In this document: positions 1 to 64,000 of the stretch, piece by piece | Position numbering within the stretch: position 1 is the stretch's first letter | How the letters are laid out: every line of letters starts with the position of its first letter | Source of the DNA: a virus | Lineage: Duplodnaviria; Heunggongvirae; Uroviricota; Caudoviricetes | Strand: one strand, 5' to 3' | DNA: 64,000 nt | IMG/VR virus record: IMGVR_UViG_2974615235_000001 | Location: 1,236-65,235 of that record | Made by a program: the position numbers and the translations under genes | The notes under the pieces: generated by a model | The model's input: only the letters and a program-made list of their open reading frames with translations | Told to the model about the DNA's origin: nothing | The model's database searches: none

Positions 1-316
1 ACATGGCTTTAAAGTTAGGAAAGACCCTGCTGGACATACAGCAAGGAAAGGAGAAAAGGCTGAATCATTCCTTACAGCTTGTGAACATGGCTTTGTTTAC
101 ATTGTAAGAGATTCATTTACTCCCGCATCTTATGACTGGCTTATGGGACAACTTGAAGTATTTAACCCTAACGAAAAGTCTACATCCTCTTATAAAGACG
201 ATGCGATGGACGCATGTGCTTCTGGTTTTAACTACTTAAATGCAAAACCTAATACCACAGTTCAGATGCTTCCTGATATTAACTCACCAACTTTAAAGAG
301 TCAACTTGGAATTTAA
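1..316 (+). CDS. terminase large subunit, C-terminal fragment (5' end outside window)
   Basis: Frame open from window edge to TAA 314-316; acidic ...YKDDAMDAC... segment typical of terminase nuclease domain; sits directly upstream of portal. Confidence 0.4.
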   Translation, partial: HGFKVRKDPAGHTARKGEKAESFLTACEHGFVYIVRDSFTPASYDWLMGQLEVFNPNEKSTSSYKDDAMDACASGFNYLNAKPNTTVQMLPDINSPTLKSQLGI

Positions 317-322
317 GGAATT

Positions 323-1834
323 ATGTCAGACGAAAAAGAAATAGATATTAAAAAGGCTGAGGCAAATCCTGACTCTAATTCAAAAAGACTCAGGTTAGGT
401 GAGGTAGGAACTCCTTACATTAATGCTGTAGCTGGCATCATCAAAGAGGAGGCTCGTAGAGAGTTACAATTCCCACGATGTCTTCAAACTTATGATGAGA
501 TGAGACAGAATGCCACTATAGCTGCTGGTCTCACTGTTAATGAGGTTTTCCTAACTAAGTCCTTAATGAATGTGAAGGTTCAAGCAGGAGACCCTAACAG
601 CGAGAAGTCTGTAGAGTTTGCCAATGCTTTAAACTGGAACTTTAAGAATTTAGTAGGACAAACTTGGTATGATGTAGTTACTGCTTTGATTACCTACCAA
701 CAGTATGGGTTCTCTTGGTTAGAGAAAGTTTATGAGAAAAACTCTAGCAAGAATTTCCCTTACAAATATAAGATTAAAAAGTTAGCACCTCGCTCTCAGA
801 AGAGTATTAAAGGTTGGTTAATGGATGAGGATGCAAGGGAGCTTAAAGGTTTAGAACAATGGCCTCAGTCACTCCTAGCTAACCCTTATCAACAATATGT
901 AAGTGGTCAGAAGTTTGGTACAAGCCCTGTGAAGCTACGTAGAGACAAGTTCCTACTCTTCTCATGGGATAATAAGAACCATAACCCTCAAGGCATATCT
1001 CCTCTTAACGGCTGTTACAGGGCGTATAAAGAGTTGAGTATGATAGCTAGTTATGAAGTTACAGGTGTTTCTAAAGATCTTGCTGGTGTGTTGGTTCTAC
1101 GTGTTCCTACTGACATTATTAATAAAGCTGCTGAAGACCCTTCTTCTCCCGAAGCTGCTTCACTGGCTCAACTTCAAAAGAATGCAGCGAGTGTTCATGC
1201 AGGCGATCAAACGTATATGCTCTTAGGGAGCGATACAATTGACGGAAGTGGTTCTGGTCACAGGGCATACGATGTAACACTCCAAGGTGTTGAGGGTGGT
1301 AGTAAGTCTTACAAAACTACTGAACTTATTCAAGAACGTAAGAAACAAATACTAGATAGCTTAGGTGCAGGTTTCCTTAACTTAGGTAACGACGGTGTAG
1401 GGTCTTATGCGCTTGCAACAGGTAAACAATCCTTACATGCTCACTACATGGAAAGACACCTTATATTTATTAAGAGTGTTTTAGAGAATGACTTATTCAA
1501 ACAGTTAGCTGAAATCAACGATATTGAATTATCTCAAGATGAAATGCCTGTTATTGAATATGGTGATTTAGACGAGCCTGATTTAGATACTATGAGTAAA
1601 GTAGTACAGAGAATGGGTTCAGTTGGAATGCTACCTAAAGAGAAGAGTTTCCTTATTAAACTTTATGAGTCTATGGGTTTTGATACCTCTATGTTTGAGG
1701 ATATGACTGACGAAGAGTTCTTAGAGTTGCTTACAGAGGACACTAGCGCGGCTGGCGAAGGTCTTGGCACTTCAGGTACGGGAATGACACAATCCGAGGG
1801 TGCAAGCTCTACAACAAACAGTGAGAACGCTTAA
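323..1834 (+). CDS. portal protein
   Basis: 503 aa ORF immediately after terminase and before protease/scaffold/capsid; size and position typical of portal; acidic C-terminus. Confidence 0.55.
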   Translation: MSDEKEIDIKKAEANPDSNSKRLRLGEVGTPYINAVAGIIKEEARRELQFPRCLQTYDEMRQNATIAAGLTVNEVFLTKSLMNVKVQAGDPNSEKSVEFANALNWNFKNLVGQTWYDVVTALITYQQYGFSWLEKVYEKNSSKNFPYKYKIKKLAPRSQKSIKGWLMDEDARELKGLEQWPQSLLANPYQQYVSGQKFGTSPVKLRRDKFLLFSWDNKNHNPQGISPLNGCYRAYKELSMIASYEVTGVSKDLAGVLVLRVPTDIINKAAEDPSSPEAASLAQLQKNAASVHAGDQTYMLLGSDTIDGSGSGHRAYDVTLQGVEGGSKSYKTTELIQERKKQILDSLGAGFLNLGNDGVGSYALATGKQSLHAHYMERHLIFIKSVLENDLFKQLAEINDIELSQDEMPVIEYGDLDEPDLDTMSKVVQRMGSVGMLPKEKSFLIKLYESMGFDTSMFEDMTDEEFLELLTEDTSAAGEGLGTSGTGMTQSEGASSTTNSENA

Positions 1835-2337
1835 TGGATAAGAAAACATTATTAGAAAAGTTTGCAGAGTTCCTAGATACGAACATAGGAGGCTCTCAGG
1901 CGAATCATAAAGAATACGTTGAGTCAGATACTACTTTAGTGAAATCTCTTGATACAATGGAGCGTAGGGCGTTATACGTAGCCTTAGAACCTCAAGACGA
2001 TATGGATAATGTATCAGACCTACATGGCGATTACTATGACGCTATTACAGTAGAGAAAGCTTGTAACAGTTTCAATAAACACTCCAATAAAGCGGGGCTG
2101 TTCCACGAGTACGTAGTAGATAGTGAGCTTGTTGAGATTGAACAGTCATGGATTAACCCTGCTGAGTTCACAACGGAAGAAGGTATCACTATCAAGAAGG
2201 GTACATGGTTAATGTGGTTACATTTCCCTAAACCTGACAATGAAGAAAACGACACTATATGGCCTGATGTACTCTCTGGGGAGTTCTCTGGTATTAGTGT
2301 TGAATGTGGTGGAAGAGGATATGAACTAGATGCCTAA
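1834..2337 (+). CDS. prohead protease-like protein (XkdF/S78-like family)
   Basis: 167 aa; ATGA overlap with portal stop; C-terminal ...KKGTWLMWLHF...IWPDVLSGEFSGISVECGG resembles the XkdF-type pattern found between portal and scaffold genes. Confidence 0.4.
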   Translation: MDKKTLLEKFAEFLDTNIGGSQANHKEYVESDTTLVKSLDTMERRALYVALEPQDDMDNVSDLHGDYYDAITVEKACNSFNKHSNKAGLFHEYVVDSELVEIEQSWINPAEFTTEEGITIKKGTWLMWLHFPKPDNEENDTIWPDVLSGEFSGISVECGGRGYELDA

Positions 2338-3229
2338 AGCTAAACGAGTTATTACAGAGTTTAATTTCGAAGAAGAAGGTGCAAGTATCCACTTAGTTTC
2401 TAAGAAACAAGGCGGTGCTGCTAACGGATTCAAAACTCTCATTAAGAAGTCTAACGCTACAAGTAAACTACCTGATGTAGAAGAAGTAGAAGTGGATATT
2501 CAAAAGAAATTAGAACAGATTAAAGTCACTATGTCAATGGAGGAGTTTTTACAAAAGTTCTTCCACATGTACTACGATGACGCAGAATTGCTTACCGCAA
2601 TGTTAGGGTTCAAAACTGAGCATGAAGCTTATATGGAAACCCTAGAAGAAGACTCAGAACCAATGACCTACTCAGATTACATTGCTAGTAAGCTGTCAAG
2701 TTTTGAGATTATGAAGTCGATGCACGAAGGAAACTACGAACAAGCTTCTGCATTAGATTACGTTACCATTCTTGAATTACAAGAAAACTTAGAAAATAAA
2801 CTAAACGAGGAAATGATGGATAAAGTATCTATTGAAAAATCTCTACTAGCTGACCTAGAAGATAAGGCTGGCAAACTTGATGCAGAAATTGAGGTTAAGA
2901 AGTCTCTTGAAGCGCAAGTACAAGAACTAACAGAACAGCTTGACACTATTAAGAAAGCCCAAGTAGAAGCAGAAGAAGCTGCTATGAAGGCACGTCTAGA
3001 AGGTGTAGTTGCAGAAGATAAGATTGAATCATTGGCTAAATCACTGCTTGACATGGATAAAGAAGCTGCTGACCTTATGATCGACACACTTACTAACGCT
3101 CAGAAGAAAACAGAAGAGTCTGACCTTTTCGTAGAGAAATCTTTGGAAGGTGAACCTGAAATTAAATCAGACAAAGAAGAACGAGAGCTTGCCATGCAAA
3201 AGGCTCTTGACGAAGCTTACTCTAAGTAA
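2330..3229 (+). CDS. scaffolding protein
   Basis: 299 aa, very acidic, long predicted coiled coil (EIEVKKSLEAQVQELTEQLDTIKKAQVEAEEAAMKARLEG); located between protease and capsid. Confidence 0.55.
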   Translation: MPKAKRVITEFNFEEEGASIHLVSKKQGGAANGFKTLIKKSNATSKLPDVEEVEVDIQKKLEQIKVTMSMEEFLQKFFHMYYDDAELLTAMLGFKTEHEAYMETLEEDSEPMTYSDYIASKLSSFEIMKSMHEGNYEQASALDYVTILELQENLENKLNEEMMDKVSIEKSLLADLEDKAGKLDAEIEVKKSLEAQVQELTEQLDTIKKAQVEAEEAAMKARLEGVVAEDKIESLAKSLLDMDKEAADLMIDTLTNAQKKTEESDLFVEKSLEGEPEIKSDKEERELAMQKALDEAYSK

Positions 3230-3260
3230 TTATAAACGATAACAAATAGGAAAACAAATA

Positions 3261-3728
3261 ATGACTGTTATTGCTACTAAAAATGATGCACAGGTACTGT
3301 CTGGTGTATTAATGGATGACCTAGCAGGTCTAGTCCTTGACCACAACTTTGCACACCGTCAGACCCTTACAGAGGCTTCTGCTACTGATGTTAAGATTGG
3401 TGATGTAGTTGTGTATGACTCTGTAAATGACCAATGGGAACTTGCTGCTACTGGTGCAACCCTTGATGGTGACAGCCCTCTAGGTTTCGGTCTAGGCGTT
3501 GTAGTTGGTTTTGAATCACTAGGTGACACTTACACACAAAATATGACTTCTGGTAACGTTGTTGTTCTTTATCAAGGCGCAGTAAATGTTAAGGAAGCAG
3601 GCTTAAACTTTGGTGGTCTGAACGGCACTGAAACCGCAGCAGCTAAAGCTCAATTAGGCAAACAAGGTATTAAATTGATGGCTACTACTAGTGGCGTAGA
3701 AACTTCTTTCTACAGTGCATCAGTTTAA
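3261..3728 (+). CDS. small head protein (possible decoration or accessory capsid protein)
   Basis: 155 aa Gly/Val-rich ORF with RBS, directly upstream of major capsid gene. Confidence 0.3.
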   Translation: MTVIATKNDAQVLSGVLMDDLAGLVLDHNFAHRQTLTEASATDVKIGDVVVYDSVNDQWELAATGATLDGDSPLGFGLGVVVGFESLGDTYTQNMTSGNVVVLYQGAVNVKEAGLNFGGLNGTETAAAKAQLGKQGIKLMATTSGVETSFYSASV

Positions 3729-3758
3729 TCTAAAAGAATAATAACGGAGATATAAAGA

Positions 3759-4844
3759 ATGAAACTTGGTCGTTTTGACGTAACTAAAGCAGTACGCGCA
3801 CAAGGTGATATGAATAGCCTACATGACTTAACTGGCATGATTAGCAAGTCACCAAACATCCCTACTCTTATGAGTGATCTACTAGGTGGCTCTATCGAAT
3901 CAGAGTTCCTATCAACTAACACTTTTGAGCATGACTCAACAGAACGTTTCATCGCTGACATTAAAGATAAGTCTTTCAGTGAACGTGGTGAAGCATTTGA
4001 CCAACGCGGTGAAACTAAAACTCACCTATTCAAAGTTCCTAGCTTTGGTATCCAAACTCACATCAAGCCATCTGACGCGCTACGTCGTCGTGTAGAAGGT
4101 ACTAAAGATGAGATGGAAACTATTGACCGTCTAGTAGCTAAAGATATTGCTGACATTCAGAAGTCTTGGGCTTTGTTTGAAGAGCGTCAGATCGTATCTA
4201 CTATCACTACTGGCAGTTTGTATGTTCCTAATGGTTCTGTACAGTCTTATGACTTCTACGCAGAATACACTGCTAACAATGCAGCTAACCGCCCTTCTGT
4301 AGAGTTTAACTTTGCAGATGACACTGCTTACCCTCGTGAAGTAGGTGAAGAGGCTCGTAACTTCATTGCTGATAACCTTCTTGATGGTCAGACTATTGAT
4401 GGCTTTATCTGTCTGTGTGGTAAAGAGTTCTTCAAGCAACGTATCTCTCACCCTAAAGAAGAGCAAGCAATGGTACAACGTGCTGGTATCTTAGGTCAAG
4501 ACCCTCTTATCGACCGCCTAGATAACTTCACTAATGGTGCAATGTACCGTAAGTACCGTGGTGCGGATGACATCCTTTACGTAGAGTATACTGCTAAAGT
4601 TGGTGGTCTTCCACTAATCGCAGATGACGAAGGTTACATCATGCCATTGAATGCTGGTTCAGTATTTACTCGTGCGTATGCTCCTGCTGAAACTATGCAG
4701 TATGCAAATACTACTGCTCAATCTCAGTACGCTTGGAGATTCGATGATGAGTTCTCTGGTACTAAGCTTTACTGGGAATCAAACCAAGGTCTATATTTGA
4801 CCAACCCTAACACTATCGTAAAAGCTACTATCAAGCAGTCTTAA
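3759..4844 (+). CDS. major capsid protein
   Basis: 361 aa ORF with strong RBS (GGAGAT), follows scaffold, followed by a terminator hairpin; codon usage suggests high expression. Confidence 0.6.
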   Translation: MKLGRFDVTKAVRAQGDMNSLHDLTGMISKSPNIPTLMSDLLGGSIESEFLSTNTFEHDSTERFIADIKDKSFSERGEAFDQRGETKTHLFKVPSFGIQTHIKPSDALRRRVEGTKDEMETIDRLVAKDIADIQKSWALFEERQIVSTITTGSLYVPNGSVQSYDFYAEYTANNAANRPSVEFNFADDTAYPREVGEEARNFIADNLLDGQTIDGFICLCGKEFFKQRISHPKEEQAMVQRAGILGQDPLIDRLDNFTNGAMYRKYRGADDILYVEYTAKVGGLPLIADDEGYIMPLNAGSVFTRAYAPAETMQYANTTAQSQYAWRFDDEFSGTKLYWESNQGLYLTNPNTIVKATIKQS

Positions 4845-4858
4845 TAGTGTTAACTCTA

Positions 4859-4891
4859 AAGGAGGGGCATTCGCCCTTCCTTACTTTGTTT
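4859..4891 (+). terminator. rho-independent terminator after capsid gene
   Basis: aggggcattcgccctt hairpin followed by T-rich tract (ccttactttgttt). Confidence 0.45.
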
Positions 4892-4901
4892 AAGGAAAGC
4901 C

Positions 4902-5342
4902 ATGATAGACATAAACTATAATGATCCAACAAGCGTTGTTCGTAGCAACATTGGTGATCCTAACAAACGTTATGTAAGCGACAACACTATTACATCAGCC
5001 CTTGCTAAGAATGATGGTGACATAGATAAAGCCTCTATCCTTATAATGGAGACTATGTTAACACACTTCTCCATACAAGCTGACGAAAGCAGGACAGATG
5101 ATGTATGGTACAAGTTCACTAAACTTTATGAAAGGTTTAAAAGTCGATTAGACGAGTTTAAGAATAGTAATTCCTCTAAGCATGGTATCCCTATTATTAT
5201 AGGTGGTACACGTATTAGCGAGAAGAATGCTGTAGTACAAGACGTTGATTCTTTCCTCCCACACTTACTGGATGATTGGAGAACTCTTCAAGAACAAGTA
5301 AGACTTGTAGATGAGGCTAAGGCAAGATACGACAATGTTTAG
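4902..5342 (+). CDS. head-tail connector / head completion protein (hypothetical)
   Basis: 146 aa, first of four small ORFs between capsid and sheath, the usual position of neck proteins. Confidence 0.3.
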   Translation: MIDINYNDPTSVVRSNIGDPNKRYVSDNTITSALAKNDGDIDKASILIMETMLTHFSIQADESRTDDVWYKFTKLYERFKSRLDEFKNSNSSKHGIPIIIGGTRISEKNAVVQDVDSFLPHLLDDWRTLQEQVRLVDEAKARYDNV

Positions 5343-5829
5343 TGTAAAGGTGACTCGTAAAACACGTAATCTTGAGAAACTAGTGGATAAGTTAGAAGCT
5401 TTATCCAAGGAACATGTAGAAACAGGCGTATTTGCTGAACAAGGTGAACACCCTAAAACTGAAATGTCTTATGTACAACTCGCAGTAATGCATGAGGAAG
5501 GCGATGGCAATTTCCCCCCTCGTACAGTAAGACCATTGATAATGAATTCTATGAAAGAGAAGCCTTTTATGGATAAAGTATCACAACACCTTAATAAGTA
5601 TTTATTTAAAGATGTTAGTCTTAACTACGCACTAGGTTACATTGGGCAAGATATGGCTATGATAGGTAAATCGTTCTTTGGTGTTATTAATAATCCGTGG
5701 ATGAAAGGTAATGCCCCTAAGACGATAGAACTTAAAGGCAAGAATACACCACTAGTAGATGAAGGTTTCTTTAAAGATACTTGGGCTTATAAAACATCCG
5801 TTAACAACATTGTAGTGGAGAGTGTATGA
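5311..5829 (+). CDS. head-tail adaptor (hypothetical); alternative start ATG 5335 overlapping the upstream stop (ATGTTTAG)
   Basis: 172 aa ORF in neck-gene position; translational coupling. Confidence 0.3.
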   Translation: MRLRQDTTMFSVKVTRKTRNLEKLVDKLEALSKEHVETGVFAEQGEHPKTEMSYVQLAVMHEEGDGNFPPRTVRPLIMNSMKEKPFMDKVSQHLNKYLFKDVSLNYALGYIGQDMAMIGKSFFGVINNPWMKGNAPKTIELKGKNTPLVDEGFFKDTWAYKTSVNNIVVESV

Positions 5830-6194
5830 TTGATTTAATGAGAACACATTCTATACCTCTTTACAGACGGTCTGAGGAAGAAGGGTATCTTAACAATGAA
5901 GGTGAATGGGTTCAGGCACAATTTAAAGACGCTGAAATACTAGAGTGTAATGTACAACCTCTGCGAGATGGTAAGACTAAAGTAATACTTCCTGATGGAG
6001 TGCGTACAGACCATGTTATCGTTATACGGTCTTTCACTAGAATAACTGTAGCGGATATGTTAGACGACACAGAAGGTGATGAGGTAGAGTATCAAGGTAA
6101 AAGGTTTGAGGCTTTTAAAGAGGAAGACTTCTCTGAGTATGGGCTTATGTCAGACCACTACAAATACTTGTTTAAAAGGAAAGACCAACAATGA
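5826..6194 (+). CDS. neck / tail completion protein (hypothetical)
   Basis: 122 aa; ATGA overlap with upstream gene. Confidence 0.3.
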   Translation: MIDLMRTHSIPLYRRSEEEGYLNNEGEWVQAQFKDAEILECNVQPLRDGKTKVILPDGVRTDHVIVIRSFTRITVADMLDDTEGDEVEYQGKRFEAFKEEDFSEYGLMSDHYKYLFKRKDQQ

Positions 6195-6802
6195 ACTTAG
6201 ATGATTATTTAAAAGGTCTTACTAAAGTAACCTCGGAACTAGTAGGGAGTAGATTAGCTATTGCTAAAGGTTCTAACCCTATACCAGCGGTCTTTATAGC
6301 GCGTCAGAAGCATCCTAAGACGTTTTATCCCTATGGGGTATGTGACTATATAGGGAAAGGTAATTATGGCTCTAGGAAGGCGTACAGTTCGTTTAATGAG
6401 GACTCTACAGAGTATACATCCTACTTCAATCGTAGATTAAGACTAAGAGTAGCTTTTTACGGGAAATATGGGGATAACGTACTAGATACGGCAGATGAGT
6501 TAGCCAGTAGATTGAGAACCTCTAAAGGACAACAAGTACTGAGTAGATATATGCCTTGCGCTGGTCTTATGTCTGTATCAGAACCCACTTATAGAGATGA
6601 ACTACTTACTACGGATTACGAAGAGTTTGCTTCTATTACGTTAGACTTCCATATCATATCTGAGATAGTAGACCTTGACTTCTACGCAATTGAACAAGCT
6701 CCTATAGAAGGTGGTCTAGTAGAGGCGGGTAACACTCCTGACATAGACGCTGAGATAGAAGAAATCGCAACCATAACAACAGAGTTTAACCAAAGTAATT
6801 AG
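6191..6802 (+). CDS. tail terminator / sheath initiator-like protein (hypothetical)
   Basis: 203 aa; overlaps upstream stop; immediately precedes putative sheath gene. Confidence 0.3.
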   Translation: MNLDDYLKGLTKVTSELVGSRLAIAKGSNPIPAVFIARQKHPKTFYPYGVCDYIGKGNYGSRKAYSSFNEDSTEYTSYFNRRLRLRVAFYGKYGDNVLDTADELASRLRTSKGQQVLSRYMPCAGLMSVSEPTYRDELLTTDYEEFASITLDFHIISEIVDLDFYAIEQAPIEGGLVEAGNTPDIDAEIEEIATITTEFNQSN

Positions 6803-6810
6803 GAAAAATA

Positions 6811-8172
6811 ATGACCTATAGAAATTTAACAAACATTGACATTGCGTTAACGGATGTTGGTGTAACTGCGCAAGGGTTTGGTACTCCTCTCTTTGCATCG
6901 TCTCACCGTTACTTCCCTGAACGTGTACGTGCTTACACATCACTACAAGCTGCATCAGAAGATTTACCTACAAACTCTAATGCTTATAAAGCTGTACAAG
7001 GTTTCTTCTCCGTAACACCTGCCCCTGCTGTGGTAAAAGTAGGTCGTAGAGAGGCTGACTTAGAATTGAGTGTTGCTAGTGGTGCTACTGGGGCTTCTTT
7101 AGTATTCCATGCTAGTGACGCAGGTACACCTTACTCAGTGGTAATTAATATTACTGGTGAAGCTGACGAAGATGCAGTAGCTTCTGCTATTGCCGCTGCT
7201 ATCGAAGGTGACTCTGATGTAGGTGGTTTAGTTGTTGCAAGTGCAACAGGTAGTACTGTCTCTATTGACGTAGCAGGCGCAGGTTCAGAGTTTTGGGTAG
7301 CTAACCTTTCAAAAGAATTGTCAGAAGTATACAACACTACTGAAACTGCTAGTGACCTTATTACTGCATTGTCTGACGAAGATGACGACTACTACTTCTT
7401 TACTTGTGAAGACCACTCAGATACATTCGTACAAGCAGCATCCGCTGAGATTGAAGCCCGTCTTAAAATGTACTTCACCTCTATTCAATTGTCAAATACA
7501 TTGACAGCTTACAATGAAGGTGCTGCTACTGACTTAGGTGGTATTATTAAAGACTCTGGAAGAGACCGTACTAAAGTATTCTTCCACCACAATGCTGATA
7601 CAGTGTTCCCTGAATGTATTCATGTTGCTGGCAATGCTACCTTTGACGCAGGCAGTGTCTTATGGGCCAATATTGCACTCCCATTAAGTGTATCTCAAGA
7701 CCCTGTTACTGGTAAAGCATTGAGTGCTACTCAGAAGGGATACTTAGAGGACCGTAACATTTCTTATATGGAACGTGGCGCAGGTAATGGTGTAGTAACC
7801 TCCACAGCTATTCTACGTAATAACAAAGTTCCTAGTGGTAATTGGATTTCTACTATTCGTGGTAGAGATAATATGCAAGTAGATTTAGCAGCAGAGATGT
7901 TATCACTACTTACAGCACAACGTGGTACTAAACTACCTTATACAGACGAAGGCATTGACTTAATTAAGTCTTCTGTGCGTAACGTATTAGACCTCTACGT
8001 CCTACGTAACTTCATCAAAGATAACTACGTATTAGACTTCTTGACAGAATCACAATCTTCTATTTCTGACAAGCAAGCAGGTGTATACCGTGGTGGTAAA
8101 TTCCAATGCGAACTGCAACAAGGTATCTTGTTCGTAGATTTATCTGGCTCACTTTCAATCGACTTAGGATAA
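6811..8172 (+). CDS. tail sheath protein (contractile tail)
   Basis: 453 aa; followed by a 174-aa tube-size ORF, a chaperone with frameshift and the tape measure (canonical myovirus order). Confidence 0.5.
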   Translation: MTYRNLTNIDIALTDVGVTAQGFGTPLFASSHRYFPERVRAYTSLQAASEDLPTNSNAYKAVQGFFSVTPAPAVVKVGRREADLELSVASGATGASLVFHASDAGTPYSVVINITGEADEDAVASAIAAAIEGDSDVGGLVVASATGSTVSIDVAGAGSEFWVANLSKELSEVYNTTETASDLITALSDEDDDYYFFTCEDHSDTFVQAASAEIEARLKMYFTSIQLSNTLTAYNEGAATDLGGIIKDSGRDRTKVFFHHNADTVFPECIHVAGNATFDAGSVLWANIALPLSVSQDPVTGKALSATQKGYLEDRNISYMERGAGNGVVTSTAILRNNKVPSGNWISTIRGRDNMQVDLAAEMLSLLTAQRGTKLPYTDEGIDLIKSSVRNVLDLYVLRNFIKDNYVLDFLTESQSSISDKQAGVYRGGKFQCELQQGILFVDLSGSLSIDLG

Positions 8173-8177
8173 TATAG

Positions 8178-8702
8178 ATGTCAACTTTTATTCAAACTTA
8201 TAATCCTGATCAAGTACGTGTCAACTGGGGCGGTAAATTCAACATTGACGGTTTTGCTGACGGTACTTTCATCACAATGAATCGTAACAGCCCTCGTAGC
8301 GAAGTAGTTGTAGGCGCTAAAGGTGATAACGCTATCACTAAAAGTGCTGACTTCTCTGGTATGATTGAGCTTACACTACTACAGAATGCCCCTGCTAATG
8401 AATACCTCTCTTACATTATGTCTTCAGAGGATCTTGCTGGTGAGTTCATTCGAGCTACTATTGAGGTTACTGACCCCTCTGGTAGTGTACTGTCTATTGC
8501 ACAACGTTGTCACATTCAAGAACCTGCCCCTGTTACATTAGGCGATGGTCAGAATGCTAAGACTTGGACTTTCTACTGTGAAGACTTGAAGTACTTATCT
8601 GTGCCAAGTGGCCTAGCAGCAGGTAAGGCTACACAGACAGCAGCAGCAGCCTACGGTGCATTGAAAACTGTAACAGATAGTTTAAAAACTGTTACACGAT
8701 AA
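8178..8702 (+). CDS. tail tube protein
   Basis: 174 aa directly after sheath; strong terminator downstream. Confidence 0.5.
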   Translation: MSTFIQTYNPDQVRVNWGGKFNIDGFADGTFITMNRNSPRSEVVVGAKGDNAITKSADFSGMIELTLLQNAPANEYLSYIMSSEDLAGEFIRATIEVTDPSGSVLSIAQRCHIQEPAPVTLGDGQNAKTWTFYCEDLKYLSVPSGLAAGKATQTAAAAYGALKTVTDSLKTVTR

Positions 8703-8725
8703 TAATTATAATATGTAAACTTGAA

Positions 8726-8761
8726 GGGGCAAATAGATTAATTTCTGTTTGCCCTTTTTTA
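8726..8761 (+). terminator. rho-independent terminator
   Basis: gggcaaa ... tttgccc stem followed by TTTTTT (8755-8760). Confidence 0.65.
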
Positions 8762-8777
8762 TTCAAAGGAGAAAGGT

Positions 8778-9236
8778 ATGTTACCAAAATATTCAGATAC
8801 AACAGTGAATGGCAAGAGCATTCGTATTAAATTACTTCCAGCTTTAACAGTAGGTATTCCTACCGCACGTAGACTTCTTAATATTATTGCCCCTGCTGTA
8901 GGTGGAACATTAGATGGTTTAAGACACGATGATTTCATTCATGGCGCACCTAAGACATTCTCTGAAATGGCTCTTGTAGTGTGTAAGCAATTAGAAGAAG
9001 CAGAAGTACACCAGATTATGTTTACTCTGCTAGAACACATGGAAGTAAATAATAAAGTAGTTAACCTAGATGAGTATTTCATGGGTAACTATGGTGAGAT
9101 GATTGAGATACTAGAGTTTGCTCTAAGGGAAAACTTCCAAAGTTTTTTTACGGGCAACGGTATGAAGGAGCGTTTTCACAAAGTAGTGGGAATGATAATG
9201 TCGGGTCAAACACAAGAAGAGTCCTCTCAAGAGTAG
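8778..9236 (+). CDS. tail assembly chaperone (G-like, frame-0 product)
   Basis: 152 aa ORF immediately upstream of tape measure; contains a T7 slippery run near its 3' end. Confidence 0.6.
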   Translation: MLPKYSDTTVNGKSIRIKLLPALTVGIPTARRLLNIIAPAVGGTLDGLRHDDFIHGAPKTFSEMALVVCKQLEEAEVHQIMFTLLEHMEVNNKVVNLDEYFMGNYGEMIEILEFALRENFQSFFTGNGMKERFHKVVGMIMSGQTQEESSQE

Positions 9237-9448
9237 AGAACTGTAAATCTTTCACACAAGAGAAACAGTTATTATACAGGGTTTACAATAGTGAATACAA
9301 CAAAGAAACTCTGCATACACTTCTTGACATGACAGTGAATGAGTTCTTTGACCATTTAGAGGCTGTAACGATATATGAGGATTTATCTAAAGCTGCTCAT
9401 AAAGATCATGAGGAAGATATGAAACGTAATAACAGAGGTGGAAGATAA
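8778..9448 (+). CDS. tail assembly chaperone, frameshifted long form (GT-like; -1 shift at 9143-9149)
   Basis: After the slip the -1 frame continues ...FFYGQRYEGAF...NNRGGR and ends at the TAATG overlap with the tape measure start; conserved G/GT arrangement of tailed phages. Confidence 0.5.
9143..9149 (+). other. -1 programmed ribosomal frameshift slippery heptamer T_TTT_TTT
   Basis: Run of 7 T in frame X_XXY_YYZ of the chaperone ORF; the -1 frame is open from 9107 to TAA 9446-9448. Confidence 0.55.
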
Positions 9449-11385
9449 TGGCTACCAATGTAGAAAAGTTTGTAGTTGATTTAGGGTTTAATGACGCTGA
9501 CCTAAAGAGACTTAAAGAACTTTTAAAACTCCAACAGACCGCAGATAAGAATGCACCTAAGAGGCTTCAGCAGACTACTAAGCAAGTCAATGAGGAAAGG
9601 AAACTCAACACTTTGGCTAATAAACGGCTTCAGATGAAGAAGCTCATAGCTAAAGCAGAGAAAGAGGGGGTGGCTGTCACTAAGTACAAGAAATCCCTTT
9701 CCGCTGCTAAGAAAATTGAGACTCTTGAAAAGCGTAGGATTGAACTTGAGGAGTTGTTCTGGAAGGCAAAGGAAGCTAATCAGAAAAAGGCCCAAGCTGC
9801 TAAACAGAAAGAGTTAAACACTGAAAAGAAAATAACTCAAGAGAAAGTTAAACAAACCTCTCCTTCTTTCTCTGACAGACGTAATGAAGTAAGGATGAGA
9901 AATGCCTTCGTCGAGAAGGTAGGGTTACGGGTTGAGAAATCTGGAGGCAGTCAGGGAGATATAGATGCCTTCAAGAAGAAAGCTAAGGCTGCCTACGGAT
10001 ATAAAGCTTCTGTTGCAGAGCTTAATAATGAGTTAAACAGATATGCTCATAAGCAACGTCAAGCTACTATGAGGACACGTAAGGCTAACCTAGCCATGCA
10101 AGGGTTGAATGACTCTACAAGGCACATGGTTAGGTCTTACGCTTCTTTGTATGCTGTCTTTGAAGCTACTACCGCTATCAATAGGACAGGTCAGCAGTTT
10201 GAGGCTATGAACTCTGCTATGTTGGCTGCAACAGGTACTTCTGAAATGGCTGCTAATGAGGTGGCGTTCCTTGATAAGATGACCTCTCGATTAGGTCTGT
10301 CCTTATTAGATACCTCAGACGCTTATACTAAGTTCTTGTTTGCTTCAAAAGGTAAGCTTGACCAAGACCAAACTAGGGAACTCTTTACAGGGTTATCTGA
10401 GCTAGGCACAACGTTAGGCGTTTCTAAAGAGAGAATGAAACTCTCAATGAACGCCATTACTCAAATGATGAACAAGGGAAAAATTTCTAGTGAAGAACTT
10501 CGCCTGCAATTAGCTGAAAGTTTGCCCGGCGCAATCCAAATATTCGCTAGATCAATCAATAAATCAGAAGCTGAACTTTTTAAAATGATGGAGAATGGAG
10601 AACTCCTAGCAGCAGATGTCCTTCCTAAAGTAGCTAAGGAAATGAAGAAAGTGGCTGCTGTAGGTTTAGAAGATAAACTAGACACATTACGTGTTGCTCA
10701 AGGACAATTCTTTAATGAGTTACAGAAGGCACAAGACACCATATTCCAAAGTGGATTTGCTGAAGGACTCAAGGATATGTTCTTTACCATATCAGAGTTC
10801 CTAAAAGGAAATGAGGACTCTTTGGAAGGTTTTGGTAAAGGTTTTAAAATGGTCTTCAATCTCATGGACGGAGCTTTAAAGCTAATACTCCCTATATTAG
10901 GTGCAATAGGTAGGGCTTTAGGCACAGTACATGATAGTCTTACGGCTATATTCGGGGAGGACTTATTCATAGATGCAGGTACACAAGTTAGTGGTTTAGG
11001 TCTAGCATTTACAGCCCTAGCGGTTAAGATGTCTCCTGTATATAGAATGGCATTAGCTATTATAGGTGTGATGGATGAAATAGCTGCCTTGTTTAGCACT
11101 GGTAGGTTAGGTATTCTAGAAGTAGCGTTAGGGAAAGATATTGACATAAGCAAAGCTGACCTAGACTTATTCGACATTGTAACAGCTACGAGTAATCCTA
11201 TGAAATTAATGGAACTAAACGAGAAGATGAATGGGTCGTCTGGTGTGTTTACTGATGTTAATAGAAGTAGGATAAACAATTCCTTAGAGCTTAAAGTGAC
11301 CACGGATAAAGAGTCCACTGTAGAAGTTGTTAAGAAGGAACTCAGCAAGGAATATGATGTTAACATACTATCAGGGGCGTTTTAA
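9448..11385 (+). CDS. tail tape measure protein
   Basis: 645 aa; N-terminal basic coiled coil, Gly/Ala-rich hydrophobic C-terminal part; position after the G/GT chaperone. Confidence 0.7.
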   Translation: MATNVEKFVVDLGFNDADLKRLKELLKLQQTADKNAPKRLQQTTKQVNEERKLNTLANKRLQMKKLIAKAEKEGVAVTKYKKSLSAAKKIETLEKRRIELEELFWKAKEANQKKAQAAKQKELNTEKKITQEKVKQTSPSFSDRRNEVRMRNAFVEKVGLRVEKSGGSQGDIDAFKKKAKAAYGYKASVAELNNELNRYAHKQRQATMRTRKANLAMQGLNDSTRHMVRSYASLYAVFEATTAINRTGQQFEAMNSAMLAATGTSEMAANEVAFLDKMTSRLGLSLLDTSDAYTKFLFASKGKLDQDQTRELFTGLSELGTTLGVSKERMKLSMNAITQMMNKGKISSEELRLQLAESLPGAIQIFARSINKSEAELFKMMENGELLAADVLPKVAKEMKKVAAVGLEDKLDTLRVAQGQFFNELQKAQDTIFQSGFAEGLKDMFFTISEFLKGNEDSLEGFGKGFKMVFNLMDGALKLILPILGAIGRALGTVHDSLTAIFGEDLFIDAGTQVSGLGLAFTALAVKMSPVYRMALAIIGVMDEIAALFSTGRLGILEVALGKDIDISKADLDLFDIVTATSNPMKLMELNEKMNGSSGVFTDVNRSRINNSLELKVTTDKESTVEVVKKELSKEYDVNILSGAF

Positions 11386-11993
11386 TGGCTAGTGAAATAT
11401 TTCTAATACACCAACCTGAAGCAGGGGGTCTTGTAGAGTACTTTGAGTTAACATGTACTACAGACATCACAGTAGAGAAAAGAAGTACGGTAACAGATGT
11501 CCCTGTGGAAGCGGGGTTTTCTGTAGCAGATAACGCTTTCGCAGAGCCTACAAGGTTTTCGATTAAAGGTGTTCTTACTAACATTGTCAATGTATCTTTA
11601 GATTACTATAAAAGCCCTGAAGAAACTATTAAAAGTTTACACAGTCTAATGGACCAAGGTACATTATTCACTTTGTCAGCAGACAACACTTTGGATAGTT
11701 ATGATGACGTGGTTATTGAATCTATGTCTATAGTTAAATCTAGGGGAATGGGTACTTCTTGGAATGCAGATATTAGCATGAAGCAAGTAGGTGTCACTAA
11801 TAAGGCACGTAATGTCACTTTCCCTCCACAGCAACCTGATACAGAGAAACAATCATCCGCTAAGAGAAAACAAAGTAGTAACAATACAGAAGAAAAAGAG
11901 TTAGAGTTTACTACCTTTGTAGAAGGAGGTAAAGCCCTCGTAGAGTCTAGTTTCTTTTATGGTATTATCAACGCAACAGTAGGAGGGGAGTAA
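11385..11993 (+). CDS. tail/baseplate assembly protein (hypothetical)
   Basis: 202 aa; ATGG overlap with tape measure stop. Confidence 0.3.
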   Translation: MASEIFLIHQPEAGGLVEYFELTCTTDITVEKRSTVTDVPVEAGFSVADNAFAEPTRFSIKGVLTNIVNVSLDYYKSPEETIKSLHSLMDQGTLFTLSADNTLDSYDDVVIESMSIVKSRGMGTSWNADISMKQVGVTNKARNVTFPPQQPDTEKQSSAKRKQSSNNTEEKELEFTTFVEGGKALVESSFFYGIINATVGGE

Positions 11994-12353
11994 ATGTTAT
12001 ACATAAACAACGCAGACGCTCCTTACTCTGAACAAAGAGTTACCCTAGGTGCTTCTAACTATATCATAGAGTTAAAATTCAACTCAAGGAATGAAGGTTG
12101 GTATCTTAACTTACTTTCTTCTGACGGACAAACCTCTTTAGTGACGGGATTAAGATTAAAACCTAATCAAATAATAACTAACAGATACTTAGTAGAAGAT
12201 TTTGAAGGGGCTTTAGCTTGCCTTAGAACTAAGAATGATTACAGTGTACTTTCCAGAGATAATTTAGGGAGAGACAAGGTGTATAGGATTGTGTGGTTCA
12301 ATGAGACTGAGTTAGAAAACTTAGGAGCAGAAGATGTCGTACAACTATCTTAG
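11994..12353 (+). CDS. tail/baseplate protein (hypothetical)
   Basis: 119 aa in operon. Confidence 0.3.
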   Translation: MLYINNADAPYSEQRVTLGASNYIIELKFNSRNEGWYLNLLSSDGQTSLVTGLRLKPNQIITNRYLVEDFEGALACLRTKNDYSVLSRDNLGRDKVYRIVWFNETELENLGAEDVVQLS

Positions 12354-13365
12354 ATACTACGAACTTATTGTAGGCTTCCCTGATACTTATAGATTAGTCT
12401 CTCCTGAGTACCCTTCCCTTAATGCCACTGACTCTGCTGACCTTACTTTTGACCAAAAACCTTTGAACTTTATGACGGTACAGAGGGCAGAGGGTAAAGG
12501 GGTGTCTGTATCAGAGAACCAATTAGTAGCTAAAGTTGGGGGAACTACTCAATCTAAGGGGTCTAATGCAAGGTCTTGTGTGATTACAGTACACAACCTA
12601 TCGGAGGATACAGTTCAAAACCTTACACAGAAGAATCTCAAGGTTATACTGAAAGCAGGTTATAAAGACGACTACGACCAAGATAACTTACCTGTAGTAT
12701 TTTCTGGACAAATAAAGTCAAGCAAGAGGGTACTTAGTAGAGATGTAAATGCGGTAGAGTTAATCTGCGAAGACGGTTACACTCCCTCTAACGCTGTTAA
12801 GGTTAATAAGACCCTCAAGTCAACTCCCTCTAAAACAATCACTGCTAATGATGTATTCGACTACCTCTTGTCTGTTTGGAATAAGAATGGTATTGCCTCT
12901 ACCAAAGATTCTATAAGATTTGACGAACTGCCTATTCACCCTAGTACAGTTCCTTTTAGAGGGGGTTGGACAGGGGAAGGGTATCTCAGGGATCGTATGG
13001 ATGAGATATGCGATGCTTTTAACTACCAATGGTATATCGTTAATGGGACTATCTACATCCAATCTGCTTTCTCAAATAAAGTCAGGGAAGTTATTGAGTT
13101 AGATATGTCACTAGTTAAAGGGATACAAGATGGTAATGAGAACTATAAGAATGACTCCAACCAAGAAGGGAAGTCTCGTATAAAAGTTACTACTTTTCTG
13201 AATGGGGCTATTACAGAAGATAAATTTATTAACCTTACACCTGCCGCCAACGGGAGTAAAGGAAGGACAGATTATACAGGACTTTATAAAGTAATTTCTG
13301 TTAGTCACTCTTTAGATTACAGGGGTAACAAATGGGATACAATAGTGGAGTGTGAGAGCTTATGA
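12334..13365 (+). CDS. baseplate hub-like protein (hypothetical)
   Basis: 343 aa between tape measure and spike/gp25-like genes. Confidence 0.35.
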   Translation: MSYNYLRYYELIVGFPDTYRLVSPEYPSLNATDSADLTFDQKPLNFMTVQRAEGKGVSVSENQLVAKVGGTTQSKGSNARSCVITVHNLSEDTVQNLTQKNLKVILKAGYKDDYDQDNLPVVFSGQIKSSKRVLSRDVNAVELICEDGYTPSNAVKVNKTLKSTPSKTITANDVFDYLLSVWNKNGIASTKDSIRFDELPIHPSTVPFRGGWTGEGYLRDRMDEICDAFNYQWYIVNGTIYIQSAFSNKVREVIELDMSLVKGIQDGNENYKNDSNQEGKSRIKVTTFLNGAITEDKFINLTPAANGSKGRTDYTGLYKVISVSHSLDYRGNKWDTIVECESL

Positions 13366-14084
13366 TAAACCTTACAGAAGTAATACAATCTCATATTAAC
13401 AAAGCTATGTTTAACCTCAATACTTGTGTTCCTGCTTATATTACTGAGGTGGTGGAAAAAGGGGACTTTATAAAAGAAGTATCTGTTAGAATTGTTAATC
13501 AGAAGTCCTACAAGAGTGGAGAAATATTTGAGAGGAATGAAATTACTAACGTCCCTATTTTATTTCCTTCCAGTTCTGAAGGCATAGTATCGTTCCCTGT
13601 TAAGGTAGGAGATACAGTATTGCTTCTATTTTCTCAAGAAGATGTAGACACGTTCCTGCACGACGGTACTAAAGATAAGCCTCCTCAAAGCTTCCGCAAG
13701 TTCTCTTTAACAGATGCAATAGCAGTCCCTTGTGTCCACCCTACTAACTCAGACATAAAAGCCCACAAGGACAATTTCCAGATAACATTTAACGATTTTA
13801 AGCTGTCTGTAAAGCCCTCTGGGGAGACTTCTCTTGAAACTAATACTAGCGTATCAACTAACGCACAAAACCTCATAGAGAGCGTTACAGGGCGTTATAA
13901 GGTAGATTCTAGTATTACAGAGGTAACTTCTGATACGGTAACTATAGGGAATGGGTCTGTTGATATAGTTCAGTACTTATCTGACCTTACTGAGGAGATT
14001 AGTAATATTACGGTAGGTGGAACTCCAATAGATAATAAAGCTAAATTTACAGAACTTAAAGCCTTAATAGACGAACTCAAGTAG
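13362..14084 (+). CDS. baseplate spike / assembly protein (gpV-like, hypothetical)
   Basis: 240 aa directly upstream of gp25/W-like gene as in P2/Mu-type baseplate clusters. Confidence 0.35.
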   Translation: MINLTEVIQSHINKAMFNLNTCVPAYITEVVEKGDFIKEVSVRIVNQKSYKSGEIFERNEITNVPILFPSSSEGIVSFPVKVGDTVLLLFSQEDVDTFLHDGTKDKPPQSFRKFSLTDAIAVPCVHPTNSDIKAHKDNFQITFNDFKLSVKPSGETSLETNTSVSTNAQNLIESVTGRYKVDSSITEVTSDTVTIGNGSVDIVQYLSDLTEEISNITVGGTPIDNKAKFTELKALIDELK

Positions 14085-14091
14085 GTGATAT

Positions 14092-14457
14092 ATGTCCGAT
14101 ATTAAATTAACAAAAGGTGGGGATATTGATCTTACGAGTGGTAGGGTTACATTACTTTCCACTGAACAAGAATCCACTACACAAAGACTTCTCATCAAGT
14201 TAAAGACTTACAGAGGTGAGTGGTACTTAGATATATCTCAAGGTATCCCTTACTTTCAGAGAATCTTTCAAAGAGGTGGGAACGTAAAGAGTGTTGCTGA
14301 CACAGTGATTAAGAATGCTATTCAAAATGATGAAGGTGTTATCTCCTTAGATAGTTTTGAGTCTACTCTTAGTCCTAGCGGTAACTACTCTTTAAACTTT
14401 AAAGTGACATCTATCTCTGGTGATATTGTCAGTGTACAACAAAATATAGAATTTTAG
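14092..14457 (+). CDS. baseplate wedge protein, gp25/GPW lysozyme-like family
   Basis: 121 aa; size, charge pattern and ...YRGEWYLDISQGIPYF... region typical of GPW/gp25 family. Confidence 0.6.
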   Translation: MSDIKLTKGGDIDLTSGRVTLLSTEQESTTQRLLIKLKTYRGEWYLDISQGIPYFQRIFQRGGNVKSVADTVIKNAIQNDEGVISLDSFESTLSPSGNYSLNFKVTSISGDIVSVQQNIEF

Positions 14458-14467
14458 AAGGTGATAT

Positions 14468-15913
14468 ATGTCCTTAACTGAAACAGGATTTAACGCAAGA
14501 CGTTTCACTGATATTAGGTCTGAGATGTTTGAGGAGATGGTAAGTAACCTTGCTATTGAGTTGGACACTTCCCCTAACCAAGTGTTAAGCATCATAACAA
14601 ATATATTCGCATCCTCTGTCACAGACATTGAGGAACTGGCACAAGCAGTAGCTGATAACTTTAACATAGATAAGGCAGAAGGGAAATACTTAGATGACCT
14701 TGTTGCTATTGTTAAACTAAGACGTTTAGGAGAGAGTTACACTACGGGGGTTATCCATGTAGAGAGTGTTAATGTAAGCTCCTCTATCCCATCAGGGACG
14801 ACTTTCTCTGATACCCAAGGGAATGAGTACACTAACAGTATCGCGGCTTCTGTAAGCAATCTAGAGGCCACTAAGGTTACAATACAGCCTATTGACACAA
14901 GTGGTATCTTCTCTGTTGTCATAGACGGAACTACTTTTAGTGTTACTTATCAGAATACAACTTCAGCGGGGGCTATTGTAATAGCACTCTACAATGAGAT
15001 ACTAGCATCTGCTCCTACTAAATATAGTTTAGGTTTCCCCTCAAATAGTGCATTAGAAATCGAATTAAACGACAAGTCTAACACTATGTCTGTTGTACCT
15101 AATGCCAATATGCAAGTTACCTCTGTGGAAGTTCCTGTTGTAGTGACAGCAACCGAAGTGGGTGTTATTGACCCAGAGGTGGGTACTGTCAGTAATATCA
15201 ACACCAATGTAGCAGGCGTTCAATCTGTAACTAACTACTTCAGGCTCTCTGTTGGTAGGGAGCGTGAGACAGATGAGGAACTACGTGTAAGACAACAAGG
15301 TAGTACACAGATTGCTGGTAGTGCCACTGCTCCTGCTATGTTTGCTAAACTTTCAAATATTATTGGCGTGTCTCAGGTGAGGGTGTTTGAGAATAAGAGT
15401 GGTTTCATTAACACAGGGGGTCTCCCTTACAAGAGTTTTGAGTGCATAGTTCAAGGTGGTGATGAACAAACGATAGCAGATACTATCTATAACACAATGC
15501 CTCTAGGGGTTGAGACCTATGGAGAAATTACTACCATTGTTCAAGATTATGCAGGTAATAATGAAGCAGTAAGGTGGTCAAGACCTACTCTCAGATATAT
15601 TAATGTTAAAGTTACCTTTGACGCTTATGACGAAGAGACTTTCCCTGATGATGGTATTCAAACTATTAAAGATACTGTGGTAGAGGTAGGTGAAGCCTTA
15701 ACCCTAGATGAGGATGTTATCCCACAGAGATTCTTGGGGCACATATACAATGCTGTTACTGGGATTGCTGAAATGACAGTAGAGGTAGGTACAAGTGTTA
15801 ACCCTGCTTCACCTACCCCAGATGAGGTTCAATACTCAACAGACCGCATAGCGATAGATGGTAGAACTAAGGCAGACTTTGACTTAGTAAGGATACAGGT
15901 TGTCCAACAATGA
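14468..15913 (+). CDS. baseplate J-like protein
   Basis: 481 aa directly after the gp25-like gene, as in P2 J / T4 gp6 clusters. Confidence 0.55.
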   Translation: MSLTETGFNARRFTDIRSEMFEEMVSNLAIELDTSPNQVLSIITNIFASSVTDIEELAQAVADNFNIDKAEGKYLDDLVAIVKLRRLGESYTTGVIHVESVNVSSSIPSGTTFSDTQGNEYTNSIAASVSNLEATKVTIQPIDTSGIFSVVIDGTTFSVTYQNTTSAGAIVIALYNEILASAPTKYSLGFPSNSALEIELNDKSNTMSVVPNANMQVTSVEVPVVVTATEVGVIDPEVGTVSNINTNVAGVQSVTNYFRLSVGRERETDEELRVRQQGSTQIAGSATAPAMFAKLSNIIGVSQVRVFENKSGFINTGGLPYKSFECIVQGGDEQTIADTIYNTMPLGVETYGEITTIVQDYAGNNEAVRWSRPTLRYINVKVTFDAYDEETFPDDGIQTIKDTVVEVGEALTLDEDVIPQRFLGHIYNAVTGIAEMTVEVGTSVNPASPTPDEVQYSTDRIAIDGRTKADFDLVRIQVVQQ

Positions 15914-16593
15914 TTCCTTTAAGAAAAGAACATGAACCACAAGCATACGATAGGTTATTAGAGCAATTTAAAGACAAACCTAATGTAATGGCTCTACTCA
16001 AGGGTTGGATGAAAGGGGTACAAACCACAGAAGATTCTATATTTGACTTACTTAACAATAGGTCTATACAAACTGCCATTGGTGTTCAATTAGACAACAT
16101 TGGAAAATTAGTAGGGGCACAACGTAAGGGTAGGTCAGATGAATCTTATAGAGAGTTTATCCAACTACAAATACTAATCAATAACTCTGAGGGCACTCCT
16201 AACGATATATTGGAGATCCTAGCCCTCATCACTGATGCAAGTATTGTTAAGAGTTTTCCTCACTATCCAGTAGGAGGGAGTCTTTACACTAACGGAAGTA
16301 GAATACCCGCTAATTTAGCCTCCACCCTCACAAAAGCGGCCCCCATAACACATGGGGATATCCACATATACCATGACCCCAACAATGATTGTTTAATCCC
16401 TGTGGAGGCTGTTAGAACATTAGGTATCTTGGTAGATAATGATGGTAATGAGATTGTGGATAATAATGGCAACAACATTGTCGTAGGCGGGTTAGGGGCA
16501 GAGATATCTCAGAATACTTGGAGAGGTGTTTTAGCTGAATCAGATGGCTCAATAACTGAGGTTGGCATTCCTTGTGAAGGCTACACAAAATAA
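15910..16593 (+). CDS. baseplate / tail fiber attachment protein (gpI-like, hypothetical)
   Basis: 227 aa; ATGA overlap with the J-like gene. Confidence 0.35.
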   Translation: MIPLRKEHEPQAYDRLLEQFKDKPNVMALLKGWMKGVQTTEDSIFDLLNNRSIQTAIGVQLDNIGKLVGAQRKGRSDESYREFIQLQILINNSEGTPNDILEILALITDASIVKSFPHYPVGGSLYTNGSRIPANLASTLTKAAPITHGDIHIYHDPNNDCLIPVEAVRTLGILVDNDGNEIVDNNGNNIVVGGLGAEISQNTWRGVLAESDGSITEVGIPCEGYTK

Positions 16594-16608
16594 TTAATAG
16601 GATAAGAA

Positions 16609-17322
16609 ATGGCAATTAATGCAGATAACGTTAAATGGGCTGACCAGAGTGTCAATGACCCTGTAACAGGACTCCCTAATAAAGTACAACCTACCGCAGA
16701 GTTTCAAAATGATGGACTCAAATCGGGAGAACCTTTACGAAGGGACTACCTAAACTACATGTTTAATGAACACCATGGGATGTTTGCTGACCTTCAACAA
16801 CAAATTAATGACTTAGTGTTAACTGACGTAGGGGGCGCTGTACTACAGCAGATCTACCATGTTGGTGCATATTACATGAGTGACAGTTCTCAGAGTCCCG
16901 CAACACGATTTGGCTTTGGTACATGGGAACGTGTAAGGGGTAAGTTTATTGTTGGTATGGACGAGGGTGACTCTGACTTTAATGCTGCTGGTAAAACTGG
17001 TGGTAGTAAGACTCACTCTCACAGTAATAACCTTTCTATTAATAGCGCAGGGTCACACACCCATGAAGTTAGTAGAGAAGACTGGGGTAGCTTACAACAA
17101 AGTCAAGGTAGTACTCCTAACCTACCGCAACCTACAACTCAGGGTAGGCTAGTGACAGGTTCAGGTAGAGGAGGGGATGAGTTAGAGCCATTAGGTGAAG
17201 CTTCTGGTGACAAAACAACCTCTACTTCAGGTTCACATACCCACACGATGTCAGGTGGGATTAACTCCTCTAGTAATGTCCCTCCCTATAGAGCCGCATA
17301 TATATGGGTAAGAACCGCGTAA
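16609..17322 (+). CDS. short tail fiber / tail-collar-domain protein with three HxH motifs
   Basis: 237 aa; Gly/Ser-rich; SHSHS, SHTHEV and SHTHTM motifs; C-terminal ...NVPPYRAAYIWVRTA like phage tail-collar domains. Confidence 0.45.
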   Translation: MAINADNVKWADQSVNDPVTGLPNKVQPTAEFQNDGLKSGEPLRRDYLNYMFNEHHGMFADLQQQINDLVLTDVGGAVLQQIYHVGAYYMSDSSQSPATRFGFGTWERVRGKFIVGMDEGDSDFNAAGKTGGSKTHSHSNNLSINSAGSHTHEVSREDWGSLQQSQGSTPNLPQPTTQGRLVTGSGRGGDELEPLGEASGDKTTSTSGSHTHTMSGGINSSSNVPPYRAAYIWVRTA

Positions 17323-17371
17323 TACCTTCTGTACTCTCAGAGGGGATTCCCTCAATATTTAAGGATACACA

Positions 17372-20300
17372 ATGGCACAATTTGAGATTACAGACTTTCC
17401 AGAAATAGCTACGTTAACAGACGAAGAAAACTTTGTATTCTATGTTAAGAGGATTACGGATGGACAAGATTATAAGATTAAGCTAGGCAACTTTCAAGGG
17501 TTAATTCTTGATACTGTGTCTGGACAAGGTGAAGACTTTATACAACAGATAGTAGACCAATTACTACCTGATATAGAGTCTTCTTTTGAACAAGATTTAG
17601 AAGATCAAGTAGCAGAAGCCATAGCCTCTGAAAGAGTTCAAAGGGAAATTGAACTAAAGATTGATGAAATACTAGGGGAGGATTTTGAGAACCCCTATAC
17701 CACCATTGTTGCTGAAGTTAACTCTGTTATCGACAATGCACGTACTAACAAGAAGTTCTCTAAAGAGATTACTCTAGTAAATAATACGCTTGATGTAGTT
17801 AACAATGAAAAATTACCTGCACTACAAGAGGAACTAGATAACCTAAACAATGTAGTGTTACCGCAAGTTAATGCCACTATTGCTCAAGTAGAATCTGATT
17901 TAGCTACTCTTAATGAGGTAGACTTACCTGAGTTAGATACCTCATTAGAGGCTCTGGATGACTCTCTGACAACATTAAATGATGTAACCCTACCTGCCCT
18001 AGAGGGAAGATTAGCACAAGCTGAGATTGAGTTACAGAACCTCAACGCAGTAGACTTGACAGTATTACAGAATGAGCTAGACCAGATTAATGAAGATTTA
18101 GATACACTTAATAATACTACATTACCTGCACTAGAAGCCACTGTACAAGCCGTACAAGACGATTTAGACAATCTTGACCTTACTGGGTTACAGAATGATT
18201 TAAACGCGGCACAGAGCGATATAGACACTCTCAACAACACTACTATCCCTAATATCAATACTACGTTAGGAGGTCTAAGCACAGACTTAGATAACCTTAA
18301 CAATGTAAAGCTACCTGAGATAGATAGTACCTTAGGTGAGTTAGAGAATAACTTGCTAGACTTATCTGATGAACTTACCCTCTTAGATGAGAATACAGAA
18401 GAACTCAATGAAGCACTGTACATTGTTGAGGATATAAATAGTATCCTTGAGAATAGACAAACTCTTAGAGAGCAACGTAAGTCCTCTAATGTATTGGGGA
18501 GAGATTTAGACAACCTTAACCAAGTGGTGTTACCTAATGTACAAGAAACATTAGAAGCTGCTAGGGTTGACATATCTACTCTTAATAACACAACTATCCC
18601 TTCTTTACAAAACTCTGTAAGAGACACCGCTGCTAGTGTTGACACATTGGGGGATAAGTTCCCTATTACGGAAACAGATATAACTGATGGGGCGATCACT
18701 ACTCCCAAGATTGCGACTAATGCAGTCACAGCTAATGAGATACTGGCAGGAACAATAACCTCTAATGAGATTGCTGCCCTTACTATTATTGGTCAGAATA
18801 TCTTAGGAGAAACAATTTCCGCTGACAAACTAATAGCTAACACAATCACTGCCAATGAGATAGCCTCTGAGACTATCACAGGTAATGAGATTGCAGCTAA
18901 CAGTGTCAACGCGGATAGGCTCGTTGCTAACAGTATTACTGCCGCACAGATAGATGCAGGCACAATTACTGCCAATGAACTTTCTGCTGACAGTGTAGAC
19001 ACCTTACAGTTAGTAACTGATTCCGTGATAGCAGATAAGATTGCATCTAACGCAGTTACAGCAGATAAGATACTAGCAGGGAGTGTTACCACTAATAAAC
19101 TATTCTCAGGGGCGGTCACTACAGATAAACTCTTCGCAGGGGCTGTAACCTCAGAGAAGATAGAGTCTCGGACTATTGTAGCAGAGAATATCCAGCTTGG
19201 TACTCTAACAGGTAATGAGATTGCTGTAAATAGTATTAATGCAGACAGGATTGTGGCTAACAGTATAGGCGCTAATCAGATCGCTGCCAATGCTATCACC
19301 GTAGATGAACTTGCTTCTAATAGTGTAACCTCTGTTAAGATTGTATCTGGCGCTATTACGACTGACAAGATGACAGCTAACACAATTAACGGTGACAGGA
19401 TTACTGCTAACACATTAGACGCATCTAAAATTGTTGCTGAGAGTATATCTGCTAGAGAGATTGCCGCCTTATCTATTACAGGTGATTTAATTAAAGGTAA
19501 TACGATAGAAGGGGATAAACTTGTAGTTAACTCTATCTCTGGTGACAGGATTACTACTAACACTCTCAATGGTAATAAGATTACCGCAGGGACTATCAGC
19601 GCAGACAGACTAGTGGCGAATAGCATCACTTCGGGGCAACTTGCTGCTAATAGTGTCACAGCCAGTGAGATTCAGGCAGGTAGTGTCTCTACAGATAAGA
19701 TGGTAGCCAACAGTATTAACGGTGACAGGATTACTTCTAATACTTTACACGCTGATAAAATCGTAGCAGGGACTATTGGTGCTAGAGAGATTACTGCTAA
19801 TAGCATTACAGCAGGAGAGATAGCGTCTCTTACCATAACAGGTAACGAAATCAAAGGTAATAGCGTTCACGCTGATAAGATCATTGCCAACACGATTGGA
19901 GCTAGAGAGATTACTGCTAATAGTATTACATCTGATGAGATTGCCGCTAACACTATTATAGGTGGCAATATCCTCGGTAATACTATCACAGGTGATAAGA
20001 TTAAGGCTAACCAGATTGATGCTAGTCATATACAAGCAGACGCTGTTGAGGCTGATGCTATCAAAGCGAGGGTTATCACAGGAGACAAGTTAGCCTTTGA
20101 GACTATCACAGGTGATTTGATAGCAGCCAATACATTAACCACTAAGAACCTTGTAGTAAGTGACTTTGAGAATCTTACCTATGGAAGTGACTTTGAAGTG
20201 GCAGAGGAAATTCCTTGGGATTTGTCAGACCCTAGCATTTATGTAGTTAACGCAACCAACATATCTCAAAATGCATTACAATTTGCCTCTGAGGGGAGTG

Positions 20301-21664
20301 GTACTAGAAGCACGAGATTGAACTATAACCCAGAAGCTTCTCCTAATGAGGAGTGGTCATTGGAATATGACTTGTATACCACCAATGATTGGAATGGAAG
20401 TTCAGGTAACAGCAAGTTCAGGTTATCAGATGATCTCACCGGAGATTACTTAGCAGACGACCCTTTTGTGAACACAGGGGGAGGGTGGCTTAAAAGAGAG
20501 CATACTTTTACTTTCTCTAGCCCTGCAAGAGTAAATATCCAAATGTGGGCTAATCACACGACGGGTTTTCTTAGAATTACTAATATTAAACTTAGACGTA
20601 AGAAAGCAGGAAACCTTATAGTAGATGGTACTATCACAGCAACTCAGATAGCCGCCGAAGCGATTACTGCTACTAAGCTTAGTGCTGATGCCATAGATGG
20701 TAAACTCATTACAGGGACAATCCTACGCACTTCTGCAAGTACCTCTGTACCAAGAGTTGTTGTAGGCGACCCTTCCTTTCCTTTGTGGTATGGAACGGGG
20801 AATATTTCTACACAGAACATGGTGTTTGGGTTACTCTCTAACGGTACAGCCTATGCACAGAACCTTGTTATAGAGGATAACTCTGTGTTTAAAGGAAACC
20901 TTGTAGCAGCGAGTGGTACATTAGGAACTATAACTTCTGGAACTATCACAGGTACTACGATAAATGGTAACACTATAACAGGTGGTTCTATATCAGGTGC
21001 AACTATATCAGGTAATACTATTACAGGTGGGACTATAAGTGGTACTACTATTACAGGTACAACCGTTACAGGGGGTTTAATACGGACAGCTTCCTCTGGG
21101 TATAGGACAGAGCTTGACGATGGGACATACATGATATGGTCAGGTACTGGTACTAAGAATGACAGTAATGGTATATTCTGGGTTAAGAAGAATGGTACTG
21201 GTTTTATTAAAGGTGACTTCTTTCAAGGGGAAATTCTTGAAACTAAAACTGCTACGTTCTCTGATACAGCGAGTTCGTCAGGTAGTGCTTCTTTGACACA
21301 CAACTCTGCGGGTAAGGCTGTAACTATTAACACTCTTGGTACTTTAAACCTTGAAATGTCCGGAGACCAAAGAGACCAAGCAGGTAAGCTTCAGATAAGA
21401 GTGAGAGTAAAAAGAGGTAGCACTGTTATAGACAGCTATAACGACTATCCCTCTAATGTGGCATACTTGAATGAACCAGAAGCTAATATAAATAAAACCT
21501 TTTTCCGTTTCAGGTCATCTAATTTCTTTTTTGACACTACAACCTCGACAGGTGATAGAACTTACACCTTAGAGGTAGACTTCATAAACGGAGGGGCATC
21601 AGGGACTGTAGCTGTTCCTAATATAGGCGGTTCTATCAAAACCGAAGAAAACAAACTTGCATAG
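17372..21664 (+). CDS. long tail fiber protein (repeat-rich)
   Basis: 1430 aa; about 21-aa LDxLNNxxLP repeats, then about 40 copies of an 11-aa (A/G)N(S/T)ITxxxIxA repeat, then C-terminal TI(T/S)G heptad-like repeats. Confidence 0.7.
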   Translation: MAQFEITDFPEIATLTDEENFVFYVKRITDGQDYKIKLGNFQGLILDTVSGQGEDFIQQIVDQLLPDIESSFEQDLEDQVAEAIASERVQREIELKIDEILGEDFENPYTTIVAEVNSVIDNARTNKKFSKEITLVNNTLDVVNNEKLPALQEELDNLNNVVLPQVNATIAQVESDLATLNEVDLPELDTSLEALDDSLTTLNDVTLPALEGRLAQAEIELQNLNAVDLTVLQNELDQINEDLDTLNNTTLPALEATVQAVQDDLDNLDLTGLQNDLNAAQSDIDTLNNTTIPNINTTLGGLSTDLDNLNNVKLPEIDSTLGELENNLLDLSDELTLLDENTEELNEALYIVEDINSILENRQTLREQRKSSNVLGRDLDNLNQVVLPNVQETLEAARVDISTLNNTTIPSLQNSVRDTAASVDTLGDKFPITETDITDGAITTPKIATNAVTANEILAGTITSNEIAALTIIGQNILGETISADKLIANTITANEIASETITGNEIAANSVNADRLVANSITAAQIDAGTITANELSADSVDTLQLVTDSVIADKIASNAVTADKILAGSVTTNKLFSGAVTTDKLFAGAVTSEKIESRTIVAENIQLGTLTGNEIAVNSINADRIVANSIGANQIAANAITVDELASNSVTSVKIVSGAITTDKMTANTINGDRITANTLDASKIVAESISAREIAALSITGDLIKGNTIEGDKLVVNSISGDRITTNTLNGNKITAGTISADRLVANSITSGQLAANSVTASEIQAGSVSTDKMVANSINGDRITSNTLHADKIVAGTIGAREITANSITAGEIASLTITGNEIKGNSVHADKIIANTIGAREITANSITSDEIAANTIIGGNILGNTITGDKIKANQIDASHIQADAVEADAIKARVITGDKLAFETITGDLIAANTLTTKNLVVSDFENLTYGSDFEVAEEIPWDLSDPSIYVVNATNISQNALQFASEGSGTRSTRLNYNPEASPNEEWSLEYDLYTTNDWNGSSGNSKFRLSDDLTGDYLADDPFVNTGGGWLKREHTFTFSSPARVNIQMWANHTTGFLRITNIKLRRKKAGNLIVDGTITATQIAAEAITATKLSADAIDGKLITGTILRTSASTSVPRVVVGDPSFPLWYGTGNISTQNMVFGLLSNGTAYAQNLVIEDNSVFKGNLVAASGTLGTITSGTITGTTINGNTITGGSISGATISGNTITGGTISGTTITGTTVTGGLIRTASSGYRTELDDGTYMIWSGTGTKNDSNGIFWVKKNGTGFIKGDFFQGEILETKTATFSDTASSSGSASLTHNSAGKAVTINTLGTLNLEMSGDQRDQAGKLQIRVRVKRGSTVIDSYNDYPSNVAYLNEPEANINKTFFRFRSSNFFFDTTTSTGDRTYTLEVDFINGGASGTVAVPNIGGSIKTEENKLA

Positions 21665-21671
21665 GTGCTTT

Positions 21672-21995
21672 ATGAAATTACCTCTTTACGGAGGAGTCCT
21701 TTTAGGTCTTCTCCTTTTAACCACAGGATGTGAAGATAGTAAGCCTCTTGTAAAGAAAGACTTTGATAATACAGGGCAAGAATTAGTCTTAACTGTACAT
21801 ACATACGATTCTTTACAACAACTCAATAATAATGTACGTGAACCTGCTCTTGGTTTAAAAGGGCAAGCTTATTTACTAGGAAACGATTGTGAAATCAAAC
21901 TTTATGAACCTAAGTCATTGAGAGAAGATGATGAGTTTGCCCTTACATTAGGGCATGAACTTATGCACTGCCTCTATGGTAACTATCATAAATAA
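21672..21995 (+). CDS. small lipoprotein with HExxH motif (possible superinfection-exclusion lipoprotein)
   Basis: Signal peptide plus lipobox LLTTG|C; C-terminal GHELMHCLYGNYH; AGGTG RBS; the alternative ATG 21657 overlaps the fiber stop. Confidence 0.5.
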   Translation: MKLPLYGGVLLGLLLLTTGCEDSKPLVKKDFDNTGQELVLTVHTYDSLQQLNNNVREPALGLKGQAYLLGNDCEIKLYEPKSLREDDEFALTLGHELMHCLYGNYHK

Positions 21996-22014
21996 TTAAT
22001 CAGGATAACATATA

Positions 22015-23124
22015 ATGGCTGTAAATCCAGTACAATTTTTAGTTGCTTCAAATGCAAGCATAACAGATGGGTCTAAGATAGTAAATATCTCAGGTAATGT
22101 AGACTGTAGTAGAGTATATTCTGGTACAGCGGTATTCCTTGGCGGGGCTGATAACCCTGCTGAGGCTGTCTCTGGCACAAGCCCAGATGGAAGCGGTAAT
22201 TCTACAATCACTTTACGTAATAACTGGTCTCAAGGGGATGTAGTTAATCAACAGATGGTTACATTCAATACGAATGAGGGTCTTGCTGAGGCTATTTCTA
22301 ATGTAAGGGAGATTGTTAGTAATGTCTCTGCTATAGAGGATTTAGCTACGCAAGGTCTTATCAAGAGGATTGATGATAATAACTATGAAGTAGTGAATAT
22401 ATCTTCTCAAGGGGAGTCTCTCATTACGGCCAATGACGCTTCTAGTCAAAGGAGTGTGATGGGGTTAGGTAGTGCTGCTACGAAGGATGTAGGCACTGCC
22501 GCTGGCAATGTGATGGAGGTAGGGGCTTTTGGTGTAGGTGTAAACCAAACGACAATAATTAGTGATATAAACGCGGTTACAGATGGGTCATCTGGTTTCT
22601 ATGGAATAAATAACGGCACAATAGGAAAGCCAGAATTTGGGGGAAATACCTTCGGAGTTGTAACCAAATTTCCTTATACCAATTTTCAGCCACAACTATT
22701 TACTGGTAGCGTTGGAACTGGCAACCCTACCGCAGCCATACGAGTTTACGACGATCTTACGAGTTCGTTTTCTGATTGGTTAGAGTTTCACCACAGCGGT
22801 AACACTAACTTTAATGAGTTTGGTGGAAATGTTGGAGACACCATTGCAACGGGCGCAGCGCATGGAGCGAACTATGCTAGTTTTGAGTTACCTATTAACA
22901 GTACAAGCTCCCCCGCAGGGGTAAGTGTAGCAGGGGCTTTTTCTGTTGTCGCTAAGAGCGGTACAGCCACTAGAGTAGCTAGTACTACTGTTAATTTTAG
23001 TGGTGCAGACAGTAGTAAAAAAATTGCGGTGGTTAGTGTCACATCATCAGGGGCTTTTACGGCAGGTGAGGTATTAATTCTACGCAGTGCAGCTAACAAC
23101 TCTAAAATAACAGTAAACTTCTAA
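22015..23124 (+). CDS. second fiber / receptor-binding-like structural protein (hypothetical)
   Basis: 369 aa Gly/Ser/Thr/Asn-rich protein after the long fiber. Confidence 0.3.
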   Translation: MAVNPVQFLVASNASITDGSKIVNISGNVDCSRVYSGTAVFLGGADNPAEAVSGTSPDGSGNSTITLRNNWSQGDVVNQQMVTFNTNEGLAEAISNVREIVSNVSAIEDLATQGLIKRIDDNNYEVVNISSQGESLITANDASSQRSVMGLGSAATKDVGTAAGNVMEVGAFGVGVNQTTIISDINAVTDGSSGFYGINNGTIGKPEFGGNTFGVVTKFPYTNFQPQLFTGSVGTGNPTAAIRVYDDLTSSFSDWLEFHHSGNTNFNEFGGNVGDTIATGAAHGANYASFELPINSTSSPAGVSVAGAFSVVAKSGTATRVASTTVNFSGADSSKKIAVVSVTSSGAFTAGEVLILRSAANNSKITVNF

Positions 23125-23136
23125 TAGGAAATCAAC

Positions 23137-23724
23137 ATGCTTAAATTTATAGACGAAAACGACTTTTTATTAGTTGATACCTACAAAGAAAATGAAGATG
23201 GTTCTGTGTCATGGGTATATGACGAAGGGGAGGGGCTTCCTACACACTCTGGTGTTATCAGGGAAGGTTTCAAAAGGTTCACACAATACCCAGATGGCTC
23301 TGACAAGGAAATAGACGTATGGGCTAAGTTATGGGAACTACATAATGATGAACAAGTGTCTATCAATGTTCTTCCCGTAGACATACAACTTCTAAGAGAC
23401 AATGCTAAACAAGTGGTAAACTCTCAAAGAGATAGTCTTATCAACGGAGGGGTCTCTTTCAATGGACACACTTTCCAAACAGACGCTACCTCTATCATGG
23501 ATATGATGAGAGCAATCATGGCAGGGATAGACACTACATGGCTCACTGCTGATAACCAACAAGTCCCTATGACTAATGCAGGTATGGTAGCTCTAGGAGG
23601 CGCTGTAGCTGCCCACAAAGAGAGTTTAGTGTTTAAGGCAAGAGTACATAAGGACAACATTGAAAGTCTTGATACAAAGGCTGACATTGACGATTATGTA
23701 GCTACAATGTCTTGGGAGGACTAA
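23137..23724 (+). CDS. possible tail fiber assembly chaperone (hypothetical)
   Basis: 195 aa ORF following a fiber-like gene. Confidence 0.2.
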   Translation: MLKFIDENDFLLVDTYKENEDGSVSWVYDEGEGLPTHSGVIREGFKRFTQYPDGSDKEIDVWAKLWELHNDEQVSINVLPVDIQLLRDNAKQVVNSQRDSLINGGVSFNGHTFQTDATSIMDMMRAIMAGIDTTWLTADNQQVPMTNAGMVALGGAVAAHKESLVFKARVHKDNIESLDTKADIDDYVATMSWED

Positions 23725-24134
23725 TGCAAGTAATCCTAGGAACAAGTAATAGCATAGGGAGTCTAGCTATTAGACTCCACAACTTTAGTAAGTGGTCTCA
23801 TTGCGGAGTTATTATTAATAACAAAGTTATTGAGGCAACAGCAGGGCATGGGGTAGTTGAATCTACTCTAGAGTCTTTTAAGAGTCGCTATCCTAAATGG
23901 AAAATTATAGAAGTACCCCATAAAGGTGATTACCAGAAAAGGTTGTATGACCAAATAGGTAAGTCTTACGATTGGGGTGCTATCTTTAAGTTTGTCTTTA
24001 GAGGTGATTGGTCTGATACAGACAAATGGTTCTGTTATGAGTTAGCCGCTTATGCAAGTGGTGTATTGAATAATAAATATTTAGATAGGGTGACAGCCAC
24101 TCATCTATTAATGATAAGTGAGGAAGAAACGTAA
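23712..24134 (+). CDS. putative cell-wall hydrolase (permuted papain-like NlpC/P60-type fold); endolysin candidate
   Basis: 140 aa; His (..KWSHCG..) preceding a Cys in ..WFCYELAAY.. as in permuted NlpC/P60/YaeF-like enzymes; heads the lysis cassette. Confidence 0.3.
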   Translation: MGGLMQVILGTSNSIGSLAIRLHNFSKWSHCGVIINNKVIEATAGHGVVESTLESFKSRYPKWKIIEVPHKGDYQKRLYDQIGKSYDWGAIFKFVFRGDWSDTDKWFCYELAAYASGVLNNKYLDRVTATHLLMISEEET

Positions 24135-24511
24135 TGGCTATAAGCCCAGAGTTAGTATCTCTAGTATCTGCTGCTCTTGCTACAGGAAGTGGTGTAGGGA
24201 ATGTTTGGTTTTGGTATGACAAGAAGAAAGGCGATAAAGCGTCAGAAGCCTTCCAAAAGAAACTAGACTTGTTAGATACTTTAGTAGATGACCTAGCTAA
24301 ACAACAAGTAGAACACGATAATAAATTTATCACAGAAGAGCAGACAAGAAAACTTTTACAAGAGTATTTCGCTGAACTTAAACAATCTTGGTCAGACACT
24401 AATTCTGACGTTAAAGATATTAAAAATAACCTTATGGAGTTGACCATGCAATTAAGAGTTCTAAATGCTGTAAGGGATATAGAGAAAGAACTTACGACTA
24501 AGAAGGAATAA
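24134..24511 (+). CDS. membrane protein, single N-terminal TM plus coiled coil (holin/antiholin-like)
   Basis: 125 aa; hydrophobic N-terminus LVSLVSAALATGSGVGNVWFWY; ATGG overlap with upstream gene. Confidence 0.3.
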   Translation: MAISPELVSLVSAALATGSGVGNVWFWYDKKKGDKASEAFQKKLDLLDTLVDDLAKQQVEHDNKFITEEQTRKLLQEYFAELKQSWSDTNSDVKDIKNNLMELTMQLRVLNAVRDIEKELTTKKE

Positions 24512-24513
24512 CT

Positions 24514-24963
24514 ATGAAAGCCTTTATCGTAGATGATGACCCTATTACATTAACACTGGTTGCATTTATGCTTAATGAGGAGGGAGTAGAGACGCAGTAT
24601 TGTCTCTCTCCTGTTCCAGACAACCTCTATAAGGATATAGAGGAATTTCACCCTGACGTAATTATACTAGATATTTACTTAGAAAACGAAAGTGGTTTTG
24701 AAGTAGCTAAGAAGATACGTCAGAGTGAGAAGTTAAAAGATACACCTATTGTAGCTATATCAGGATCACATTCCGTAGAGGATAAACTACAAGCCTTTGT
24801 AACAGGGTTCATTGACTATATCCCTAAACCTTTCACTAAAGATGAGATACTCCAAACAGTGCGTAAATATGGTTACTCTAGTGAGATACTCAGATTGTGT
24901 GAAAGAATTAATAAAAGGGAGGAACTAGATCGTGAGTTATATTTTAAGTTTGATAAAGAATAG
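24514..24963 (+). CDS. stand-alone response-regulator receiver (CheY-like REC) domain protein
   Basis: 149 aa; complete REC signature: DDD (7-9), phospho-acceptor Asp in VIILDIY, Ser in AISGS, Lys in IPKPF; no output domain. Confidence 0.65.
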   Translation: MKAFIVDDDPITLTLVAFMLNEEGVETQYCLSPVPDNLYKDIEEFHPDVIILDIYLENESGFEVAKKIRQSEKLKDTPIVAISGSHSVEDKLQAFVTGFIDYIPKPFTKDEILQTVRKYGYSSEILRLCERINKREELDRELYFKFDKE

Positions 24964-25342
24964 GAAACTAGTTATAGGGATTGTTGTTGTAGGATTGCTA
25001 GGTATTAGTGCTTACTTAGGTTGGAATAGGTTAGAATCATCTATCTACCAAGAGGGTTACAGTGCTGCTGTAATAGAATACCAAGGTAAGCTACAAAAGG
25101 CCCAAAAGGAATATAATAGGGAAATTGAATATAAGCTTACACAACAAAGAACCTTACTCGCTCAGAGACATAAGAATGAGATGCGTAGGTTAGAAGCCGA
25201 ATCCGTGGTAGATAAAGAGGTTCAAACTGTCACAGAATACATAGAGGAAAAGATTTATGTTAAAGAAGAGTGCGATATTGTTCCTCCTGATCTTAACAGG
25301 ATGTTCAACAACTCCATCGACTCCATCAACGGAAGTAAATAA
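24932..25342 (+). CDS. i-spanin (Rz-like)
   Basis: 136 aa; N-terminal TM (LVIGIVVVGLLGISAYLGW) then charged coiled-coil periplasmic domain; the o-spanin is embedded in another frame. Confidence 0.6.
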   Translation: MSYILSLIKNRKLVIGIVVVGLLGISAYLGWNRLESSIYQEGYSAAVIEYQGKLQKAQKEYNREIEYKLTQQRTLLAQRHKNEMRRLEAESVVDKEVQTVTEYIEEKIYVKEECDIVPPDLNRMFNNSIDSINGSK

Positions 25343-25556
25343 GATTGATGAGAAGCTCCTAGAAGCCCCTATAAGCCCTTCTTTGTTAGTACCCTGTAGG
25401 GTAGCTTACCCTTTAAAGAGATATGCCTCTGAAGGCTCTCTCAGAGAGTTCTACGAGGTGTCTATATACAATCTAGGTCAGGTTAATAAATGCTACAATA
25501 AAGATGAGGCTTTAATAGAGGAAGTCAAGGAGAGGGATAATGTGGGGAAAGATTAA
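25257..25556 (+). CDS. o-spanin (Rz1-like outer-membrane lipoprotein)
   Basis: 99 aa; signal peptide plus lipobox LILTG|C; Pro/Ser/Thr-rich; starts inside the i-spanin gene in the +1 frame. Confidence 0.65.
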   Translation: MLKKSAILFLLILTGCSTTPSTPSTEVNKIDEKLLEAPISPSLLVPCRVAYPLKRYASEGSLREFYEVSIYNLGQVNKCYNKDEALIEEVKERDNVGKD

Positions 25557-25803
25557 AGAGTTCTTTACACACAAGTCTCTTAGAGAGTTAGCCACTACAT
25601 TGAATGCTTTCTGTATTGTAGAGATAGTTGTAATAGGGTTCTTCTCTTGGCAAGCTTACGACTTACTACAGTGGTATAAAGAGATCACTACTCCTGTCAC
25701 ATTTAACGCTACAGCATTTTGGGCTGCTATCAGTGGTATTGTTGCGGCAGTGTTTAGCGCATTGAAGTATATAAACCACACATATGAGGCTCGTAAGGAA
25801 TGA
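25540..25803 (+). CDS. holin candidate (two TM helices)
   Basis: 87 aa; two hydrophobic segments (FCIVEIVVIGFFSW; FWAAISGIVAAVFSAL); adjacent to spanins. Confidence 0.45.
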   Translation: MWGKIKEFFTHKSLRELATTLNAFCIVEIVVIGFFSWQAYDLLQWYKEITTPVTFNATAFWAAISGIVAAVFSALKYINHTYEARKE

Positions 25804-26033
25804 TAGAGATAGAAGTAGAAACCACTATGGAGATATGGAGAACAAAGGATACCACCTTCACTGTGATGTACCCTTTCCCTAATGTGGCTTATATAAAAGG
25901 GCTTAGAGGGAGTTTCACAAGGGAGTTGAGAGACTCTATGAAAGAGATGCTTAAAGAAAGAGGGATTACTCTTGTTCATTATGAACGTAGGAGACCTGAC
26001 GGAAGGCATCAAACCTTAGCAGTGGAGATATAA
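25800..26033 (+). CDS. hypothetical protein
   Basis: 77 aa ORF, overlapping start/stop. Confidence 0.3.
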   Translation: MIEIEVETTMEIWRTKDTTFTVMYPFPNVAYIKGLRGSFTRELRDSMKEMLKERGITLVHYERRRPDGRHQTLAVEI

Positions 26034-26593
26034 TGGCTACGATAATTAATCATTACATGAGCAAGATAACAGATTTATTCACTAAACAAGGCAGATCCGT
26101 AACAAGTCTTATAGAAAGCGGTGGATGGGTGTTTAAACAAATAGACACATACACGGAAGCGTCACCTCTTACAGTAGTACAAGGTAATAAGGTTAAACTT
26201 ACTATTCCTCTACAAGACGAAGGCTTCTTCCGTAGTAAATACTTTGAGCTGTCTTACGACTATACCTCACAGAAATTCACTCCTGTTACGGAAGATGATG
26301 TATACCTTGCTAACTTCAGAATGAAGGCTAAACCCTCTACACAGGCAGGTTATCTTAATTTCACTTTAGAATCTCCTAACGTTAGTTATAACCCTCTAAA
26401 TGGGGGAACACTTACATTCACAAAGAGCGCCAATGAAGAACATTTCTTCAGCCCAGATCTCACAGTTTTTATAGGGGAGGATGTAAGACAAAATGGAATA
26501 GAAGTTTGGGTAGAGGCAGTAGATTGTGATGTAGAAATTTATGATTATAGTTTTCTCATTACAAGACTGTTCAGCGATAAAAGGAATCCTTGA
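26033..26593 (+). CDS. hypothetical protein
   Basis: 186 aa ORF; ATGG overlap. Confidence 0.35.
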   Translation: MATIINHYMSKITDLFTKQGRSVTSLIESGGWVFKQIDTYTEASPLTVVQGNKVKLTIPLQDEGFFRSKYFELSYDYTSQKFTPVTEDDVYLANFRMKAKPSTQAGYLNFTLESPNVSYNPLNGGTLTFTKSANEEHFFSPDLTVFIGEDVRQNGIEVWVEAVDCDVEIYDYSFLITRLFSDKRNP

Positions 26594-27000
26594 TGGAATT
26601 ATTAAGACGATATTATGACGATAGGACAGAAGGTAAGTGGATATTCCCTGATGACTCTTATTGTTTCAATTTAGAGAGACCTTGGCTAAACAATAAAGTT
26701 AACGAGAGTTGCATTCCAGAGGGTACGTATATTGTATGCGAGGATTCGACAGGGAAACATCAGTGGTTTAAGTTTAAGGATGTACCTAATAGAACCTTCA
26801 TTGAAATGCACCCTGCATCTAAAGTTTCAGAGTTACTAGGGTGTCTAGCTCCTTGTATGGAACTCCGTAATGGGTATGCCTATCGTAATAAAGAAGCATT
26901 AATGAAATTCAAAGAATGGTTTCCTAATAAAGGTGAATGCTTCGTAGTTACGATTAGAAAATGGCATCCTAGAAGAGATGGTAAATGGAGAGAGGAATAA
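26590..27000 (+). CDS. hypothetical protein (Cys/His-rich, possible hydrolase)
   Basis: 136 aa ORF, last gene of the + strand block; followed by repeat element and terminator. Confidence 0.35.
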   Translation: MMELLRRYYDDRTEGKWIFPDDSYCFNLERPWLNNKVNESCIPEGTYIVCEDSTGKHQWFKFKDVPNRTFIEMHPASKVSELLGCLAPCMELRNGYAYRNKEALMKFKEWFPNKGECFVVTIRKWHPRRDGKWREE

Positions 27001-27066
27001 CCCTCATAAGAGCCTCTGTAAAGCTCTCTCAGAAGAGTTCTCCTAAAAGATGATACATTGTATAGC
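27001..27066. repeat. intergenic repeat element, copy A
   Basis: ccctcataagagcctctgtaaagctctctcagaagagttctcc ... cattgtatagc; shares core with elements at 30511, 37976, 44109 and 61900. Confidence 0.55.
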
Positions 27067-27077
27067 TTATACAAGAA

Positions 27078-27112
27078 AGCCCCTCAGATTGCTCTGTAGG
27101 GGCTATTTTTAT
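27078..27112. terminator. bidirectional rho-independent terminator between convergent modules
   Basis: agcccct (27078-84) / aggggct (27098-104) stem followed by atttttattta; A-run upstream serves the opposite strand. Confidence 0.6.
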
Positions 27113-28615
27113 TTATAAAGATTGTTTAACTCTCTCACGAATCTCTTGTAGCGAATGCTCTACTCGAAGAATTCCATCTTTAAAGACTGTCTTTAACTCT
27201 CCTTGACTTTCCTGTTCAGGTGTTTGTTGGTCATATAATACATATTCCCCTTCTTCAAGTTCTACACGTAGTAACCCTTTGGCAGACTTCTTCTTAGAGT
27301 CCGTGGCAGGGTCTTTACATACATCAACTTGATCGCCATCCCATACCACAGATGTAGCTTTAACGGCGCTGCCATGTGTATCACGAGTGACATACTGATA
27401 AGAGTAACTCCCTACACCAAGAACTACATTAGGAACAAAACCTTTAGCTTCAAGGCGCTTAATAATCTCCGCTTGACGTTCTAGAGTAATAGAGTCCCCA
27501 TAGATAGCACCAATATGGGAATCTAAGAGTTTATAACCTTGTTCTGTTTCAGTTCCTCCGAACAAATCCCATAGGCACTCCACTAGTCCTTTTTCCTCTG
27601 GGGTAGTGCCTTTCCCGAACTCATCAATAGTGCCACATAAAATGTCCACAGGATCGCCACTATCAGGGCGAATTACAAATGTACCATCTCGTGAAAGAAT
27701 GTCTTCTTTAAGTTCCACTAAGCCTTCATTTACGAATGCCCAGAAGTCAAAGCTATCGGATACGTGCGACAGAATACCTGTAGGCACTTTAGAGAACAAG
27801 TAACGTACATACTCTACCTCCGCTTCTAGTTTAGTAATACCTTTCTTTTCTACCATTCCCATAATATAACTAGTAGTAGTTGAATGTTCTGTAGCTGGTA
27901 CTGACACTCCTACCAATTCTTCCTCTACATTGGCATTATAATATTCTTCTGCAAAAAGAATACCACTTATAGTGTCTGTTCCTGCGAAGCTACACAGATG
28001 TCCGAAATCAGCCATTGCAGCGGCTTGTCTTCCAAACATCCCCCTTGCAGAGAAATTATGACACATGAAAGGTATCATGTCTAAATCACCTCCAGTACGT
28101 GTAAAGCTGTCAGTAAAAGCCCTCAAATACTCTTTGGCTGTGGTTGCACTGGTCTGTATAGGCCAATTCTCGTTAGAAAATGCAGTCTCTATATAATTAC
28201 TCAGCCAAGAAAAGTTCGGGTGAGTATTCTTGAAGGTAACAGGGGGTACACCGTAAGGTACAGACACTCCTTCTGGTAGTGCTTTAATTTCTATTGGTAA
28301 ATAACCTAGGTCGTGTAAATCCTCAAAGTGCGATACATCATAATCCATATTTAAACCTGAGTCGCAAATAAGTTTAATACGTGATATAACTTCATCCTTA
28401 GGTTGTGAAAAGAATGTGGTGTTCCACTCATCAATTAAGTAATCCTTGATAAAATACTGAAGACCAACAAAAACAACTTCGTTTGAGTTTGTGTTAGATA
28501 GTTTACCACTACGAGAGGTGTAATTAGAGTAAACTTCAGTAATACCCTCTCCGTAAGCGAATTTATGGAATTTCTTGTAAAAATCTGTGTGAGCTGTTGC
28601 GAATTTAATTGTCAT
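27113..28615 (-). CDS. nadV: nicotinamide phosphoribosyltransferase family protein (NadV/Nampt-like; possible nicotinamide ADP-ribosyl transferase)
   Basis: 500 aa; length and overall sequence typical of the Nampt/NadV family; paired with a PRPP-synthetase-like gene. Confidence 0.65.
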   Translation of the reverse strand: MTIKFATAHTDFYKKFHKFAYGEGITEVYSNYTSRSGKLSNTNSNEVVFVGLQYFIKDYLIDEWNTTFFSQPKDEVISRIKLICDSGLNMDYDVSHFEDLHDLGYLPIEIKALPEGVSVPYGVPPVTFKNTHPNFSWLSNYIETAFSNENWPIQTSATTAKEYLRAFTDSFTRTGGDLDMIPFMCHNFSARGMFGRQAAAMADFGHLCSFAGTDTISGILFAEEYYNANVEEELVGVSVPATEHSTTTSYIMGMVEKKGITKLEAEVEYVRYLFSKVPTGILSHVSDSFDFWAFVNEGLVELKEDILSRDGTFVIRPDSGDPVDILCGTIDEFGKGTTPEEKGLVECLWDLFGGTETEQGYKLLDSHIGAIYGDSITLERQAEIIKRLEAKGFVPNVVLGVGSYSYQYVTRDTHGSAVKATSVVWDGDQVDVCKDPATDSKKKSAKGLLRVELEEGEYVLYDQQTPEQESQGELKTVFKDGILRVEHSLQEIRERVKQSL

Positions 28616-28617
28616 GT

Positions 28618-29151
28618 TTATTTCTCCTCTCTTGAAAATTTATGTCCTCTGTGAGTCTTTTGCTTTCCTTTAAGAACTGCGTGGACATTTCTCCAATCAA
28701 AACCTAAGTCTTTTAAATCTTGATTGCCGTAGCATTTTGCCACAAGATTGCCTCCCATGTCAAACACTTTTGTTACGAACTTAGAATTTCTCGCCTCTTT
28801 ACCGAAAGGGTTAGATATAAGACCTTCTCTTGTAGCATGTTCCATATTCTCTTTTCTAGTATTCCATTCTAGATTTTCTAGCATATTGTTCAGCCTATTA
28901 CCGTCTATGTGGTTGACCTCTGGTTTATTTTCAGGGTTAGGTATAAAAGCTTCAGCTACCATACGATGTACACTTCTAGAATATTTAACACGAGATACAC
29001 ATAACCTCACCCTATAGCAGTTAGTTTTGTGATGTTCTTGTGCAAGGATATGGCCTCTTTTATTTCTGACCTTACCTAGATTGCTTACCTCGTAATTTTC
29101 AGGGAATTCTAGGCTATCTTTCCACACCTCCTTAGTAAAGCTTTCCATCAT
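28618..29151 (-). CDS. HNH homing endonuclease (NUMOD/AP2-like DNA-binding region)
   Basis: 177 aa; ...YEVSNLGKVRN... N-terminal module, H-N-H core EVNHIDGNRLNNMLENLEW; inserted between nadV-like and prs-like genes. Confidence 0.65.
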   Translation of the reverse strand: MMESFTKEVWKDSLEFPENYEVSNLGKVRNKRGHILAQEHHKTNCYRVRLCVSRVKYSRSVHRMVAEAFIPNPENKPEVNHIDGNRLNNMLENLEWNTRKENMEHATREGLISNPFGKEARNSKFVTKVFDMGGNLVAKCYGNQDLKDLGFDWRNVHAVLKGKQKTHRGHKFSREEK

Positions 29152-29980
29152 TAAACTCCATAACGTCTGTTTTATTTATATAACCTCCTACGGTCTGATA
29201 ACAGTATACTTTGTCGAAAATACCTCTTAGTTTAGATAAACCTTTAGGGGCAATCAAATGAGTGACATAAAGATCAACCGTACAACCCATTTCCTTAAGA
29301 ATCTCGCCTAACGCAATGTGCGTCCCGCAGTAATCACCTATGTCATCTACAATGATTACACGGCTTCCTACAGGTAATGTTGTATCTAATTCAGTCTTAA
29401 TAATACGCCCTGTAGAAATATCTCTTTCTTTAGAAGCTTGCACTACAGGAATACCTAGCACTTCCCCAATTTTCTTAGCTTTCTCTGTAGCACCTTTATC
29501 AGGGGAGATTACATAATCCCATTTTTGTGCATAGCCATCGTGACGTTTACAAGTGTACTGGAAACAAGATGTTTGGTCTGTGTGAGAAACCTCTGTGTTA
29601 AACATCCATTGCCCTTTAATTTCATTTAAGTTGTGTACATCGTATAAATGCACTTTGGAGAAAAAAGGGAAAACAGTTTCCATAAAAACTTTAAGAGGTT
29701 CTGGGTTTCCTTCCTCAAACATTCTGTCTGCCCTAGCATAAGGGAGGTAAGGTAAGTGAAGCTCTCTCTCCAAATCCTCACATCCCATTAACCACAGTGA
29801 GTTGTATATAAGGTCAATCTCTTCTCTGACCTGTTTACAAGGTGTGGTAGGGCAAACATTGAAATATAAGGTACCTTTAACTTTGTAAATAGCAGTGTCA
29901 ATTTTACAAGTTAATGCCCCATCAGAGTGTTCTAACCATTCAACCTCTATATTTTTATTATCTGCGAATAATGTAATCAT
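29132..29980 (-). CDS. prs: ribose-phosphate pyrophosphokinase (PRPP synthetase)-like protein; possible ADP-ribose pyrophosphokinase
   Basis: About 282 aa from ATG 29980 (RBS GGAGG); YARADR motif (cf. Prs YARQDR) and PRPP-binding loop VIIVDDIGDYCGT; the track's longer N-extension lacks an RBS. Confidence 0.6.
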   Translation of the reverse strand: MITLFADNKNIEVEWLEHSDGALTCKIDTAIYKVKGTLYFNVCPTTPCKQVREEIDLIYNSLWLMGCEDLERELHLPYLPYARADRMFEEGNPEPLKVFMETVFPFFSKVHLYDVHNLNEIKGQWMFNTEVSHTDQTSCFQYTCKRHDGYAQKWDYVISPDKGATEKAKKIGEVLGIPVVQASKERDISTGRIIKTELDTTLPVGSRVIIVDDIGDYCGTHIALGEILKEMGCTVDLYVTHLIAPKGLSKLRGIFDKVYCYQTVGGYINKTDVMEFNDGKLY

Positions 29981-30245
29981 AATTATTCCCCTCCAATTCA
30001 ATAATGTCATACTCTGTAATAATAGCCGTCTTAGCCCCACAACTAATAATAGGCTTCCCATCTGTAGATGTCAACACCTTAGCTACAATATTTCCTTCAG
30101 AGTCTACGATACCCACAGCGTTACTTCTAAGAGTTACCTTACCAGATGGCGTATTGCTAACACGTATCGCTGGTTGAAGTTCTCCTTCCCATTTCTTTTT
30201 ATTATTAGCTTGAATAGCATTCTTACATACACATATATAAGCCAT
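29958..30245 (-). CDS. hypothetical protein
   Basis: 95 aa; strong RBS GAGGAGG upstream of ATG 30245. Confidence 0.4.
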   Translation of the reverse strand: MAYICVCKNAIQANNKKKWEGELQPAIRVSNTPSGKVTLRSNAVGIVDSEGNIVAKVLTSTDGKPIISCGAKTAIITEYDIIELEGNNYDYIIRR

Positions 30246-30248
30246 TAA

Positions 30249-30497
30249 TTATTCCTCCTCGTAACAACATTGGACAGATACATCACGGTACACTACGTAA
30301 GACCCCTTATACAAACCTTTAATCCTCCTTATACAAGAACGACTGGCCTTGTGCTTATGTCGGTTTGAAAGTCCTGTAAGGATATAATCACATGTCGTAC
30401 TAAAAACTCCTTTTGACAATTCACGAATAATAATTAAAACCATTCCAAATAATATTACACCAAAGATCAAACTAATTACTATTAAATTCTTATCCAT
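30249..30497 (-). CDS. small membrane protein
   Basis: 82 aa; N-terminal TM; RBS GGAGG. Confidence 0.4.
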   Translation of the reverse strand: MDKNLIVISLIFGVILFGMVLIIIRELSKGVFSTTCDYILTGLSNRHKHKASRSCIRRIKGLYKGSYVVYRDVSVQCCYEEE

Positions 30498-30510
30498 AAT
30501 TCCTCCTGTA

Positions 30511-30597
30511 CCGCCCTCTAAGAGCTTATCTATTGCATACCTACCCTACCGTACCTCTTTATAGAGAACTCTATTGAGAGAGCTTCTGAGGGTGTTT
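30511..30597. repeat. intergenic repeat element, copy E (inverted-repeat arms ccctctaagagctt / gagagcttctgaggg)
   Basis: Shares the agctctctc-aga-agttctc and ccctc(t/a)taagagc submotifs with other copies. Confidence 0.5.
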
Positions 30598-30601
30598 AAG
30601 C

Positions 30602-31117
30602 TTACTTAATACTCTTGTTCCACTTAGATATTAACTTAGTTGCTTGTTTTAAGTCAAGTCCATTATGTCCACTTTCTATAATATTCTTGAAACTATTAGC
30701 ATCAGTATGACAAGCCACTACATTACCTTTTACATACCCTTTATTACTGTCTATGCGGTCTATAGTAAGAGTTCTTTTTGTAAGGGGTAGTCCTGTGTAG
30801 TAACACTTCTTAGCCTTCATAATATTCTTTACAGAGGTGAACGATAAGCCAAACTCAATGCCACGTTCTTTTGCGTTGTTGTACTTGGAAGACAGTTTTC
30901 TAGCTACCATGACATCGAAGGGTTCACCTTCATCAATACCACTGACTGAAACTGTCGTAGGTTCTTGGTACATGTCAGGGAAAACTTGTAGTAGCTTCTT
31001 CTCTATTGCAGACGACAACTTGAAAGAAGGAAATCTTGTGAAGTAATCGTCAAGTTCTTCCCTGTTTCTTTGGTCAATACAACGGTTAATATTCTTTAGC
31101 CAGTCACTTCTAATCAT
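30602..31117 (-). CDS. HNH endonuclease
   Basis: 171 aa; C-terminal ...IDRIDSNKGYVKGNVVACHTDANSF.. H-N-H core. Confidence 0.55.
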   Translation of the reverse strand: MIRSDWLKNINRCIDQRNREELDDYFTRFPSFKLSSAIEKKLLQVFPDMYQEPTTVSVSGIDEGEPFDVMVARKLSSKYNNAKERGIEFGLSFTSVKNIMKAKKCYYTGLPLTKRTLTIDRIDSNKGYVKGNVVACHTDANSFKNIIESGHNGLDLKQATKLISKWNKSIK

Positions 31118-31140
31118 TTCCTTCTCCTCAAATTTCAGGT

Positions 31141-31179
31141 AATAAAAAATCCTATAGACCGATTATGATCTATAGGATT
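31141..31179 (-). terminator. rho-independent terminator (minus strand)
   Basis: 11-bp perfect stem aatcctataga / tctataggatt; minus-strand transcript followed by U-run (plus-strand aataaaaa). Confidence 0.55.
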
Positions 31180-31190
31180 CGTCTTGTCAA

Positions 31191-31541
31191 CTAGTTTTGT
31201 GGTTTATTTTCTTTTTTATACTTAACCATCTCATCGAAATATTCTTTTCGTTCTTTAGTAGAAATAGTAGGTCTGGTATTATCCTTTATTTCTACTGACT
31301 TCTCTGTCTGATACATCTCCAAAGTTTTAACATCTAGGTTTTTATTGTAATCTGTTGTGTGCTTATATGTATTATCCGTACCTAACATGAGAAGCAACAA
31401 GACTACAAAAGACACTAGCAGGTAAATCTTAGTTAGTAGATTCCTGTTAGACTTACTAATAACTAAACCTGCAAGATAACCCATAGTTATGACTATAAAT
31501 ATAGGAACGAACTCTAAGAGGATATTAATTACATACTCCAT
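31191..31541 (-). CDS. membrane protein (two N-terminal TM helices); possible partner of SPFH protein
   Basis: 116 aa; hydrophobic N-terminus, charged C-terminus. Confidence 0.4.
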   Translation of the reverse strand: MEYVINILLEFVPIFIVITMGYLAGLVISKSNRNLLTKIYLLVSFVVLLLLMLGTDNTYKHTTDYNKNLDVKTLEMYQTEKSVEIKDNTRPTISTKERKEYFDEMVKYKKENKPQN

Positions 31542-31550
31542 GTAAACTCC

Positions 31551-32444
31551 TTATCGAATTTGATTGCCTACAGCCACTTGAGTGGCAATACTGTCTACCA
31601 TGTTAGAAGGGATGATCATCTTATTATCCGACTTTGCCATTTCATACATAATTTGAATATTATGGTATTGCAGGTACTCTGGCGTGACAGTAGATGCCAT
31701 GATACGGTTAACTTCTGCCTCTGCTTCTGCTTTCTCTACATCAATCTTACGTTGAAGTTGTTGCTCTTGGAGTTTACGCTCTAACTGTACTTTAGAAATC
31801 TCTAGTTGTGCATTCTCCTGCTCAATACGTTCTCTGCGTTCTGCTGCTAACTCTTGCGCTTTAGTTATAATCTCTGGGTAAGCTACATCCGCTAACCCGA
31901 TGTAACGAACTAAGAATGGTGTTGTTTGTTGTAATTCCTTTCTCAATTCATTGGCAAGGATAGTGTTAATACCCTCACGGCTAGAAGCAATCTCAGCTAT
32001 AGTATACTCTGCCAAAAGTTCACGCGCCTTAGAGCGAACTAGCTGTTGCGCATAAGTAGTGTAAATCTTACCTAAAGGTATCTGCTGATTAATAGCTGGA
32101 ATGCGATCAAACAACGAGTCATATTGTGCAGGGTTAGGTGTTAGAGTGAGTCGGATGTCGAAACTCATTTTTAGCTTATCTTTTGGCATGAACAACTCCA
32201 TACGCTCTGTGTAGGAGGAGTCTGATACATCCATAGTGATAAGCTTATCACAGTATGTCCAACACTTATCTAAGCGGAATTTAGAAGTGGTAATAACCCC
32301 CTCCTTATACCCGTTTTTCCCCATCACCTTGCCAACATGCGCAGGAGGAACTTCCACTTTTTCTCCCCAGAAGCACCCACCTAAAGAGAATGCCAATACA
32401 CCTATTGCTAATACCTTGCCTAAACGTTTTTTAATATTCTTCAT
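31551..32444 (-). CDS. SPFH/band-7 (HflK/C-, stomatin-like) domain lipoprotein
   Basis: 297 aa; lipobox FSLGG|C; central SPFH-like region; C-terminal Glu/Gln/Arg coiled coil typical of HflKC/flotillin proteins. Confidence 0.55.
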   Translation of the reverse strand: MKNIKKRLGKVLAIGVLAFSLGGCFWGEKVEVPPAHVGKVMGKNGYKEGVITTSKFRLDKCWTYCDKLITMDVSDSSYTERMELFMPKDKLKMSFDIRLTLTPNPAQYDSLFDRIPAINQQIPLGKIYTTYAQQLVRSKARELLAEYTIAEIASSREGINTILANELRKELQQTTPFLVRYIGLADVAYPEIITKAQELAAERRERIEQENAQLEISKVQLERKLQEQQLQRKIDVEKAEAEAEVNRIMASTVTPEYLQYHNIQIMYEMAKSDNKMIIPSNMVDSIATQVAVGNQIR

Positions 32445-32474
32445 AAATTACCTTCTCCTTTTAAAAATTTAAAT

Positions 32475-32517
32475 ATAACCCTGAAACTCAGGATTGATAC
32501 AAAGTATACAGGGTTAT
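32475..32517. terminator. hairpin (ataaccctg ... cagggttat) with flanking T-tract; possible terminator between nrdA and the SPFH gene
   Basis: 9-bp stem with 25-nt loop, followed by ttttctt on the plus strand and a T-rich tract on the minus strand. Confidence 0.3.
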
Positions 32518-32543
32518 TTTCTTACGTCAACATTTATTTTAAA

Positions 32544-34253
32544 TTAACTTTCACACGCTACACAAACCCCTTTACTAGCATTAACTCCTGCTTGCGACCT
32601 AATGTAGTAGAGGCTCTTAATATTCTCGTCATTGGCGGCTACTGCATGTACATACATAATGTAAGCAGGGTCTTCCTCTGCGTCAAAAGCTAAGTTTAAG
32701 GACTGAGCTTGCGCTTGTTTGTATTTGTCCATAGCTTTCTGTCTACTAGAAGCAAGACGTATTACAGAGGTCTGGTCTATCTCAAAGAATGTCTTAAACA
32801 CTTCTTTCTCTTCATCAGACAAGAAATCTAGATGTTGGCAACTACCTTTGTTAGCCTGAACACTGTCTATTACTTCCTCTGTGTATTGTCCGTGTTTCTT
32901 CAACAGTTCCGCAAATAGGGGGTTGATACGGAACAGACCCCCAGAAGCACTACCCTCCGTGTAGGCGTTACCGTACCAAGGAGTAATACCTTGGCTCTCA
33001 CTTCCAAAGATAAGGGCACTAGTTACGTTAGGGGCTAATGCTACAGTGTGAGTATTACGTACCCCATAACCTTTGCACCACTCAGGTTCTCCCCACTCTT
33101 TAGCCATCCATTCAGACGCCTTACGTGCGTTCTTAGCCAAGTGGTCGAAGATTTCATTGTTCTTCATGTGAGCCTCAAAAGATTCAAAAGCTATCATATT
33201 CTTCTGTAAGTAAGAATGGAAACCTGAGACACCTAAACCTAATGCCCTGCTTTTCTCTGTACCACGCACCGCTTTCTCAAGACCTTTAACCCCACGAGCC
33301 TTTTCTAGGAAGTAACTTACAAGGCAGTCTAGGAAAACTGTCATCACGTATACAGCGTCTGTGTCTTTCCACTCATCATAAGTAGAACATACCATACCAC
33401 TAAGAACACAAGTGTACGTATGTTCTTCGTCAGAGTGTAACGTAATTTCCGTACAAAGATTACTTGCTTTACTACTTAAACCTAATGCTTCATACATAGG
33501 GGGTTGCGCCCGTTTAACTTTATCAGGGAAGTATAAGTAACCTCTCCCTGTAATCATCTTTGTAGATAGAACCCTTTGCATCCTAGCTACTAGGTCTTCA
33601 TCCTCTTCGTTAAGTCCTTTTACGTCCTCATCATAAAGGTTGTACCCTACGTTAGTCCCTTCCGGCTCATTCTTAACGTAGTTAGCTATCTCCCAGAAAT
33701 CGTTATGCTGTAGATCAATATAACCTGCCCAAGCCCCTCTACGTGCCCCGCCTTGTGACACCTTCTGCGACATGGTAACAAAGTCTTCTGCTACAGGTTG
33801 TACCCCGTTAGCCTTGCCACCACGAGATATAGATGCCCCACGCTCTCGGATACCACCTAAATAAGAGCTAGTACCAAAACCCTCTTGACTAAGCACTGCA
33901 CACTCTTTAAGGCTGTCGTAGAAGTCGTAAATAGAATCACCTACGTAGTTACCACTACATGACACTGGCATACCATAGTCAGTACCAGCATTCCCTAGCA
34001 CAGGAGTAGCTAAGTAGGCATGGTTGTCCATAATACACTCTTTCCAACGCCTTTTAAAGTAGTCTGTATTAGAGGGACAATGATTCCCTACAGCATTAAC
34101 TATACGATCAATCTGTTCTTCGAAAGTGTCTACACCTTTCATGTATTTAGTAAAGGCTTGCCAACTTAGTGTAGTAAACCAATCGGGGAGTTTACCTTCC
34201 TTTTGTAACTTCTTCCTCTCTTTAGAGAACTCCTCAAAAATACTATCCGACAT
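32544..34253 (-). CDS. nrdA: ribonucleotide reductase class I alpha subunit (compact, no ATP-cone)
   Basis: 569 aa; catalytic NxCxE (SNLCTEITL); C-terminal Cys pair (CVACES); overlaps and precedes nrdB. Confidence 0.7.
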   Translation of the reverse strand: MSDSIFEEFSKERKKLQKEGKLPDWFTTLSWQAFTKYMKGVDTFEEQIDRIVNAVGNHCPSNTDYFKRRWKECIMDNHAYLATPVLGNAGTDYGMPVSCSGNYVGDSIYDFYDSLKECAVLSQEGFGTSSYLGGIRERGASISRGGKANGVQPVAEDFVTMSQKVSQGGARRGAWAGYIDLQHNDFWEIANYVKNEPEGTNVGYNLYDEDVKGLNEEDEDLVARMQRVLSTKMITGRGYLYFPDKVKRAQPPMYEALGLSSKASNLCTEITLHSDEEHTYTCVLSGMVCSTYDEWKDTDAVYVMTVFLDCLVSYFLEKARGVKGLEKAVRGTEKSRALGLGVSGFHSYLQKNMIAFESFEAHMKNNEIFDHLAKNARKASEWMAKEWGEPEWCKGYGVRNTHTVALAPNVTSALIFGSESQGITPWYGNAYTEGSASGGLFRINPLFAELLKKHGQYTEEVIDSVQANKGSCQHLDFLSDEEKEVFKTFFEIDQTSVIRLASSRQKAMDKYKQAQAQSLNLAFDAEEDPAYIMYVHAVAANDENIKSLYYIRSQAGVNASKGVCVACES

Positions 34254-35244
34254 ATTCTAAACTCCATACAAAATCTTTCTCAGGCCAGTCCCTATTATAA
34301 GAAGAACCTAACTTATAGAAAAAGTCGTGTTGTGTGTCACCACCAATCATTTTATAGAACCACTTTGCGATAGGGTTGTAGGAAGGATTGTAAATCTTAT
34401 CCAATCCTAAGTTCTCTAAGCAAAAGTCTATACGGGATTCTACAAATCTTTCCATCTGCGTAGCTGTAATCCCTTTAATATTCCCTTTAGCGAATACCAT
34501 ATCTATAATACGTTTCTCATGTTCCATGATTGTCTTCGCAGCCTTGTATAACTTTTCTTTAAGTTTCTCTTCCTCATTCTCTGTGTATCCTAATTCTTTC
34601 ATCTCTTTAAGTAGGTTTTTAAAACACCAAGCTCCTGTTTCAGAGTGTAAGTTCTCGTCCTTAACAGAGAAAGTTAAGCCAGAGTGTATATTAGGCAGTT
34701 TGTTCTTCCCCTCTGCTTGGAAGTGCATAAGGAATGCAAAACTAGAATAGAGAATAGCCCCTTCCACCATACTGAATACCCCCACAGAATAAAGATCATC
34801 TTTATTACCTACACAGTCGTCTAAGAAGTTCATTCTAGACTTTAGAAGGGGGTCATCTGTAAAAGAGGAGTAGAACTCGTCATTGTCTAATCCTAGTAAC
34901 TCGTCTACACGTTGATAGAATCGACTGTGTACATTAAGCTCAATGTTACTAAAACAAGCCCCTACCATCTCAAACTCTGGTCGAGGGAACATTCGTTTAA
35001 ATCTGCCTCCCCAGTACTCATTACCCGCTAAAATTTCGTATTGAGTGAACAGACTTAGGGTAGTCATTACTCCGTGTAATTCGGCTTCGTCTAACTCTGT
35101 TTTAAGGCAATGTAAATCTTTCTCTACTTTAGGTTCGGTAGGTAGCCAAAATATTTCATTTTGTGTCTGTACCGCCTCAAGCAACTCAGGGTGGTCGTAT
35201 GTCGGTATTGTTTTCTTTATTTGACATCTAGGTTTCAATTTCAA
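34243..35244 (-). CDS. nrdB: ribonucleotide reductase class I beta subunit
   Basis: 333 aa; ferritin-like di-metal motifs (VEGAILYSSFAFL; KDENLHSE), C-terminal tail. Confidence 0.75.
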   Translation of the reverse strand: MKLKPRCQIKKTIPTYDHPELLEAVQTQNEIFWLPTEPKVEKDLHCLKTELDEAELHGVMTTLSLFTQYEILAGNEYWGGRFKRMFPRPEFEMVGACFSNIELNVHSRFYQRVDELLGLDNDEFYSSFTDDPLLKSRMNFLDDCVGNKDDLYSVGVFSMVEGAILYSSFAFLMHFQAEGKNKLPNIHSGLTFSVKDENLHSETGAWCFKNLLKEMKELGYTENEEEKLKEKLYKAAKTIMEHEKRIIDMVFAKGNIKGITATQMERFVESRIDFCLENLGLDKIYNPSYNPIAKWFYKMIGGDTQHDFFYKLGSSYNRDWPEKDFVWSLEYVG

Positions 35245-35250
35245 TTCCTC

Positions 35251-35622
35251 TTATCCAATCAGCTTCTTAACAAATGCTTTCCATTCTTTATCTTTACGAA
35301 TAGTGCCTACATAGCGTTCCCCATTCACAAAGTTGCCTCCAAAGGTTAAATGTCCACATATCTGACGTTCTACAGATTCATTTAAGTCTAAGCCTAGCGA
35401 ATGTAATGCCTTATCCATAATCTCTCGCGGAGGACGTGGTACAGCCATGTGAATGTTTGTAGCGTCTTCTATAATAGCTTCTAATGTTGATGTACTCATT
35501 CCCCGTACATTGTTTACAGCCCATTCTTTGTAGATGTCTGTTTGACACACATCAAAGATTGATACTTCATGTTGATTATCTTCACGTTCTTTTTGTTCTA
35601 GTGTGTATTCGATGTTATCCAT
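35251..35622 (-). CDS. hypothetical protein
   Basis: 123 aa ORF between thyX and nrdB. Confidence 0.35.
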   Translation of the reverse strand: MDNIEYTLEQKEREDNQHEVSIFDVCQTDIYKEWAVNNVRGMSTSTLEAIIEDATNIHMAVPRPPREIMDKALHSLGLDLNESVERQICGHLTFGGNFVNGERYVGTIRKDKEWKAFVKKLIG

Positions 35623-36299
35623 TATTTGTTCTCCATAAATTTAACTAAGTTAGGAAAGTATTCGCGTAATACTTCTCTACATTGTTCTGCTAACCAAATG
35701 TGCTCTAGTTGAGTGCCGTTACCTCCACGTAAGCCACAGTAATGTAACCAAGTTCTCATAGTAGCATTCATATACATATTACTCATAGTATTGCCTTCAG
35801 GAAGAACCACACGCGCACATTCTTTAGCAATACCTCGTTTTATAGCCCACTTATAAGCCTCTGTTGCCTCTTTGATTACTCTTGTTTGACGTTCTTCCCA
35901 AGCTTCTTGTAAGTAGTCGTCTTCTAGAGCGATACTGTTCTGTCGATTCTTAGTGTCTTGTAGTCGTGCCTCACGTAGTACAAACATTTGCTCATCTACC
36001 TCTGCATAGCGTTGGCTAAACTCTTGAAATGCGGCACTCTTGTGACGTAGAACTTGTCGGCTAATGTCACGAGGGGATTTCATTTCAATAATAGCATTAC
36101 TCATCTCAAACACAGACCAATGGGAGTTCTTCGCACAGTAAGTAAGAAGTTTATCCGCTGTATTAAAGTTCTCTTGGTTTTGGGGAGAGCTAACCCTTGC
36201 GGTGTAACTGATAATACCTTCACTGTCAGGGATAAAATCTACTACAGGAGTAGTCACTGCGATAATACGTGTCTCTGCTTTATATTGTTTTAAATCCAA
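35622..36299 (-). CDS. thyX: flavin-dependent thymidylate synthase
   Basis: 225 aa; ThyX signature RHKSAAFQEFSQRY (RHRxxxxxxxSxR). Confidence 0.75.
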   Translation of the reverse strand: MDLKQYKAETRIIAVTTPVVDFIPDSEGIISYTARVSSPQNQENFNTADKLLTYCAKNSHWSVFEMSNAIIEMKSPRDISRQVLRHKSAAFQEFSQRYAEVDEQMFVLREARLQDTKNRQNSIALEDDYLQEAWEERQTRVIKEATEAYKWAIKRGIAKECARVVLPEGNTMSNMYMNATMRTWLHYCGLRGGNGTQLEHIWLAEQCREVLREYFPNLVKFMENK

Positions 36300-36515
36300 T
36301 TATAGTCCCTCCTTCAACTTCTTCATAATATTCTCTGCCCCTACAACTGATACCTTACCACTCTCAATCAAAGCAGGAATACCTCTCACACCTGCCTTTT
36401 GAGCTTCTTCCATGTTAGTGTCAATGTCTAACACCTCTACGTCAAGGTTATTTTCTTCGATATACTTCTTTACAGGCTGACAAGCCGAACACCAAGCCGC
36501 TGATGCTAATTTCAT
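36300..36515 (-). CDS. glutaredoxin/NrdH-like redoxin
   Basis: 71 aa; CxxC (WCSACQ) thioredoxin-fold active site; linked to nrd genes. Confidence 0.55.
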   Translation of the reverse strand: MKLASAAWCSACQPVKKYIEENNLDVEVLDIDTNMEEAQKAGVRGIPALIESGKVSVVGAENIMKKLKEGL

Positions 36516-36736
36516 TCTTTCTCCTCTTCTACTTCTAGGAATAACTTCTTTGCTAATTCTAAACCTTTAATAAGGCGGTTAACCTCGTGGATGTCTAATA
36601 CCTCTGTGAGGATGTCTACTGCCAGTAGTTTACCACCTTCCCCGTTTACAAACTCTAGAGTTATATTGTCGTCAACAACAATTTCCTCTACCTCTTCCTC
36701 GATAGGATCACCTTCTAAATTCACTCTCACAATCAT
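36512..36736 (-). CDS. hypothetical acidic protein
   Basis: 74 aa; ATGA overlap. Confidence 0.3.
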   Translation of the reverse strand: MIVRVNLEGDPIEEEVEEIVVDDNITLEFVNGEGGKLLAVDILTEVLDIHEVNRLIKGLELAKKLFLEVEEEKE

Positions 36737-36760
36737 TCTCCTTTATTTAAGGTAGAGATA

Positions 36761-36788
36761 TATTCTACCACAATTTTGTCTAAAGTCA
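36761..36788 (-). promoter_or_regulatory. sigma70-like promoter candidate (TTGACT-N16-TAGAAT, minus strand)
   Basis: Plus-strand attcta 36761-66 and agtcaa 36783-88; about 25 nt upstream of the ATG at 36736. Confidence 0.3.
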
Positions 36789-37133
36789 ATCACTACTTTC
36801 GTTAGCTTCGTTTAACCAGCTTATCTCTATCCTACACGGCTCATGTCTGGTGATTTGATATCCCCTCTCCTCTAGCTCCTCTACTAGGAAGTTAACATAT
36901 TCTTCTTCTGAGAATACTTGTCCTTCGAAGTTGTAGTTTACCTTACTAGCACTACTTAACATATCAGCCGAAAAGATAACGCTATTATGTACTTTAAGGG
37001 TTAAAGACGGGAAACCTTTACTAGCTAGATTGCGAATGTTTTTAACCACCTCGCATCTAAAGTCCGCCATTGTCTCCGCATTTACCTCTTTTAGAGAAAA
37101 AGAATTCGCATGAGGTATTTCCGTTTTAGTCAT
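36786..37133 (-). CDS. hypothetical protein
   Basis: 115 aa ORF. Confidence 0.3.
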   Translation of the reverse strand: MTKTEIPHANSFSLKEVNAETMADFRCEVVKNIRNLASKGFPSLTLKVHNSVIFSADMLSSASKVNYNFEGQVFSEEEYVNFLVEELEERGYQITRHEPCRIEISWLNEANESSD

Positions 37134-37143
37134 ACTTTACCTC

Positions 37144-37797
37144 CTATTCACAAACTAAATTAGGTTCTTTGAAACATGAATGCCCTTTTAATACTTTCCC
37201 GTTCTCATTAAAGAACACTACAAAGTCCTCCCCTTCAAAAGAACGTACTTCTTTACTTACTGCGTGTTGCGGATACGCTTGAACAACTTCTGCATAGTAG
37301 CTTTCAGTGTACTCTTCCAAAGGAATAAATTTTGATAAATTACTCTCCAACACGCTTTCACAGTTTGCTTCGTAGTGTGTTTCATCGCATACCAATACAG
37401 TAAGTAATGTATGTACCATAGCTGAATGGTCTGAGTAGAAATCATAATTATGGAAATCCTCTGGTTTAGTGTCAATGTAAGTGTTAAGTTCTTCTTCTAA
37501 ATCTAACGCATTGTAACCTTGGTCGAAACAAGAATCCCAGTAATACAGGAAATCTTTCTCAGGTACTAAAGGTGCTAATGTAACTAGCCCATCAATAATA
37601 CCATCCATGAACTCTATTTCATTCTTGCTATCAATAATCTCTTGTAGTTCACTCTTGATAATGGGAATCTGCTTAGACTCCACTACTCCATCAGGGTTAG
37701 CGATAGCATTGAATTTATACACTTCTCTGTGAAACCATGTCAAATCGTAGTCGTAGTGTCTTAGTAGTTTACTCTTATACATTCTATTCCTCCTCAA
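37144..37797 (-). CDS. hypothetical protein
   Basis: 217 aa ORF. Confidence 0.3.
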   Translation of the reverse strand: MRRNRMYKSKLLRHYDYDLTWFHREVYKFNAIANPDGVVESKQIPIIKSELQEIIDSKNEIEFMDGIIDGLVTLAPLVPEKDFLYYWDSCFDQGYNALDLEEELNTYIDTKPEDFHNYDFYSDHSAMVHTLLTVLVCDETHYEANCESVLESNLSKFIPLEEYTESYYAEVVQAYPQHAVSKEVRSFEGEDFVVFFNENGKVLKGHSCFKEPNLVCE

Positions 37798-37975
37798 TCT
37801 GTTTAGAGATGTCTTTTATTTCCTTACCTGTCTCAATGATAACTTGCTTAACTCCTCCTGCCTCGTTGACAGTGTGAACTAAGTAAGAACAAGACCCTAC
37901 AAAGGCTACTGCCATCAGTATCATAATACCAATTACTGCCTTAATAATATTATTTGATGTTTTACGTGTATTCAT
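37784..37975 (-). CDS. small membrane protein
   Basis: 63 aa; one TM; RBS AGGAGAT; preceded by conserved upstream element. Confidence 0.35.
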   Translation of the reverse strand: MNTRKTSNNIIKAVIGIMILMAVAFVGSCSYLVHTVNEAGGVKQVIIETGKEIKDISKQIEEE

Positions 37976-38068
37976 TTTATATCTCCTATTTGCTCCTGTA
38001 AAGCTCTCTCGGAGGACTTCTCACCTCTCCCTATACAATCACCTTACTTAATGTTTAAACCTCTTAAA
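37976..38068 (-). repeat. intergenic repeat element, copy B (about 85 nt upstream element with TAAGGTGATTGTATAGGGAGAGG core)
   Basis: Minus-strand reading ggtttaaacattaagTAAGGTGATTGTATAGGGAGAGGtgagaagtcctccgagagagctttacaggagcaaataggagatataaaATG; roughly 75% identical to copy D (not computed). Confidence 0.6.
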
Positions 38069-38075
38069 ATGACTC

Positions 38076-38726
38076 TCAGGTGCTCTTAATCATACGCTCG
38101 AACCACTCTGTTTCCTCTGGAGTTTCTACTTGAGAGTACCTGTCTCCCCAAAGTTTACTATGCAGTTGGTCTAAATCCCTAATGTAAGTAACTCCCTCTG
38201 CACCTTGGTTAAAAGGATAAGATATAAGGTAAGTGTCAATCCCTAAGTTCTTAGCCTTTAGTGCATGGTCTTTATTATCCTCTACAAACACTGCGGGGTC
38301 AAGACGTTTTAACACTTTTTCTTTGCACTGGCCTAACCCTAGAATGATAGTATCGCTGATAAGGCCATCGAAAACTACACGAAGGTAATCCTCTCTAAAA
38401 GAATTATTATAGGGGCAACTCCCAAAGGAAGTCACTACCACTACCTCATACCCTAGACTAACAAAACCTCTGATAGCTTCTTTTGCATTGTCTAACGGGT
38501 ACAAGCATCTTGGGAATCCGTTGAACTCTTTTACTAAGGTTACGAAGTCCTCCTTACACATATTGAGGCCATCTTTCGCTTCAAACCATGTGTGCATATC
38601 GTAGGTGTCTTGGTTAGATAAAGGGTCTATGTGCCATCCGTATGTTTGCTCCACCCAATCAATAAAACCTCCATGCCAGTCTAGCAATACTCCGTCACAA
38701 TCCAGTGCTATAATTTGCTTAGTCAT
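38076..38726 (-). CDS. HAD-superfamily 5'(3')-deoxyribonucleotidase-like protein
   Basis: 216 aa; N-terminal DxDGV motif (ALDCDGVLLDW) typical of HAD phosphatases/NT5C-type nucleotidases. Confidence 0.5.
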   Translation of the reverse strand: MTKQIIALDCDGVLLDWHGGFIDWVEQTYGWHIDPLSNQDTYDMHTWFEAKDGLNMCKEDFVTLVKEFNGFPRCLYPLDNAKEAIRGFVSLGYEVVVVTSFGSCPYNNSFREDYLRVVFDGLISDTIILGLGQCKEKVLKRLDPAVFVEDNKDHALKAKNLGIDTYLISYPFNQGAEGVTYIRDLDQLHSKLWGDRYSQVETPEETEWFERMIKST

Positions 38727-39207
38727 TTAAAAACTCCTCTTGAAAGTATTTATCTACCATGTCCCTCCCTTCAGAATTAAGTGTTACGTTGTGCATACCT
38801 CTGATATGCCCTATAGGGAAATCGACATTAACTCCCTCCGTGAAAAGGTCGTCAATAAACTTTTCAAACTTACCTTCCTTAGCGTCAATCTCACCTTCTT
38901 TCTTCTGCCAGTACTTACTCTGACTCCCAAAGTGGTACGCTAAGAAAGCTGCATTACACATGATATGACCTACATGAGGTAAACCGCTCTCAGGGTCTAC
39001 ATCCTCCCCTGAGTAGAATGCGTCTATGTGCCTTAACATACTGTCTAAGAGTTTATCTTTAGGGAAGCCCCTTTGCCAGTTGTTCCTTTCATATTTATTA
39101 GCTCCGAACTCCATTACTGCCACCATATCTTTTAAAGCTGGCATTACGTCAAGGATGTAGCTTAGTTCAGGTTTATTATCGTTAAATCTCATTGCTTGTT
39201 CTGTCAT
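38719..39207 (-). CDS. putative nucleotide pyrophosphohydrolase (dATP/dGTP diphosphohydrolase-like N-terminal domain)
   Basis: 162 aa; GANKYERNNW...LPHVGH pattern; weak recall-based assignment. Confidence 0.25.
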   Translation of the reverse strand: MTEQAMRFNDNKPELSYILDVMPALKDMVAVMEFGANKYERNNWQRGFPKDKLLDSMLRHIDAFYSGEDVDPESGLPHVGHIMCNAAFLAYHFGSQSKYWQKKEGEIDAKEGKFEKFIDDLFTEGVNVDFPIGHIRGMHNVTLNSEGRDMVDKYFQEEFLND

Positions 39208-39215
39208 AGCCCCTC

Positions 39216-40439
39216 CTACGCCAACTGTATCACATGAAAATCTTTAATAGTGTTACGTCCAATACGTTCCTCTGGTGTATGTAACATTACCACTTGAGAT
39301 GGTACAGAACTAAAACCAATAATCCCTGAATACTCTGTACCACCCTCATCTACCCCAAAGAATGCTCCGTTTAATACCAGACGGTGGCTATCATAAGAAC
39401 ACGTATGGTGCATATCCCCACACCTGAAGTACTCTACATGCTTTTTAATCTGCTGTCCACGTTTTTTCATTTGGTCTGTCATAGATTTTTCTGTGGCGGA
39501 GTTGAAATAACCATGTTCTGCAATGAGGTAGTTACCATAAATGTTAAGGTAACCAAATACACCCTCTGGAATTATAAAGTCTACATTCTTGAAGTCACAA
39601 CCCTTGGCTAGAAGTTCCCATGTCTTGTAAATAGTGTAGTCATAGCTGTATAAGCCTGCTTTAAACATGTCCATTCCTTTGTGTTGACTACTTCCATGAT
39701 TTCCCGCAATACACAATACGTCAGTATCAATCCCTAGAGAAAACAGAGGGTACAAAACTTTTTCCCAAACATACGTAATAGCGTTTGCCATTTGTTCTGA
39801 TAAACCACTATCGGTAGATGTGGCAGATTGGATACCATGCTTCATGTGGTCTTCTACAATATCACCTAAAGACTCAAAAACAATACGCTCAATGTAGTAA
39901 CGATCTGACATACGATCAATGTACGCAAGGATTTCTTTACCGTACTCTTCTATAGCCTTGATAGCCTTTTCAGTATTAAATTGTTCCCCTACCTTGCCAA
40001 TTTGTAAATCACTGAAAAGAATCTCTACTGTAGCAGGAGGTTTATTATCTAAATTATCTTTTTTAGGTAGTTCTACTACAGGGTTAGGGTTAATACGACC
40101 TACAACGTTCTCTACAGCTTTAATGTGTGCTTTAAAGTTAACGTCTTGGTCAAATACCTCTCGTTGTATTCTACGTAACTGTGTGTTAGTACGTTGTGCT
40201 GTACGCAGACGCTTGGCTAAGTTAGAGATTGCAGTGTCGGGGCTTTCACAAAGAGTCTCAATCTCTGCGTCATTAAGTTCCTCTTCCTCAGATTCTGATA
40301 AACTTGCAATATAACTGTTGTAGTAATCATTAATAGTGCTCTTACCTCGACCAATCATTTCACCAATCTTACGAGAGGCTGTACCTTTCAATTTCTCTTC
40401 TACAATGACTTTCTTCTCTTGCTCTGTTAATCGACTCAT
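39216..40439 (-). CDS. SbcD/Mre11-like calcineurin-type metallophosphoesterase with N-terminal HTH
   Basis: 407 aa; motifs FSDLQIG (motif I), IAGNHG (GNHD/E), CGDMHH; N-terminal HTH-like KGTASRKIGEMIGRGKSTIN. Confidence 0.5.
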   Translation of the reverse strand: MSRLTEQEKKVIVEEKLKGTASRKIGEMIGRGKSTINDYYNSYIASLSESEEEELNDAEIETLCESPDTAISNLAKRLRTAQRTNTQLRRIQREVFDQDVNFKAHIKAVENVVGRINPNPVVELPKKDNLDNKPPATVEILFSDLQIGKVGEQFNTEKAIKAIEEYGKEILAYIDRMSDRYYIERIVFESLGDIVEDHMKHGIQSATSTDSGLSEQMANAITYVWEKVLYPLFSLGIDTDVLCIAGNHGSSQHKGMDMFKAGLYSYDYTIYKTWELLAKGCDFKNVDFIIPEGVFGYLNIYGNYLIAEHGYFNSATEKSMTDQMKKRGQQIKKHVEYFRCGDMHHTCSYDSHRLVLNGAFFGVDEGGTEYSGIIGFSSVPSQVVMLHTPEERIGRNTIKDFHVIQLA

Positions 40440-40658
40440 CTACTCCCCCTCTTTCATTTTAAAACTTTCAATCTCTCTGATACACTCTTTACTTAGTTCC
40501 TCTTGTCCTCTTAATATAGCTGCTGCTGTACATACAGAGACCATACTTTGACACTCACTATTAGAGAAAGTCTCTTTTAAAGCTAGTTTTTGAAACGGCG
40601 CTAATGTTAATTCTAATTCCTCTAAAAATTCTTCATACTTCTCTGATAACTTACTCAA
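40440..40658 (-). CDS. hypothetical protein
   Basis: 72 aa. Confidence 0.25.
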   Translation of the reverse strand: MSKLSEKYEEFLEELELTLAPFQKLALKETFSNSECQSMVSVCTAAAILRGQEELSKECIREIESFKMKEGE

Positions 40659-40840
40659 TTCAATTCTCCTTTATCTTTACTAATATCACCAAACATACTC
40701 ATCCTACCATCACGTACTTCTTTTTGCATAGATAAATATTCGTAGTAGTCCGACATGCGTTCGAAGCAAATTGTACTTTTAGAATCCTTCACCTCTGTAA
40801 CTATAACCATGGCGAAGTGTCCTTCTGGGATATCACTCAT
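40655..40840 (-). CDS. hypothetical protein
   Basis: 61 aa; ATGA overlap. Confidence 0.25.
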   Translation of the reverse strand: MSDIPEGHFAMVIVTEVKDSKSTICFERMSDYYEYLSMQKEVRDGRMSMFGDISKDKGELN

Positions 40841-41093
40841 TACCTACCTCCATATAAACTATTCTAACCTTTACAGCCTCTAATTCTACATCAGGGTCGG
40901 TATAATGGTCCTTGTATTTAGGATAAAATCCATGCCTTTTAAAAGCACTTTCAGCTTTACCTTTACTGTTGTAAGTCAATATTCTTTCATTAGCAGAATC
41001 AGCAACTTTAACAAGCTTTCTATCTCTAGGATTCCCTGCTGCAATTACCTTCCTACACTTAGACACGATAATCCATGTATCTTTCTCAATCAT
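40833..41093 (-). CDS. hypothetical protein
   Basis: 86 aa. Confidence 0.3.
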   Translation of the reverse strand: MIEKDTWIIVSKCRKVIAAGNPRDRKLVKVADSANERILTYNSKGKAESAFKRHGFYPKYKDHYTDPDVELEAVKVRIVYMEVGNE

Positions 41094-41251
41094 ATTACTA
41101 ACCTCCTACCAGATAATCTCTAAACATATCTATCATTAACGCCCTATCTTTCAAGTCTTCCTCTGTTATATCACTTGATTGCACAAGAAACGTCAACTCT
41201 TTGCAAAACTCTTGTACATCGCTCTCTAAACCTTGTTGTAGGGAGAGTATA

Positions 41252-41887
41252 TCATTCTCCATTATAAGTCTCCTTCATAAAAGCCTCTACAAGTTGTTTG
41301 CGCCTCTTAGTCGCGTTGCTTTCTGGCTTAATACCTAAACCTTCTAGTACTTCGTTTACTATACCTTGTTTCTCCATCTCTATAACTTCCTTAGTAGCCT
41401 TAGCCTCCTCAAAGGTTATACCTTGCCTTTCCGCATAGGATTTAATTTTATGGGCTTCCTTCTTCACTAACTGCAAAGAATCTGGGGGAGGTACGAGGTG
41501 CTTTATAAACTCTAGTATATCTTCCTCTGATAGTAGAGACACATTACCGTGTTTATGATCCACCTCAGACGCACTTTTTCCCACCCACTCTCCTGTCAGC
41601 GCACAGTAGCTGCCTGTCTTAGCTCTCCCTGTATACCCGCTTGGAGGTTTACTAACATTCTTATTTTTAAAGTCCAGTTTTATTGGAGACTTCTCCCAAA
41701 GCCCCCTTCTCAAACCTCCCCGCAGGTAAGACCAAAAAGATGCCTCTGTTTTCCATATATGAGGATACCACTCCCAAGGTTTAAATGGTTCATCTGTACT
41801 CACTATTTTCCCTCCAGTAATTAAGCACATCAGGTCTTCTAACGATTCTAGACAAGTTAGATTCGGATACTTCAAATTTCCTCGCAA
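41252..41887 (-). CDS. hypothetical protein (possible nuclease-related; C..TGE..EVDHKHGN)
   Basis: 211 aa ORF. Confidence 0.3.
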   Translation of the reverse strand: MRGNLKYPNLTCLESLEDLMCLITGGKIVSTDEPFKPWEWYPHIWKTEASFWSYLRGGLRRGLWEKSPIKLDFKNKNVSKPPSGYTGRAKTGSYCALTGEWVGKSASEVDHKHGNVSLLSEEDILEFIKHLVPPPDSLQLVKKEAHKIKSYAERQGITFEEAKATKEVIEMEKQGIVNEVLEGLGIKPESNATKRRKQLVEAFMKETYNGE

Positions 41888-42602
41888 CCTCTTTTAAACT
41901 CTCCCTATTGACATATACACAATCCAACATAGTAATAAAGTCCTCAGGTGGTAGGTTATTCTTGTAAGGCTGGTTGAATTTTTCTGCCCGTTTCCCTTTA
42001 ACTGCCTCTCTTAAAGACCAACCTCTTTTTAGTCTGTAGGTTAGAGTGTTCTGCTTTACTCCTATTTTATCTGCCAGTTCTGAAAGGGTGTACCTAGTAC
42101 CTTCATACTTTACAATATGGTTAGCTGAGAAATTATTACATTGCTGTTTTTGAGTTGCCCATCTACAATTAGTTGGCTCATAATCCCCTTCGTTATCTTT
42201 TCTATCTAAACTATAAGTGTTGTCAGGTTTTTCTCCTACGTCTTTTAAGAAATTCTCAAAGGATTCTAACCATCTGTCACACACCTTTATGCCTCTGCCT
42301 CCGTACCTGTGGTAACTAGGGTGATTGCCGTGGTAACATCTCGCTATCATTCCTCTGTATGTTTTGTACAAAGGGTGGTAGGAAAGTCCATGCGTCACCT
42401 TACTTTTGTTAATATGGTTAACTGTGCAATGATTACAACCTTTAGTGCCTCTATTTCTCATATTGGAAATAAGTCTTTCTTGGATATTGCCACAAGAGCA
42501 TATAATATCTAGTTTACGTACTCCGTTAAAAAACACCCTGTTTATTTTAAAACCTCTGTAAATATCCCCCTCTTTGAGATTTCCGTCTTTAGTTTTCCTC
42601 AT
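41790..42602 (-). CDS. HNH homing endonuclease
   Basis: 270 aa; Cys-rich zinc module and YSLDRKDNEGDYEPTNCRWATQKQQ HNH_3-type core; C-terminal DNA-binding region. Confidence 0.6.
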   Translation of the reverse strand: MRKTKDGNLKEGDIYRGFKINRVFFNGVRKLDIICSCGNIQERLISNMRNRGTKGCNHCTVNHINKSKVTHGLSYHPLYKTYRGMIARCYHGNHPSYHRYGGRGIKVCDRWLESFENFLKDVGEKPDNTYSLDRKDNEGDYEPTNCRWATQKQQCNNFSANHIVKYEGTRYTLSELADKIGVKQNTLTYRLKRGWSLREAVKGKRAEKFNQPYKNNLPPEDFITMLDCVYVNRESLKEVARKFEVSESNLSRIVRRPDVLNYWRENSEYR

Positions 42603-43689
42603 CCAACATCCCCATCTTTTTAAGAATCTTCTTAATACAAGTCTTATCGTCTTCCTTACGTTTCATATAAGCAAGCTGAAATTGCATATCAAGCACGTCT
42701 AACCAAGTTGCAGTATGTTTATTATCTTGCCAATCTAAATACTCGAAAGGTTCTTCACCATACCACTCTTTGTATTTCTTAACAATAAGTTCTAGGCATT
42801 GTTTGTGGTTAGAACATTTTTGTAAAGCTGTATAAGCAGTCTTACTTCCCCATCTAGGTTTCTTGCGTTTCTCCCCAATCTTACCATCTATAAGAACCCT
42901 AGTGTAAGTGTCACGACTGCAATAGTTGTCAGCCCCATCTGCACATATAATCTGGTAGTAGAGAAACTTCCAACCCTCTCCTTTTACGTCAGGGACTTTC
43001 AAAGTAGTGTCAATCCACAAGTCACCGAACCCTTTGACAAAATGAGGCTCTTCCTCTTTCTCGTAGTTAAACCACCAACCCTCTGCTTGACGTGCATCTT
43101 TGTCTTGGGTGGCCCCGATAACCTTACTACCCTCTTTAAATCCCTCTGTCACACGTATGACAACTTGATCGTCTGTTTCCATTCCATCTATCTCTATAGC
43201 TCCTAGAGAATTGATTGCGTAAGTTTTCAATTCTTTAAGCAACACAGGTCTGATAGTGTTTTCACGATTTCCTTTATACTTTACCGCTAAAGGTAGTTCG
43301 TCTCTAAAATTACCTGTACCATCAATGTACAACTCCATGTTGTCGGGGTGACATTTAGTTTTCTTACAGATATTGTCTAGTCTACGCTTAAGAGTGTTAA
43401 TGGCAAAGCTAACTTTCTCAGGCTTCTGTACGTCTTCTACTTCAAAAAGTTCTTTGTCAAAGTCAATACCTTGCATGAACTCTCTGAACTGCGTTCTGTT
43501 CTTAAACAACCCTATGCCTAGTGAGAGTGTATTAGTGTATTGTACAAGGCGCTCTTCACAAGCAGCAGCCGTGATAAACACTTGCTCGTCCATATCAATA
43601 ACCAAAGTCACATCAGGGTCAACCTCCCAAGGGATGATATCCTTTAAGTCATCTTCTGTGACCTTTCCTTTCTTAGTGAATTTCTTCAA
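42589..43689 (-). CDS. putative 5'-3' exonuclease / flap endonuclease (RNase H-like, PIN-5'nuclease fold)
   Basis: 366 aa; acidic clusters LVIDMDEQVF, EIDGMETDDQVV, ICADGADNY resembling FEN/T4 RNase H/T5 D15 metal-binding motifs. Confidence 0.4.
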   Translation of the reverse strand: MKKFTKKGKVTEDDLKDIIPWEVDPDVTLVIDMDEQVFITAAACEERLVQYTNTLSLGIGLFKNRTQFREFMQGIDFDKELFEVEDVQKPEKVSFAINTLKRRLDNICKKTKCHPDNMELYIDGTGNFRDELPLAVKYKGNRENTIRPVLLKELKTYAINSLGAIEIDGMETDDQVVIRVTEGFKEGSKVIGATQDKDARQAEGWWFNYEKEEEPHFVKGFGDLWIDTTLKVPDVKGEGWKFLYYQIICADGADNYCSRDTYTRVLIDGKIGEKRKKPRWGSKTAYTALQKCSNHKQCLELIVKKYKEWYGEEPFEYLDWQDNKHTATWLDVLDMQFQLAYMKRKEDDKTCIKKILKKMGMLDEEN

Positions 43690-43817
43690 TAGTGTTCTCC
43701 TCTTGTTATGTGCCTATATCATCACATTACCTCTGATATTACCTTTAATGTTCTCATATAGACACACTACGTTGTATACAAAAATAGAGGGAAGGAAAAG
43801 CTCCCTCCCTCTTTAGA

Positions 43818-44108
43818 CTATCCCTCAGATTGCTCTTCTTCAGGATAATCACGTTGCCCTGTCAAAATTTCATGATTACTCAAAGCCGTAGCACGTTCTT
43901 CAATCTCATCTTCAATCTTATTCTTATCAATCTGTACTTTCACCACAGCGTTAAACTCTTTAGGAGTGACACCGTACTTCTCTACCGCGTCGTCTACGAT
44001 AGCTTTCTTATCCTCTCGTAGCATCTTGATTTCATTCTCAAGGTTAGCTACATTCTGTACCTTTTGTAGGTAGTCCTTACGTTGTGCTTTATCTTTAGGG
44101 ATGTACAT
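43818..44108 (-). CDS. hypothetical protein
   Basis: 96 aa coiled-coil-like; preceded by repeat element copy C. Confidence 0.3.
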   Translation of the reverse strand: MYIPKDKAQRKDYLQKVQNVANLENEIKMLREDKKAIVDDAVEKYGVTPKEFNAVVKVQIDKNKIEDEIEERATALSNHEILTGQRDYPEEEQSEG

Positions 44109-44232
44109 ATTTACTCTCCTTATAATTCTCTTTGTAAAGCCCTCTAAGAAGACTTCTCTGTAAAGGTATACAATGCCTTTAATTTAGTGAGAAGTCCTCT
44201 CAGGATGGCGTATGCTTCGTTATATGACGTTA
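44109..44232 (-). repeat. intergenic repeat element, copy C
   Basis: Minus-strand aaggcattgtatacc...gagaagtcttcttagagggctttacaaagag; also gagaagtcctctcagg on the plus strand at 44187-44205. Confidence 0.5.
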
Positions 44233-45195
44233 TTAATCTTCATCATCTAAGTTAAACGGATTCTCATCATCCTCTGGTTCTTCGTCAGGTTCTTGTTCTA
44301 CCTTAGAAGGACGTTTTGGTTTAGTGACAGTCTTTTTAGGTTTATCTTCCTCAGAGCCATCACTAGAACCACCCCCTAGACGACCTGCCTCCTCAAGCTC
44401 TTTCTTCAAACCAGAATCATCCCATTCCTTAGCTAGTTGAAGACGTTTAAGAATTTTACTATTAATCTGTTTAAGGTCTTCCTCATCATTGCCTCCGTCC
44501 ATCATTACTGCGAATGGCTCAATGTCATGCTCTGGCATAGGAATAGCTTTAGGCTTATTAGCAGGACTAGAGATTTTAACATTCATAAACTTCTCATCTT
44601 CCGACCAAGAGGCTTCAATACTCATCATAAACTCTGCACCAAGTAGTTCTCCTAAATCGAAGTCCTCTGGAACTTTACCCTTCTTAACTCCCGTCACTTT
44701 ACACAATGTAGCGATACGTGATTTAGGATTATAACCGTCCTTACTAGGATTAAGTGCGATAGGAGAAGCTGCCCCTTCCCAATCACCTGCTAGTAGTTCA
44801 CGGTAAGGTTTGAAATCTTCCTCATCCGAGTCTGAAGCAGGGTGCTTAGAGTAGTCAATGAGGATAGACGGGAAATCTACTGTCATCACTACTGTATCGT
44901 TGTCGCGGTTCTTAACGTAGAACTTGTCACCTTCAACACGACCAACACCTACTTTAATAAGTTTGTTCTGTTGTTCCGTATCTTCCCAATCGTATTCACG
45001 TTCTGCATCTTGGGGAGATTGCAAACCAGTGTCTACGATCCCTGAAATGAAGCATGGTTGTGTAGGCTCATCCCCGTCCTCAGTTCCTTCCATAATTCGA
45101 TCATATACGTAGTCATTCCACTCTTTCCATTGCTCATTAGAGATAGAAGAACCACCACCAGTGTTTACTTTAGCCTTTTTCTTAAATTTACTCAT
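44233..45195 (-). CDS. putative single-stranded DNA-binding protein (acidic C-terminal tail)
   Basis: 320 aa; extremely acidic C-terminus ...EPEDDENPFNLDDED reminiscent of SSB tails (DDDIPF); located next to the polymerase/helicase genes. Confidence 0.4.
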   Translation of the reverse strand: MSKFKKKAKVNTGGGSSISNEQWKEWNDYVYDRIMEGTEDGDEPTQPCFISGIVDTGLQSPQDAEREYDWEDTEQQNKLIKVGVGRVEGDKFYVKNRDNDTVVMTVDFPSILIDYSKHPASDSDEEDFKPYRELLAGDWEGAASPIALNPSKDGYNPKSRIATLCKVTGVKKGKVPEDFDLGELLGAEFMMSIEASWSEDEKFMNVKISSPANKPKAIPMPEHDIEPFAVMMDGGNDEEDLKQINSKILKRLQLAKEWDDSGLKKELEEAGRLGGGSSDGSEEDKPKKTVTKPKRPSKVEQEPDEEPEDDENPFNLDDED

Positions 45196-45434
45196 TACTT
45201 AGTTTCTCCTTCTGTGATTTTACCAGTTTGTTTAATTACTTGTACACTCTCATTTGGTTGAGGCGTAAGGTACAGTGTTGTGCCTTCGATAACAGCCTTT
45301 AGAGTGTTTGTTACTTTACAAGGCACTACCGTAGTAGCATTGTTTAAGGACTGTTGTACAGGGAATCCTGCAATATTGCCTTGCAATACGATAGTGTAAT
45401 ATTGTGTAGGGTCTACGTCAATAGTTTCTGACAT
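45195..45434 (-). CDS. hypothetical protein
   Basis: 79 aa; ATGA overlap. Confidence 0.3.
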   Translation of the reverse strand: MSETIDVDPTQYYTIVLQGNIAGFPVQQSLNNATTVVPCKVTNTLKAVIEGTTLYLTPQPNESVQVIKQTGKITEGETK

Positions 45435-45659
45435 TTATTTACTCTCCATTTTACGTTTCTGAATTTGAATACCTCGACTTACAAAGTCACCAATAATCTT
45501 ATGACCATCCATCACCTTCTCACGGTTATATCCTGCGGGACGACCATTAGTAATGTCATAAAGAAAATTATTCTCAGCAATCTTCTTTACAGACTCTTGT
45601 ACCACTTGAGGACTATCTTGTCCTAGTGATTGTAATAAATGAATTACTTTGTTAAACAT
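45435..45659 (-). CDS. hypothetical protein
   Basis: 74 aa. Confidence 0.3.
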   Translation of the reverse strand: MFNKVIHLLQSLGQDSPQVVQESVKKIAENNFLYDITNGRPAGYNREKVMDGHKIIGDFVSRGIQIQKRKMESK

Positions 45660-45671
45660 GTTTACTTCTCC

Positions 45672-45860
45672 TTATTCAAAAATTTTAGATAGACTCATAA
45701 AAAATAACACAATCACTAACAAAACTGCGGCTGGCAACCACATTGGCGAGAGAACCCACCACCAAGACCAATCAATATTATCTGTAAGCTTTAAACCTAC
45801 AAATAACACCGTTAGTAATGTGCAAATTCCGATACCACCTGATTGATTGTTGTCACTCAT
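45672..45860 (-). CDS. small membrane protein
   Basis: 62 aa; two hydrophobic segments. Confidence 0.3.
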   Translation of the reverse strand: MSDNNQSGGIGICTLLTVLFVGLKLTDNIDWSWWWVLSPMWLPAAVLLVIVLFFMSLSKIFE

Positions 45861-45923
45861 TTTACTTCTCCTTTTCTCTAGTTTATAAGCATATTATACC
45901 TGAACTGAAATAATATGCAAGGG

Positions 45924-46517
45924 TTATTTTAAATTAATTTTAGTTTCTCTATAAATCATAAGCATTTCAAAAGCAGCTCGACCATTAATAAAACTTGAAA
46001 TAGACGTTCTACTTCTTCCTAGAGCTTTTGCTATTTCATTAATAGAGTAACCTTTATGTTCTAGGATTGCAATATTTTTAGCGTCATTTTTTGTAAACCT
46101 ATTATACTTCCTCCCTACCTTGACGTTGTTAACTTTACCCGCAGAAACTCCATGTTGGATATTCTCAGAAGGCGTACACCACTCTAAGTTACATGCCCTA
46201 TTATCTTTATGATCACTATTAATATGATTTACTTGTGTTTTACTATCAGGGTTATCATTACCGCAAAAATGCTCTGCTATGAGTCTATGCAGATAATAAC
46301 TTTTGTACACCCTATTCCCGTAACAAAGCCTGATCGTTAGATATAAGCTTGTATGTTTAGATGGGGTCAATACTCTACCTTTTACAATCTTAGAGAATCC
46401 ATTTTTATTAACAACCTCTCTATCGAGAGAGCGAACTCTCCCTTCACTACTGACCTCGTATAAACCTTCAAAACCGTTCACTCCTTTCCAAGTCTCGCTA
46501 TTACTAGTGACAATCAT
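45924..46517 (-). CDS. HNH endonuclease (with NUMOD-like helix)
   Basis: 197 aa; GLYEVSSEGRVRS N-terminal, VNHINSDHKDNRACNLEW H-N-H core; C-terminal HTH-like KNIAILEHKGYSINEIAKALG. Confidence 0.65.
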   Translation of the reverse strand: MIVTSNSETWKGVNGFEGLYEVSSEGRVRSLDREVVNKNGFSKIVKGRVLTPSKHTSLYLTIRLCYGNRVYKSYYLHRLIAEHFCGNDNPDSKTQVNHINSDHKDNRACNLEWCTPSENIQHGVSAGKVNNVKVGRKYNRFTKNDAKNIAILEHKGYSINEIAKALGRSRTSISSFINGRAAFEMLMIYRETKINLK

Positions 46518-48966
46518 AATACGTTTTTCCTGTCTTATAACCCCCGTTCAAATCTATGGCAAATTGAGGGGGTTCTTCATTTGCAAAATGGTCAGGTCGC
46601 TTTTTATGATATAAATATATCTGTTTTGCAGACCAAGTATAAGCATCCCCCGTTAATTTACCTGCTTCATCCTCGTAACCTTTCTCTACCTCTAAAAGTA
46701 GTTCATCATGTACCGAGCATACTATTTTCATTTTATCAGAAAGTCCTAACTTTTTAACATCTTTTGACAATTTTATTGTAGCAAGTTTCTGTGCTAAAGC
46801 CTCAAAACCTTGGTCAATAGTGTTAAAAGATTTATGACTACTATTATTCCATAGCCAATAACCGAAAGCAAGAGGTAACATGAAACCACCTCCATACTTG
46901 TAAGTCTTCTCGTAGTATTTGAGAACGTCTATCACCGTGTCCAAACCCATCTGCTCTAAGAACTTTTCTTTAGCTTTAGCTCCATCCCTTTCAGATATAC
47001 CTACAGTCTTTCCTACTTTAGCACCACTAGCCCCAAATATGATCGAAAAAGAACCACCTTTGCTTTTCTTACGTTTTAAGCTCAACTTTTCTATAAGAGT
47101 GTGGTCTTGTGTACGTACAGCCTCTCTCCAATCCTCATCTGACACCATACCTAGCATACGCGTATTAACACAGTGCGCAGTTTCACCTACGTACTTACCA
47201 TCTTCGTCAAATTCCATGCCAGCCGCGACATTGTTGTAGTAATCCCAATTATTTGCATAGTATGCAGCTATAGATAACTGTGCAGACTTCATATCAATAC
47301 CGACTAGCACGTTACCCTCCTCCGCGATAATACAACTTCTAATCTCTTTCCCATACAAAGCAGATTCAGAGGGAGCATTTACCCAAACCCTGTGGGACGA
47401 CCTACCACTCCTCGTGGCAAAGTTATTCACTCCCGCAGGAATCCTACCATCCTCCCTAACATAACTTAGGATACCTTTGTTCTCAGGGTCTTTAAAGTTC
47501 TCTAAGAAATTACGTCTATGTTTGTACGTATTGTATTCAGCTATCTTCTTACCTAATCCTTCGGGCAACTGTTCGTAGTCGTCATCTGTTAATTTAGGAC
47601 TTGACACAAGGTACTCCCCTTTCTTAACAATCTTAACCAACTGATTATCGTAGTGAGCTTTACGAGGCCACCTAACCTCAGTATCTTCTTCTACTTTAAT
47701 GTAGTTGTCATTAACATCAGTTTTTAGATTCCATTCTTCAGCTTCTTTCCAACCAAGTTTAATTAGAAACCCTTTTACAACTTCATGTTGTGTTAGTTTA
47801 GAAGGCTCTATACTAATCCTTGTGAAAGCACCACAAACTATGTCAGTGTCCTCTGGCTCTAAATCAAAGTGGTTACATGTATTCTGATTTAATACTTTAG
47901 TTTCCCACTCTTCCTTATAAATATTCCACCCTTTAGTATCACCATGTTTACGTTTGATAACGTCTGTAACCTCTTTCTTGGTATCAAAAGAGGGAACTCT
48001 GCCTAATGTAGAGTGTTCAGCTTTCCATGCTTTATGTTTCTGAGTGTTATAGTATTTAACAGTAGGCTTATGAAAAGGTTTCTCAATGACATCTACAACC
48101 TCCCCGTCTTTTTTCTTTTTAATCCACTTCTCTCTAACCCTACTAGAGTCAAAACCAAACAACTCAGACATTTCTCTCCGACTTATTTTAGGAGTAGACC
48201 CTTTAATAGTGGGAGGTAATTGAGGTTCAATTTCTTTACGTAGTATCTCTAACTTTTCGTCTAAGTCTTTAATACAACGTCTAGCATGTTCAATGTCAAT
48301 CTTAACACCATTCTGCTCTTGGCGGAAACACTCAATAGCATACTGACCTTCAATATCTAATGCTACGGAGAAATCTACCCCGTACCGTTCTTTTAACAGA
48401 GAAGCTTCTTTCTCAAGCATTAAGTAGCAACTAGCTTGTATCTTACAATCCTCTATAACCCTGTGCATCTTGAAAGCGTCTATTGTAGTCCAGTCTGTTA
48501 TCTCAGGCTTATTCACACCACACTTAATACCGTAAGCTTTAAGACCATGAGGGCTTTTAGCACCTTTAGGTGTAGGACGTTCAAACCATTGTACTTTAGA
48601 CTGTACAAATGTGTCGTGGTAGTCCTTACGTTTAATAGTATTATCAGGCCATATCTTGTCAATTACGTGCTTATCGTAACCATACGCATTATGTATAATT
48701 AGCTTACTACCATTAGCAACTGCCTTCTCCCAGAACTTAATCCCCTCGTCCAATGTACCGACTCTGGCAGGGATTGTGTAAGTTTTATTATCGTACGGGT
48801 CTGTCACTTCTACATTGTCAAATTCAGGATGATCATGAAACAGTAATACCCCCTCTGTCTCTATATCAATAGAACAAAGACAATGTATATCTTTCTTAGT
48901 ATGAACTTTGTCATAGAAGCCTACCGCCTCAATATCTGAGGCAAGTAGTCTATTTTTATATTCCAT
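46504..48966 (-). CDS. DNA polymerase, family A (3'-5' exo plus polymerase domains)
   Basis: 820 aa; N-terminal exo motif DIETEG; motif A GIDMKSAQLSIAAY; motif C SVHDELLLE. Confidence 0.75.
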   Translation of the reverse strand: MEYKNRLLASDIEAVGFYDKVHTKKDIHCLCSIDIETEGVLLFHDHPEFDNVEVTDPYDNKTYTIPARVGTLDEGIKFWEKAVANGSKLIIHNAYGYDKHVIDKIWPDNTIKRKDYHDTFVQSKVQWFERPTPKGAKSPHGLKAYGIKCGVNKPEITDWTTIDAFKMHRVIEDCKIQASCYLMLEKEASLLKERYGVDFSVALDIEGQYAIECFRQEQNGVKIDIEHARRCIKDLDEKLEILRKEIEPQLPPTIKGSTPKISRREMSELFGFDSSRVREKWIKKKKDGEVVDVIEKPFHKPTVKYYNTQKHKAWKAEHSTLGRVPSFDTKKEVTDVIKRKHGDTKGWNIYKEEWETKVLNQNTCNHFDLEPEDTDIVCGAFTRISIEPSKLTQHEVVKGFLIKLGWKEAEEWNLKTDVNDNYIKVEEDTEVRWPRKAHYDNQLVKIVKKGEYLVSSPKLTDDDYEQLPEGLGKKIAEYNTYKHRRNFLENFKDPENKGILSYVREDGRIPAGVNNFATRSGRSSHRVWVNAPSESALYGKEIRSCIIAEEGNVLVGIDMKSAQLSIAAYYANNWDYYNNVAAGMEFDEDGKYVGETAHCVNTRMLGMVSDEDWREAVRTQDHTLIEKLSLKRKKSKGGSFSIIFGASGAKVGKTVGISERDGAKAKEKFLEQMGLDTVIDVLKYYEKTYKYGGGFMLPLAFGYWLWNNSSHKSFNTIDQGFEALAQKLATIKLSKDVKKLGLSDKMKIVCSVHDELLLEVEKGYEDEAGKLTGDAYTWSAKQIYLYHKKRPDHFANEEPPQFAIDLNGGYKTGKTYYDCH

Positions 48967-48969
48967 TTA

Positions 48970-50973
48970 TTATTCTCCATCAAAAGGGTTAATGTCCTCC
49001 TCCACATTATCAGGTTCAAATGGAGGCTTATCTTCATCTATGTTAGCAGGTTTTTTAGGTTTACTAAACTTTTTCTTTGGCTCGTTTCCCTCTTCGGAAG
49101 GGGGTTCACCAAAGAACTCCTCATAATCATGTATTGTATGAGATTCATTATCATAGTACCACATACCAGCTTTACCGCTGCGTCCTGTCCACCTACACTT
49201 AGGTACTTCTATCTCTGTGACATTCTTCATTACAGGATCTTCTGAGAGTTTATCCCTTGTAGCGAATATATTACAGCCACCACTCTTAGCGATATTAGAT
49301 ACACCTGAGAAGTCATCCTCTGTAAGCTTACGTACCACTCTATTGCCATTTTTATCAATGTGTGTCTTTCCTTTGGTAATATGACAAATATTAATAATAC
49401 TAATACCGTCAGAGATAATGCCCTTGAGGTATTTTATAAAAGCGGTCTGTTCTTCTAATGATACCCCTTCAAACAGGTCATTAATAGGATCTATTACAAT
49501 AAACTTACAGTCATACTTCTTAATGAGTTTGTCAATTTGTTTTTTAACGTCAACTAAAGTACCTTCCCTGCCATCTAGTAGTACATATCTAGGCTCTCCA
49601 TTGTCGTGTTCTCTTAGTTCCCTACGTTTCTCTTGTACCCAATCTTGTTGTACAAACTCTACTGCTTCTTTAGGGTCTTCTATAAGCTGTATCTTGTGAC
49701 CAATGTGCCTACTTAACATAGTAGTTTGATATTGACCTGCATTAAGTTCTAGCGAAAGGATACCTATTTTATAAGGAGAATTAAATATCCAGTAATAGAT
49801 CATCTCGTTAGCAATGGTAGTCTTACCTCCACCTGTTTGCGCCCCAAGATTAACTAAATACCCTAAAGGTATCCCCCCCGCCATTAGTTTCTGAAGCTCC
49901 TTCATAAAGCTAGGGAGAGGAATCTTAGGACGAGACAATTCTATCTCCATCTCATCATCAGCGTCTTTAGAGGTTTTAACTGTGTCAGGTATATAAGGTT
50001 TAGCATTGTAGAAATCACGTATAAATTGCTTATGCTTTCCTTTCTGTAGCATATCATTAGGGTCTTTACCAGACCACGTTACAATATGTACTTTCTCCGC
50101 TGGTAATACATCAATACAGTTAACTAAGGCTTCTTTACCTGCTTTATCAGAATCTAACGCAAGGTAGATGTTATCAAAGGTATCTATCCAGTCATATTGT
50201 GCTGAAAGTTGTTTATACGCACTGCCTTCCCCTGTTGTAGGAGACACAATAGGAAATTGGTCATAGTCTTCTTGTCCTCTGGATTTGTTATACTCAGAGA
50301 ACATCTGATAAGCAGCCGCCTTATCCTCTTCTCCTCCTACAATTAACAGATATTTACCACCTCCTTTTTTCCAGCGCACTTGTCCAGAAAGTTGATTAGT
50401 GATTCCTGTTAAACCTAACTTGCCGTATTTGAAATTCTTAGGGTGGTTGCGGCATTTGAACCCTACAATTTTACCATCATTATCTGTTTCAGGATAATAA
50501 CGTGCTACAACCTCTCCTTGTTTATTTACTTTAGTGAGGTGTCCGTAGAATTTATTAGCTTCATCAGAAATACCTCTATAACCATGTCCTTTAAAGCCAA
50601 TCTCTTTCATAAAGTCTTTGGCTTCTTGTGTGGTTAAAGGTTCTGCTTTAGGTCGTTTTTGAAAAGTTTTCTTCTCTTTTACAGAGCCATCCTCTGATAC
50701 ACCTAATTCCTCCGCATGGCTAGATTTAGCAACCATTTCCTTAGAGAATACTTGAGCGCATGACCAACAATGTGCATCATAAGAAACTTCACCTTCTTCA
50801 TTTATATGTTCGTAGATGTCCATAGCATCAGAACTTCCACATTGTCTCAAACGAGGAAAGTCCTCAGAAAAGTTCTCTATAAGTTCATCCGCTATACAAT
50901 AGAACTTTTGGGATAGACGATCTCCTGATTCATATTCTTTATCTTCTTTCTTGTTCTTTGTAATCTTCTTCAC
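48970..50973 (-). CDS. primase-helicase (zinc-ribbon/TOPRIM primase fused to DnaB-like helicase, T7 gp4-like)
   Basis: 667 aa; N-terminal Cys4-type ribbon, central acidic TOPRIM-like region, Walker A GAQTGGGKTT, acidic C-terminal tail ...EEDINPFDGE. Confidence 0.7.
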   Translation of the reverse strand: MKKITKNKKEDKEYESGDRLSQKFYCIADELIENFSEDFPRLRQCGSSDAMDIYEHINEEGEVSYDAHCWSCAQVFSKEMVAKSSHAEELGVSEDGSVKEKKTFQKRPKAEPLTTQEAKDFMKEIGFKGHGYRGISDEANKFYGHLTKVNKQGEVVARYYPETDNDGKIVGFKCRNHPKNFKYGKLGLTGITNQLSGQVRWKKGGGKYLLIVGGEEDKAAAYQMFSEYNKSRGQEDYDQFPIVSPTTGEGSAYKQLSAQYDWIDTFDNIYLALDSDKAGKEALVNCIDVLPAEKVHIVTWSGKDPNDMLQKGKHKQFIRDFYNAKPYIPDTVKTSKDADDEMEIELSRPKIPLPSFMKELQKLMAGGIPLGYLVNLGAQTGGGKTTIANEMIYYWIFNSPYKIGILSLELNAGQYQTTMLSRHIGHKIQLIEDPKEAVEFVQQDWVQEKRRELREHDNGEPRYVLLDGREGTLVDVKKQIDKLIKKYDCKFIVIDPINDLFEGVSLEEQTAFIKYLKGIISDGISIINICHITKGKTHIDKNGNRVVRKLTEDDFSGVSNIAKSGGCNIFATRDKLSEDPVMKNVTEIEVPKCRWTGRSGKAGMWYYDNESHTIHDYEEFFGEPPSEEGNEPKKKFSKPKKPANIDEDKPPFEPDNVEEDINPFDGE

Positions 50974-51130
50974 ACACTACTCCTCGATAGTCACCCAATC
51001 ACAGTCAATAGTTACCCCTTCTAGGACTAGAGACACCTCCAGAACTCCCTCTCCTTCGCATTGAGAATCATAACCTACACTGATTTCTAAGTTCTGGTGT
51101 AAGTATTGTTTAATATCGTCTTTGTCCATA

Positions 51131-51388
51131 TCATCCTCCTAATTCACACATCACATCAATCTCATTTACTCGTAGGTCATGCTCCATAGAGGTTTCTCTA
51201 ACCCCTAAATCATCCCAATCCTCTTCATCAAACATATCCCTCTGATCCCCTCGTGTAAGCTCCTGTAATTGATTCTCAAGAGACTTTAGGTATTTCTTGT
51301 CCGATTGCACCTCTTTAGATTTAACCTCGATAGAACGCTTCACAGAAACGATTTTGTATTCTAATTCTTGTTTAGTCAACATCCACAA
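51131..51388 (-). CDS. hypothetical protein
   Basis: 85 aa. Confidence 0.3.
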   Translation of the reverse strand: MWMLTKQELEYKIVSVKRSIEVKSKEVQSDKKYLKSLENQLQELTRGDQRDMFDEEDWDDLGVRETSMEHDLRVNEIDVMCELGG

Positions 51389-51602
51389 CTCCTTCTAAAT
51401 CAACCTCACTAAGATGTACAAAAAGTGCATTTCTTTTTAAATGTACCCCCACATCTTCTCCTATATAAACTTCTACACGTACCCCATTCTCCGTGAAGCC
51501 TTTATAAACAATATGCCCGAAACCTTGTAAGAGGGGGTAAGGGTAACTATAAGGCTCTACGTAATTGATGTTTAAGTTAATCTTCATCCCTTTTCTCCTC
51601 AA
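51372..51602 (-). CDS. hypothetical protein
   Basis: 76 aa. Confidence 0.3.
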   Translation of the reverse strand: MRRKGMKINLNINYVEPYSYPYPLLQGFGHIVYKGFTENGVRVEVYIGEDVGVHLKRNALFVHLSEVDLEGVVDVD

Positions 51603-51795
51603 CCTTCTTATTAAGATATTCCAAGTTGTCTCTATTAGCCATCCCTTGTGCAGACGCTAGATTAGCGATACATGCTACGAAGAATATTCCTGCTAACGTT
51701 GCATCTGGGGCACAGAATATCCCAAAGAAACAAGCTATAGCAATGTAAAAGTTTAACTGGTGATACGCTCTGCTAGGGAGTCTGTCTTGTTTCAT
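51577..51795 (-). CDS. small membrane protein
   Basis: 72 aa; hydrophobic core. Confidence 0.3.
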   Translation of the reverse strand: MKQDRLPSRAYHQLNFYIAIACFFGIFCAPDATLAGIFFVACIANLASAQGMANRDNLEYLNKKVEEKRDED

Positions 51796-51798
51796 GTG

Positions 51799-52083
51799 TC
51801 ACTCCTCCATAGCTTCTATAGTACGTCTCACCTTGATGTTGTACTCTTTACAAAGGTGATACGTATAGAATAAATCAAAAACAAACAGAATGCAAGTGAT
51901 TACATATAAAACAGGAACAAACATACCAAAGAAGAATAACACTACATAAACAAGACCTCCTACATTATCCCCTAGATAAAACCTATGTAGCCCGACGCTC
52001 GCCAATAAAGCCCCTAACAAATAAGCAATAAACACATTCTTCTTACGTGAATCGTACAGTATCTCTTGTTGAAAATTAGTCAT
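51799..52083 (-). CDS. membrane protein (2 TM)
   Basis: 94 aa. Confidence 0.3.
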   Translation of the reverse strand: MTNFQQEILYDSRKKNVFIAYLLGALLASVGLHRFYLGDNVGGLVYVVLFFFGMFVPVLYVITCILFVFDLFYTYHLCKEYNIKVRRTIEAMEE

Positions 52084-52474
52084 TAGTTTTCTCCTCTTCT
52101 AAATACTTATCTAAAGTTTGCTCTATTAATTGTAGAGACTTGCCCCCAATATCTTGCACACGTTCACTGTCTACAATCTCCTCCACTCCATAGGCAGCTA
52201 ACATAGCGTAAGAAATTTCTTTTGTAGGGGTAAGTGTGAGAAATGCACCTGCCACTAAAAAACTACCTAAGAATCTTTTAGCCCACATCGTGTAAATAGT
52301 GTGCATATCTTTACTTAGGTCGTCATATCCTACACCTTTTATCAACAAACACACAAAAGTTGCGATTGCGGAAGCTCCTGCTATAAAACCTAAAGCCTGA
52401 TTCAGCTTCTCTACCAAACCTAACAAATAAACAATAAAAACTAAACTCATAATCTTCTCCTTAAATAATACCAA
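52076..52474 (-). CDS. membrane protein
   Basis: 132 aa, multiple hydrophobic segments. Confidence 0.3.
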   Translation of the reverse strand: MVLFKEKIMSLVFIVYLLGLVEKLNQALGFIAGASAIATFVCLLIKGVGYDDLSKDMHTIYTMWAKRFLGSFLVAGAFLTLTPTKEISYAMLAAYGVEEIVDSERVQDIGGKSLQLIEQTLDKYLEEEKTND

Positions 52475-52619
52475 CTTGTTTACAGAACCATAATCCTACT
52501 ATGAAAGAAAAAATGTAGCAAGGTAATTCTAACAATAATTTTGACTTCATGTTACGTGTCTCTATAGAAATTCCCATCAACAACAACCATAACGCCAATA
52601 CTAATGCAATGTAAATCAT
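52461..52619 (-). CDS. small hydrophobic protein (52 aa; below the ORF-track length cutoff)
   Basis: ATG at 52619 preceded by AGGAG 6 nt upstream (minus-strand ctttataggagataagattATG); 14-nt overlap with downstream gene start. Confidence 0.3.
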   Translation of the reverse strand: MIYIALVLALWLLLMGISIETRNMKSKLLLELPCYIFSFIVGLWFCKQVGII

Positions 52620-52630
52620 AATCTTATCTC

Positions 52631-52876
52631 CTATAAAGTTAAATTCTTAACAACAATTTTCTCACCACAACAAGGGCAAGGGTGTAGAGGGTGAAACTCT
52701 TGGGTATCATACTTATCGTAGTGAAACCATCCATCTCTCATAGAACCATCCATCTGTAGATAGTAATCATCTACATCAATCTTACTAGCTATTACATCTA
52801 AGTCTAATACACTTCCGCAGCTTTTGCAAGAGGTAAAGTTAAGATTCACCATAATTATTCTCCTCCCCATTCCCAT
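52631..52876 (-). CDS. zinc-ribbon protein
   Basis: 81 aa; CKSCGS ... CPCCGEK. Confidence 0.3.
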   Translation of the reverse strand: MGMGRRIIMVNLNFTSCKSCGSVLDLDVIASKIDVDDYYLQMDGSMRDGWFHYDKYDTQEFHPLHPCPCCGEKIVVKNLTL

Positions 52877-53154
52877 TGGTCATGTAACACCTGTAGTAGT
52901 TTTATAGTGTTACTTAAAGACCTCCTATTGTCAAATAACAAAGTAACTTGCTCCTCCTCAGAGGCCTCCTCTAAAGTTAGTGCCTTTTTATCTATACCGT
53001 CCTTACAGTAAGAGAACAAAAGACCTTTAAAATTCTCATCTTTTACAGTAAACATCTTCATTCTGCTGTCACCTAGGTAGAGGTGTGTGTTCATAATTGG
53101 TGTACCTTGCTCCACTCCAAAACTGTGAAATATCCCATACTGATTACTCATCAT
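52855..53154 (-). CDS. hypothetical protein
   Basis: 99 aa. Confidence 0.3.
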   Translation of the reverse strand: MMSNQYGIFHSFGVEQGTPIMNTHLYLGDSRMKMFTVKDENFKGLLFSYCKDGIDKKALTLEEASEEEQVTLLFDNRRSLSNTIKLLQVLHDQWEWGGE

Positions 53155-53165
53155 TACTCTCCTAT

Positions 53166-53570
53166 TTAAATTTCCAGTGCATCAACTAAAACCATCTTAT
53201 CAACAAGTGCCATAGATTGTACATCACTTTCTATAAGGAATTCTTGTGGTACTTTATATACTGAAATCTTAGCCACGTCTAACTCTCTTACATATCTTAT
53301 AGCGTCTTCATCAATATAGAACCAATCTATAAGTTGGTCTAAAGAACTAAAACAGAAACGGTACTTCTTAATTACACTTCCCACACAGTAAGGACGAAGA
53401 ACTGGGTCATAATGGGGCAAGGGATGTTTGTCTGCTAAGTATTCCCCTTTCCTAAACAAGATATTAGCTATGTAAGTGTCCTGCTCTTCTAAGTAACCAC
53501 CTCTATATGCACCATTATTTCCTGTTATTATATCTCCAGTTTTTGATTCTAATCTGTAAACAAGTGGCAT
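53166..53570 (-). CDS. hypothetical protein
   Basis: 134 aa. Confidence 0.3.
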   Translation of the reverse strand: MPLVYRLESKTGDIITGNNGAYRGGYLEEQDTYIANILFRKGEYLADKHPLPHYDPVLRPYCVGSVIKKYRFCFSSLDQLIDWFYIDEDAIRYVRELDVAKISVYKVPQEFLIESDVQSMALVDKMVLVDALEI

Positions 53571-53573
53571 AGT

Positions 53574-53771
53574 TTACTCTCCTTCCCCTAAGTAACTACG
53601 TAAATCACTCAAAGCTTCTTCATAATAAATAGATCCTTCTCTCCAAGTAGCCAAATCCTCTGCTACTCTTTCAAGACGTTTAACTTTAAGTTGTGTCTTG
53701 TTTAAAAGTTCAAACTTACTTTCATCGTCCAACTCGTTGAAGTATTCTCTTGTGTCTAGTGTTAATTTCAT
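53574..53771 (-). CDS. hypothetical protein
   Basis: 65 aa. Confidence 0.25.
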   Translation of the reverse strand: MKLTLDTREYFNELDDESKFELLNKTQLKVKRLERVAEDLATWREGSIYYEEALSDLRSYLGEGE

Positions 53772-54127
53772 AGTGACTCTCCTTCTAATTTTCTGAATAA
53801 GATAGCGTCACGCCTCTGCTCGTTGTAAAGGTCTCTTGTTTTAGGGTGAACTTGTAAAGCATAGTCCACACAAGCATGTCTAGAGACAAAACCCTCTACT
53901 TTCGTAGCTGTCTGTAGACAATCCTCTACGTCAGTTACCATCACAGTCCAACCTGCTTTATGTTTGTCCTTTATGACATAGCATATAAAGTGTTCCCCCA
54001 GAAAGAACTTTTTCCAATGATCCCAATTTCCATGCTTCTTAAACTCAAAATCGTAGGGTTTTCCATCTACGAAACCAAAGTACTTACTCATAATTACTCT
54101 CCCATTTAAAATCCTCTCTGCAATCAA
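53768..54127 (-). CDS. hypothetical protein
   Basis: 119 aa. Confidence 0.3.
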   Translation of the reverse strand: MIAERILNGRVIMSKYFGFVDGKPYDFEFKKHGNWDHWKKFFLGEHFICYVIKDKHKAGWTVMVTDVEDCLQTATKVEGFVSRHACVDYALQVHPKTRDLYNEQRRDAILFRKLEGESL

Positions 54128-54221
54128 TTCTAAGAGGACGTAATTCTTACCAATACCGTTGTATACTTAAAGGGTAGATCTCTTGTTATAGTGGCTTACA
54201 GGGCGTTATACGGCCACCTAA

Positions 54222-54488
54222 CTAACCTTCACCTAACTTCTGCAATTTCAATAAGTAAAAGGTAGTACAATCTAAATCTCCGAACACATCAGAATACACT
54301 ACATCTACCTCAATATGCCCATATTTATCTTCTTCCACGTTAACAACCTTCTTATGAGAACCTACTACACCTAGTTGTTCATAAATACAATCTGGGTGAT
54401 TAGCTAGTTGCACTTGGAAATGAGCATGACTTCTTACAAAATAGCCTGTACTACCTTCAATTGTTTTGTTTGTTGATACTAAATACAT
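54222..54488 (-). CDS. hypothetical protein
   Basis: 88 aa. Confidence 0.3.
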   Translation of the reverse strand: MYLVSTNKTIEGSTGYFVRSHAHFQVQLANHPDCIYEQLGVVGSHKKVVNVEEDKYGHIEVDVVYSDVFGDLDCTTFYLLKLQKLGEG

Positions 54489-54511
54489 AATTGTTTCTCC
54501 TAATTTAAGAT

Positions 54512-54970
54512 TTAAAAGTTTTCGTCTTCAACAGGTGTAGCTGCTGGTCTTCCAAATTCTCTACGAATAGATGCACAACGTTTGGAACACGACTTCCCAT
54601 ACCCACGTTTCAGGTCTGCAACACGGGCTTCATATACAAAGCCACAAGCACATTTCATCTTTTGTTTCTTACCGCGAACTGGTTTTTTATTTTGTCTTTT
54701 AGTTTCTGCAATTTCTTTACGTTTTGTTGCTCTTGAATTAAGTTCTTTATCAAGAATGTGAACCCATTCCCCCCATTTATCATCATCACATTCAAACGTA
54801 GATGAACCTGAGTGCATACGCGCCACTCTGAGTGCATTTTTTAAATGTGGCACTGACATTTGAGATACTGGAATGCTGTCGTTCCAGTGAGGTACACTTC
54901 TTGTTAACCCTTCATAAGCGGGGTCATACGTCATCTCGTACCCACCTGCATCTTCTGCGCCTTGTCCCAT
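54512..54970 (-). CDS. early protein with C-terminal basic Cys-rich (zinc-ribbon-like) tail
   Basis: 152 aa; first minus-strand gene downstream of the divergent promoter; CACGFVYE...CSKRCAS. Confidence 0.35.
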   Translation of the reverse strand: MGQGAEDAGGYEMTYDPAYEGLTRSVPHWNDSIPVSQMSVPHLKNALRVARMHSGSSTFECDDDKWGEWVHILDKELNSRATKRKEIAETKRQNKKPVRGKKQKMKCACGFVYEARVADLKRGYGKSCSKRCASIRREFGRPAATPVEDENF

Positions 54971-55043
54971 ATTACCGCCTAAGATTGTTTATTACGGAAG
55001 TCTACACCGCTAGATGGCTTCCATTTTCGATAACTTGTGATAT

Positions 55044-55072
55044 ACTATACACAGACATTAAGATGATGTCAA
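55044..55072 (-). promoter_or_regulatory. sigma70-type promoter for minus-strand early/replication operon (TTGACA-N17-TATAGT)
   Basis: Plus-strand tgtcaa 55067-72 and actata 55044-49 read as a consensus -35 and near-consensus -10 on the minus strand. Confidence 0.45.
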
Positions 55073-55301
55073 CAAGGGAATTCAAATAAAATGAAAATAG
55101 TAAATAATACATCGCATCAGGGAACAATCTTAAAAGATTTCCTTGACACAGAGTACGAATGTAGTTTAGAGTTATTCCACATTATCTTATTCCTGTCGAA
55201 GTTCTATGACTTTGTTATTGATGATGGGAATGTGGTAGTGTGTGATAAAGAGTAAATCTCTTATTAATACAGATACTTAATGTTAATTGTTAAAATAACA
55301 G

Positions 55302-55329
55302 TTGCATTTGAAAATAACTATGTTATAAT
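55302..55329 (+). promoter_or_regulatory. strong sigma70-type promoter (TTGCAT-N16-TGtTATAAT extended -10)
   Basis: ttgcat 55302-07, tataat 55324-29 with TG at 55321-22; about 20 nt upstream of the RBS of the HTH gene. Confidence 0.55.
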
Positions 55330-55349
55330 ATATACACGAGGTAGGAAAA

Positions 55350-55589
55350 ATGAACAACTACTTAGATAAGCTTAAAGAAAGCTTGATAGACCAAATGGTG
55401 AAAGCTATGAAAGAGAATAATATCTCAGCATACAGGGCAGCTAAAGAAAGTAATGTTAACCCTGCATACATGAGCATACTTCTAAACAAAAAATCGAATG
55501 CCACTTTAGACCGAATAATTACAATAGCGGAGGCTATAGGACTTAAAGTAGATGATATTATTTTTAGATTAGAGGTTGACAACAAGTAA
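55350..55589 (+). CDS. XRE/Cro-like helix-turn-helix transcriptional regulator
   Basis: 79 aa; HTH-like segment ISAYRAAKESNVNPAYMSILLN; first gene of the + strand early region; RBS GAGGTAGG. Confidence 0.5.
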   Translation: MNNYLDKLKESLIDQMVKAMKENNISAYRAAKESNVNPAYMSILLNKKSNATLDRIITIAEAIGLKVDDIIFRLEVDNK

Positions 55590-55599
55590 TCTATATGCT

Positions 55600-55715
55600 T
55601 TAATGTAAGAAATACCTATTGTTGTAAGGAAATGTGCGGTTTTACTCTACCCTAAATCGCAATACAAGTAATAAACAAAAGGGTGTAAGAAATACTCCTT
55701 ACAACAATACAATTA
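55600..55715. repeat. direct repeat GTAAGAAATAC (x2) plus inverted repeat tattgttgtaagg / ccttacaacaata
   Basis: 55606-16 and 55686-96 direct copies; 55616-28 versus 55699-711 inverted; in the 450-bp non-coding region after the HTH gene. Confidence 0.5.
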
Positions 55716-55840
55716 TACTTCGTCTTTGACCAGACGCTCCATCATACGTAATACTAGCCAGTGTTAGGCAAAAGTATGAGATAAACAGTGAATAACGGGT
55801 GATATAAAAACTCCTACGATTTTGGTAGGCTCTATCCCAA

Positions 55841-55995
55841 GGTGATAGTTTCCTTCTAAGGATGAAACCTTAGCAAACAACCACTGATAAAGAGTGTAAT
55901 TGTTACTAACAGTCTTGTACTGTAATCGTATGATGTTACCATGATAGTGATAGTTCTAAAGGGACAATCTTTTAAAGGTGTCTCTCCTATCACCC
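55841..55995. repeat. GTGATAGTT motif repeats (two direct including tandem gatagtgatag, one inverted ctatcacc)
   Basis: 55842-50, 55942-55, inverted at 55988-95; operator-like arrangement upstream of the 56042 gene. Confidence 0.4.
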
Positions 55996-56041
55996 TAATG
56001 GTCTTGATACAGATCCGTCTAAAATTTGAGGAGGAGTCATA

Positions 56042-56467
56042 ATGAAAACAATTAAGACAACTGCAAGCGTGTCTATGGGCAGGAACAGTAATAATGAGTT
56101 TTACATACATGTAGAGGATGAACACTCTGGCAATAAAATAGTTTCTCTATCAATGGATGAGAAGGATTTTGCATTTCTTATTACAGGATTGCATGGGGTT
56201 AAGACTGACTGCATTTTACACAACGTCACTAATGTAGGTAAGAAAAGGGTAATTGAACGGGTGTCTATGCCTGAACCTGACGCTTTTGATAAGGGAAGCG
56301 TCAAAATGGCTGTGAGGGAACACTTTGAAAGGGAATATGAGGCTGAAGGTTGGAAACTTTGGGATGATGGTACGAGTAGTCAACAAAATTCGAGGGGACT
56401 TCATAACTTTATTGTAGTTAAATACGTACCTGTAGAAGATGATGTAGTGGTAGAAAAGTATTACTAA
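56042..56467 (+). CDS. hypothetical early protein
   Basis: 141 aa; strong RBS GAGGAGG. Confidence 0.4.
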   Translation: MKTIKTTASVSMGRNSNNEFYIHVEDEHSGNKIVSLSMDEKDFAFLITGLHGVKTDCILHNVTNVGKKRVIERVSMPEPDAFDKGSVKMAVREHFEREYEAEGWKLWDDGTSSQQNSRGLHNFIVVKYVPVEDDVVVEKYY

Positions 56468-56498
56468 TTACTAGACTGTGAAGGATAAGGAGAATATA

Positions 56499-56807
56499 AT
56501 GAATGACTTTACCCCAGACAAAAATGATATTACTAAAGTAAATGGTATGGATAGGCACGTAGTATGTGCAGCTAATAAGTTTCCTTGTGGTACAATTATA
56601 TGTGGTGCTAGGCATTGGGATGAAATTATGTGTACAGTGGCAGACAAACTAGGGTTAGACGGTGGCAAAGAGGAACAGGGTTTTATAGACCAATGGCAAA
56701 ACTTTATTACAAGAGAGGATGCCACTAAGATTGTTCTTGCTAATGAACAGTGTTTAAGGGAGACACCTTTAGAAGGTGATATTCTCTTTAGTGAGAATTT
56801 ATATTAA
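56499..56807 (+). CDS. hypothetical early protein (Cys-containing)
   Basis: 102 aa from ATG 56499 with AAGGAG RBS; the track ORF starts at an upstream GTG without RBS. Confidence 0.4.
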   Translation: MNDFTPDKNDITKVNGMDRHVVCAANKFPCGTIICGARHWDEIMCTVADKLGLDGGKEEQGFIDQWQNFITREDATKIVLANEQCLRETPLEGDILFSENLY

Positions 56808-56815
56808 AATACCCC

Positions 56816-56844
56816 TTGACATAACTATTTACTACACATAAACT
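56816..56844 (+). promoter_or_regulatory. sigma70-like promoter TTGACA-N17-TAAACT
   Basis: ttgaca 56816-21; taaact 56839-44; upstream of the 56875 gene. Confidence 0.4.
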
Positions 56845-56874
56845 AAGACGACATTAACAAAGAGGAGAAACATT

Positions 56875-57447
56875 ATGAAAAACGGTAAGTATAGATTGAA
56901 AGATGACAATGGTGTAGAAATCGAAGTAGAGAATTACGTTGCTTCTTTCACAAAGGTAGGGGGTCTCCTATTTTGGCATGTAGGGGAGAAGATTACTGTG
57001 GACCATTTAGATGAAAACTCTTGGGAACGTATCCCTGATGAATCACCTACATTCAAGAAGGGTGATAGGGTAAAAAGAAAAGATGGTACAAACTTTAGTA
57101 ATGGGGGTTATGTAGTCACTGTAGATGATGTTACAGATGAGTCTCGGATATGGCTTAAAGAAACAGCTACAGTTATTGACCACCAATCTTTAGAACTAGT
57201 TCAGATTTCCTCTGAACAACCTACCCCTACCCCACACAAGTATGCTGATGTAATCAAAGCTTGGGCAGATGGGTATGAGGTGCAGAGTTTTAATTGTGGT
57301 AAGTGGAATGACGTAAATTACCCTACATTCAACCCTGATCTAGAATGGCGTATCAAACCAGACAACCCTAACCAAGATAGAATCCTAGAAATAGAAAACA
57401 CTATCACTGAATTACAAAATGAATTAGAAGAGTTGAAACGCTCTTAG
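56875..57447 (+). CDS. hypothetical early protein
   Basis: 190 aa; RBS AGAGGAG. Confidence 0.4.
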   Translation: MKNGKYRLKDDNGVEIEVENYVASFTKVGGLLFWHVGEKITVDHLDENSWERIPDESPTFKKGDRVKRKDGTNFSNGGYVVTVDDVTDESRIWLKETATVIDHQSLELVQISSEQPTPTPHKYADVIKAWADGYEVQSFNCGKWNDVNYPTFNPDLEWRIKPDNPNQDRILEIENTITELQNELEELKRS

Positions 57448-57453
57448 AAGATT

Positions 57454-57502
57454 GCACCCTTGCCTGAGATAATGGTAAGGGTGTTTTTTTTTTTTTTTTT
57501 TT
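57454..57502 (+). terminator. rho-independent terminator with T19 tract
   Basis: gcacccttgcc / ggtaagggtg stem (one G.U position) followed by 19 consecutive T (57484-57502). Confidence 0.65.
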
Positions 57503-57510
57503 AATAGTAG

Positions 57511-57539
57511 TTGACATCATTAGAATGACAGTCTAGTAT
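57511..57539 (+). promoter_or_regulatory. sigma70-like promoter TTGACA-N17-TAGTAT
   Basis: ttgaca 57511-16; tagtat 57534-39; directly after the terminator, upstream of the 57572 gene. Confidence 0.5.
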
Positions 57540-57571
57540 TACAACCATCAAACAAAGAGAAGGGATAAATT

Positions 57572-58075
57572 ATGAGTTATACTGACAAGTGTTGTGGTGT
57601 TTGTAACGAATACCAAGATATATATGAAACAGGTAAGTTAGAAGTCTCAAAAACATTAGGATGGGTGTCTCCCGAGTATAAGAGGTTCTACGACACAAAA
57701 ACCAATGTTTGTGTGAAATGCATCAAAGATAAGGCACTAGATGGTGTAAATGTAAAAGATTTAAGGTTACATGTCTGGTACAATGAGCCTGAGAATATTA
57801 CTAAAGGTAGCACAATGTTTGTTAATCCTGATACAGGGAAATGGTGGTCTTGCCCTAATAATAGATTACTTAAAGACGAACAAAATTTATGCGATAAAAA
57901 ACTCAAGTACAGTAAAGCTAACCCCTACCTCTATTTTATTACAGGGGTTAATTTAATCAAACATGAAAGACTTTTCGGCAAACATAGCGGTATAAATTCT
58001 TCTGATAAAAGAAGATTAAGAAGAACTTTAAGGAAATTAGGGGTAAAAGGAAGGCTTAAAATGCTTATTGAGTGA
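57572..58075 (+). CDS. hypothetical early protein with N-terminal Cys4 zinc-ribbon and basic C-terminus
   Basis: 167 aa; CCGVCNEY...CVKCIKDK; C-terminal KRRLRRTLRKLGVKGR. Confidence 0.4.
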   Translation: MSYTDKCCGVCNEYQDIYETGKLEVSKTLGWVSPEYKRFYDTKTNVCVKCIKDKALDGVNVKDLRLHVWYNEPENITKGSTMFVNPDTGKWWSCPNNRLLKDEQNLCDKKLKYSKANPYLYFITGVNLIKHERLFGKHSGINSSDKRRLRRTLRKLGVKGRLKMLIE

Positions 58076-58085
58076 GGGATAAATT

Positions 58086-58295
58086 ATGGAACACTTAGAA
58101 TGTGTTATCGAGTTTACCAATAGTGAGAGAGAATGGATTGACCCTGTATTGTATGAGGACATACGTACAGAGAGTGGAGTTCTTATCGTGGAAAGTATGG
58201 TAGGGTACGTATATGAATACCCCTTAAAAGACATTGACAAGTGGTGCATACGTCCTTATAGTGAGGAAACTACTTACGACCCTATAGAGGATTAA
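58086..58295 (+). CDS. hypothetical protein
   Basis: 69 aa, RBS. Confidence 0.35.
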   Translation: MEHLECVIEFTNSEREWIDPVLYEDIRTESGVLIVESMVGYVYEYPLKDIDKWCIRPYSEETTYDPIED

Positions 58296-58298
58296 ATT

Positions 58299-58610
58299 AT
58301 GAAACGTGAGGAATTAGTAAGTGTATTGAAGGCAGCAAAAGTAGAGATCCTTAACGAGAAGGAATTTGGTGAACTTGATGATAACCTAAACCTTATCAGA
58401 GACCTATACTTTAAAGTGGGAGATATAGAGTACTACATTAATTGGTTTCACAATCTTATGAAGCTTTACACCGTAGGTACAACAGGGTTCACCGTATTCA
58501 CTAGAATAGAACATTCTGGTACATGGCCTAACAATTTTAAGCGTAACCTTCAGATGTATTACAATAAGGATTGTGTTTGTGTGATAGGACTAGAGAGGTA
58601 TCCAGTATGA
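58299..58610 (+). CDS. hypothetical protein
   Basis: 103 aa, RBS AGAGGA. Confidence 0.35.
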   Translation: MKREELVSVLKAAKVEILNEKEFGELDDNLNLIRDLYFKVGDIEYYINWFHNLMKLYTVGTTGFTVFTRIEHSGTWPNNFKRNLQMYYNKDCVCVIGLERYPV

Positions 58611-58915
58611 GCGAACAACTAGATTTATTTTCTTCTTATGAATGTGATCCTAGAGGTGCTACTGGTATTAAAATCTGGAGTAGGAATAGTGAGGAAGAAC
58701 TCCCCGATTTGTACTGTGGTATTACAGGAATTAAAGGACAGTATGTAGGGTTCTATGTCATTAATGGGGATTGGGATGGTAGATTAGACCTAGCTAATAA
58801 AACTATGACAATTTTTCATCCTTGGTACGAGGATACTGTGCAGTCTTACCACAAATATGAATTTATTTACGATAAAATTGAAGAAGTTCTTGACATAGAT
58901 GAAATCCCTTACTAA
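58607..58915 (+). CDS. hypothetical protein (start at ATG 58607, ATGA overlap with upstream stop)
   Basis: 102 aa from the RBS-supported internal ATG of track ORF 58571..58915. Confidence 0.35.
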   Translation: MSEQLDLFSSYECDPRGATGIKIWSRNSEEELPDLYCGITGIKGQYVGFYVINGDWDGRLDLANKTMTIFHPWYEDTVQSYHKYEFIYDKIEEVLDIDEIPY

Positions 58916-58918
58916 AAT
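58890..58918 (+). promoter_or_regulatory. sigma70-like promoter TTGACA-N17-TAAAAT
   Basis: ttgaca 58890-95; taaaat 58913-18; within the 3' end of the preceding ORF, upstream of the 58983 gene. Confidence 0.45.
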
Positions 58919-58982
58919 ACACATATTCAATAAGAAATCACATTGAACAATGTTACAATTATTAATCACAGGAGAAACAATT

Positions 58983-59600
58983 ATGAAAATTAACACACTA
59001 GATTACGTACGCACTGAAGCTTTCACTGTTGATGAGTTGAAAGAGCTGGAGAGTTTAGTTCTCTCTCAAGGGTATAACTTAACAGATGAAGTGAACAGTA
59101 ATTATGTAGAGAACTGGCTTGAATATGGAGTGGACGACGACGGTTTTGCTATTTTCTGGGGCAGAAAATTTTCTCAAGTGTGGGAAGGCAATGACATCAC
59201 AGACCAATTCCGTAACTACTTAGACAATGACAAAGGTGTAGTTGCAGAAGAGGAATCTTCTAAGAATAAGCCCTTCACAAAGGACAATTTGAAAGATGGG
59301 ATGGTTGTTAATTTTAGGGATACAGATTTCAAGGAAGGGGTAGTTTTTAGGGAACGTATCTTTGCCACTGATAAATCTCCCTACTCTAGAATCTCTTCTG
59401 GAGGAATAACTCAATTAGAGGAGTTACTTGATAACTTAAAACATGATAGTTACCCTGAGTACGACATTATGAAAGTATCCTACATGGATGAAGTTCTGTG
59501 GGAACGTGTAGAAGAAACTCCTGAACAAAAACGTATCAAAGAACTAGAGAAGATTATCTCTGACGCTCAGAAAGAGTTAGAAAGTCTTAGTGAAGAGTAA
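58983..59600 (+). CDS. hypothetical early protein
   Basis: 205 aa from ATG 58983 with AGGAG RBS (track start 58950 lies in the predicted 5' UTR). Confidence 0.4.
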   Translation: MKINTLDYVRTEAFTVDELKELESLVLSQGYNLTDEVNSNYVENWLEYGVDDDGFAIFWGRKFSQVWEGNDITDQFRNYLDNDKGVVAEEESSKNKPFTKDNLKDGMVVNFRDTDFKEGVVFRERIFATDKSPYSRISSGGITQLEELLDNLKHDSYPEYDIMKVSYMDEVLWERVEETPEQKRIKELEKIISDAQKELESLSEE

Positions 59601-59925
59601 TTTCTGGAGAGGATACAGAAAAGGGTGGTACAAAGGGTTTGTACTAGGAACACTCTATACAACTATTCTTTACACAATAGTTGTTATCTACTGGACAAAC
59701 TTACAAGGATTGTTCTTCTAAAATTAGAATGCCTATTATAGCCTCTCAGACACGTTCTGAGGGGTTTTCTTGTATATGCTAGTATGATTGTATACCTTAA
59801 AATTAAATCCTCTTAAAATGGCTTACAGGAGCTTACACTGAATATAGATAAGTATACACAAATGACACTAAAATAGATAAAAAGCGTAGACATAAGAATA
59901 ATTTCAAAATAATTGAAAATAATGT

Positions 59926-59953
59926 TTGACAGGGAGTTATTCTTTTGTAATAC
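59926..59953 (+). promoter_or_regulatory. sigma70-like promoter TTGACA-N16-TGTAATAC
   Basis: ttgaca 59926-31; taatac 59948-53 preceded by TG. Confidence 0.35.
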
Positions 59954-59984
59954 TTATCCCATCGAAACAGAGGAGACATAGATT

Positions 59985-60146
59985 ATGACTTTTTTATTAA
60001 TTTCAATTCCAACAGTTTTTGTACTATTCTTTGTGGTATCTTACAAAATAGTAAGCGACTACGAGAAAGAGAAATCTGTAGACGAGGAAATTATTAGAAA
60101 GTTAAGAGAAGAAACGTCACAACTACTCACGATAGAGGAAAAATAA
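59985..60146 (+). CDS. small membrane protein (53 aa; below track cutoff)
   Basis: ATG 59985 with AGGAG RBS at 59970-74; hydrophobic N-terminus FLLISIPTVFVLFFVV; first of three tightly coupled mini-genes. Confidence 0.35.
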   Translation: MTFLLISIPTVFVLFFVVSYKIVSDYEKEKSVDEEIIRKLREETSQLLTIEEK

Positions 60147-60147
60147 C

Positions 60148-60324
60148 ATGACAATTGCACAACAGATAATTTTGAATAGCAACTATGTAGCACAGGTTAA
60201 GTTTAAGGCAGGTATTCTTTGTAAGTCGTGTGACCTTAGTAACCTAAAATCTTGGTATTATTTTGAGGATGAAAGCTTTATTGAGGTAGAAAATGGAGAA
60301 GTAACGATAGGAGATAGTGAATAA
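60148..60324 (+). CDS. small protein (58 aa; below track cutoff)
   Basis: ATG 1 nt after the upstream stop; contains CKSC pair. Confidence 0.3.
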   Translation: MTIAQQIILNSNYVAQVKFKAGILCKSCDLSNLKSWYYFEDESFIEVENGEVTIGDSE

Positions 60325-60500
60325 TGAATATTGCAGAGACAATTGTAAAGAAAGCTAACGGAGATACAAATTCTGTCATGGAGTTGTCTAATAAACATGC
60401 TGTTGACAGAGAACAAGACTTTGCACAAGAGAAAACTTATTATTTCTTTGTTGACAATAGCGGAATCATTGTCCATAATGATCTTGTTGAAACATTTTAG
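60324..60500 (+). CDS. small protein (58 aa; below track cutoff)
   Basis: TAATG overlap with the upstream stop; ends TAG 60498-500 just before the RBS of the next gene. Confidence 0.3.
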   Translation: MNIAETIVKKANGDTNSVMELSNKHAVDREQDFAQEKTYYFFVDNSGIIVHNDLVETF

Positions 60501-60509
60501 GAGAAGATT

Positions 60510-60788
60510 ATGATTGATATTAGATCTATGACGAATGAAGAATTTAAACAGTTTACTAAGGGCAAGTTTTTTAGTGCTAAATTTATTAAGAAGGACGGGT
60601 CTCTAAGAGAATATAAAGGTGCTAGGGTAGAGGTTACTAAAGATAGTAAGTTCACAGTGCACAATAATGTAGAGCATAAGAAGAACCTTGTCAGTGTATA
60701 CGTCCCTAATGAGAAACGTCCTAGGGCGACTCTTAATTTAGAGACTGTTAAGGAACTGACTTTCCAAGGGAAAACTTATAAGTATTAA
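60510..60788 (+). CDS. hypothetical protein
   Basis: 92 aa; RBS AGGAGAAG. Confidence 0.4.
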   Translation: MIDIRSMTNEEFKQFTKGKFFSAKFIKKDGSLREYKGARVEVTKDSKFTVHNNVEHKKNLVSVYVPNEKRPRATLNLETVKELTFQGKTYKY

Positions 60789-60798
60789 GTATTAAGTG

Positions 60799-60828
60799 TT
60801 GACACAAGGATGTGTGTTAAGGTAGTAT
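60799..60828 (+). promoter_or_regulatory. sigma70-like promoter TTGACA-N18-TAGTAT
   Basis: ttgaca 60799-804; tagtat 60823-28; upstream of the 60856 gene. Confidence 0.35.
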
Positions 60829-60855
60829 TTGTTTTAGATTGTTAATGAGGAGATA

Positions 60856-61485
60856 GTGATGAGTGATTTAGAAAAGTTGTTTGAACATGCGCCAGAGGGT
60901 GCGGTTGAGTTAAGGGAAACTCTTAATGGTGGTTATTTAAGGTGGTTTAACAAAAATAACGATGCATGGGGAGGTAACGAATGGACCACACCTGACTGTG
61001 GAGAATATAAAACCCTAGCCACACGACCACAGCCACAGCGTAAAACGGTGGAGGATGCGGTTGATGAGCACAAGGGTAAGTGGCCTTTTAGTCTCGGAGT
61101 TATACGCATGGGTTACTCATCAAAACTCGAACATTACTTTGCTTTTGGACATGGCTATGATTTTTGTGAAGGGGAATACCTAGTCTGCACCCGCGAAGAA
61201 TTCGAAGCCTGTGTTGCTGCTAAGAGCGAGCCTGAGTGGACGCATATTTACAACGGGGAAGAGTGCTACATAGCTACAACATATAACGATTGTGCATGGG
61301 TTGTGCGAAGGATGACTGACGACAAGATTGTACTATTGGAAGACCTAAAACCCATCAAGCCTACAATCACAGAAAAAGAACGTGAAACAGTAGCTAAGTT
61401 TGTAGCGCGTATATACACAAAAGAAAGTTACGACTTGCGTAAAGAGTTTGACGACTTTGTTAATGAGCATGAGGTAGGAGAATGA
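60856..61485 (+). CDS. hypothetical protein
   Basis: 209 aa; RBS GAGGAG. Confidence 0.4.
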   Translation: MMSDLEKLFEHAPEGAVELRETLNGGYLRWFNKNNDAWGGNEWTTPDCGEYKTLATRPQPQRKTVEDAVDEHKGKWPFSLGVIRMGYSSKLEHYFAFGHGYDFCEGEYLVCTREEFEACVAAKSEPEWTHIYNGEECYIATTYNDCAWVVRRMTDDKIVLLEDLKPIKPTITEKERETVAKFVARIYTKESYDLRKEFDDFVNEHEVGE

Positions 61486-61685
61486 GTCTGGTAAGAGAAA
61501 ACTTATTATCAAGGTTAAATTACACGCCTTATTGCGGTGGAGAGTGTTGCAGGGCAATGCCTCGCACCTCTTTTAATGGTAGCCAGTTCCAATGCTCTAG
61601 TTGTGGTTGGGTTTCAAGGTTCGAGCATGAATTTATTGAGACGTACATTTCTAGGCAAGAACAACTACGCAAGGAGCAAGAGTGA
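61482..61685 (+). CDS. zinc-ribbon protein
   Basis: 67 aa; CGGECC...CSSCGW; ATGA overlap. Confidence 0.35.
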   Translation: MSLVRENLLSRLNYTPYCGGECCRAMPRTSFNGSQFQCSSCGWVSRFEHEFIETYISRQEQLRKEQE

Positions 61686-61879
61686 TGAGAGTCACACAAG
61701 TTTTAGAAGGGCAGTATATCCTCATAACAGAGGAAACTAACACACTCTTCACTAAGTACAGATACGATGTTCCACAGGATGTAGTTACTCTTTTCAGAGG
61801 GGATACTTACTTACATTCATTAAGAAATCCAGAGAAGTTTTTCGAGGCATGGCGAGCTTTTCAAATGGAACAAGACTAG
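61682..61879 (+). CDS. hypothetical protein
   Basis: 65 aa; ATGA overlap. Confidence 0.3.
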   Translation: MMRVTQVLEGQYILITEETNTLFTKYRYDVPQDVVTLFRGDTYLHSLRNPEKFFEAWRAFQMEQD

Positions 61880-61899
61880 AGGAAGAAACCTTTAGAAAT

Positions 61900-62009
61900 A
61901 TAACACCCTCAGAGCTATTCTAAGAGGGTTTAATTTTAACTAAGGTGATTGTATAGGGAGAGGGTAGAAGTCCTCTCAGAGAGCCATACAGAGACAATTA
62001 GGAGGGAAA
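61900..62009 (+). repeat. intergenic repeat element, copy D (inverted-repeat arm plus about 85 nt upstream element with TAAGGTGATTGTATAGGGAGAGG core)
   Basis: ccctcagagctattctaagaggg hairpin, then ggtttaattttaacTAAGGTGATTGTATAGGGAGAGGgtagaagtcctctcagagagccatacagagacaattaggagggaaaATG. Confidence 0.6.
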
Positions 62010-62270
62010 ATGAAACGATTAATACTAACACTAGGGCTGGCGCTATTTCTCACTGGGTGTGTGGAGGAAAAAGTGGTTTATTTGAATGAGAAAGGTGAAG
62101 AGTTAGCGCCACCTGCTAGAGCTATGCCTGATTGGAGCAATAACGTAAAGGAAATTTGTGTTAAAGGGGTTGTGTATTATCACACTACATACGGGGCTAG
62201 TGCAACGATGTCTCCTAAGATTATACCTAGTAACAACCAGTTCAATAAACCTTTTATAGAAAAATGCTAG
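62010..62270 (+). CDS. small lipoprotein
   Basis: 86 aa; signal peptide plus lipobox FLTG|C; RBS AGGAGGG; preceded by conserved upstream element. Confidence 0.5.
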   Translation: MKRLILTLGLALFLTGCVEEKVVYLNEKGEELAPPARAMPDWSNNVKEICVKGVVYYHTTYGASATMSPKIIPSNNQFNKPFIEKC

Positions 62271-62696
62271 AGACAGTTCCAGTTAAAAATTTGACCCGTT
62301 TGAGAGTCCCATTGGCTTAGTTGCTAGTGGGATTTTTCTTTTTAGGGATCGACACAAAAACCACTGAAGTCTAGAGTAAAAGCTGGCTAGGTTTTTGACC
62401 CAAAGGGGATTTTCTCTAGCCTAGAGGCAATCGTGATTAGGCTAGACACTTTTTTCATTAGAAAGCTAAGGAATTTTCATAAGGATAAGCATATATTAGA
62501 GAAACCTTTTATAATGGACAGCTTACATTCATGGGATTTATAGAGGGGATTTATTATATAAATGGCAAGTTGGCATGAAAATTAATAAAGCAAATAGTGT
62601 GCCAATTTATTTTCTATCGGGCAGGGTTGGTGTTTGTTTCGTACCGCATCAGCACCTATGGCGTTTTATTTATCAATTTGTAAAGCTAGTATAAAG

Positions 62697-62727
62697 AAAG
62701 CCCTCACATAATGCAAGGGCTTTTTGA
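62697..62727. terminator. hairpin terminator (aaagccct ... agggcttt plus T-run), likely bidirectional
   Basis: 8-bp GC-rich stem followed by ttttt on the plus strand; located between convergent genes. Confidence 0.5.
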
Positions 62728-62729
62728 AA

Positions 62730-62924
62730 TTATTTTACACCTAATTTTACTCTTCTAATGTTAAACCATTTTAAAGCCTTTTCTAAATCATTAAAAAAGT
62801 CTATTTCAATCATCTCACCCTCTTTACACAACTCTACAAAATAAGGCTTATTTTCTGAGCCGTCATTGCCTAATTTATAACTATGAGCTGTTAAACTTTG
62901 TTCAGTTTCTAATAGTGTTATCAT
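62730..62924 (-). CDS. hypothetical protein
   Basis: 64 aa, isolated minus-strand ORF flanked by terminator-like hairpins in an AT-rich segment. Confidence 0.3.
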   Translation of the reverse strand: MITLLETEQSLTAHSYKLGNDGSENKPYFVELCKEGEMIEIDFFNDLEKALKWFNIRRVKLGVK

Positions 62925-63104
62925 TTGTTCACCTTTTCATTAACTGGATTTATTGCCTCGAACAATTGAAAGACTACACTATCATATAAGAATGTAAAGA
63001 ACAAAATGTAATAAGCATAGAAGTTTTTAGAATAGTGAAAGTTTTACATTTATATTCATTTGTGTTTTAATCAAAAAATAATTTAAGAGTAACGGATAAC
63101 TACA

Positions 63105-63338
63105 ATGTATTTACTAGAAAAGAAAATTTTTGTTAATTCGGATAAAGGTAAAGCTCAAATTGTTGACGTGTTTTTAAATAACACATTATACGATCAAACA
63201 TCAGGTAAAACAGCGTGTGAGGTACACTACACTGCAATAAAAGAGGTTGGAGTCCTAAATAAAAGTTTTGATAAAATAGAGTTTTTTACTTATGTGGGTT
63301 ATTGGGAGATAAATTTCATAAAAAATTGTTTGACATAG
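63105..63338 (+). CDS. hypothetical protein
   Basis: 77 aa in AT-rich segment. Confidence 0.3.
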   Translation: MYLLEKKIFVNSDKGKAQIVDVFLNNTLYDQTSGKTACEVHYTAIKEVGVLNKSFDKIEFFTYVGYWEINFIKNCLT

Positions 63339-63401
63339 TGAGAATGCTTGTGTAGATTGCATGGCTTACAATGATGCATTAATAAATAAAGGTTTAAGAT
63401 T

Positions 63402-63785
63402 ATGGAATTAAAAGGTTTTGATAACAAAATATTAGTAGCTAAAAAAGAATGTGGTTTTTCACTTTACATGGTGCAATGGGGTAAATTGTGGCGTTATGCT
63501 TTGAATACGGCAGATGACGTGTCGAATTTTCACACGGTAGGGGACATTTACGACAACAAAACACACTATATAACTAACGCTTATGATTACGCATTAAGAC
63601 AAGGTTTTTCAGATAAAGAGGTATTGGAAAAATACCCGCGTAAAATCAGTCTAATGCTAGATAGCAATGAAGCAGTAGCTTTAAATACTGCCAAGTTTTT
63701 AATATCTAATAGTTCGAGTGACCACGCGGACCAATGTTTGTTGTATTTAAATAAGATTATAGATAGAATAAACATTGACAACTAA
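63402..63785 (+). CDS. hypothetical protein
   Basis: 127 aa; TTGCAT-N17-TAATAA promoter-like sequence at 63357-63385 upstream. Confidence 0.35.
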   Translation: MELKGFDNKILVAKKECGFSLYMVQWGKLWRYALNTADDVSNFHTVGDIYDNKTHYITNAYDYALRQGFSDKEVLEKYPRKISLMLDSNEAVALNTAKFLISNSSSDHADQCLLYLNKIIDRINIDN

Positions 63786-63834
63786 AAACACATAGTTTAT
63801 GGTTAACACTCAATCAATAAATAAGGTTTTAAAA

Positions 63835-64000
63835 ATGAATAAACTTATAGATTTTACCTCAATTCGTCAAAACTTCGATTCTACTTTACTTGCACAAATG
63901 ATAGAAGGCTTTACAGTTGCTTTAATCTGGCAAGATGAAGAGCTTGATCAATATTCTGATAAAAAAGTTAGTTATCATGCGAAGGAAAAGATTGAAAATG
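63835..64000 (+). CDS. hypothetical protein, 5' fragment (continues beyond window)
   Basis: ATG 63835, open to the window end. Confidence 0.3.
   Translation, partial: MNKLIDFTSIRQNFDSTLLAQMIEGFTVALIWQDEELDQYSDKKVSYHAKEKIEN

Follow-up and report, generated by a model that had tools for sequence, protein, structure and literature searches.

Among the closest described systems are cassettes found in T4-type phages and called PeSL, for promoter-early stem-loop (Arbiol et al. 2010, PMC2839356; Comeau et al. 2014, PMC4122927). These are dispersed intergenic composites with about 100 bp of conserved sequence, made of a stem-loop terminator and a promoter region, and they end in the Shine-Dalgarno (SD) sequence and start codon of the next gene. 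Their promoters are strong and sigma-70-like, with a -35 TTGACA and a -10 TATAAT at a spacing of 16-18 bp and an AT-rich upstream region. PeSL copies can recombine with one another, which yields mini-circles. In the middle and late promoters of phage phiEco32, a single AATGTA element centred at -11.5 is read by the phage sigma factor gp36 (PMC12276001). Symmetric bidirectional bacterial promoters were reported by Warman et al. 2021; as summarised in PMC10268837, 18 bp separate the start sites in their commonest form and -7T pairs reciprocally with -11A, and the divergent RNAs are often antisense and non-coding. In such promoters, the divergent start sites are 7-25 bp from each other.

The DNA analysed here (the window) is a stretch of 64,000 nt with 100% identity to Alteromonas phage vB_AmeM_PT11-V22 (V22), the type phage of a marine genus and, unlike the PeSL carriers, not a T4-type phage. 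No promoters and no ncRNAs are reported in the published description of its genome. The V22 cassettes share with the PeSLs the dispersed composite layout, and in both, small ORFs are inserted, deleted or replaced between close relatives. However, they have no -35 and only a -10-like centre, they include two dyad boxes 55 bp apart and a purine-rich leader, dyad symmetry is seen in several units, and two copies are intragenic. They resemble the PeSLs but are not members of that family.

The likeness to phiEco32 lies in the short ATTGTA/AATGTA element, in the lack of a canonical -35 and in what would be a promoter class set apart from the sigma-70 early promoters. In contrast to phiEco32, there is no gp36 homologue among the V22 proteins, the motif is one base off in most copies and dyad boxes flank it. 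As in the symmetric promoters summarised in PMC10268837, -10-like hexamers of opposite strands share base pairs (in V22, TACAAT overlaps TATAnn), and antisense, non-coding RNAs are predicted for the V22 cassettes. Compared with the commonest form in that summary, the better pair of V22 hexamers (TATAnn with TACAAT) would set the start sites about 23 bp apart, and the units form a sequence family with extended conserved arms, unlike isolated symmetric -10 elements.

The cassette family in V22

The sites are genuine copies of a cassette of approximately 75-100 bases, which is present at least nine times in V22 and is kept in close relatives. The family, its statistics and geometry, its conservation and the gene swaps beside it were observed directly. 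A preliminary description of the window had joined at least five intergenic sites into one family through three shared submotifs. The sites at 27.0, 38.0, 44.1 and 61.9 kb (sites 1, 3, 4 and 5) are strong members and the one at 30.5 kb (site 2) is a partial member, while four copies, at about 13.8, 25.4, 54.1 and 59.8 kb, had been overlooked. Every string quoted in that description was found in its place and the non-uniform orientation of the copies was correctly noticed. The statement that all copies are intergenic was wrong, with two of them located within coding sequence (ORF19 and an unannotated 99-aa ORF). The copies, together with the hairpin beside site 1, are as follows:

13801 to 13891, no strand assigned: 13.8 kb copy, inside baseplate gene ORF19; 3 mismatches; HMM 18.5 and 17.9 bits
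25425 to 25499, minus strand: 25.4 kb copy, inside an unannotated, evidently coding 99-aa ORF (25257-25556, plus strand); HMM 20.1 bits
27016 to 27092, minus strand: site 1, full unit; HMM 33.4 bits (minus strand) and 13.4 bits (plus strand)
27080 to 27112, both strands: terminator hairpin by site 1, AGCCCCTCAGATTGCTCTGTAGGGGCT, with T-runs on either strand
30504 to 30597, minus strand: site 2, partial member with both arms and a degenerate centre, GGTATGCAAT; E 0.18
37988 to 38072, minus strand: site 3, full unit co-oriented with downstream ORF51; HMM 59.7 bits
44133 to 44208, minus strand: site 4, full unit, double-armed with dyad symmetry, in the orientation of ORF62; HMM 45.6 bits
54127 to 54202, plus strand: 54.1 kb copy, between ORF80 and ORF79 (both on the minus strand); HMM 35.7 bits; symmetry z 2.4
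59753 to 59835, plus strand: 59.8 kb copy, behind a strong terminator (59740-59766); HMM 52.0 bits
61916 to 61991, plus strand: site 5, full unit co-oriented with ORF98 (lipoprotein-like, 86 aa); HMM 53.6 bits

The three submotifs differ in their statistics. Submotif 2, GTAAAGCTCTCTCRGARGASTTCTC, is clearly non-random, with four matches at three or fewer mismatches (window 13809, 27018, 37998 and 44134) against 0.00 expected. Submotif 1, CCCTCWTAAGAGC, is one variant of a short CTnAGAG box and is not enriched when taken alone (4 vs 2.9 expected). The loose pattern of submotif 3, SATTGTATAG, is also not enriched (13 matches vs 11.4 expected at one mismatch or fewer), but six of the 13 fall within the composite sites. 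TTGTATA is enriched in intergenic DNA, where 12 of its 32 copies lie against 3.3 expected (p = 4.5e-5). The longest inverted repeat of the window is formed by sites 3 and 5 (98 nt, 81%).

An HMM trained solely on the copies of the relatives was run on V22, with 40 dinucleotide shuffles as control. Eight V22 copies score above the best shuffle (10.2 bits), at record positions 39307-39223, 63151-63226, 60988-61070, 45443-45368, 55362-55437, 28327-28251, 26734-26660 and 15117-15036.

The upstream part of the cassette is a CTnAGRG box, often provided by the 3′ (descending) arm of the terminator hairpin of the preceding gene. The centre is A-TGTAT, and the opposite strand reads TACAAT; TGTAT is invariant in 16 copies from at least four genomes, and an A is almost always present two bases before it. 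In detail, one strand of the centre carries TG followed by TATAGG, TATACC, TATCAT or TATACT, with TACAAT on the other strand, and most copies have ATTGTA as the central motif, with AATGTA in site 1. The second box, CTnAGAG, sits inside GAAGTCCTCTnAGAGRGCTTTACAGRAG. The upstream box is placed at -29 to -31 from the centre in 13 of 17 copies and the downstream box at +24 to +27 in 11 of 17, and the spacing from box to box is exactly 55 bp in all seven copies which have both. The cassette ends in an SD and an ATG, 61-65 nt from the centre (61, 63 and 65 nt in sites 5, 3 and 4, respectively). Core, SD and ATG are not always found on the same side of the centre: their position is forward for sites 3, 4 and 5, and reverse for the 54.1 kb copy, L007 2099 and L007 5031. 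Dyad symmetry of the whole unit is significant in five loci (sites 1 and 4, the 54.1 kb copy, B_5014 and B_2102) and absent in four; sites 3 and 5 are without significant symmetry, as is the 59.8 kb copy. In all, 80% of cells retain the CTCT-N3-AGAG dyad, and some compensatory change is seen.

Site 1 is located at the convergent junction of late ORF35 (plus strand) and NAPRT ORF36 (minus strand), with no downstream gene either way. Its centre is the palindrome ATACATTGTAT (27052-27064), its strong core GGAGAACTCTTCTGAGAGAGCTTTACAGAGG is on the minus strand and its boxes, at -29 and +26, are spaced by 55. The upstream box, CTGAGGG, is the 3′ arm (minus strand) of the AGCCCCTCAGATTGCTCTGTAGGGGCT hairpin, which has a terminator-like call at 27091-27103 and a minus-strand fold of -42.2 kcal/mol (z -4.2). 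Site 2, which is 83% complementary to site 1, has the inverted core CAGAAGCTCTCTCAATAGAGTTCTC and the gene-proximal core AAGCTCTTAGAGGGCGGTACAGGAGG, and after the latter comes the ATG of a membrane ORF of 82 aa that is unannotated (30249-30497, minus strand).

In site 3, TTGTATA is at 38038-38032 and the ATG of ORF51 lies 63 nt from the centre. Site 4 contains TTGTATAC at 44173-44166, a strong core on the minus strand and the mirrored core GAGAAGTCCTCTCAGG on the plus strand (44189-44205); 21 of 38 mirrored pairs agree with the dyad (z 3.6), the boxes are at -30 and +25 and the distance from the centre to the ORF62 ATG is 65 nt. In site 5, the hairpin ACCCTCAGAGCTATTCTAAGAGGGT followed by T's (61905-61937) precedes TTGTATA (61949-61955), the boxes are at -29 and +26 and the ATG is at 62010, 61 nt from the centre.

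The 54.1 kb copy has GTTGTATAC on the plus strand (54158-54166), and the core, SD and ATG of ORF79 are on the opposite side of the centre, on the minus strand. In the 59.8 kb copy, TTGTATA is found in tandem at 59770 and 59788 with the diverged core TCCTCTTAAAATGGCTTACAGGAGC, and a consensus sigma-70 promoter and ORF92 follow. The 25.4 kb copy has ATTGTATAT on the minus strand and thus TACAAT on the plus strand, about 68 nt before the ATG of ORF32.

Within ORF19, the strong core GAGAAGTCTCCCCAGAGGGCTTTACAG of the 13.8 kb copy is antisense (13809-13835), the centre reads GCGTATC and the arm on the sense strand, CCTCATAGAGAGCGTTACAGG, is weaker. Among four genomes, the invariance of third codon positions is 0.5-0.67 at this copy vs 0-0.25 in most other ORF19 windows, and the block directly beside it also reaches 0.4-0.58. 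These values indicate synonymous-site conservation of the ORF19 copy, i.e., selection on the DNA, and a copy under such constraint would be a clear case of a regulatory signal overlapping a structural gene.

Copies of the cassette also flank a 1.6 kb non-coding, iteron-rich region (record 69366-70986).

Distribution in relatives and gene replacement

Judged from database comparisons, the cassette family is specific to the V22 clade. Among 50,697 cultured phage records, no copy was found outside V22, and the strict core pattern had 0 matches in IMG/VR. Relatives at about 67% DNA polymerase identity have no family member and no analogous repeat. L003, a relative anchored on NAPRT, is without the element and shows no collinearity with V22, and ORF96 as an anchor for finding relatives gave no yield.

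In the relatives, most copies are orthologously placed, and their divergence roughly keeps pace with that of the surrounding sequence. For instance, orthologues of site 2 and of the 25.4 kb copy are found in L025 at 20955 and 17109, that of the 54.1 kb copy in L006 at 3441 and that of the 59.8 kb copy in L046 at 934. The site 1 block is kept in L025 though both flanking genes differ. Some copies are non-orthologous among relatives (e.g., L007 5014/5031 and 13094, L008 2615/2642), and one full copy is present in contigs L037 and L044, without detectable V22 protein similarity within the locus.

Such copies, together with the many dispersed units, some of them intragenic, and the inverted arms around a short centre at five loci, could be taken as signs of small non-autonomous mobile palindromes, MITE-like and comparable to the Correia elements of Neisseria, which would have spread through the genome and have incidental promoter-like ends. 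This is quite improbable, given the orthologous position of most copies and their divergence in step with the surroundings, the lack of an evident transposase and the lack of significant whole-unit symmetry in sites 3 and 5 and the 59.8 kb copy. Since the arms are built from a short box which is itself palindromic, inverted repeats may appear without mobility.

The first gene behind the orthologues of sites 3, 4 and 5 differs among V22, contig A and contig B; in the orthologues, the start codon is 50-63 nt from TTGTATA, and one insertion junction falls exactly at the start codon. The genes inserted in contig A behind orthologous cassettes are small acidic ORFs, in which sequence reading alone revealed no obvious endonuclease motifs. 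The insertion of different genes right behind orthologous copies points to recombination at the cassettes, and with approximately 100 bp conserved between copies, these may serve as homology patches for the insertion or replacement of small genes.

Homing sites usually lie within a conserved gene that is interrupted or flanked by the endonuclease gene. The preliminary description had placed the copies often next to HNH genes and had proposed them as targets or recombination sites of homing endonucleases. Adjacency was found for site 2 only, which directly abuts the HNH/Srd-like ORF40; for all the others, the nearest HNH gene is 1.3 kb away or more. The gene content of relatives does differ right at the cassettes, as it would if these were recognition, cleavage or recombination targets of phage HNH/HTH homing endonucleases, and in the comparison with relatives suggested there, genes were indeed swapped behind orthologous copies, but nothing ties the swaps to HNH enzymes. 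A dispersed family of nine copies is atypical of homing sites and the inserted ORFs of contig A, as read, are without endonuclease motifs. The proposed homing role is unsupported, and we give it hardly any credence.

Putative role in transcription

The three roles proposed in the preliminary description were a phage-specific promoter or operator, RNA processing or termination, and the homing target treated above. The promoter/operator role fits best because of the fixed geometry, the invariant -10-like centre, the conservation in relatives and the lack of a conserved RNA fold; the post-terminator position and the SD/ATG distance agree with it. On the best reading, the cassette would be a phage-specific, -35-less, partly bidirectional promoter/operator with a conserved leader, where promoter activity, direction and factor are what we infer from sequence.

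Sites 1 and 5 and the 59.8 kb copy each have a strong terminator directly before them; adjacency to terminators had been noted before and is true of several copies. Genes downstream of such terminators need a promoter within the cassette. The centre would act as a -10-like promoter element without a -35 hexamer, and the upstream box near -41 and the downstream box near +15 would be suitably positioned for an activator and an operator. From this combination, host RNA polymerase is expected to need a phage factor in order to use the element. Within the non-early gene clusters, the cassette would start transcription anew after a terminator and give a conserved leader and ribosome-binding site to whichever gene follows. 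Double-armed copies would probably fire both ways, and copies in or beside late genes may give antisense RNA. Taken as a whole, the proposal that these are composite regulatory cassettes of the V22 clade, which restart transcription behind terminators, supply the leader and RBS and double as swap patches, has in our estimate a little less than an even chance of being right.

The early region contains many promoters of the form TTGACA-N17-TAnnnT. Consensus scans for sigma-70 promoters skip the cassettes, calling there only a TTTACA-N17-TAAAAT that overlaps the start codon of ORF51, and in the sequence read directly there is no TTGACA-like hexamer 16-18 bp from either -10 candidate. By-eye comparison with the LexA, IHF, sigma-54, sigma-E and sigma-28 consensus gave only a LexA-like TTGT-N8-ACAG in site 4, which the other copies do not share.

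Several features stand against the promoter reading. The -10 candidates on the sense strand, TATAGG and TATACC, are without the conserved -7 T, and a better hexamer, TACAAT, is on the opposite strand in sites 3, 4 and 5. Core, SD and ATG occur on either side of the centre, and three copies face into late genes or are without a downstream gene. The similarity of sites 3 and 5 is largely a recent duplication, so their shared distance to the ATG is not independent evidence.

Mixed polarity would suit an orientation-independent element, such as cassettes which act as RNA, i.e., as orientation-free palindromes forming RNase III/E processing hairpins, mRNA stabilisers or terminators in polycistronic transcripts. 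On each strand of site 4, the two arms pair in a helix of 15 bp (z -3.2 and -2.9), the minus-strand fold of site 1 is also unusually stable (z -4.2) and genuine terminator hairpins are included in several copies. On the contrary, the stability of sites 2, 3 and 5 and of the 25.4 kb copy is like that of shuffles (z -0.1 to -1.5), and RNAalifold over 16 copies gave 0 consensus pairs. Only 45% of cells pair in the proposed long helices, a figure that does not exceed that of shuffled or slid controls, and covariation is absent; the most conserved columns (TGTAT) would fall in a loop, and Rfam gave no matches at gathering score. A conserved RNA structure was rejected, as no consensus fold or covariation was detected and only a 4-bp dyad is kept. 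An RNA-level function is improbable, and what holds of the earlier suggestion of RNA processing or termination is that real terminators abut some copies and give one of the boxes.

The units could instead be binding sites for a dimeric phage or host protein with a mainly non-initiation role (repressor or roadblock, genome organisation, recombination or replication accessory), the dyad boxes 55 bp apart being the recognition sites. This would agree with the exact spacing of the boxes, the CTCT-N3-AGAG dyad kept in 80% of cells and the significant whole-unit symmetry of sites 1 and 4, the 54.1 kb copy, B_5014 and B_2102. Nucleotide-level selection on the copies in coding sequence, the iteron-rich region (record 69366-70986) flanked by copies and the PHROG transcriptional-regulator family of ORF62, behind site 4, are also in its favour. 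We consider it doubtful, for it leaves unexplained the constant SD/ATG distance, the conserved purine-rich leader and the exact post-terminator placement; moreover, it overlaps with the operator part of the promoter/operator model and is not exclusive of it.

To return to the promoter/operator reading, a more specific form of it is rather unlikely. According to this, the cassettes would be an undescribed class of -35-less promoters, dyad-flanked and often bidirectional, which host RNA polymerase reads only with a phage specificity factor (possibly of the ORF123 family) and which double as recombination linkers for gene cassettes, with functional copies within late genes, such as baseplate ORF19, producing anti-late RNA. 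If it is true that a phage factor reads the units, they would represent a new redirection of host RNA polymerase outside the T4, phiEco32 and T7 paradigms. As ordinary activator-dependent promoters, they would still be a useful annotation, with no surprise. The cassette family provides a testable map of probable non-early transcription units and of sites of small-gene exchange.

Candidate factors and polymerases

A search for a gp36-like sigma factor (phmmer and blastp of phiEco32 gp36 against all 156 V22 proteins) had a best E of 0.3, and this candidate was rejected. ORF123 showed weak matches to sigma region 4, SigE and SigF. Its family comprises 99 proteins in an exhaustive HMMER search, and HTH domains are all that the family profile hits in the PDB. 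The HTH of the family is C-terminal and LuxR-like or sigma region 4-like; sigma region 2 is absent. The AlphaFold model (pLDDT 96, all-helical) gave no Foldseek match better than E = 1. With a C-terminal HTH alone and no fold match in the PDB, ORF123 was rejected as a sigma factor; based on the HTH-only profile matches and the Foldseek result, it is left as a candidate DNA binder. ORF62 matches a PHROG family annotated as transcriptional regulator, and neither ORF62 nor ORF96 had a match among PDB sequences.

The SP6 promoter contains ..TAGGTGACACTATAGAAG.. and the initiation region of T7 is TATAGGGAGA, which we take to be resembled by AAGGTGATTGTATAGGGAGA in sites 3 and 5. In contrast to these systems, V22 encodes no single-subunit RNA polymerase, the PHROG matches of its proteins include no RNA polymerase, and half of the copies read TATACC, not TATAGGG. 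Due to the likeness of the centre to the SP6 and T7 promoters, ORF155 (846 aa), the sole uncharacterised protein above 800 aa, was checked as a phage RNA polymerase and was found to be a PKD/Ig/SASA-esterase protein. The other V22 proteins of more than 500 aa are annotated as tail proteins, DNA polymerase, primase-helicase, tape measure, ribonucleotide reductase, terminase and portal.

The cassette family and its anatomy

At 100% identity, the window matches Alteromonas phage vB_AmeM_PT11-V22 (MN877442 / NC_048847; V22), of the genus Myoalterovirus, whose 92,760-bp genome was examined whole with its annotation. Record coordinates minus 1235 give window coordinates. In the V22 genome paper, tRNAs, ncRNA and other secondary-structure elements are all reported absent and promoters are unmentioned (PMC7289586). 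The ARAGORN and Rfam searches also found nothing.

The preliminary description had proposed a family of repeats at five sites (sites 1–5, at 27.0, 30.5, 38.0, 44.1 and 61.9 kb) sharing three submotifs, and every string that it quoted is present where it was placed. The long submotif, GTAAAGCTCTCTCRGARGASTTCTC, is non-random, with four matches at ≤3 mismatches against 0 expected, including a new copy at 13809 within the baseplate gene ORF19. The third contains TTGTATA, which is enriched between genes (12 of its 32 copies lie there, with 3.3 expected; p = 4.5e-5); as a loose 10-mer this submotif is not over-represented (13 against 11.4 expected), and 6 of the 13 matches lie inside composite sites. 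The first, CCCTCWTAAGAGC, is uninformative: it shows no enrichment alone (4 against 2.9 expected) and is one variant of the short box CTnAGAG. By independent repeat finding, no inverted repeat in the window is longer than the one formed by sites 3 and 5 (98 nt, 81%), and 27003, 37983, 44119 and 13794 group together as direct repeats. In order to avoid circularity, an HMM was trained on copies from related phages only, leaving those of V22 out. It found nine V22 loci, all with scores higher than 10.2 bits, the maximum over 40 dinucleotide shuffles.

V22 loci found by the relatives-only HMM
~38.0 kb (site 3): 59.7 bits
~61.9 kb (site 5): 53.6 bits
~59.8 kb: 52.0 bits
~44.2 kb (site 4): 45.6 bits
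~54.1 kb: 35.7 bits
~27.1 kb (site 1): 33.4 bits
~25.5 kb: 20.1 bits
~13.8 kb: 18.5 bits
record ~70.1 kb, beyond the window: 15.5 bits

On the basis of the submotif counts, the repeat finding and the HMM scores against shuffles, the family is real, non-random and larger than first described. Four window copies (13.8, 25.4, 54.1 and 59.8 kb) had been overlooked, and site 2 is a partial member only, with both arms present and a degenerate centre.

The unit was oriented on its central heptamer, (A/T)TGTAT(A/C), and box positions were counted over 17 copies. An upstream CTnAGRG box is centred 29–31 bp before the heptamer in 13 of the 17, and a downstream CTnAGAG box 24–27 bp past it in 11. Under a strict definition, box-to-box spacing is exactly 55 bp in all seven copies with both boxes. 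The downstream box is enclosed by GAAGTCCTCTnAGAGRGCTTTACAGRAG, which in sites 3, 4 and 5 leads on into a Shine-Dalgarno (SD) sequence, with heptamer-to-ATG distances of 63, 65 and 61 nt, respectively. A terminator hairpin often supplies the upstream box through its descending arm, as at sites 1 and 5 and in the copy at 59.8 kb. In site 3 and its orthologues, CTGAGAGYCATTTTAAGAGGTTTAA is conserved despite a weak hairpin. Sixteen copies (V22, three relatives and one unrelated contig) were aligned: the TGTAT columns are invariant and the A two bases upstream is nearly so. The forward-strand hexamer after TG is TATAGG, TATACC, TATCAT or TATACT, and the opposite strand of the centre reads TACAAT, a good −10 hexamer.

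Between ORF62 and ORF61 (43690–43817, − strand), a strong terminator (43812–43786) is followed directly by the palindrome TTGTATACAA. This region, upstream of the exonuclease gene, lacks a recognisable core and may be related to the cassette, in minimal or decayed form.

Polarity, symmetry and copies within genes

The non-uniform orientation noted previously was borne out. At sites 3, 4 and 5 the gene-proximal core comes after ATTGTATA, whereas at the 54.1 kb copy (ORF79) and two loci of contig B, an IMG/VR relative, core, SD and ATG lie across the centre, after TATACAA(T/C). Whole-unit dyad symmetry is significant for site 1, site 4, the 54.1 kb copy and the contig B copies B_5014 and B_2102 (z 2.4–4.3), the axis of all five lying 2.5–3.5 bp from the central T. 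Sites 3 and 5 and the 59.8 and 25.4 kb copies show no significant symmetry of this kind. Site 1 is located at a convergent gene junction, where neither direction has a downstream gene.

Contrary to the earlier claim, copies are not confined to intergenic positions, two being intragenic: one in ORF19 and one on the antisense strand of a 99-aa ORF (25257–25556, + strand) absent from the GenBank and RefSeq annotation. The ORF overlaps ORF31 at the latter's 3′ end and ORF32 at its start. Most of its differences from positions 16893–17183 of L025, a piece of the relative contig A, are synonymous third-position changes, which makes it very probable that the ORF is coding.

In the case of ORF19, codons of four genomes were aligned and read in 12-codon windows. 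Third-position invariance is 0.5–0.67 across the element (windows starting at codons 138–150) against 0–0.25 in most windows elsewhere. At codons 198–222, amino-acid conservation is at least that of the element and third-position invariance is still within 0–0.25; in the block adjoining the copy (windows starting at codons 162–180) invariance is also 0.4–0.58. This is evidence that selection may act on the DNA sequence itself.

The suggested adjacency to HNH genes, and with it a homing-endonuclease role, found no support, as only site 2 adjoins such a gene, the HNH/Srd-like ORF40. Directly behind site 2 lies an unannotated 82-aa ORF (30249–30497, − strand) with a good SD (GGAGGAATTATG) and a hydrophobic N-terminal segment; L025 has a gene start at the same place. 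Repeats of another kind occur in the tail protein ORF24 (18695–21059, + strand), namely many diverged 30-nt (10-residue) periodic repeats at spacings divisible by 30, along with a 15-nt periodicity over 20928–21059, in a repetitive fibre-like domain.

Relatives and gene exchange

Sites 1, 3, 4 and 5, as well as the copies at 13.8, 25.4, 54.1 and 59.8 kb, have orthologues in three IMG/VR contigs (87–94 kb, DNA polymerase identity 81–88%), which contain further copies elsewhere. At ~67% polymerase identity, relatives lack the family, and their corresponding region contains no analogous repeat. Two contigs of 28–34 kb (L037 and L044) carry a full copy without protein similarity to V22 within the locus. 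Among cultured phages, the element was found in V22 only.

The first gene behind orthologous cassettes differs between phages. At site 3, the gene that follows is the 63-aa ORF51 in V22 and an unrelated 115-aa ORF in contig A, and contig B continues straight into the ORF50 homologue. After site 4, contig A carries an additional 95-aa ORF. At site 5, a 146-aa ORF in contig A separates the ATG of the ORF98 homologue precisely from its codon 2 (2710–3170 of contig A's piece L046), and this insertion leaves the lipoprotein homologue no in-frame ATG, GTG or TTG start. The site 1 block and its terminator are kept in contig A, with different genes on both flanks.

Regulatory reading and known systems

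A sigma-70 consensus scan does not call the cassettes. The region 55000–64000 (+ strand) contains about 10 near-consensus sigma-70 promoters (TTGACA-N17/18-TAnnnT) before small ORFs, and a divergent pair at 55044–55172; it looks like an early region, its promoters contrasting with the cassette class. At ~57478–57500 (+ strand), a terminator hairpin GCACCCTTGCC...GGTAAGGGTG with an unusually long run of 19 T's sits immediately upstream of a consensus sigma-70 promoter.

At 38020–38045 (− strand) and 61942–61967 (+ strand), AAGGTGATTGTATAGGGAGA resembles SP6/T7 promoters, including TATA and then GGGAGA, and half of the other copies have TATACC instead. A phage RNA polymerase promoter was rejected because V22 encodes no such polymerase; its sole large uncharacterised protein, ORF155, is a PKD/Ig/SASA-esterase protein. 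The RNA-processing role proposed earlier fared poorly: RNAalifold predicts no pairs, candidate long helices (45% of cells paired) are no better than shuffled or slid controls, and conservation of pairing is limited to the 4-bp dyad CTCT-N3-AGAG (80%). Folded as single sequences, only sites 1 and 4 reach significance.

Among the roles suggested previously, a phage-specific promoter/operator, here with a conserved leader, is the best-supported reading, as judged from the sequence. Site 5 and the 59.8 kb copy each lie directly behind a strong terminator, so the downstream genes would need a promoter within ~80 nt, a stretch that contains centre and core only. The invariant centre is −10-like and lacks a −35 hexamer. 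With TATAGG/TATACC at −12 to −7, the upstream dyad box would fall at ~−41 and the downstream at ~+15; with TACAAT of the opposite strand, they would fall at ~−37 and ~+18. In both readings the dyad site would thus stand in for the −35 hexamer, which is typical for activator-dependent or sigma-appropriated phage promoters. Bidirectional firing, with late-gene-directed copies giving antisense RNA, would explain the copies pointing into late genes. Confirmation of a bidirectional factor-dependent promoter class by start-site mapping would add interest to the finding, as would anti-late transcription from an intragenic copy, if true.

Several V22 proteins are candidate factors. ORF62, directly behind site 4, matches a PHROG transcriptional regulator family (E = 3e-7), and ORF83 is a Cro/CI-type HTH protein. 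ORF123 (beyond the window, 24707–25522, − strand, of the V22 record piece L002) has a C-terminal HTH of LuxR-like or sigma region 4-like type, whose matches to sigma region 4, SigE and SigF stay below threshold. An exhaustive search gave a family of at least 99 proteins of 220–270 aa, and 25 of 51 members match Sigma70_r4_2. The family profile matches only HTH domains in the PDB, and the AlphaFold model (pLDDT 96) is all-helical, with a 52-residue helix before the HTH. Foldseek found no PDB match to the model with E < 1. On this evidence ORF123 could plausibly bind DNA as a dimer; it cannot be shown to be a sigma factor, and is only a candidate for a role at the cassettes.

A close sequence analogue of the cassette centre, and a further point for the promoter reading, is found in the middle and late promoters of phiEco32, where a single AATGTA element centred at −11.5 is read by the phage sigma factor gp36 (PMC12276001); no homologue of gp36 was found in V22. 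Symmetric bidirectional promoters have been described in bacteria (PMC10268837). The V22 cassettes similarly have overlapping −10-like hexamers on both strands, and their mirrored arms and gene starts on either side of the centre also recall them.

In function and evolutionary behaviour, the closest system is the PeSL cassettes of T4-type phages, repeated ~100 bp intergenic composites of a terminator stem-loop and a promoter, ending in SD/ATG, which mediate insertion, deletion and replacement of small ORFs (PMC2839356, PMC4122927). The V22 units share the composite layout, the SD/ATG end and the small-ORF turnover, but lack the defining strong sigma-70-like promoter. They have in addition a conserved leader and two dyad boxes 55 bp apart, and some units are dyad-symmetric or intragenic. 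They would thus be not PeSLs but a new form of such an element. Novelty is moderate: the family is undescribed, in an understudied marine phage genus, and its kind is known in outline from other phages.

Beyond the window, record 69366–70986 (L002 19366–20986) is a 1.6 kb non-coding region which may be a replication origin. Several short direct repeats in it resemble iterons (GGTGTCAAAAAGGT, AAAGGTATCAT, TAAGAAAGGGTATAT), and a cassette-like copy lies close to each end.

Follow-up and report, generated by a model that had tools for sequence, protein, structure and literature searches.

NAD+ reconstitution pathway 1 (NARP1) was described by Osterman et al. (2024) as a two-enzyme route in which Adps converts ADPR and ATP to ADPR-PP and Namat converts ADPR-PP and nicotinamide to NAD+, with the result that NAD+ destroyed by bacterial defences is rebuilt from its breakdown fragments. 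Biochemical or infection assays of NARP1 cover SPbetaL1, Bas63, FADO, ICP1 and a few others. In E. coli phage Bas63 the pathway functioned without host pncC and nadR, the Adps of Bacillus phage SPbetaL1 gave no measurable product in an assay for Prs activity, and the operon of Vibrio phage ICP1 (NrsAB, in which NrsB is the Namat) counters Nezha. The NARP1-AP variant, for example that of Vibrio phage Gary, combines Adps and Namat with the Macro-domain phosphatase Adpp. NARP2 of Vibrio phage KVP40 consists of Nampt and a bifunctional Nmnat, uses PRPP and restores NAD+ during infection.

The stretch of DNA analyzed here (64,000 nt of IMG/VR record IMGVR_UViG_2974615235_000001, referred to as the window) was identified at 100% identity as Alteromonas phage vB_AmeM_PT11-V22 (V22), the genome of which comprises 92,760 bp (92.8 kb). 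It contains members of the same two enzyme families as SPbetaL1, Bas63 and ICP1 on the minus strand, with adps (gp038; PRPP-synthetase-like, 282 aa, positions 29132-29980 with its ATG at 29980) located upstream of namat (gp036; Nampt-like, 500 aa, positions 27113-28615). These neighbors lie within ten genes of each other and are separated only by the 534-nt gene of an HNH endonuclease (gp037; 177 aa, positions 28618-29151, minus strand), which overlaps the final 20 nt of adps and leaves a gap of 2 nt to the namat ATG. In position and size, the ORF calls match the first-pass annotation, which had placed an HNH gene precisely between the two genes of a minus-strand pair. A longer, 309-aa reading of adps from position 30061 is not supported, as the homologs start at the same MIT.../MIR... 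N-terminus. Judging from the sequence comparisons below, we consider it very probable that this locus represents the NARP1 operon of V22, with a free-standing HNH homing endonuclease gene inserted between adps and namat. The adps-namat pairing recurs in every relative examined, and the identities to verified enzymes behind this assignment are 24-40% for Adps and about 50-60% for Namat.

The V22 Prs-like gene is listed as MN877442_00038 among the 'Adps homologs' in Supplementary Table 1 of Osterman et al. (2024), with Alteromonas as host and the entry 'Namat within 10 genes: Yes'. The two-enzyme chemistry put forward in the first-pass annotation, in which ADPR is pyrophosphorylated and then joined to nicotinamide to yield NAD+ without an NMNAT and in opposition to NAD+-depleting defences, is the published NARP1. 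The sequence tests agree with it, which supports the view that this mechanism was correctly re-derived but already known.

The 3' end of gp039 (95 aa, phrog_8676, function unassigned, positions 29958-30245, minus strand) shares 23 nt with the start of adps, and in L013, the closest relative, a 38%-identical homolog precedes adps by about 1 kb. The remaining homologs are not adjacent to NARP1, and gp039 is a possible member of the operon. Neither gp039 nor a neighboring 82-aa ORF had a Pfam match. No RNA families were found by Rfam between positions 26000 and 32000 of the window and no tRNAs in the V22 genome, while promoter-like matches in the region numbered 8 with 13.7 expected by chance and no promoter is claimed.

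Pfam assigned gp036 to NAPRTase (5e-35) and NAMPT_N, and gp038 to Pribosyltran (2.8e-8). Membership in the Nampt and Prs superfamilies is compatible with a classical salvage pathway, in which gp038 would be a genuine PRPP synthetase and NMN would be formed by gp036 acting as a genuine Nampt, with NAD+ synthesis finished by a host NadD, NadR or PncC route; RefSeq, where gp038 is labeled 'ribose-phosphate pyrophosphokinase', and the 2020 genome paper annotate both proteins accordingly. However, the profile comparison that had been suggested for the Prs-like protein placed gp038 below every curated Prs cut-off, in the same manner as ICP1 Adps, while E. coli Prs passes widely. The best of the Prs models, TIGR01251 (NCBIfam, cut-off 113 bits), scored 75 bits with V22 Adps, 98 bits with ICP1 Adps and 423 bits with E. 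coli Prs, and the NCBIfam Prs equivalog models reached only 24-67 bits with V22 Adps at cut-offs of 296-484. V22 Adps exhibited 37% identity to the biochemically verified ICP1 Adps (tblastn, E 9e-36) and 63.5% identity to the Adps of IMG/VR contig UViG_3300030100_000755, and the best solved Prs structure was matched with 47 bits (1.4e-11). The Prs C-terminal segment (alpha11-alpha12, filament/regulatory, approximately 27 columns of E. coli Prs), the loss of which is a published trait of Adps, was absent in V22 as well as in all Adps aligned. The comparisons support a grouping of gp038 with verified Adps rather than with Prs.

Both the YARADR motif and the PRPP loop VIIVDDIGDYCGTH previously noticed in the Prs-like protein were located, at aa 81-86 and aa 208-221, respectively. 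The latter (PP loop/donor-site region, positions 29318-29359, minus strand) aligned with IVDDICDGAASF of ICP1 and IVDDLSSFGGTF of SPbetaL1. V22 K184 (KERD motif) aligned with the catalytic lysine on the beta-hairpin (K185 in ICP1, K162 in SPbetaL1), and V22 R83, F88, H116, D161, D212, D213 and D216 corresponded to ICP1 R87, F92, H121, D161, D212, D213 and D216. Seven of the eight ICP1 residues in the ADPR (acceptor) groove were identical in V22; the exception was F18' of ICP1, for which V22 has H18, a residue found at this position in no other of the 12 Adps compared. The PP loop and ATP lid of V22 (G215-D-Y-C-G-T220, H221 and A223) differed from those of ICP1 (C215-S220, F221 and F223). Within this donor region D212, D213, D216 and T220 were kept and C218 and H221 were atypical, while Y217 has a counterpart in F196 of the active SPbetaL1 enzyme and F223 is not conserved across the Adps family.

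V22 Adps is distinguished from the enzymes of SPbetaL1, Bas63 and ICP1, and from nearly all Adps compared, by His in place of two conserved Phe at positions that stack on adenine in the ICP1 structure (F18H and F221H) as well as by the PP loop GDYCGT with its exchange of G218 for C. These three unique changes, all at columns at least 90% conserved, could indicate that the activity of V22 Adps was lost or altered after insertion of the endonuclease, in which case NAD+ rebuilding would be inefficient or a different donor or acceptor would be used. Consistent with such a decay or alteration, the closest relative L013 retains F18 and the canonical DGGGTF loop, and a weak relative-rate excess was observed on the V22 branch of Adps, with 29 unique changes compared to 14 on that of its closest relative. 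This excess was not robust, however, with p values of 0.02 with one outgroup and 0.09 with another and conflicting results for Namat, and no accelerated evolution of V22 Adps is claimed since significance was reached with one outgroup only. Moreover, all three ORFs are intact, the catalytic residues are conserved, His can still stack on adenine, and the endonuclease keeps a strong namat ribosome-binding site, while the active SPbetaL1 Adps carries 12 unique deviations of the same kind and is likewise aromatic at the position of Y217. We regard a decayed or altered module as very improbable. Similarly, little credence is given to V22 Adps being a specificity variant, in which F18H (at the ADPR adenine), F221H (in the ATP lid) and the GDYCGT loop may admit another acceptor or donor nucleotide; if true, this would broaden the chemistry of NARP1 in a phage without the Macro and RyR accessory enzymes.

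The match of gp036 to the SPbetaL1 Namat crystal sequence (PDB phmmer, entries 9w5x/9w5w, taken as SPbetaL1 Namat by numbering and residues) reached 425.7 bits (E 1.5e-126), twice the score of about 205 bits obtained for mammalian Nampt, and gp036 was 59.5% identical to ICP1 NrsB/Namat. The Nampt-type catalytic core is kept in gp036 (D11, Y13, F188-S189-x-R191, D214, ATEHS at aa 240-245, and R316-P-D318 within VIRPDSGDP), and the matching SPbetaL1 core residues (D13, Y15, F189, R192, D215, the catalytic His, R306 and D308) are all identical. The selectivity-clamp helix motif GSYSYQYVTRD (aa 402-412, positions 27380-27412, minus strand) fits the Namat-only consensus with Y at positions 3, 5 and 7 and S, Q and V as Phi1, Phi2 and Phi3, compared to GSFTYQYNTRD in SPbetaL1 and GSGGALLQKLTRD in mouse Nampt. 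In the clamp loop, the third residue of which is Arg, Lys or Tyr by the rule published for Namat, gp036 has K38 in this place, aligned with SPbetaL1 R40. This evidence supports placing gp036 with verified Namat rather than with Nampt. A classical salvage pathway is contradicted by the adenine-clamp motif, which is absent from Nampt, and by the twofold higher Namat score, in addition to the function of the Bas63 pathway without host pncC and nadR and the lack of measurable Prs product from SPbetaL1 Adps, and we consider it extremely unlikely for this gene pair. Some classical salvage flux via gp036 might still occur, because Namat enzymes form NMN from PRPP in vitro.

The absence of an NMNAT from the window, already recorded in the first-pass annotation, holds and was extended to the full genome. 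None was present in the RefSeq annotation of either, the complete Pfam family lists of 65 V22 proteins contained no CTP_transf_like, Nudix or NadR, and searches of all six-frame ORFs with E. coli NadD and NadR (phmmer/tblastn; these two were the homology queries) returned noise, the top match having an E of 0.023 at 9 bits. NCBIfam, applied to the same proteins in two sets, was swamped by response-regulator families and thereby uninformative for the first set and clean for the second. V22 shares with NARP2 of KVP40 a Nampt-superfamily enzyme and, as the predicted end result, NAD+ restoration, but differs from it in having an Adps partner, the Namat clamp and no detectable Nmnat. With NARP1 of SPbetaL1, Bas63 and ICP1, V22 agrees in the clamp and core of Namat, in the catalytic lysine of Adps, in the missing Prs C-terminus and in the lack of a detected NMNAT. 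The adps and namat genes of NARP1-AP are likewise homologous to those of V22 (38-50% identity for Adps); in contrast to NARP1-AP, no Macro (Adpp) domain was found by Pfam among the scanned proteins of the V22 genome, nor was an RyR (RyDEP) domain. Since no Macro-domain gene was detected in the genome, V22 should not handle ADPR-1''-phosphate from aRES-type defences.

In the proposed pathway a host defence of the SIR2, TIR or SEFIR type would split NAD+ into ADP-ribose and nicotinamide. Adps (gp038), with K184 as the catalytic lysine, would then move the beta,gamma-pyrophosphate of ATP onto the 1'' hydroxyl of ADP-ribose to form ADPR-PP. Namat (gp036) is predicted to hold the adenine of ADPR-PP by an aromatic clamp (Y404 and Y408, aided by the K38 loop) beside its Nampt-type catalytic core, where nicotinamide would replace the pyrophosphate of ADPR-PP to give NAD+ directly, and NMN adenylyltransferase would not be required for NAD+ formation.

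Free-standing phage HNH homing endonucleases (I-HmuI-like, NUMOD4/HNH_3) behave like the T4 seg/mob genes. The same domain set was detected by Pfam in gp037 (NUMOD4 1.6e-11, HNH_3 6.9e-11 and I-HmuI NUMOD-like 2.3e-5), which occupies an intergenic position in a conserved operon with filled, empty and decayed sites among its relatives. The HNH protein encoded at this very junction by Pseudoalteromonas phage H101 (Shandongvirus) was 63% identical to gp037 (BLASTP E 3e-79). The three-gene architecture of H101 is identical to that of V22, with an HNH gene that overlaps adps at its 3' end and stops 2 nt short of the namat ATG, even though the flanking enzymes are only 42-44% identical and the phages belong to different genera with genomes of 132 kb and 93 kb, respectively. 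While the adps-namat junction is filled in V22 and H101, it is empty in L013, Barba19A, ICP1 and Bas63, no endonuclease is present between the two genes of SPbetaL1 as described, and in Vibrio phage 1.063.O the junction contains a split, decayed HNH copy. NARP1-AP is present in Vibrio phages 166E36-1 and 1.063.O and in Rheinheimera phage Barba19A, and in two of these operons the 3' end of adps is likewise overlapped by an HNH gene. By its domains, intergenic position and presence or absence among homologous loci, gp037 is classified as a free-standing homing endonuclease and a selfish insert.

Closer examination of the junction revealed a GAGGAG Shine-Dalgarno sequence for namat (positions 28624-28629, minus strand) within the last HNH codons (AGA GAG GAG AAA TAA). 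In both V22 and H101 the sequence is CAAGAGAGGAGAAATAA, with the namat ATG after a further 2 nt, and the last 17 nt of their HNH genes are identical, ribosome-binding site included, whereas the empty sites carry TAAGGAGAA 4-5 nt ahead of the namat ATG. Because the HNH start lies in the last adps codons and its end supplies the namat ribosome-binding site, the operon should remain expressed despite the selfish HNH insert. Sliding-window identity between V22, H101 and L013 exhibited no tract in which V22 was closer to H101, and a recent exchange between V22 and H101 was rejected in the absence of a co-conversion tract around the insert. The data fit an HNH lineage that specifically colonises the adps-namat junction of marine-phage NARP1 and carries the namat ribosome-binding site, a reading that is likelier than that of V22 Adps as a specificity variant. 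A literature search found no published link between NARP1 and homing endonucleases.

The first-pass annotation had suggested a recently mobile cassette. Under this reading, the whole adps-HNH-namat block would have been lately transferred into V22, with the endonuclease and a terminator marking its borders. The homing endonuclease inside the block, a second HNH gene (gp040) 1.5 kb upstream and the position of the block at the end of a transcription unit, beside a terminator-like hairpin, are in line with such a transfer. On the other hand, the GC content of adps, HNH and namat (0.373-0.398) equals that of the window (0.387), the nearest NARP1 relatives retrieved from the phage and IMG/VR collections reach just 63-71% overall identity, and the V22 module is located downstream of ribonucleotide reductase genes, a placement shared with the Felix O1-like phage Bas63. 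L013 has the adps-namat pair without an endonuclease, and the endonuclease therefore arrived separately, while no signal of V22-H101 co-conversion surrounds the insert. Recent transfer of the entire block is accordingly considered very unlikely and this part of the earlier interpretation is not supported; what is mobile here is the HNH gene, not the module as a whole.

Of the elements proposed downstream of namat, the bidirectional terminator fits a hairpin at positions 27073-27112 (AAGAAAGCCCCT, 13 nt and AGGGGCTATTTT, then further T), which was recognized as an inverted repeat, by a plus-strand terminator-like match and by its fold, while the proposed repeat element amounted to short, chance-level repeats. 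The hairpin sits between the convergent genes gp035 and namat. It has A-rich sequence to one side and T-rich sequence to the other and is, at the level of consensus, likely a bidirectional intrinsic terminator that closes the minus-strand transcription block.

With NARP1 published in 2024, the enzyme structures solved and the gene already in the discoverers' catalogue, the V22 locus adds little that was not already known, and the homing endonuclease gene between the enzyme genes is the only fresh detail relative to published NARP1. The RefSeq/GenBank names 'ribose-phosphate pyrophosphokinase' and 'nicotinamide/nicotinate phosphoribosyltransferase' are functionally misleading and should be Adps and Namat (anti-defence), as is the 'nucleotide metabolism' label given to the V22 genes in the 2020 genome paper. 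The locus leads to the prediction that Alteromonas hosts use NAD+-depleting defences against the V22 myovirus. The filled, empty and decayed endonuclease sites between adps and namat provide a small testable case of a selfish gene inside an anti-defence operon that leaves the operon unbroken.

The region from 27000 to 30300 was 100% identical to Alteromonas phage vB_AmeM_PT11-V22 (V22; MN877442.1 / NC_048847.1), a member of the genus Myoalterovirus with a genome of 92,760 bp, of which record positions 1236-65235 form the window (record positions are converted to window positions by subtracting 1235). The three minus-strand ORFs lie exactly where the first-pass annotation had placed them and encode a Nampt-like protein (gp036, 27113-28615, 500 aa; Pfam NAPRTase, 5e-35, and NAMPT_N), an HNH endonuclease (gp037, 28618-29151, 177 aa; Pfam NUMOD4, HNH_3 and I-HmuI NUMOD-like) and a Prs-like protein (gp038, 29132-29980, 282 aa; Pfam Pribosyltran, 2.8e-8). 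The HNH gene starts within the Prs-like gene, 20 nt from the 3' end of the latter, and stops 2 nt upstream of the Nampt-like ATG. Both motifs previously quoted for the Prs-like protein were found, at aa 81-86 (YARADR) and aa 208-221 (VIIVDDIGDYCGTH), and its 282-aa start is right, since homologs share the same MIT/MIR N-terminus; a possible 309-aa extension of the ORF had no support. The GC-rich hairpin at 27073-27112, which separates the stop codon of the Nampt-like gene from gp035, convergent on the plus strand, has A-rich sequence on one side and T-rich sequence on the other and fits the bidirectional terminator proposed earlier. The "repeat element" reported next to it amounted to short repeats at chance level.

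Phage Prs-like enzymes designated Adps pyrophosphorylate ADP-ribose, while the Nampt-like Namat converts the resulting ADPR-PP and nicotinamide to NAD+, and this pathway (NARP1) overcomes the Thoeris I, DSR1, DSR2, SIR2-HerA and SEFIR defences (Osterman et al., bioRxiv 10.1101/2024.02.11.579819). The NARP1 operons covered in that 2024 preprint come from 859 phages. By homology, the V22 gene pair very probably encodes NARP1. Curated profile models bear this out for gp038, which fell below the cut-off of every NCBIfam Prs model; the best of these, TIGR01251, gave 75 bits, below its threshold of 113 (98 bits for the Adps of Vibrio phage ICP1 and 423 bits for E. coli Prs). LC-MS and structures have demonstrated that ICP1 Adps makes ADPR-PP, and gp038 matched this enzyme with 37% identity (tblastn, E 9e-36), compared to 47 bits for the best solved Prs. 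Residue mapping from the ICP1 structure placed the catalytic K185 at V22 K184, aligned also with K162 of the Bacillus phage SPbetaL1 enzyme, and found R87, F92, H121, D161, D212, D213 and D216 all conserved. The C-terminal Prs segment, missing in Adps according to the published description, is likewise lacking in V22.

Closer examination of the active site revealed that V22 carries His in place of ICP1 F18, which stacks on the ADPR adenine, and of F221, which forms the lid over the ATP adenine. Nearly all compared Adps have Phe at these two sites, as does E. coli Prs at the first, and the V22 PP loop reads GDYCGT, with codons 217-218 within it. Where V22 deviates, the Adps of its closest relative found, IMG/VR contig UViG_3300030100_000755 (L013; Adps 63.5% identical), keeps the canonical residues. 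Among 12 Adps compared, V22 had three unique changes at columns conserved to at least 90%, whereas the active SPbetaL1 enzyme had twelve and is also aromatic at the position of V22 Y217, and we thus regard the V22 deviations as a caveat and not as evidence of inactivity. The relative-rate comparison with the closest relative, with a weak excess on the V22 Adps branch (p 0.02 and 0.09), is weakly suggestive.

For gp036, the best matches among all PDB sequences were 9w5x and 9w5w (425.7 bits, E 1.5e-126), whose numbering and residues (D13, Y15, R40, F392, Y396, T398-R399-D400) correspond to the SPbetaL1 Namat crystal structures; mammalian Nampt scored about 205 bits. The "selectivity clamp" defined as specific to Namat includes a loop with Arg, Lys or Tyr third (PMC12774641), and V22 has K38 at the loop position and GSYSYQYVTRD at aa 402-412, where Nampt has GSGGALLQKLTRD. 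The catalytic core is identical (D11, Y13, F188, R191, D214, ATEHS and RPDSGDP). As a whole, gp036 shows 59.5% identity to NrsB/Namat of ICP1, which belongs to an operon countering Nezha in Vibrio cholerae. L013 Namat was 71% identical to V22 in its N-terminal part and 88% in its C-terminal 163 aa. The L013 protein (L013 4001-5767) is lengthened by an insertion of some 88 aa after the RPDSGDP region and before the C-terminal domain; Bas63 Namat has a similar length, and V22, ICP1 and SPbetaL1 have the short form.

A route through Nampt and Nmnat (NARP2) would require an NMNAT, which the first-pass annotation had not seen in the window. This absence extended to the whole V22 genome: the RefSeq annotation contained none, E. 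coli NadD and NadR queries had no match in 346 six-frame ORFs, and CTP_transf_like, NadR, Nudix, Macro and RyR were absent from the complete Pfam family lists of 65 V22 proteins (all of about 95 aa or more that are not firmly assigned to structure or replication). No ORF reaching 70 aa was found in the one large stretch without annotation. NARP2 was therefore excluded, as was NARP1-AP, which includes the Macro-domain phosphatase Adpp, because neither an NMNAT nor, among the 65 scanned proteins, a Macro domain was found. Without Adpp, V22 would be expected not to overcome aRES.

The suggestion that the module is a recently mobile cassette was not supported, because the three genes, with GC contents of 0.373, 0.375 and 0.398, match the window mean (0.387), the closest homologs of the module are far from identical, and its placement is shared with E. 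coli phage Bas63. On the minus strand, the module is the last part of a nucleotide-metabolism block and follows the genes for thymidylate synthase and ribonucleotide reductase; Bas63 NARP1 is likewise downstream of nrd genes. From its domains and distribution, gp037 is instead a predicted free-standing homing endonuclease and not a marker of such a cassette. Pseudoalteromonas phage H101, of a different genus, exhibited the same adps-HNH-namat layout and overlaps; its HNH was 63% identical to that of V22 (E 3e-79), compared to 44% for Adps and 42% for Namat. In Vibrio phages 166E36-1 and 1.063.O, the 3' end of adps is again overlapped by an HNH gene, here only distantly related (33% identity); the 1.063.O copy is decayed, being split into two ORFs. 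The L013 junction (GGAAAGTAAGGAGAACATTATG; ...GGAAAG TAA GGAGAA CATT ATG) is empty, as it is in Barba19A, ICP1 and Bas63. The adps-namat junction, located at 28618-29151 (minus strand) in the window, L013 3980-4003 and, in the further compared sequences, L003 4833-5396, L007 3830-4621 and L008 3839-4630, is a site at which predicted homing endonucleases recur in the NARP1 operons of marine phages. The insert would keep namat translatable, since the last HNH codons (AGA GAG GAG AAA TAA) supply its GAGGAG ribosome-binding site in V22 and H101. No co-conversion signal was found between these two phages, and the literature search gave no paper that connects NARP1 to homing endonucleases.

At least five HNH genes are present in the V22 genome, including gp150 outside the window, gp040 (30602-31117, minus strand), which is located upstream of adps at a distance of 1.5 kb and has an HNH core with additional matches to Srd anti-sigma / sigma70-decoy PHROGs, and the neighbouring genes gp059 and gp060 (41252-42602, minus strand). 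Directly upstream of adps, gp039 (29958-30245, minus strand, 95 aa; phrog_8676, unknown function) overlaps its start by 23 nt. In L013, a gp039 homolog (38% identical) precedes adps by about 1 kb; other phages with homologs (54% identity) are Ochrobactrum phage vB_OspM_OC, in which a NADAR-family gene is 1.3 kb away, and one from an oyster virome. Homolog placement did not establish a link to NARP1. Between gp039 and gp040, an ORF of 82 aa (30249-30497, minus strand), hydrophobic near its N-terminus, is absent from the RefSeq annotation and had no Pfam or PHROG match. At 38719-40439 (minus strand), gp053 contains a dATP/dGTP diphosphohydrolase N-terminal domain (Pfam dGTP_diPhyd_N, 7e-27) and adjoins gp054 (407 aa, annotated metallo-dependent phosphatase); a base-modification link is not indicated, as the scanned proteins included no PurZ-like adenylosuccinate synthetase. 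In this lytic phage, gp030 (24514-24963, plus strand) encodes a stand-alone CheY-like receiver domain (Response_reg, 3.5e-22) and was already named an auxiliary metabolic gene in the 2020 V22 genome paper. Outside the window, 1.6 kb between oppositely oriented gene blocks (22365-23987 of V22 segment L002, record 69365-70987) lacked ORFs of at least 70 aa and had no Rfam family at gathering score; this stretch includes two copies of a roughly 130-nt segment, spaced 332-360 nt apart, and several inverted repeats, and may have a regulatory or origin function.

Both genes of the pair were classed under "nucleotide metabolism" in the 2020 paper. Supplementary Table 1 ("Adps homologs") of Osterman et al. 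includes MN877442_00038 from V22, with a sequence that is the exact translation obtained here and the entry "Namat within 10 genes: Yes", and the V22 adps-namat pair is therefore already catalogued. The alternative chemistry of the first-pass annotation, from ADPR through ADPR-PP to NAD+, is the published NARP1; its main interpretation was right and re-derives a known mechanism for a listed gene. What V22 adds are minor new details, namely the polymorphism of the endonuclease site and the replacement of two Phe residues of Adps by His.

Follow-up and report, generated by a model that had tools for sequence, protein, structure and literature searches.

The marine Alteromonas phage vB_AmeM_PT11-V22 (V22) carries a cassette of two genes, ORF42 followed by ORF41, both on the minus strand, which in our judgement likely form a translationally coupled operon that was taken from bacteria and whose products combine a periplasm-facing ring or cage of the SPFH family with an adaptor in the inner membrane. 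The cassette is located in the nucleotide-metabolism block of the phage, within the window analysed here, by which we refer to the entire stretch of 64,000 nucleotides. SPFH proteins, which include prohibitin, stomatin, flotillin and HflK/C, build cages that fence off patches of the membrane. What is new in the present case is an SPFH subfamily with a predicted lipid anchor and periplasmic orientation, a small obligate partner outside any described family and the movement of this two-gene unit among the chromosomes of bacteria and numerous large lytic phages that are unrelated to one another. The SPFH assignment of ORF42 is itself not new, since its product gp42 carries the name 'stomatin-like protein' in GenBank and since the genome paper of 2020 annotated the gene as stomatin-like and counted it among the class II auxiliary metabolic genes, with the label 'quality control of membrane proteins' (PMC7289586). 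The elements that a first-pass annotation of the same DNA had placed in and around the pair were all recovered at their coordinates on the minus strand, and its description of the gene for the 116-residue protein as following the SPFH gene is right in the direction of transcription.

The product of ORF42 (gp42; 31551-32444, minus strand) is an SPFH (Band 7) prolipoprotein of 297 residues. Its N-terminus, which reads MKNIKKRLGK-VLAIGVLAFS-LGG-C24 (residues 1-24; 32373-32444, minus strand), displays in a regular-expression search and charge analysis the features that characterise lipoproteins, namely a basic n-region with five Lys or Arg among the first 12 residues, a hydrophobic h-region and a lipobox of the type [LVI][ASTVI][GAS]C. 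The latter corresponds to L21-G-G-C24, in agreement with the LGG lipobox read by the first-pass annotation, and it is followed by a Phe at the +2 position. Of the 120 closest homologues, 117 keep the lipobox cysteine, as do all 13 members of a curated set from phages and bacteria. The cysteine is missing in three close homologues and in the Comamonas loci L020, L021 and L025, and these Cys-less proteins, which retain a hydrophobic segment at their N-terminus, could be either signal-anchored or soluble.

The SPFH core and the long C-terminal helix that had been postulated for this protein are both reflected in profile searches and in its predicted structure. The Pfam domain Band_7 (PF01145) matches residues 31-213 of gp42 with E=4.7e-11 and a score of 43.5 bits, well above the cut-off of 23.6, and it is present in each of the 120 closest homologues. 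In a model obtained with AF2 (pLDDT 88 overall and >90 across the SPFH core), an alpha/beta core comprising residues 29-188 (31881-32360, minus strand) is followed by a C-terminal region of the oligomerisation type (31554-31874, minus strand), which was delimited from the model and from a profile alignment and in which a long helix (191-252, about 62 residues) and a shorter one (255-271) precede a hydrophobic NK-h-h-h-P segment built around P279, an invariant residue. The protein thus combines the alpha/beta fold, the long coiled-coil helix and the C-terminal closing segment that define the SPFH architecture. The core also includes a C61-x3-C65 loop, whose two cysteines are invariant in an alignment of 62 sequences of the V22 clade and lost in the KVP40-like and Pseudomonas-phage branches. 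A Foldseek search with the model returned full-length matches with E-values between 1e-11 and 6e-8, with prohibitin, HflC/K, erlin, stomatin and QmcA among the related folds and the QmcA-YbbJ cage among the hits. At the level of sequence, the relationships are distant. The single sequence of gp42 found nothing significant among PDB sequences and only noise in NCBIfam, and a profile weakly reached prohibitin and stomatin in the PDB, with an alignment to prohibitin that spans residues 138-277 and includes the corresponding segments '...NKVFVP' and 'NVVYLP'.

These comparisons do not single out one branch of the family. The 'stomatin-like' annotation is not specifically supported, as it is no better backed than a prohibitin-like one, and we have rejected an assignment to the stomatin subfamily in light of the lack of a specific affinity over prohibitin, the predicted periplasmic location and the non-NfeD partner. 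An identity as HflK or HflC was equally discarded, because the cassette has just the one SPFH gene and the product of this gene carries a lipobox. With prohibitin (PHB1/2) and HflK/HflC, gp42 shares the succession of membrane anchor, SPFH core, long helix, second helix and hydrophobic segment with a conserved proline, as well as the predicted side of the membrane, which is the periplasm or the intermembrane space. It is this resemblance that underlies the idea of a functional mimic of HflK/C, in which the phage cage would capture the periplasmic domains of the host FtsH and thereby alter the proteolysis of host or phage substrates. The cages of prohibitin and HflK/C are known partners of FtsH-type proteases (PMC2636767, PMC13086221), and the label assigned to the gene in the genome paper (PMC7289586) would fit such a role. 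We nevertheless regard this mechanism as rather improbable, since gp42 resembles HflK/C no more than it does prohibitin, erlin or flotillin, with identities of 7-17% for all of them, and since its profile failed to recover HflK/C among PDB sequences. Moreover, there is one gene instead of a K/C heteropair, a lipid anchor replaces the N-terminal transmembrane helix, and the neighbour that is kept throughout is, instead of an FtsH-type protease, a small protein with two transmembrane segments. Finally, bacterial carriers of the pair show ordinary chromosomal contexts, in which no linkage to FtsH was seen.

This neighbour, gp41, is encoded by ORF41 (31191-31541, minus strand), which starts 9 nt past the stop codon of gp42 and whose Shine-Dalgarno sequence AAGGAG overlaps this TAA codon. 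As the first-pass annotation had described, and as is evident from ORF and hydropathy analysis, it is a protein of 116 residues with two hydrophobic segments, which comprise residues 2-30 and 35-54 (31452-31538 and 31380-31439, minus strand) and form a transmembrane hairpin in hydropathy analysis and in the AF2 model. The hairpin is followed by a tail of 60 residues that is rich in Lys, Glu and Thr and that ends in a conserved helix (95-111). Alignments of the partner family give I-[EK]-D-[RN]-x-[RK]-x-P ... EER ... F-[DE]-x-[LM]-V-x-[YW]-K as the succession of motifs in this tail. Besides the hairpin, the model, whose confidence is moderate (pLDDT 72, with residues 59-66 below 50), contains a disordered linker and the terminal helix but no strands. 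The distribution of charges in 39 members of the partner family, with a mean of 3.95 Lys or Arg per 16 residues in the loop, an acidic N-terminus (0.08 Lys or Arg) and a net-acidic tail, predicts according to the positive-inside rule that the basic loop is cytoplasmic and that both termini, including the tail, are located in the periplasm (N-out/C-out). The topology prediction proposed as a check thus places both gp42 and gp41 on the periplasmic side, for which the widely kept lipobox of gp42 and its cysteine pair, invariant in the V22 clade, also speak.

The combination of an SPFH gene with a gene for a small membrane protein recalls operons such as qmcA-ybbJ and floT-yuaF, and the first-pass annotation had accordingly compared gp41 to partners of the NfeD type. 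The analogy holds for the operon logic, in that a membrane protein is encoded together with an SPFH scaffold in a unit of two genes. It does not extend to the partner itself, for which membership in the NfeD family is refuted by HMM searches: the Pfam NfeD profile (PF01957) did not match gp41 at E<=0.1 and matched none of 23 members of the partner family (0/23) at E<=0.01, with NCBIfam likewise returning none. Neither Pfam nor NCBIfam assigned these 23 members consistently to any family. The predicted tail, which is disordered except for one helix, also lacks the OB beta-barrel of NfeD proteins, and its predicted location is opposite to that in QmcA-type pairs, since QmcA faces the cytoplasm (PMC2636767). 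For the periplasm-facing and minor SPFH subfamilies, a survey from 2009 likewise did not find an NfeD partner (PMC2636767). A canonical SPFH-NfeD pair is thus extremely improbable, and the partner family, which encompasses about 271 sequence clusters, is previously undescribed and distinct from NfeD.

The association of the two genes is not confined to V22. Among 37 independent loci from phages and bacteria, a count that includes the V22 seed, 35 encode a homologous small protein with two transmembrane segments adjacent to the SPFH gene and in the same orientation. When queried with an HMM of the partner, 44 of 46 loci contained exactly one match, located on the strand of the SPFH gene and within about 1 kb, and 11 of the partner-positive loci had supplied no sequences to this HMM. 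The two HMM-negative loci, from the phages pf16 and PAK_P5, both harbour an ORF of similar build with two transmembrane segments immediately upstream. In a search in the reverse direction with three partner proteins as starting points, a Band_7 gene was found directly upstream with a 4-nt overlap in all three cases. The family escapes routine procedures, with a word-indexed homologue search with gp41 retrieving 5 close relatives only, and was uncovered through synteny, followed by a profile and an exhaustive HMMER scan. The search with the HMM was carried out on stop-to-stop ORFs, as ordinary ORF calls miss the partners in the high-GC genomes of Comamonas and Lampropedia, and it overturned the apparent absence of a partner in four Pseudomonas phages that was suggested by such calls. 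Judged by this synteny, ORF41 is a conserved and genuine partner and not a chance neighbour, and the proposal of a paired SPFH and small membrane protein, which the first-pass annotation had advanced from a single locus, is upheld across loci, with look-alike ORFs in the remaining two.

The same first-pass annotation had called SPFH scaffolds uncommon in phages, which is correct in so far as the V22 subfamily was detected in 138 of 50,697 phage records, yet the PHROG family of gp42, phrog_200 ('lipoprotein'), is large and mentions of phage-borne SPFH genes go back to 2006 (PMC1524935). Within the phage database that was searched, the subfamily is restricted to large virulent phages. Members of phrog_200 are found in KVP40-like phages, in T5-like Vibrio and Aeromonas phages, in Pakpuna/Nankokuvirus and in the phages ACP17 and XacN1. 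Their genes are homologous to gp42 with tblastn identities of 27-52% over more than 80% of the length, and as in V22 all of them contain a lipobox and are located beside a small ORF with two transmembrane segments. The Pseudomonas-phage branch differs from V22 by an inverted gene order, with the partner upstream, and together with the KVP40-like phages by the absence of the Cys-x3-Cys loop. In KVP40-like phages, the pair is located on the opposite strand within the baseplate cluster. The closest named homologue of gp42 is not encoded by a phage but on a Methylotuvimicrobium chromosome, where a protein with 59% identity is accompanied by a homologous partner of 138 residues. Operons in Comamonas and Thiopseudomonas are likewise found in ordinary chromosomal contexts outside of prophages, and bacterial homologues with the same partner adjoin housekeeping genes such as those for cytochrome c maturation and DsbD. 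A scan of genome contigs provided at least 8 bacterial loci, in which the taxonomic spread of bacteria is under-sampled. On the basis of these sequences, the module occurs both on the chromosomes of proteobacteria and in many large virulent phages that infect Gamma- or Betaproteobacteria. In the literature on phage SPFH proteins we found mentions at the level of annotation and no functional study, and no paper was found that pairs an SPFH protein with a lipobox.

The surroundings of the pair in V22 bear on two further possibilities concerning its function. On one side, the cassette is flanked by the gene for the large subunit of ribonucleotide reductase (nrdA; 32544-34253), which was assigned by a match to the Pfam domain Ribonuc_red_lgC with 9e-64. 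On the other side, it borders an HNH-type ORF (30602-31117), for which a PHROG match (4.5e-29) bears out the HNH endonuclease named in the first-pass annotation and for which a Pfam search gave no match. A NARP1-like pair of the anti-defence type is encoded near the SPFH pair in V22 as well as in pf16. The candidate lysin of V22 is the amidase ORF28, and no annotated lysis genes were found near the SPFH pair. A role as lysis module, either as a spanin-like pair or as a holin or antiholin regulator, would draw on a superficial likeness to o-spanin/i-spanin gene pairs and on the holin-like build of gp41 with its two transmembrane helices and charged tail. However, gp42 is a 297-residue SPFH protein and no short proline-rich o-spanin, gp41 forms a transmembrane hairpin and has no i-spanin coiled coil, the pair resides in the nucleotide-metabolism block at a distance from ORF28 and the operon is also found in bacterial chromosomes in non-prophage contexts. 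We thus rejected a spanin pair and consider any function in lysis to be very improbable.

A second possibility is superinfection exclusion or shielding of the envelope, where a periplasmic assembly would, on the model of T4 Imm/Sp or T5 Llp, block the genome entry or the periplasmic enzymes of secondary phages. Such a function would be in line with the predicted orientation of the pair towards the periplasm, with its own sigma-70-like promoter in an early or middle gene block, its restriction to large virulent phages within the phage database, its mobile and accessory-like placement across genomes and the proximity of the NARP1-like pair. We still view it as quite unlikely, as there is no similarity to known exclusion proteins, with the PADLOC defence libraries providing no match to gp42, gp41 or ORF40, and as close homologues with the same partner are found on bacterial chromosomes beside housekeeping genes. 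The location of these bacterial homologues next to the genes for cytochrome c maturation and DsbD instead points to a general role in the envelope.

In the mechanism that we favour, a periplasmic SPFH scaffold with an inner-membrane adaptor, gp42 would be exported, lipid-modified at Cys24 and anchored in the membrane leaflet that faces the periplasm, where its long C-terminal helices may mediate oligomerisation into a ring or cage, by analogy to its structural relatives. As a helical hairpin with both termini outside, gp41 would insert into the inner membrane and extend its tail of about 60 residues into the periplasm, where the motifs of the tail and its terminal helix might directly dock onto gp42. 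Due to this proposed docking, gp41 could be either a dedicated inner-membrane adaptor or a client of the scaffold. The operon would follow the logic of SPFH-NfeD pairs, but with a partner from a different family and with its products on the other side of the membrane. Its transcription by the host RNA polymerase would proceed from its own sigma-70-like promoter, presumably with the timing of an early or middle block. The assembled pair might then fence off patches of the inner membrane and in this way preserve or re-tune an envelope function during phage replication, such as the quality control of membrane proteins or the integrity of the barrier. Since deletions of SPFH proteins in bacteria often cause weak phenotypes (PMC13086221), demonstrating a clear role in physiology may prove difficult.

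The choice between an inner- and an outer-membrane location of gp42 is one that we infer. The residue at the +2 position is a Gly in 100 and a Phe in 11 out of 115 homologues and it is never an Asp. An Asp in this position is the canonical signal for retention in the inner membrane of E. coli. In its absence from all homologues, sorting is ambiguous and an outer-membrane location is conceivable. In such a trans-envelope arrangement, the Lol system would sort gp42 to the outer membrane and its cage would meet the tail of gp41, thereby linking the two membranes, for which the flexible and conserved tail of about 60 residues, predicted to be periplasmic, would be suited. We judge this arrangement to be unlikely. 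With an E. coli reporter, Gly and Phe at +2 have been reported to retain lipoproteins weakly in the inner membrane, which counts against it, and the rules for lipoprotein sorting in Alteromonas may differ from those in E. coli. The N-terminal hydrophobic segment of the Cys-less homologues could provide an anchor in the inner membrane only, and in all solved SPFH assemblies, as described in PMC13086221, the cage is located on the membrane of its partner or client.

Irrespective of its detailed location, the pair of periplasmic scaffold and adaptor offers a compact and testable system, consisting of two small genes in a cultivable pair of phage and host, which could reveal the role of a periplasmic SPFH assembly and its engagement by a partner that is unrelated to NfeD. 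If a function in exclusion or in envelope maintenance proved true, an SPFH protein of a phage would for the first time have an assigned function, whereas otherwise the pair would amount to common accessory genes acquired from the host. On a broader and more tentative level, to which we assign a low probability, large lytic phages of proteobacteria would have acquired, on repeated occasions, a periplasmic SPFH lipoprotein of bacteria along with its dedicated two-helix adaptor and would use the resulting cage as an envelope device during infection, which would constitute a so far undescribed type of SPFH-partner system. Such a device would, for example, serve in superinfection exclusion, maintain an energised inner membrane or bridge the inner and the outer membrane.

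The cassette had been interpreted in the first-pass annotation as a moron inserted between nrdA and the nadV/prs region. This interpretation is in part sustained by a promoter-like element and a terminator of its own, which are predicted from consensus matches, and by the location of related pairs at unrelated sites in other genomes. It is contradicted by the second hallmark of such elements, absence from relatives and/or a foreign composition, neither of which is found. In a 91-kb relative (L006/L007), whose two proteins share 89% and 74% of their amino acids with those of V22, the pair is found at the same site after nrdA with the same flanking elements, and the GC content of the cassette (0.33-0.43) is inside the local range. 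We have thus rejected a recent horizontal insertion in V22.

Both hairpins that the first-pass annotation had placed around the cassette (31141-31179 and 32475-32517) are real, with the upstream one being weaker, and both overlap with promoter-like sequences. The upstream element (32475-32530, minus strand; 10/12 in a promoter scan) contains a -35-like TTGACG (32530-32525) and a -10-like TATACT (32508-32503) separated by a spacer of 16 nt, and a hairpin that extends from 32517 to 32475, where a 9-bp stem (arms 32517-32509 and 32483-32475) encloses a loop of 25 nt and is followed by AUAUUUAAAUUUUU. Due to its long loop, this hairpin was missed by the terminator scan. Its local fold has a z of -3.3, with 2 of 200 shuffles folding as well, and it is not significant when folded within the full spacer of 99 nt. 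In L006/L007, the -35 and -10 regions and both arms of the stem are conserved and the loop past the -10 region diverges. As far as can be read from these features, the element probably ends the nrd transcript and initiates a new one for the cassette. The downstream element (31141-31190, minus strand; 11/12 in the promoter scan, also detected by the terminator scan and by folding) starts with a -35-like TTGACA (31190-31185) directly past the stop codon of gp41, and its -10-like CATAAT (31167-31162) is located in the loop of a hairpin between 31180 and 31147, whose 14-bp stem is followed by a T-run (-20.9 kcal/mol, z=-3.6, 0/200 shuffles). It is predicted to be the terminator of the cassette, overlapping with a promoter-like site for the next gene. 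Over the whole region, 32 promoter-like sites were found compared to 36.7 expected, and with no enrichment, the promoter assignments rest on conservation and not on statistics.

At both flanks, a sigma-70-like promoter and a stem-loop thus coincide in a spacer next to accessory genes, which is the arrangement of the promoter(early)-stem-loop (PeSL) cassettes of T4-type phages (PMC2839356, PMC4122927). V22 differs from these in not being a T4-type phage and in having, instead of many near-identical copies that can recombine, two copies in the 64-kb window with no common stem sequence; beyond these two, whose stems are unrelated, no convincing further PeSL-like element was found in the window. 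As in PeSL cassettes, both composite elements of V22 are located in intergenic spacers and bound an accessory module, and directly past the downstream element, which is 94% conserved in L006/L007, gene content switches between V22 and its relative, with a different gene coming next in the two phages.

The sequence of the window is 100% identical to that of the Alteromonas phage vB_AmeM_PT11-V22 (V22; MN877442 / NC_048847, 92,760 bp, genus Myoalterovirus), with record positions corresponding to window positions plus 1234. In this phage, ORF42 (31551-32444, minus strand), encoding the 297-aa gp42, is followed by ORF41 (31191-31541, minus strand), encoding the 116-aa gp41, with the ribonucleotide reductase genes (32544-34253 and 34243-35244) located upstream of the pair and the HNH-type ORF40 (30602-31117, minus strand) downstream. 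The elements described in a first-pass annotation, namely a lipobox protein, a two-transmembrane protein, hairpins and an HNH neighbour, are all found in the window. The identification of ORF42 as an SPFH gene is already contained in public annotation and literature, since it is named 'stomatin-like protein' in both GenBank and RefSeq and was classified in the genome paper, at the level of annotation only, as a class II auxiliary metabolic gene for 'quality control of membrane proteins' (PMC7289586), and SPFH genes of phages and giant viruses have been widely noted. ORF41 is annotated as hypothetical. What appears to be undescribed in the literature searched is the lipoprotein and periplasmic character of this SPFH subfamily, its obligate non-NfeD partner and the two-gene unit common to bacteria and many lytic phages. 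The pair is no surprise, and it offers a tidy and testable system.

The assignment of gp42 to the SPFH/band-7 proteins is borne out by its match to Pfam Band_7 (43.5 bits, cut-off 23.6), and in PHROGs the protein falls into phrog_200, 'lipoprotein' (E=1e-46). An AlphaFold2 model based on a 62-sequence alignment is confident (mean pLDDT 88) and displays a signal helix preceding an alpha/beta core (residues 29-188), a 62-residue helix (191-252), which accounts for the long C-terminal helical region noticed earlier, a second helix (255-271) and a tail of low confidence. Although its structural matches include the QmcA-YbbJ structure, the family is remote from these proteins at the sequence level: a single-sequence search of PDB sequences gave no significant matches, and the family profile retrieved only prohibitin (E=0.0026) and the stomatin of P. 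horikoshii (0.0036). The membership of gp42 in the SPFH family is thus secure, whereas the label 'stomatin-like' is supported no better than 'prohibitin/HflC-like'. A modulation of FtsH in the manner of HflK/C ranks second among four candidate roles during infection; gp42 has no particular affinity to HflK/C and is not linked to a protease.

At its N-terminus, gp42 contains a basic n-region and a hydrophobic core leading to the lipobox L-G-G-C24, whose cysteine is conserved in 117 of the 120 closest homologues and, without exception, in the 13 curated ones from phages and bacteria. A Cys-x3-Cys pair (C61, C65) is invariant across the 62-sequence alignment and, despite its loss in two distant phage branches, fits a location in an oxidising compartment. 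Among 115 sequences, 100 carry Gly at position +2 of the lipobox, 11 carry Phe and none carries Asp, so that inner and outer membrane cannot be told apart from the sequence of gp42. Three close homologues and three Comamonas loci (L020, L021, L025) lack the lipobox cysteine while retaining a hydrophobic N-terminus, which speaks for the inner membrane as ancestral site.

The small partner proposed for gp42 is present as well: gp41 combines two strong hydrophobic segments with a K/E/T-rich tail of 60 residues, and its Shine-Dalgarno sequence overlaps the stop codon of gp42. A two-transmembrane protein encoded 3' of the SPFH gene is found in V22, its 91-kb metagenomic relative and Methylotuvimicrobium, in the Acidovorax phage ACP17, the Aeromonas phages 4L372XY and AhSzq-1, the Xanthomonas jumbo phage XacN1, the KVP40-like phi-pp2 and the T5-like Vibrio phage PG07, and in most IMG/VR and bacterial loci examined. 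The partner sequences can be aligned across phage and bacterial loci and share an N-terminal LLN-x-x-P motif, a first transmembrane segment, a basic loop and a second segment, (Q)PSY(L)PK at the membrane exit, I-[EK]-D-[RN]-x-[RK]-x-P ... EER in the tail and a terminal helix F-[DE]-x-[LM]-V-x-[YW]-K. When run on all stop-to-stop ORFs of 46 SPFH loci, an HMM built from these sequences found exactly one match per locus in 44, always on the strand of the SPFH gene and within about 1 kb, and none away from it. The pairing holds in 35 of 37 independent loci (V22 seed counted), 11 of which had contributed no sequences to the HMM. In HHBS36_1 and one IMG/VR contig, the match is located directly upstream of the SPFH gene, where the HMM-negative phages pf16 and PAK_P5 contain a similarly built two-transmembrane ORF. 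Conversely, reverse look-ups from three partner proteins revealed a Band_7 gene immediately upstream, with a 4-nt overlap, in all three. When 1.84 billion cluster representatives were scanned exhaustively with HMMER, 271 partner clusters passed E<=1e-3 and 141 of them E<=1e-10, with lengths of 76-168 aa among the best 150 of the 271.

The proposed resemblance of this partner to NfeD did not hold up: none of 23 members matches NfeD, no Pfam or NCBIfam model covers the family, and the AlphaFold model of gp41 (pLDDT 72), in which a disordered linker joins a helical hairpin to a terminal helix, lacks an OB barrel. This agrees with a 2009 survey of prokaryotic SPFH proteins, which reported no NfeD partner for minor and periplasm-facing subfamilies (PMC2636767). 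Across 39 members, the N-terminus is acidic (mean K/R 0.08), the inter-helix loop strongly basic (mean K/R 3.95 in 16 residues) and the tail net-acidic (mean K/R 9.95 vs D/E 11.03), and this charge distribution predicts an N-out/loop-in/C-out topology, which would place the conserved tail of gp41 in the periplasm on the same side as gp42.

Family, fold, lipobox, pairing and predicted topology are computed results; in the best-supported reading, gp42 would be a lipid-anchored scaffold facing the periplasm and gp41 its inner-membrane adaptor or client. Following export and lipidation, gp42 would reside on a periplasm-facing membrane leaflet and oligomerise as other SPFH proteins do, possibly into a cage, with gp41 as a dedicated inner-membrane component binding it directly via its periplasmic tail. 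The arrangement follows the same operon logic as SPFH-NfeD pairs such as QmcA-YbbJ but would operate at the opposite membrane face, with a partner unrelated to NfeD.

The SPFH gene was detected by tblastn in 138 of 50,697 phage records, and the hosts among the matches listed are Gamma- or Betaproteobacteria, save for two weak Microbacterium matches. The carriers are large virulent types, comprising KVP40-like and T5-like Vibrio and Aeromonas phages, Pakpunavirus and Nankokuvirus, Pseudomonas phages of about 300 kb, ACP17 and XacN1. In KVP40-like phages, the pair interrupts the baseplate cluster between wedge genes and PAAR/hub genes and lies on the opposite strand (phi-pp2 locus L011, 2402-4582). 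The closest named homologue of gp42 is a chromosomal protein of Methylotuvimicrobium (59% identity), above those of other isolated phages (<=52%). The chromosomal surroundings of the bacterial operons are ordinary: in Comamonas they adjoin ResB/CcsA, in Thiopseudomonas DsbD together with a redoxin and a thioredoxin-like gene, and in other bacteria an ion channel or genes of fatty-acid synthesis lie close by. The module is thus common to bacteria and phages. For its function, the most economical starting point would be the general role in the envelope that these contexts imply and, among the four candidates, a general function in maintaining or re-tuning the inner membrane ranks first. Superinfection exclusion, the third, would suit an accessory membrane pair, but there is no similarity to known exclusion proteins, PADLOC gave no match and the bacterial copies are found in housekeeping contexts. 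A role in lysis ranks last and is unlikely. In two bacterial lineages, the operon directly follows genes of periplasmic thiol-redox chemistry or cytochrome c maturation, with ResB and CcsA preceding it in Comamonas, and with DsbD, an Lgt/redoxin fusion and a thioredoxin-like gene preceding it in Thiopseudomonas (bacterial loci L044, 1-4294; L021, 2426-5100; L019, 474-5187; L049, 498-4369); this link is absent from other lineages and may be a coincidence.

With respect to the hairpins thought to insulate the pair, the downstream one (31180->31147) is strong, with a 14-bp stem and a T-run (z=-3.6), whereas the upstream one (32517->32475), whose 9-bp stem encloses a 25-nt loop, is weaker and reaches significance in a local fold only. 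Both spacers combine a stem-loop with a sigma-70-like promoter, upstream TTGACG-16 nt-TATACT, with the -10 element at the start of the hairpin loop, and downstream TTGACA-17 nt-CATAAT, with the -10 element within the terminator loop. They are the only convincing composites of this kind in the window. Since promoter-like matches are not enriched across the region (32 found vs 36.7 expected), the assignments rest on position and conservation. In the relative, whose gp42 and gp41 are 89% and 74% identical to those of V22, promoter hexamers and stem arms are kept while the upstream loop has diverged, and the gene content past the downstream element differs, with ORF40 and an 82-aa ORF in V22 and other small ORFs in the relative. 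The composites resemble the PeSL (promoter(early)-stem-loop) cassettes of T4-type phages, which delimit accessory modules (PMC2839356, PMC4122927), although V22 is not a T4-type phage and its two stems are mutually unrelated. The description of the pair as a moron is thus apt for an insulated accessory module but not for a recent insertion, as it is found at the same site in the relative and its GC content is unremarkable.

GenBank names the downstream neighbour ORF40 'anti-sigma factor', whereas RefSeq has 'HNH endonuclease'; it matches a PHROGs HNH endonuclease family (4.5e-29), as anticipated for this flank, and also an Srd anti-sigma family (1e-22), and has no match in Pfam. It is missing from the relative, although the promoter/stem-loop that precedes it in V22 is kept there. 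The gap between ORF39 and ORF40 contains the 82-aa ORF (30249-30497, minus strand), which is annotated in neither GenBank record and was not found in the relative. It is preceded by a good Shine-Dalgarno sequence (ACAGGAGGAATT-ATG), and its product has a transmembrane segment at the N-terminus and a tail rich in Cys. Further downstream, ORF36 (NAPRTase/NAMPT_N, 27113-28615) and the Prs-like phosphoribosyltransferase ORF38 (29132-30061), separated by the NUMOD4/HNH_3 homing endonuclease ORF37 (28618-29151; all minus strand), resemble NARP1 (Namat and Adps), a phage pathway of NAD+ reconstitution that counters NAD+-depleting defences. The same Prs-like and NAPRTase pair immediately follows the SPFH gene in the Pseudomonas phage pf16 (L013, 3914-6401). 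The annotated HslV-family peptidase and ATP-dependent protease (NC_048847, 70987-71517 and 84421-85092), which lie at the edge of the window or beyond it, indicate that V22 brings its own cytoplasmic proteolysis genes besides the SPFH pair. On the upstream side, the ribonucleotide reductase large subunit is a single 569-aa ORF in V22 (32544-34253), while in the relative it is split into genes of 266 and 622 aa (L006, 2924-5899), the latter carrying a LAGLIDADG-type insertion.
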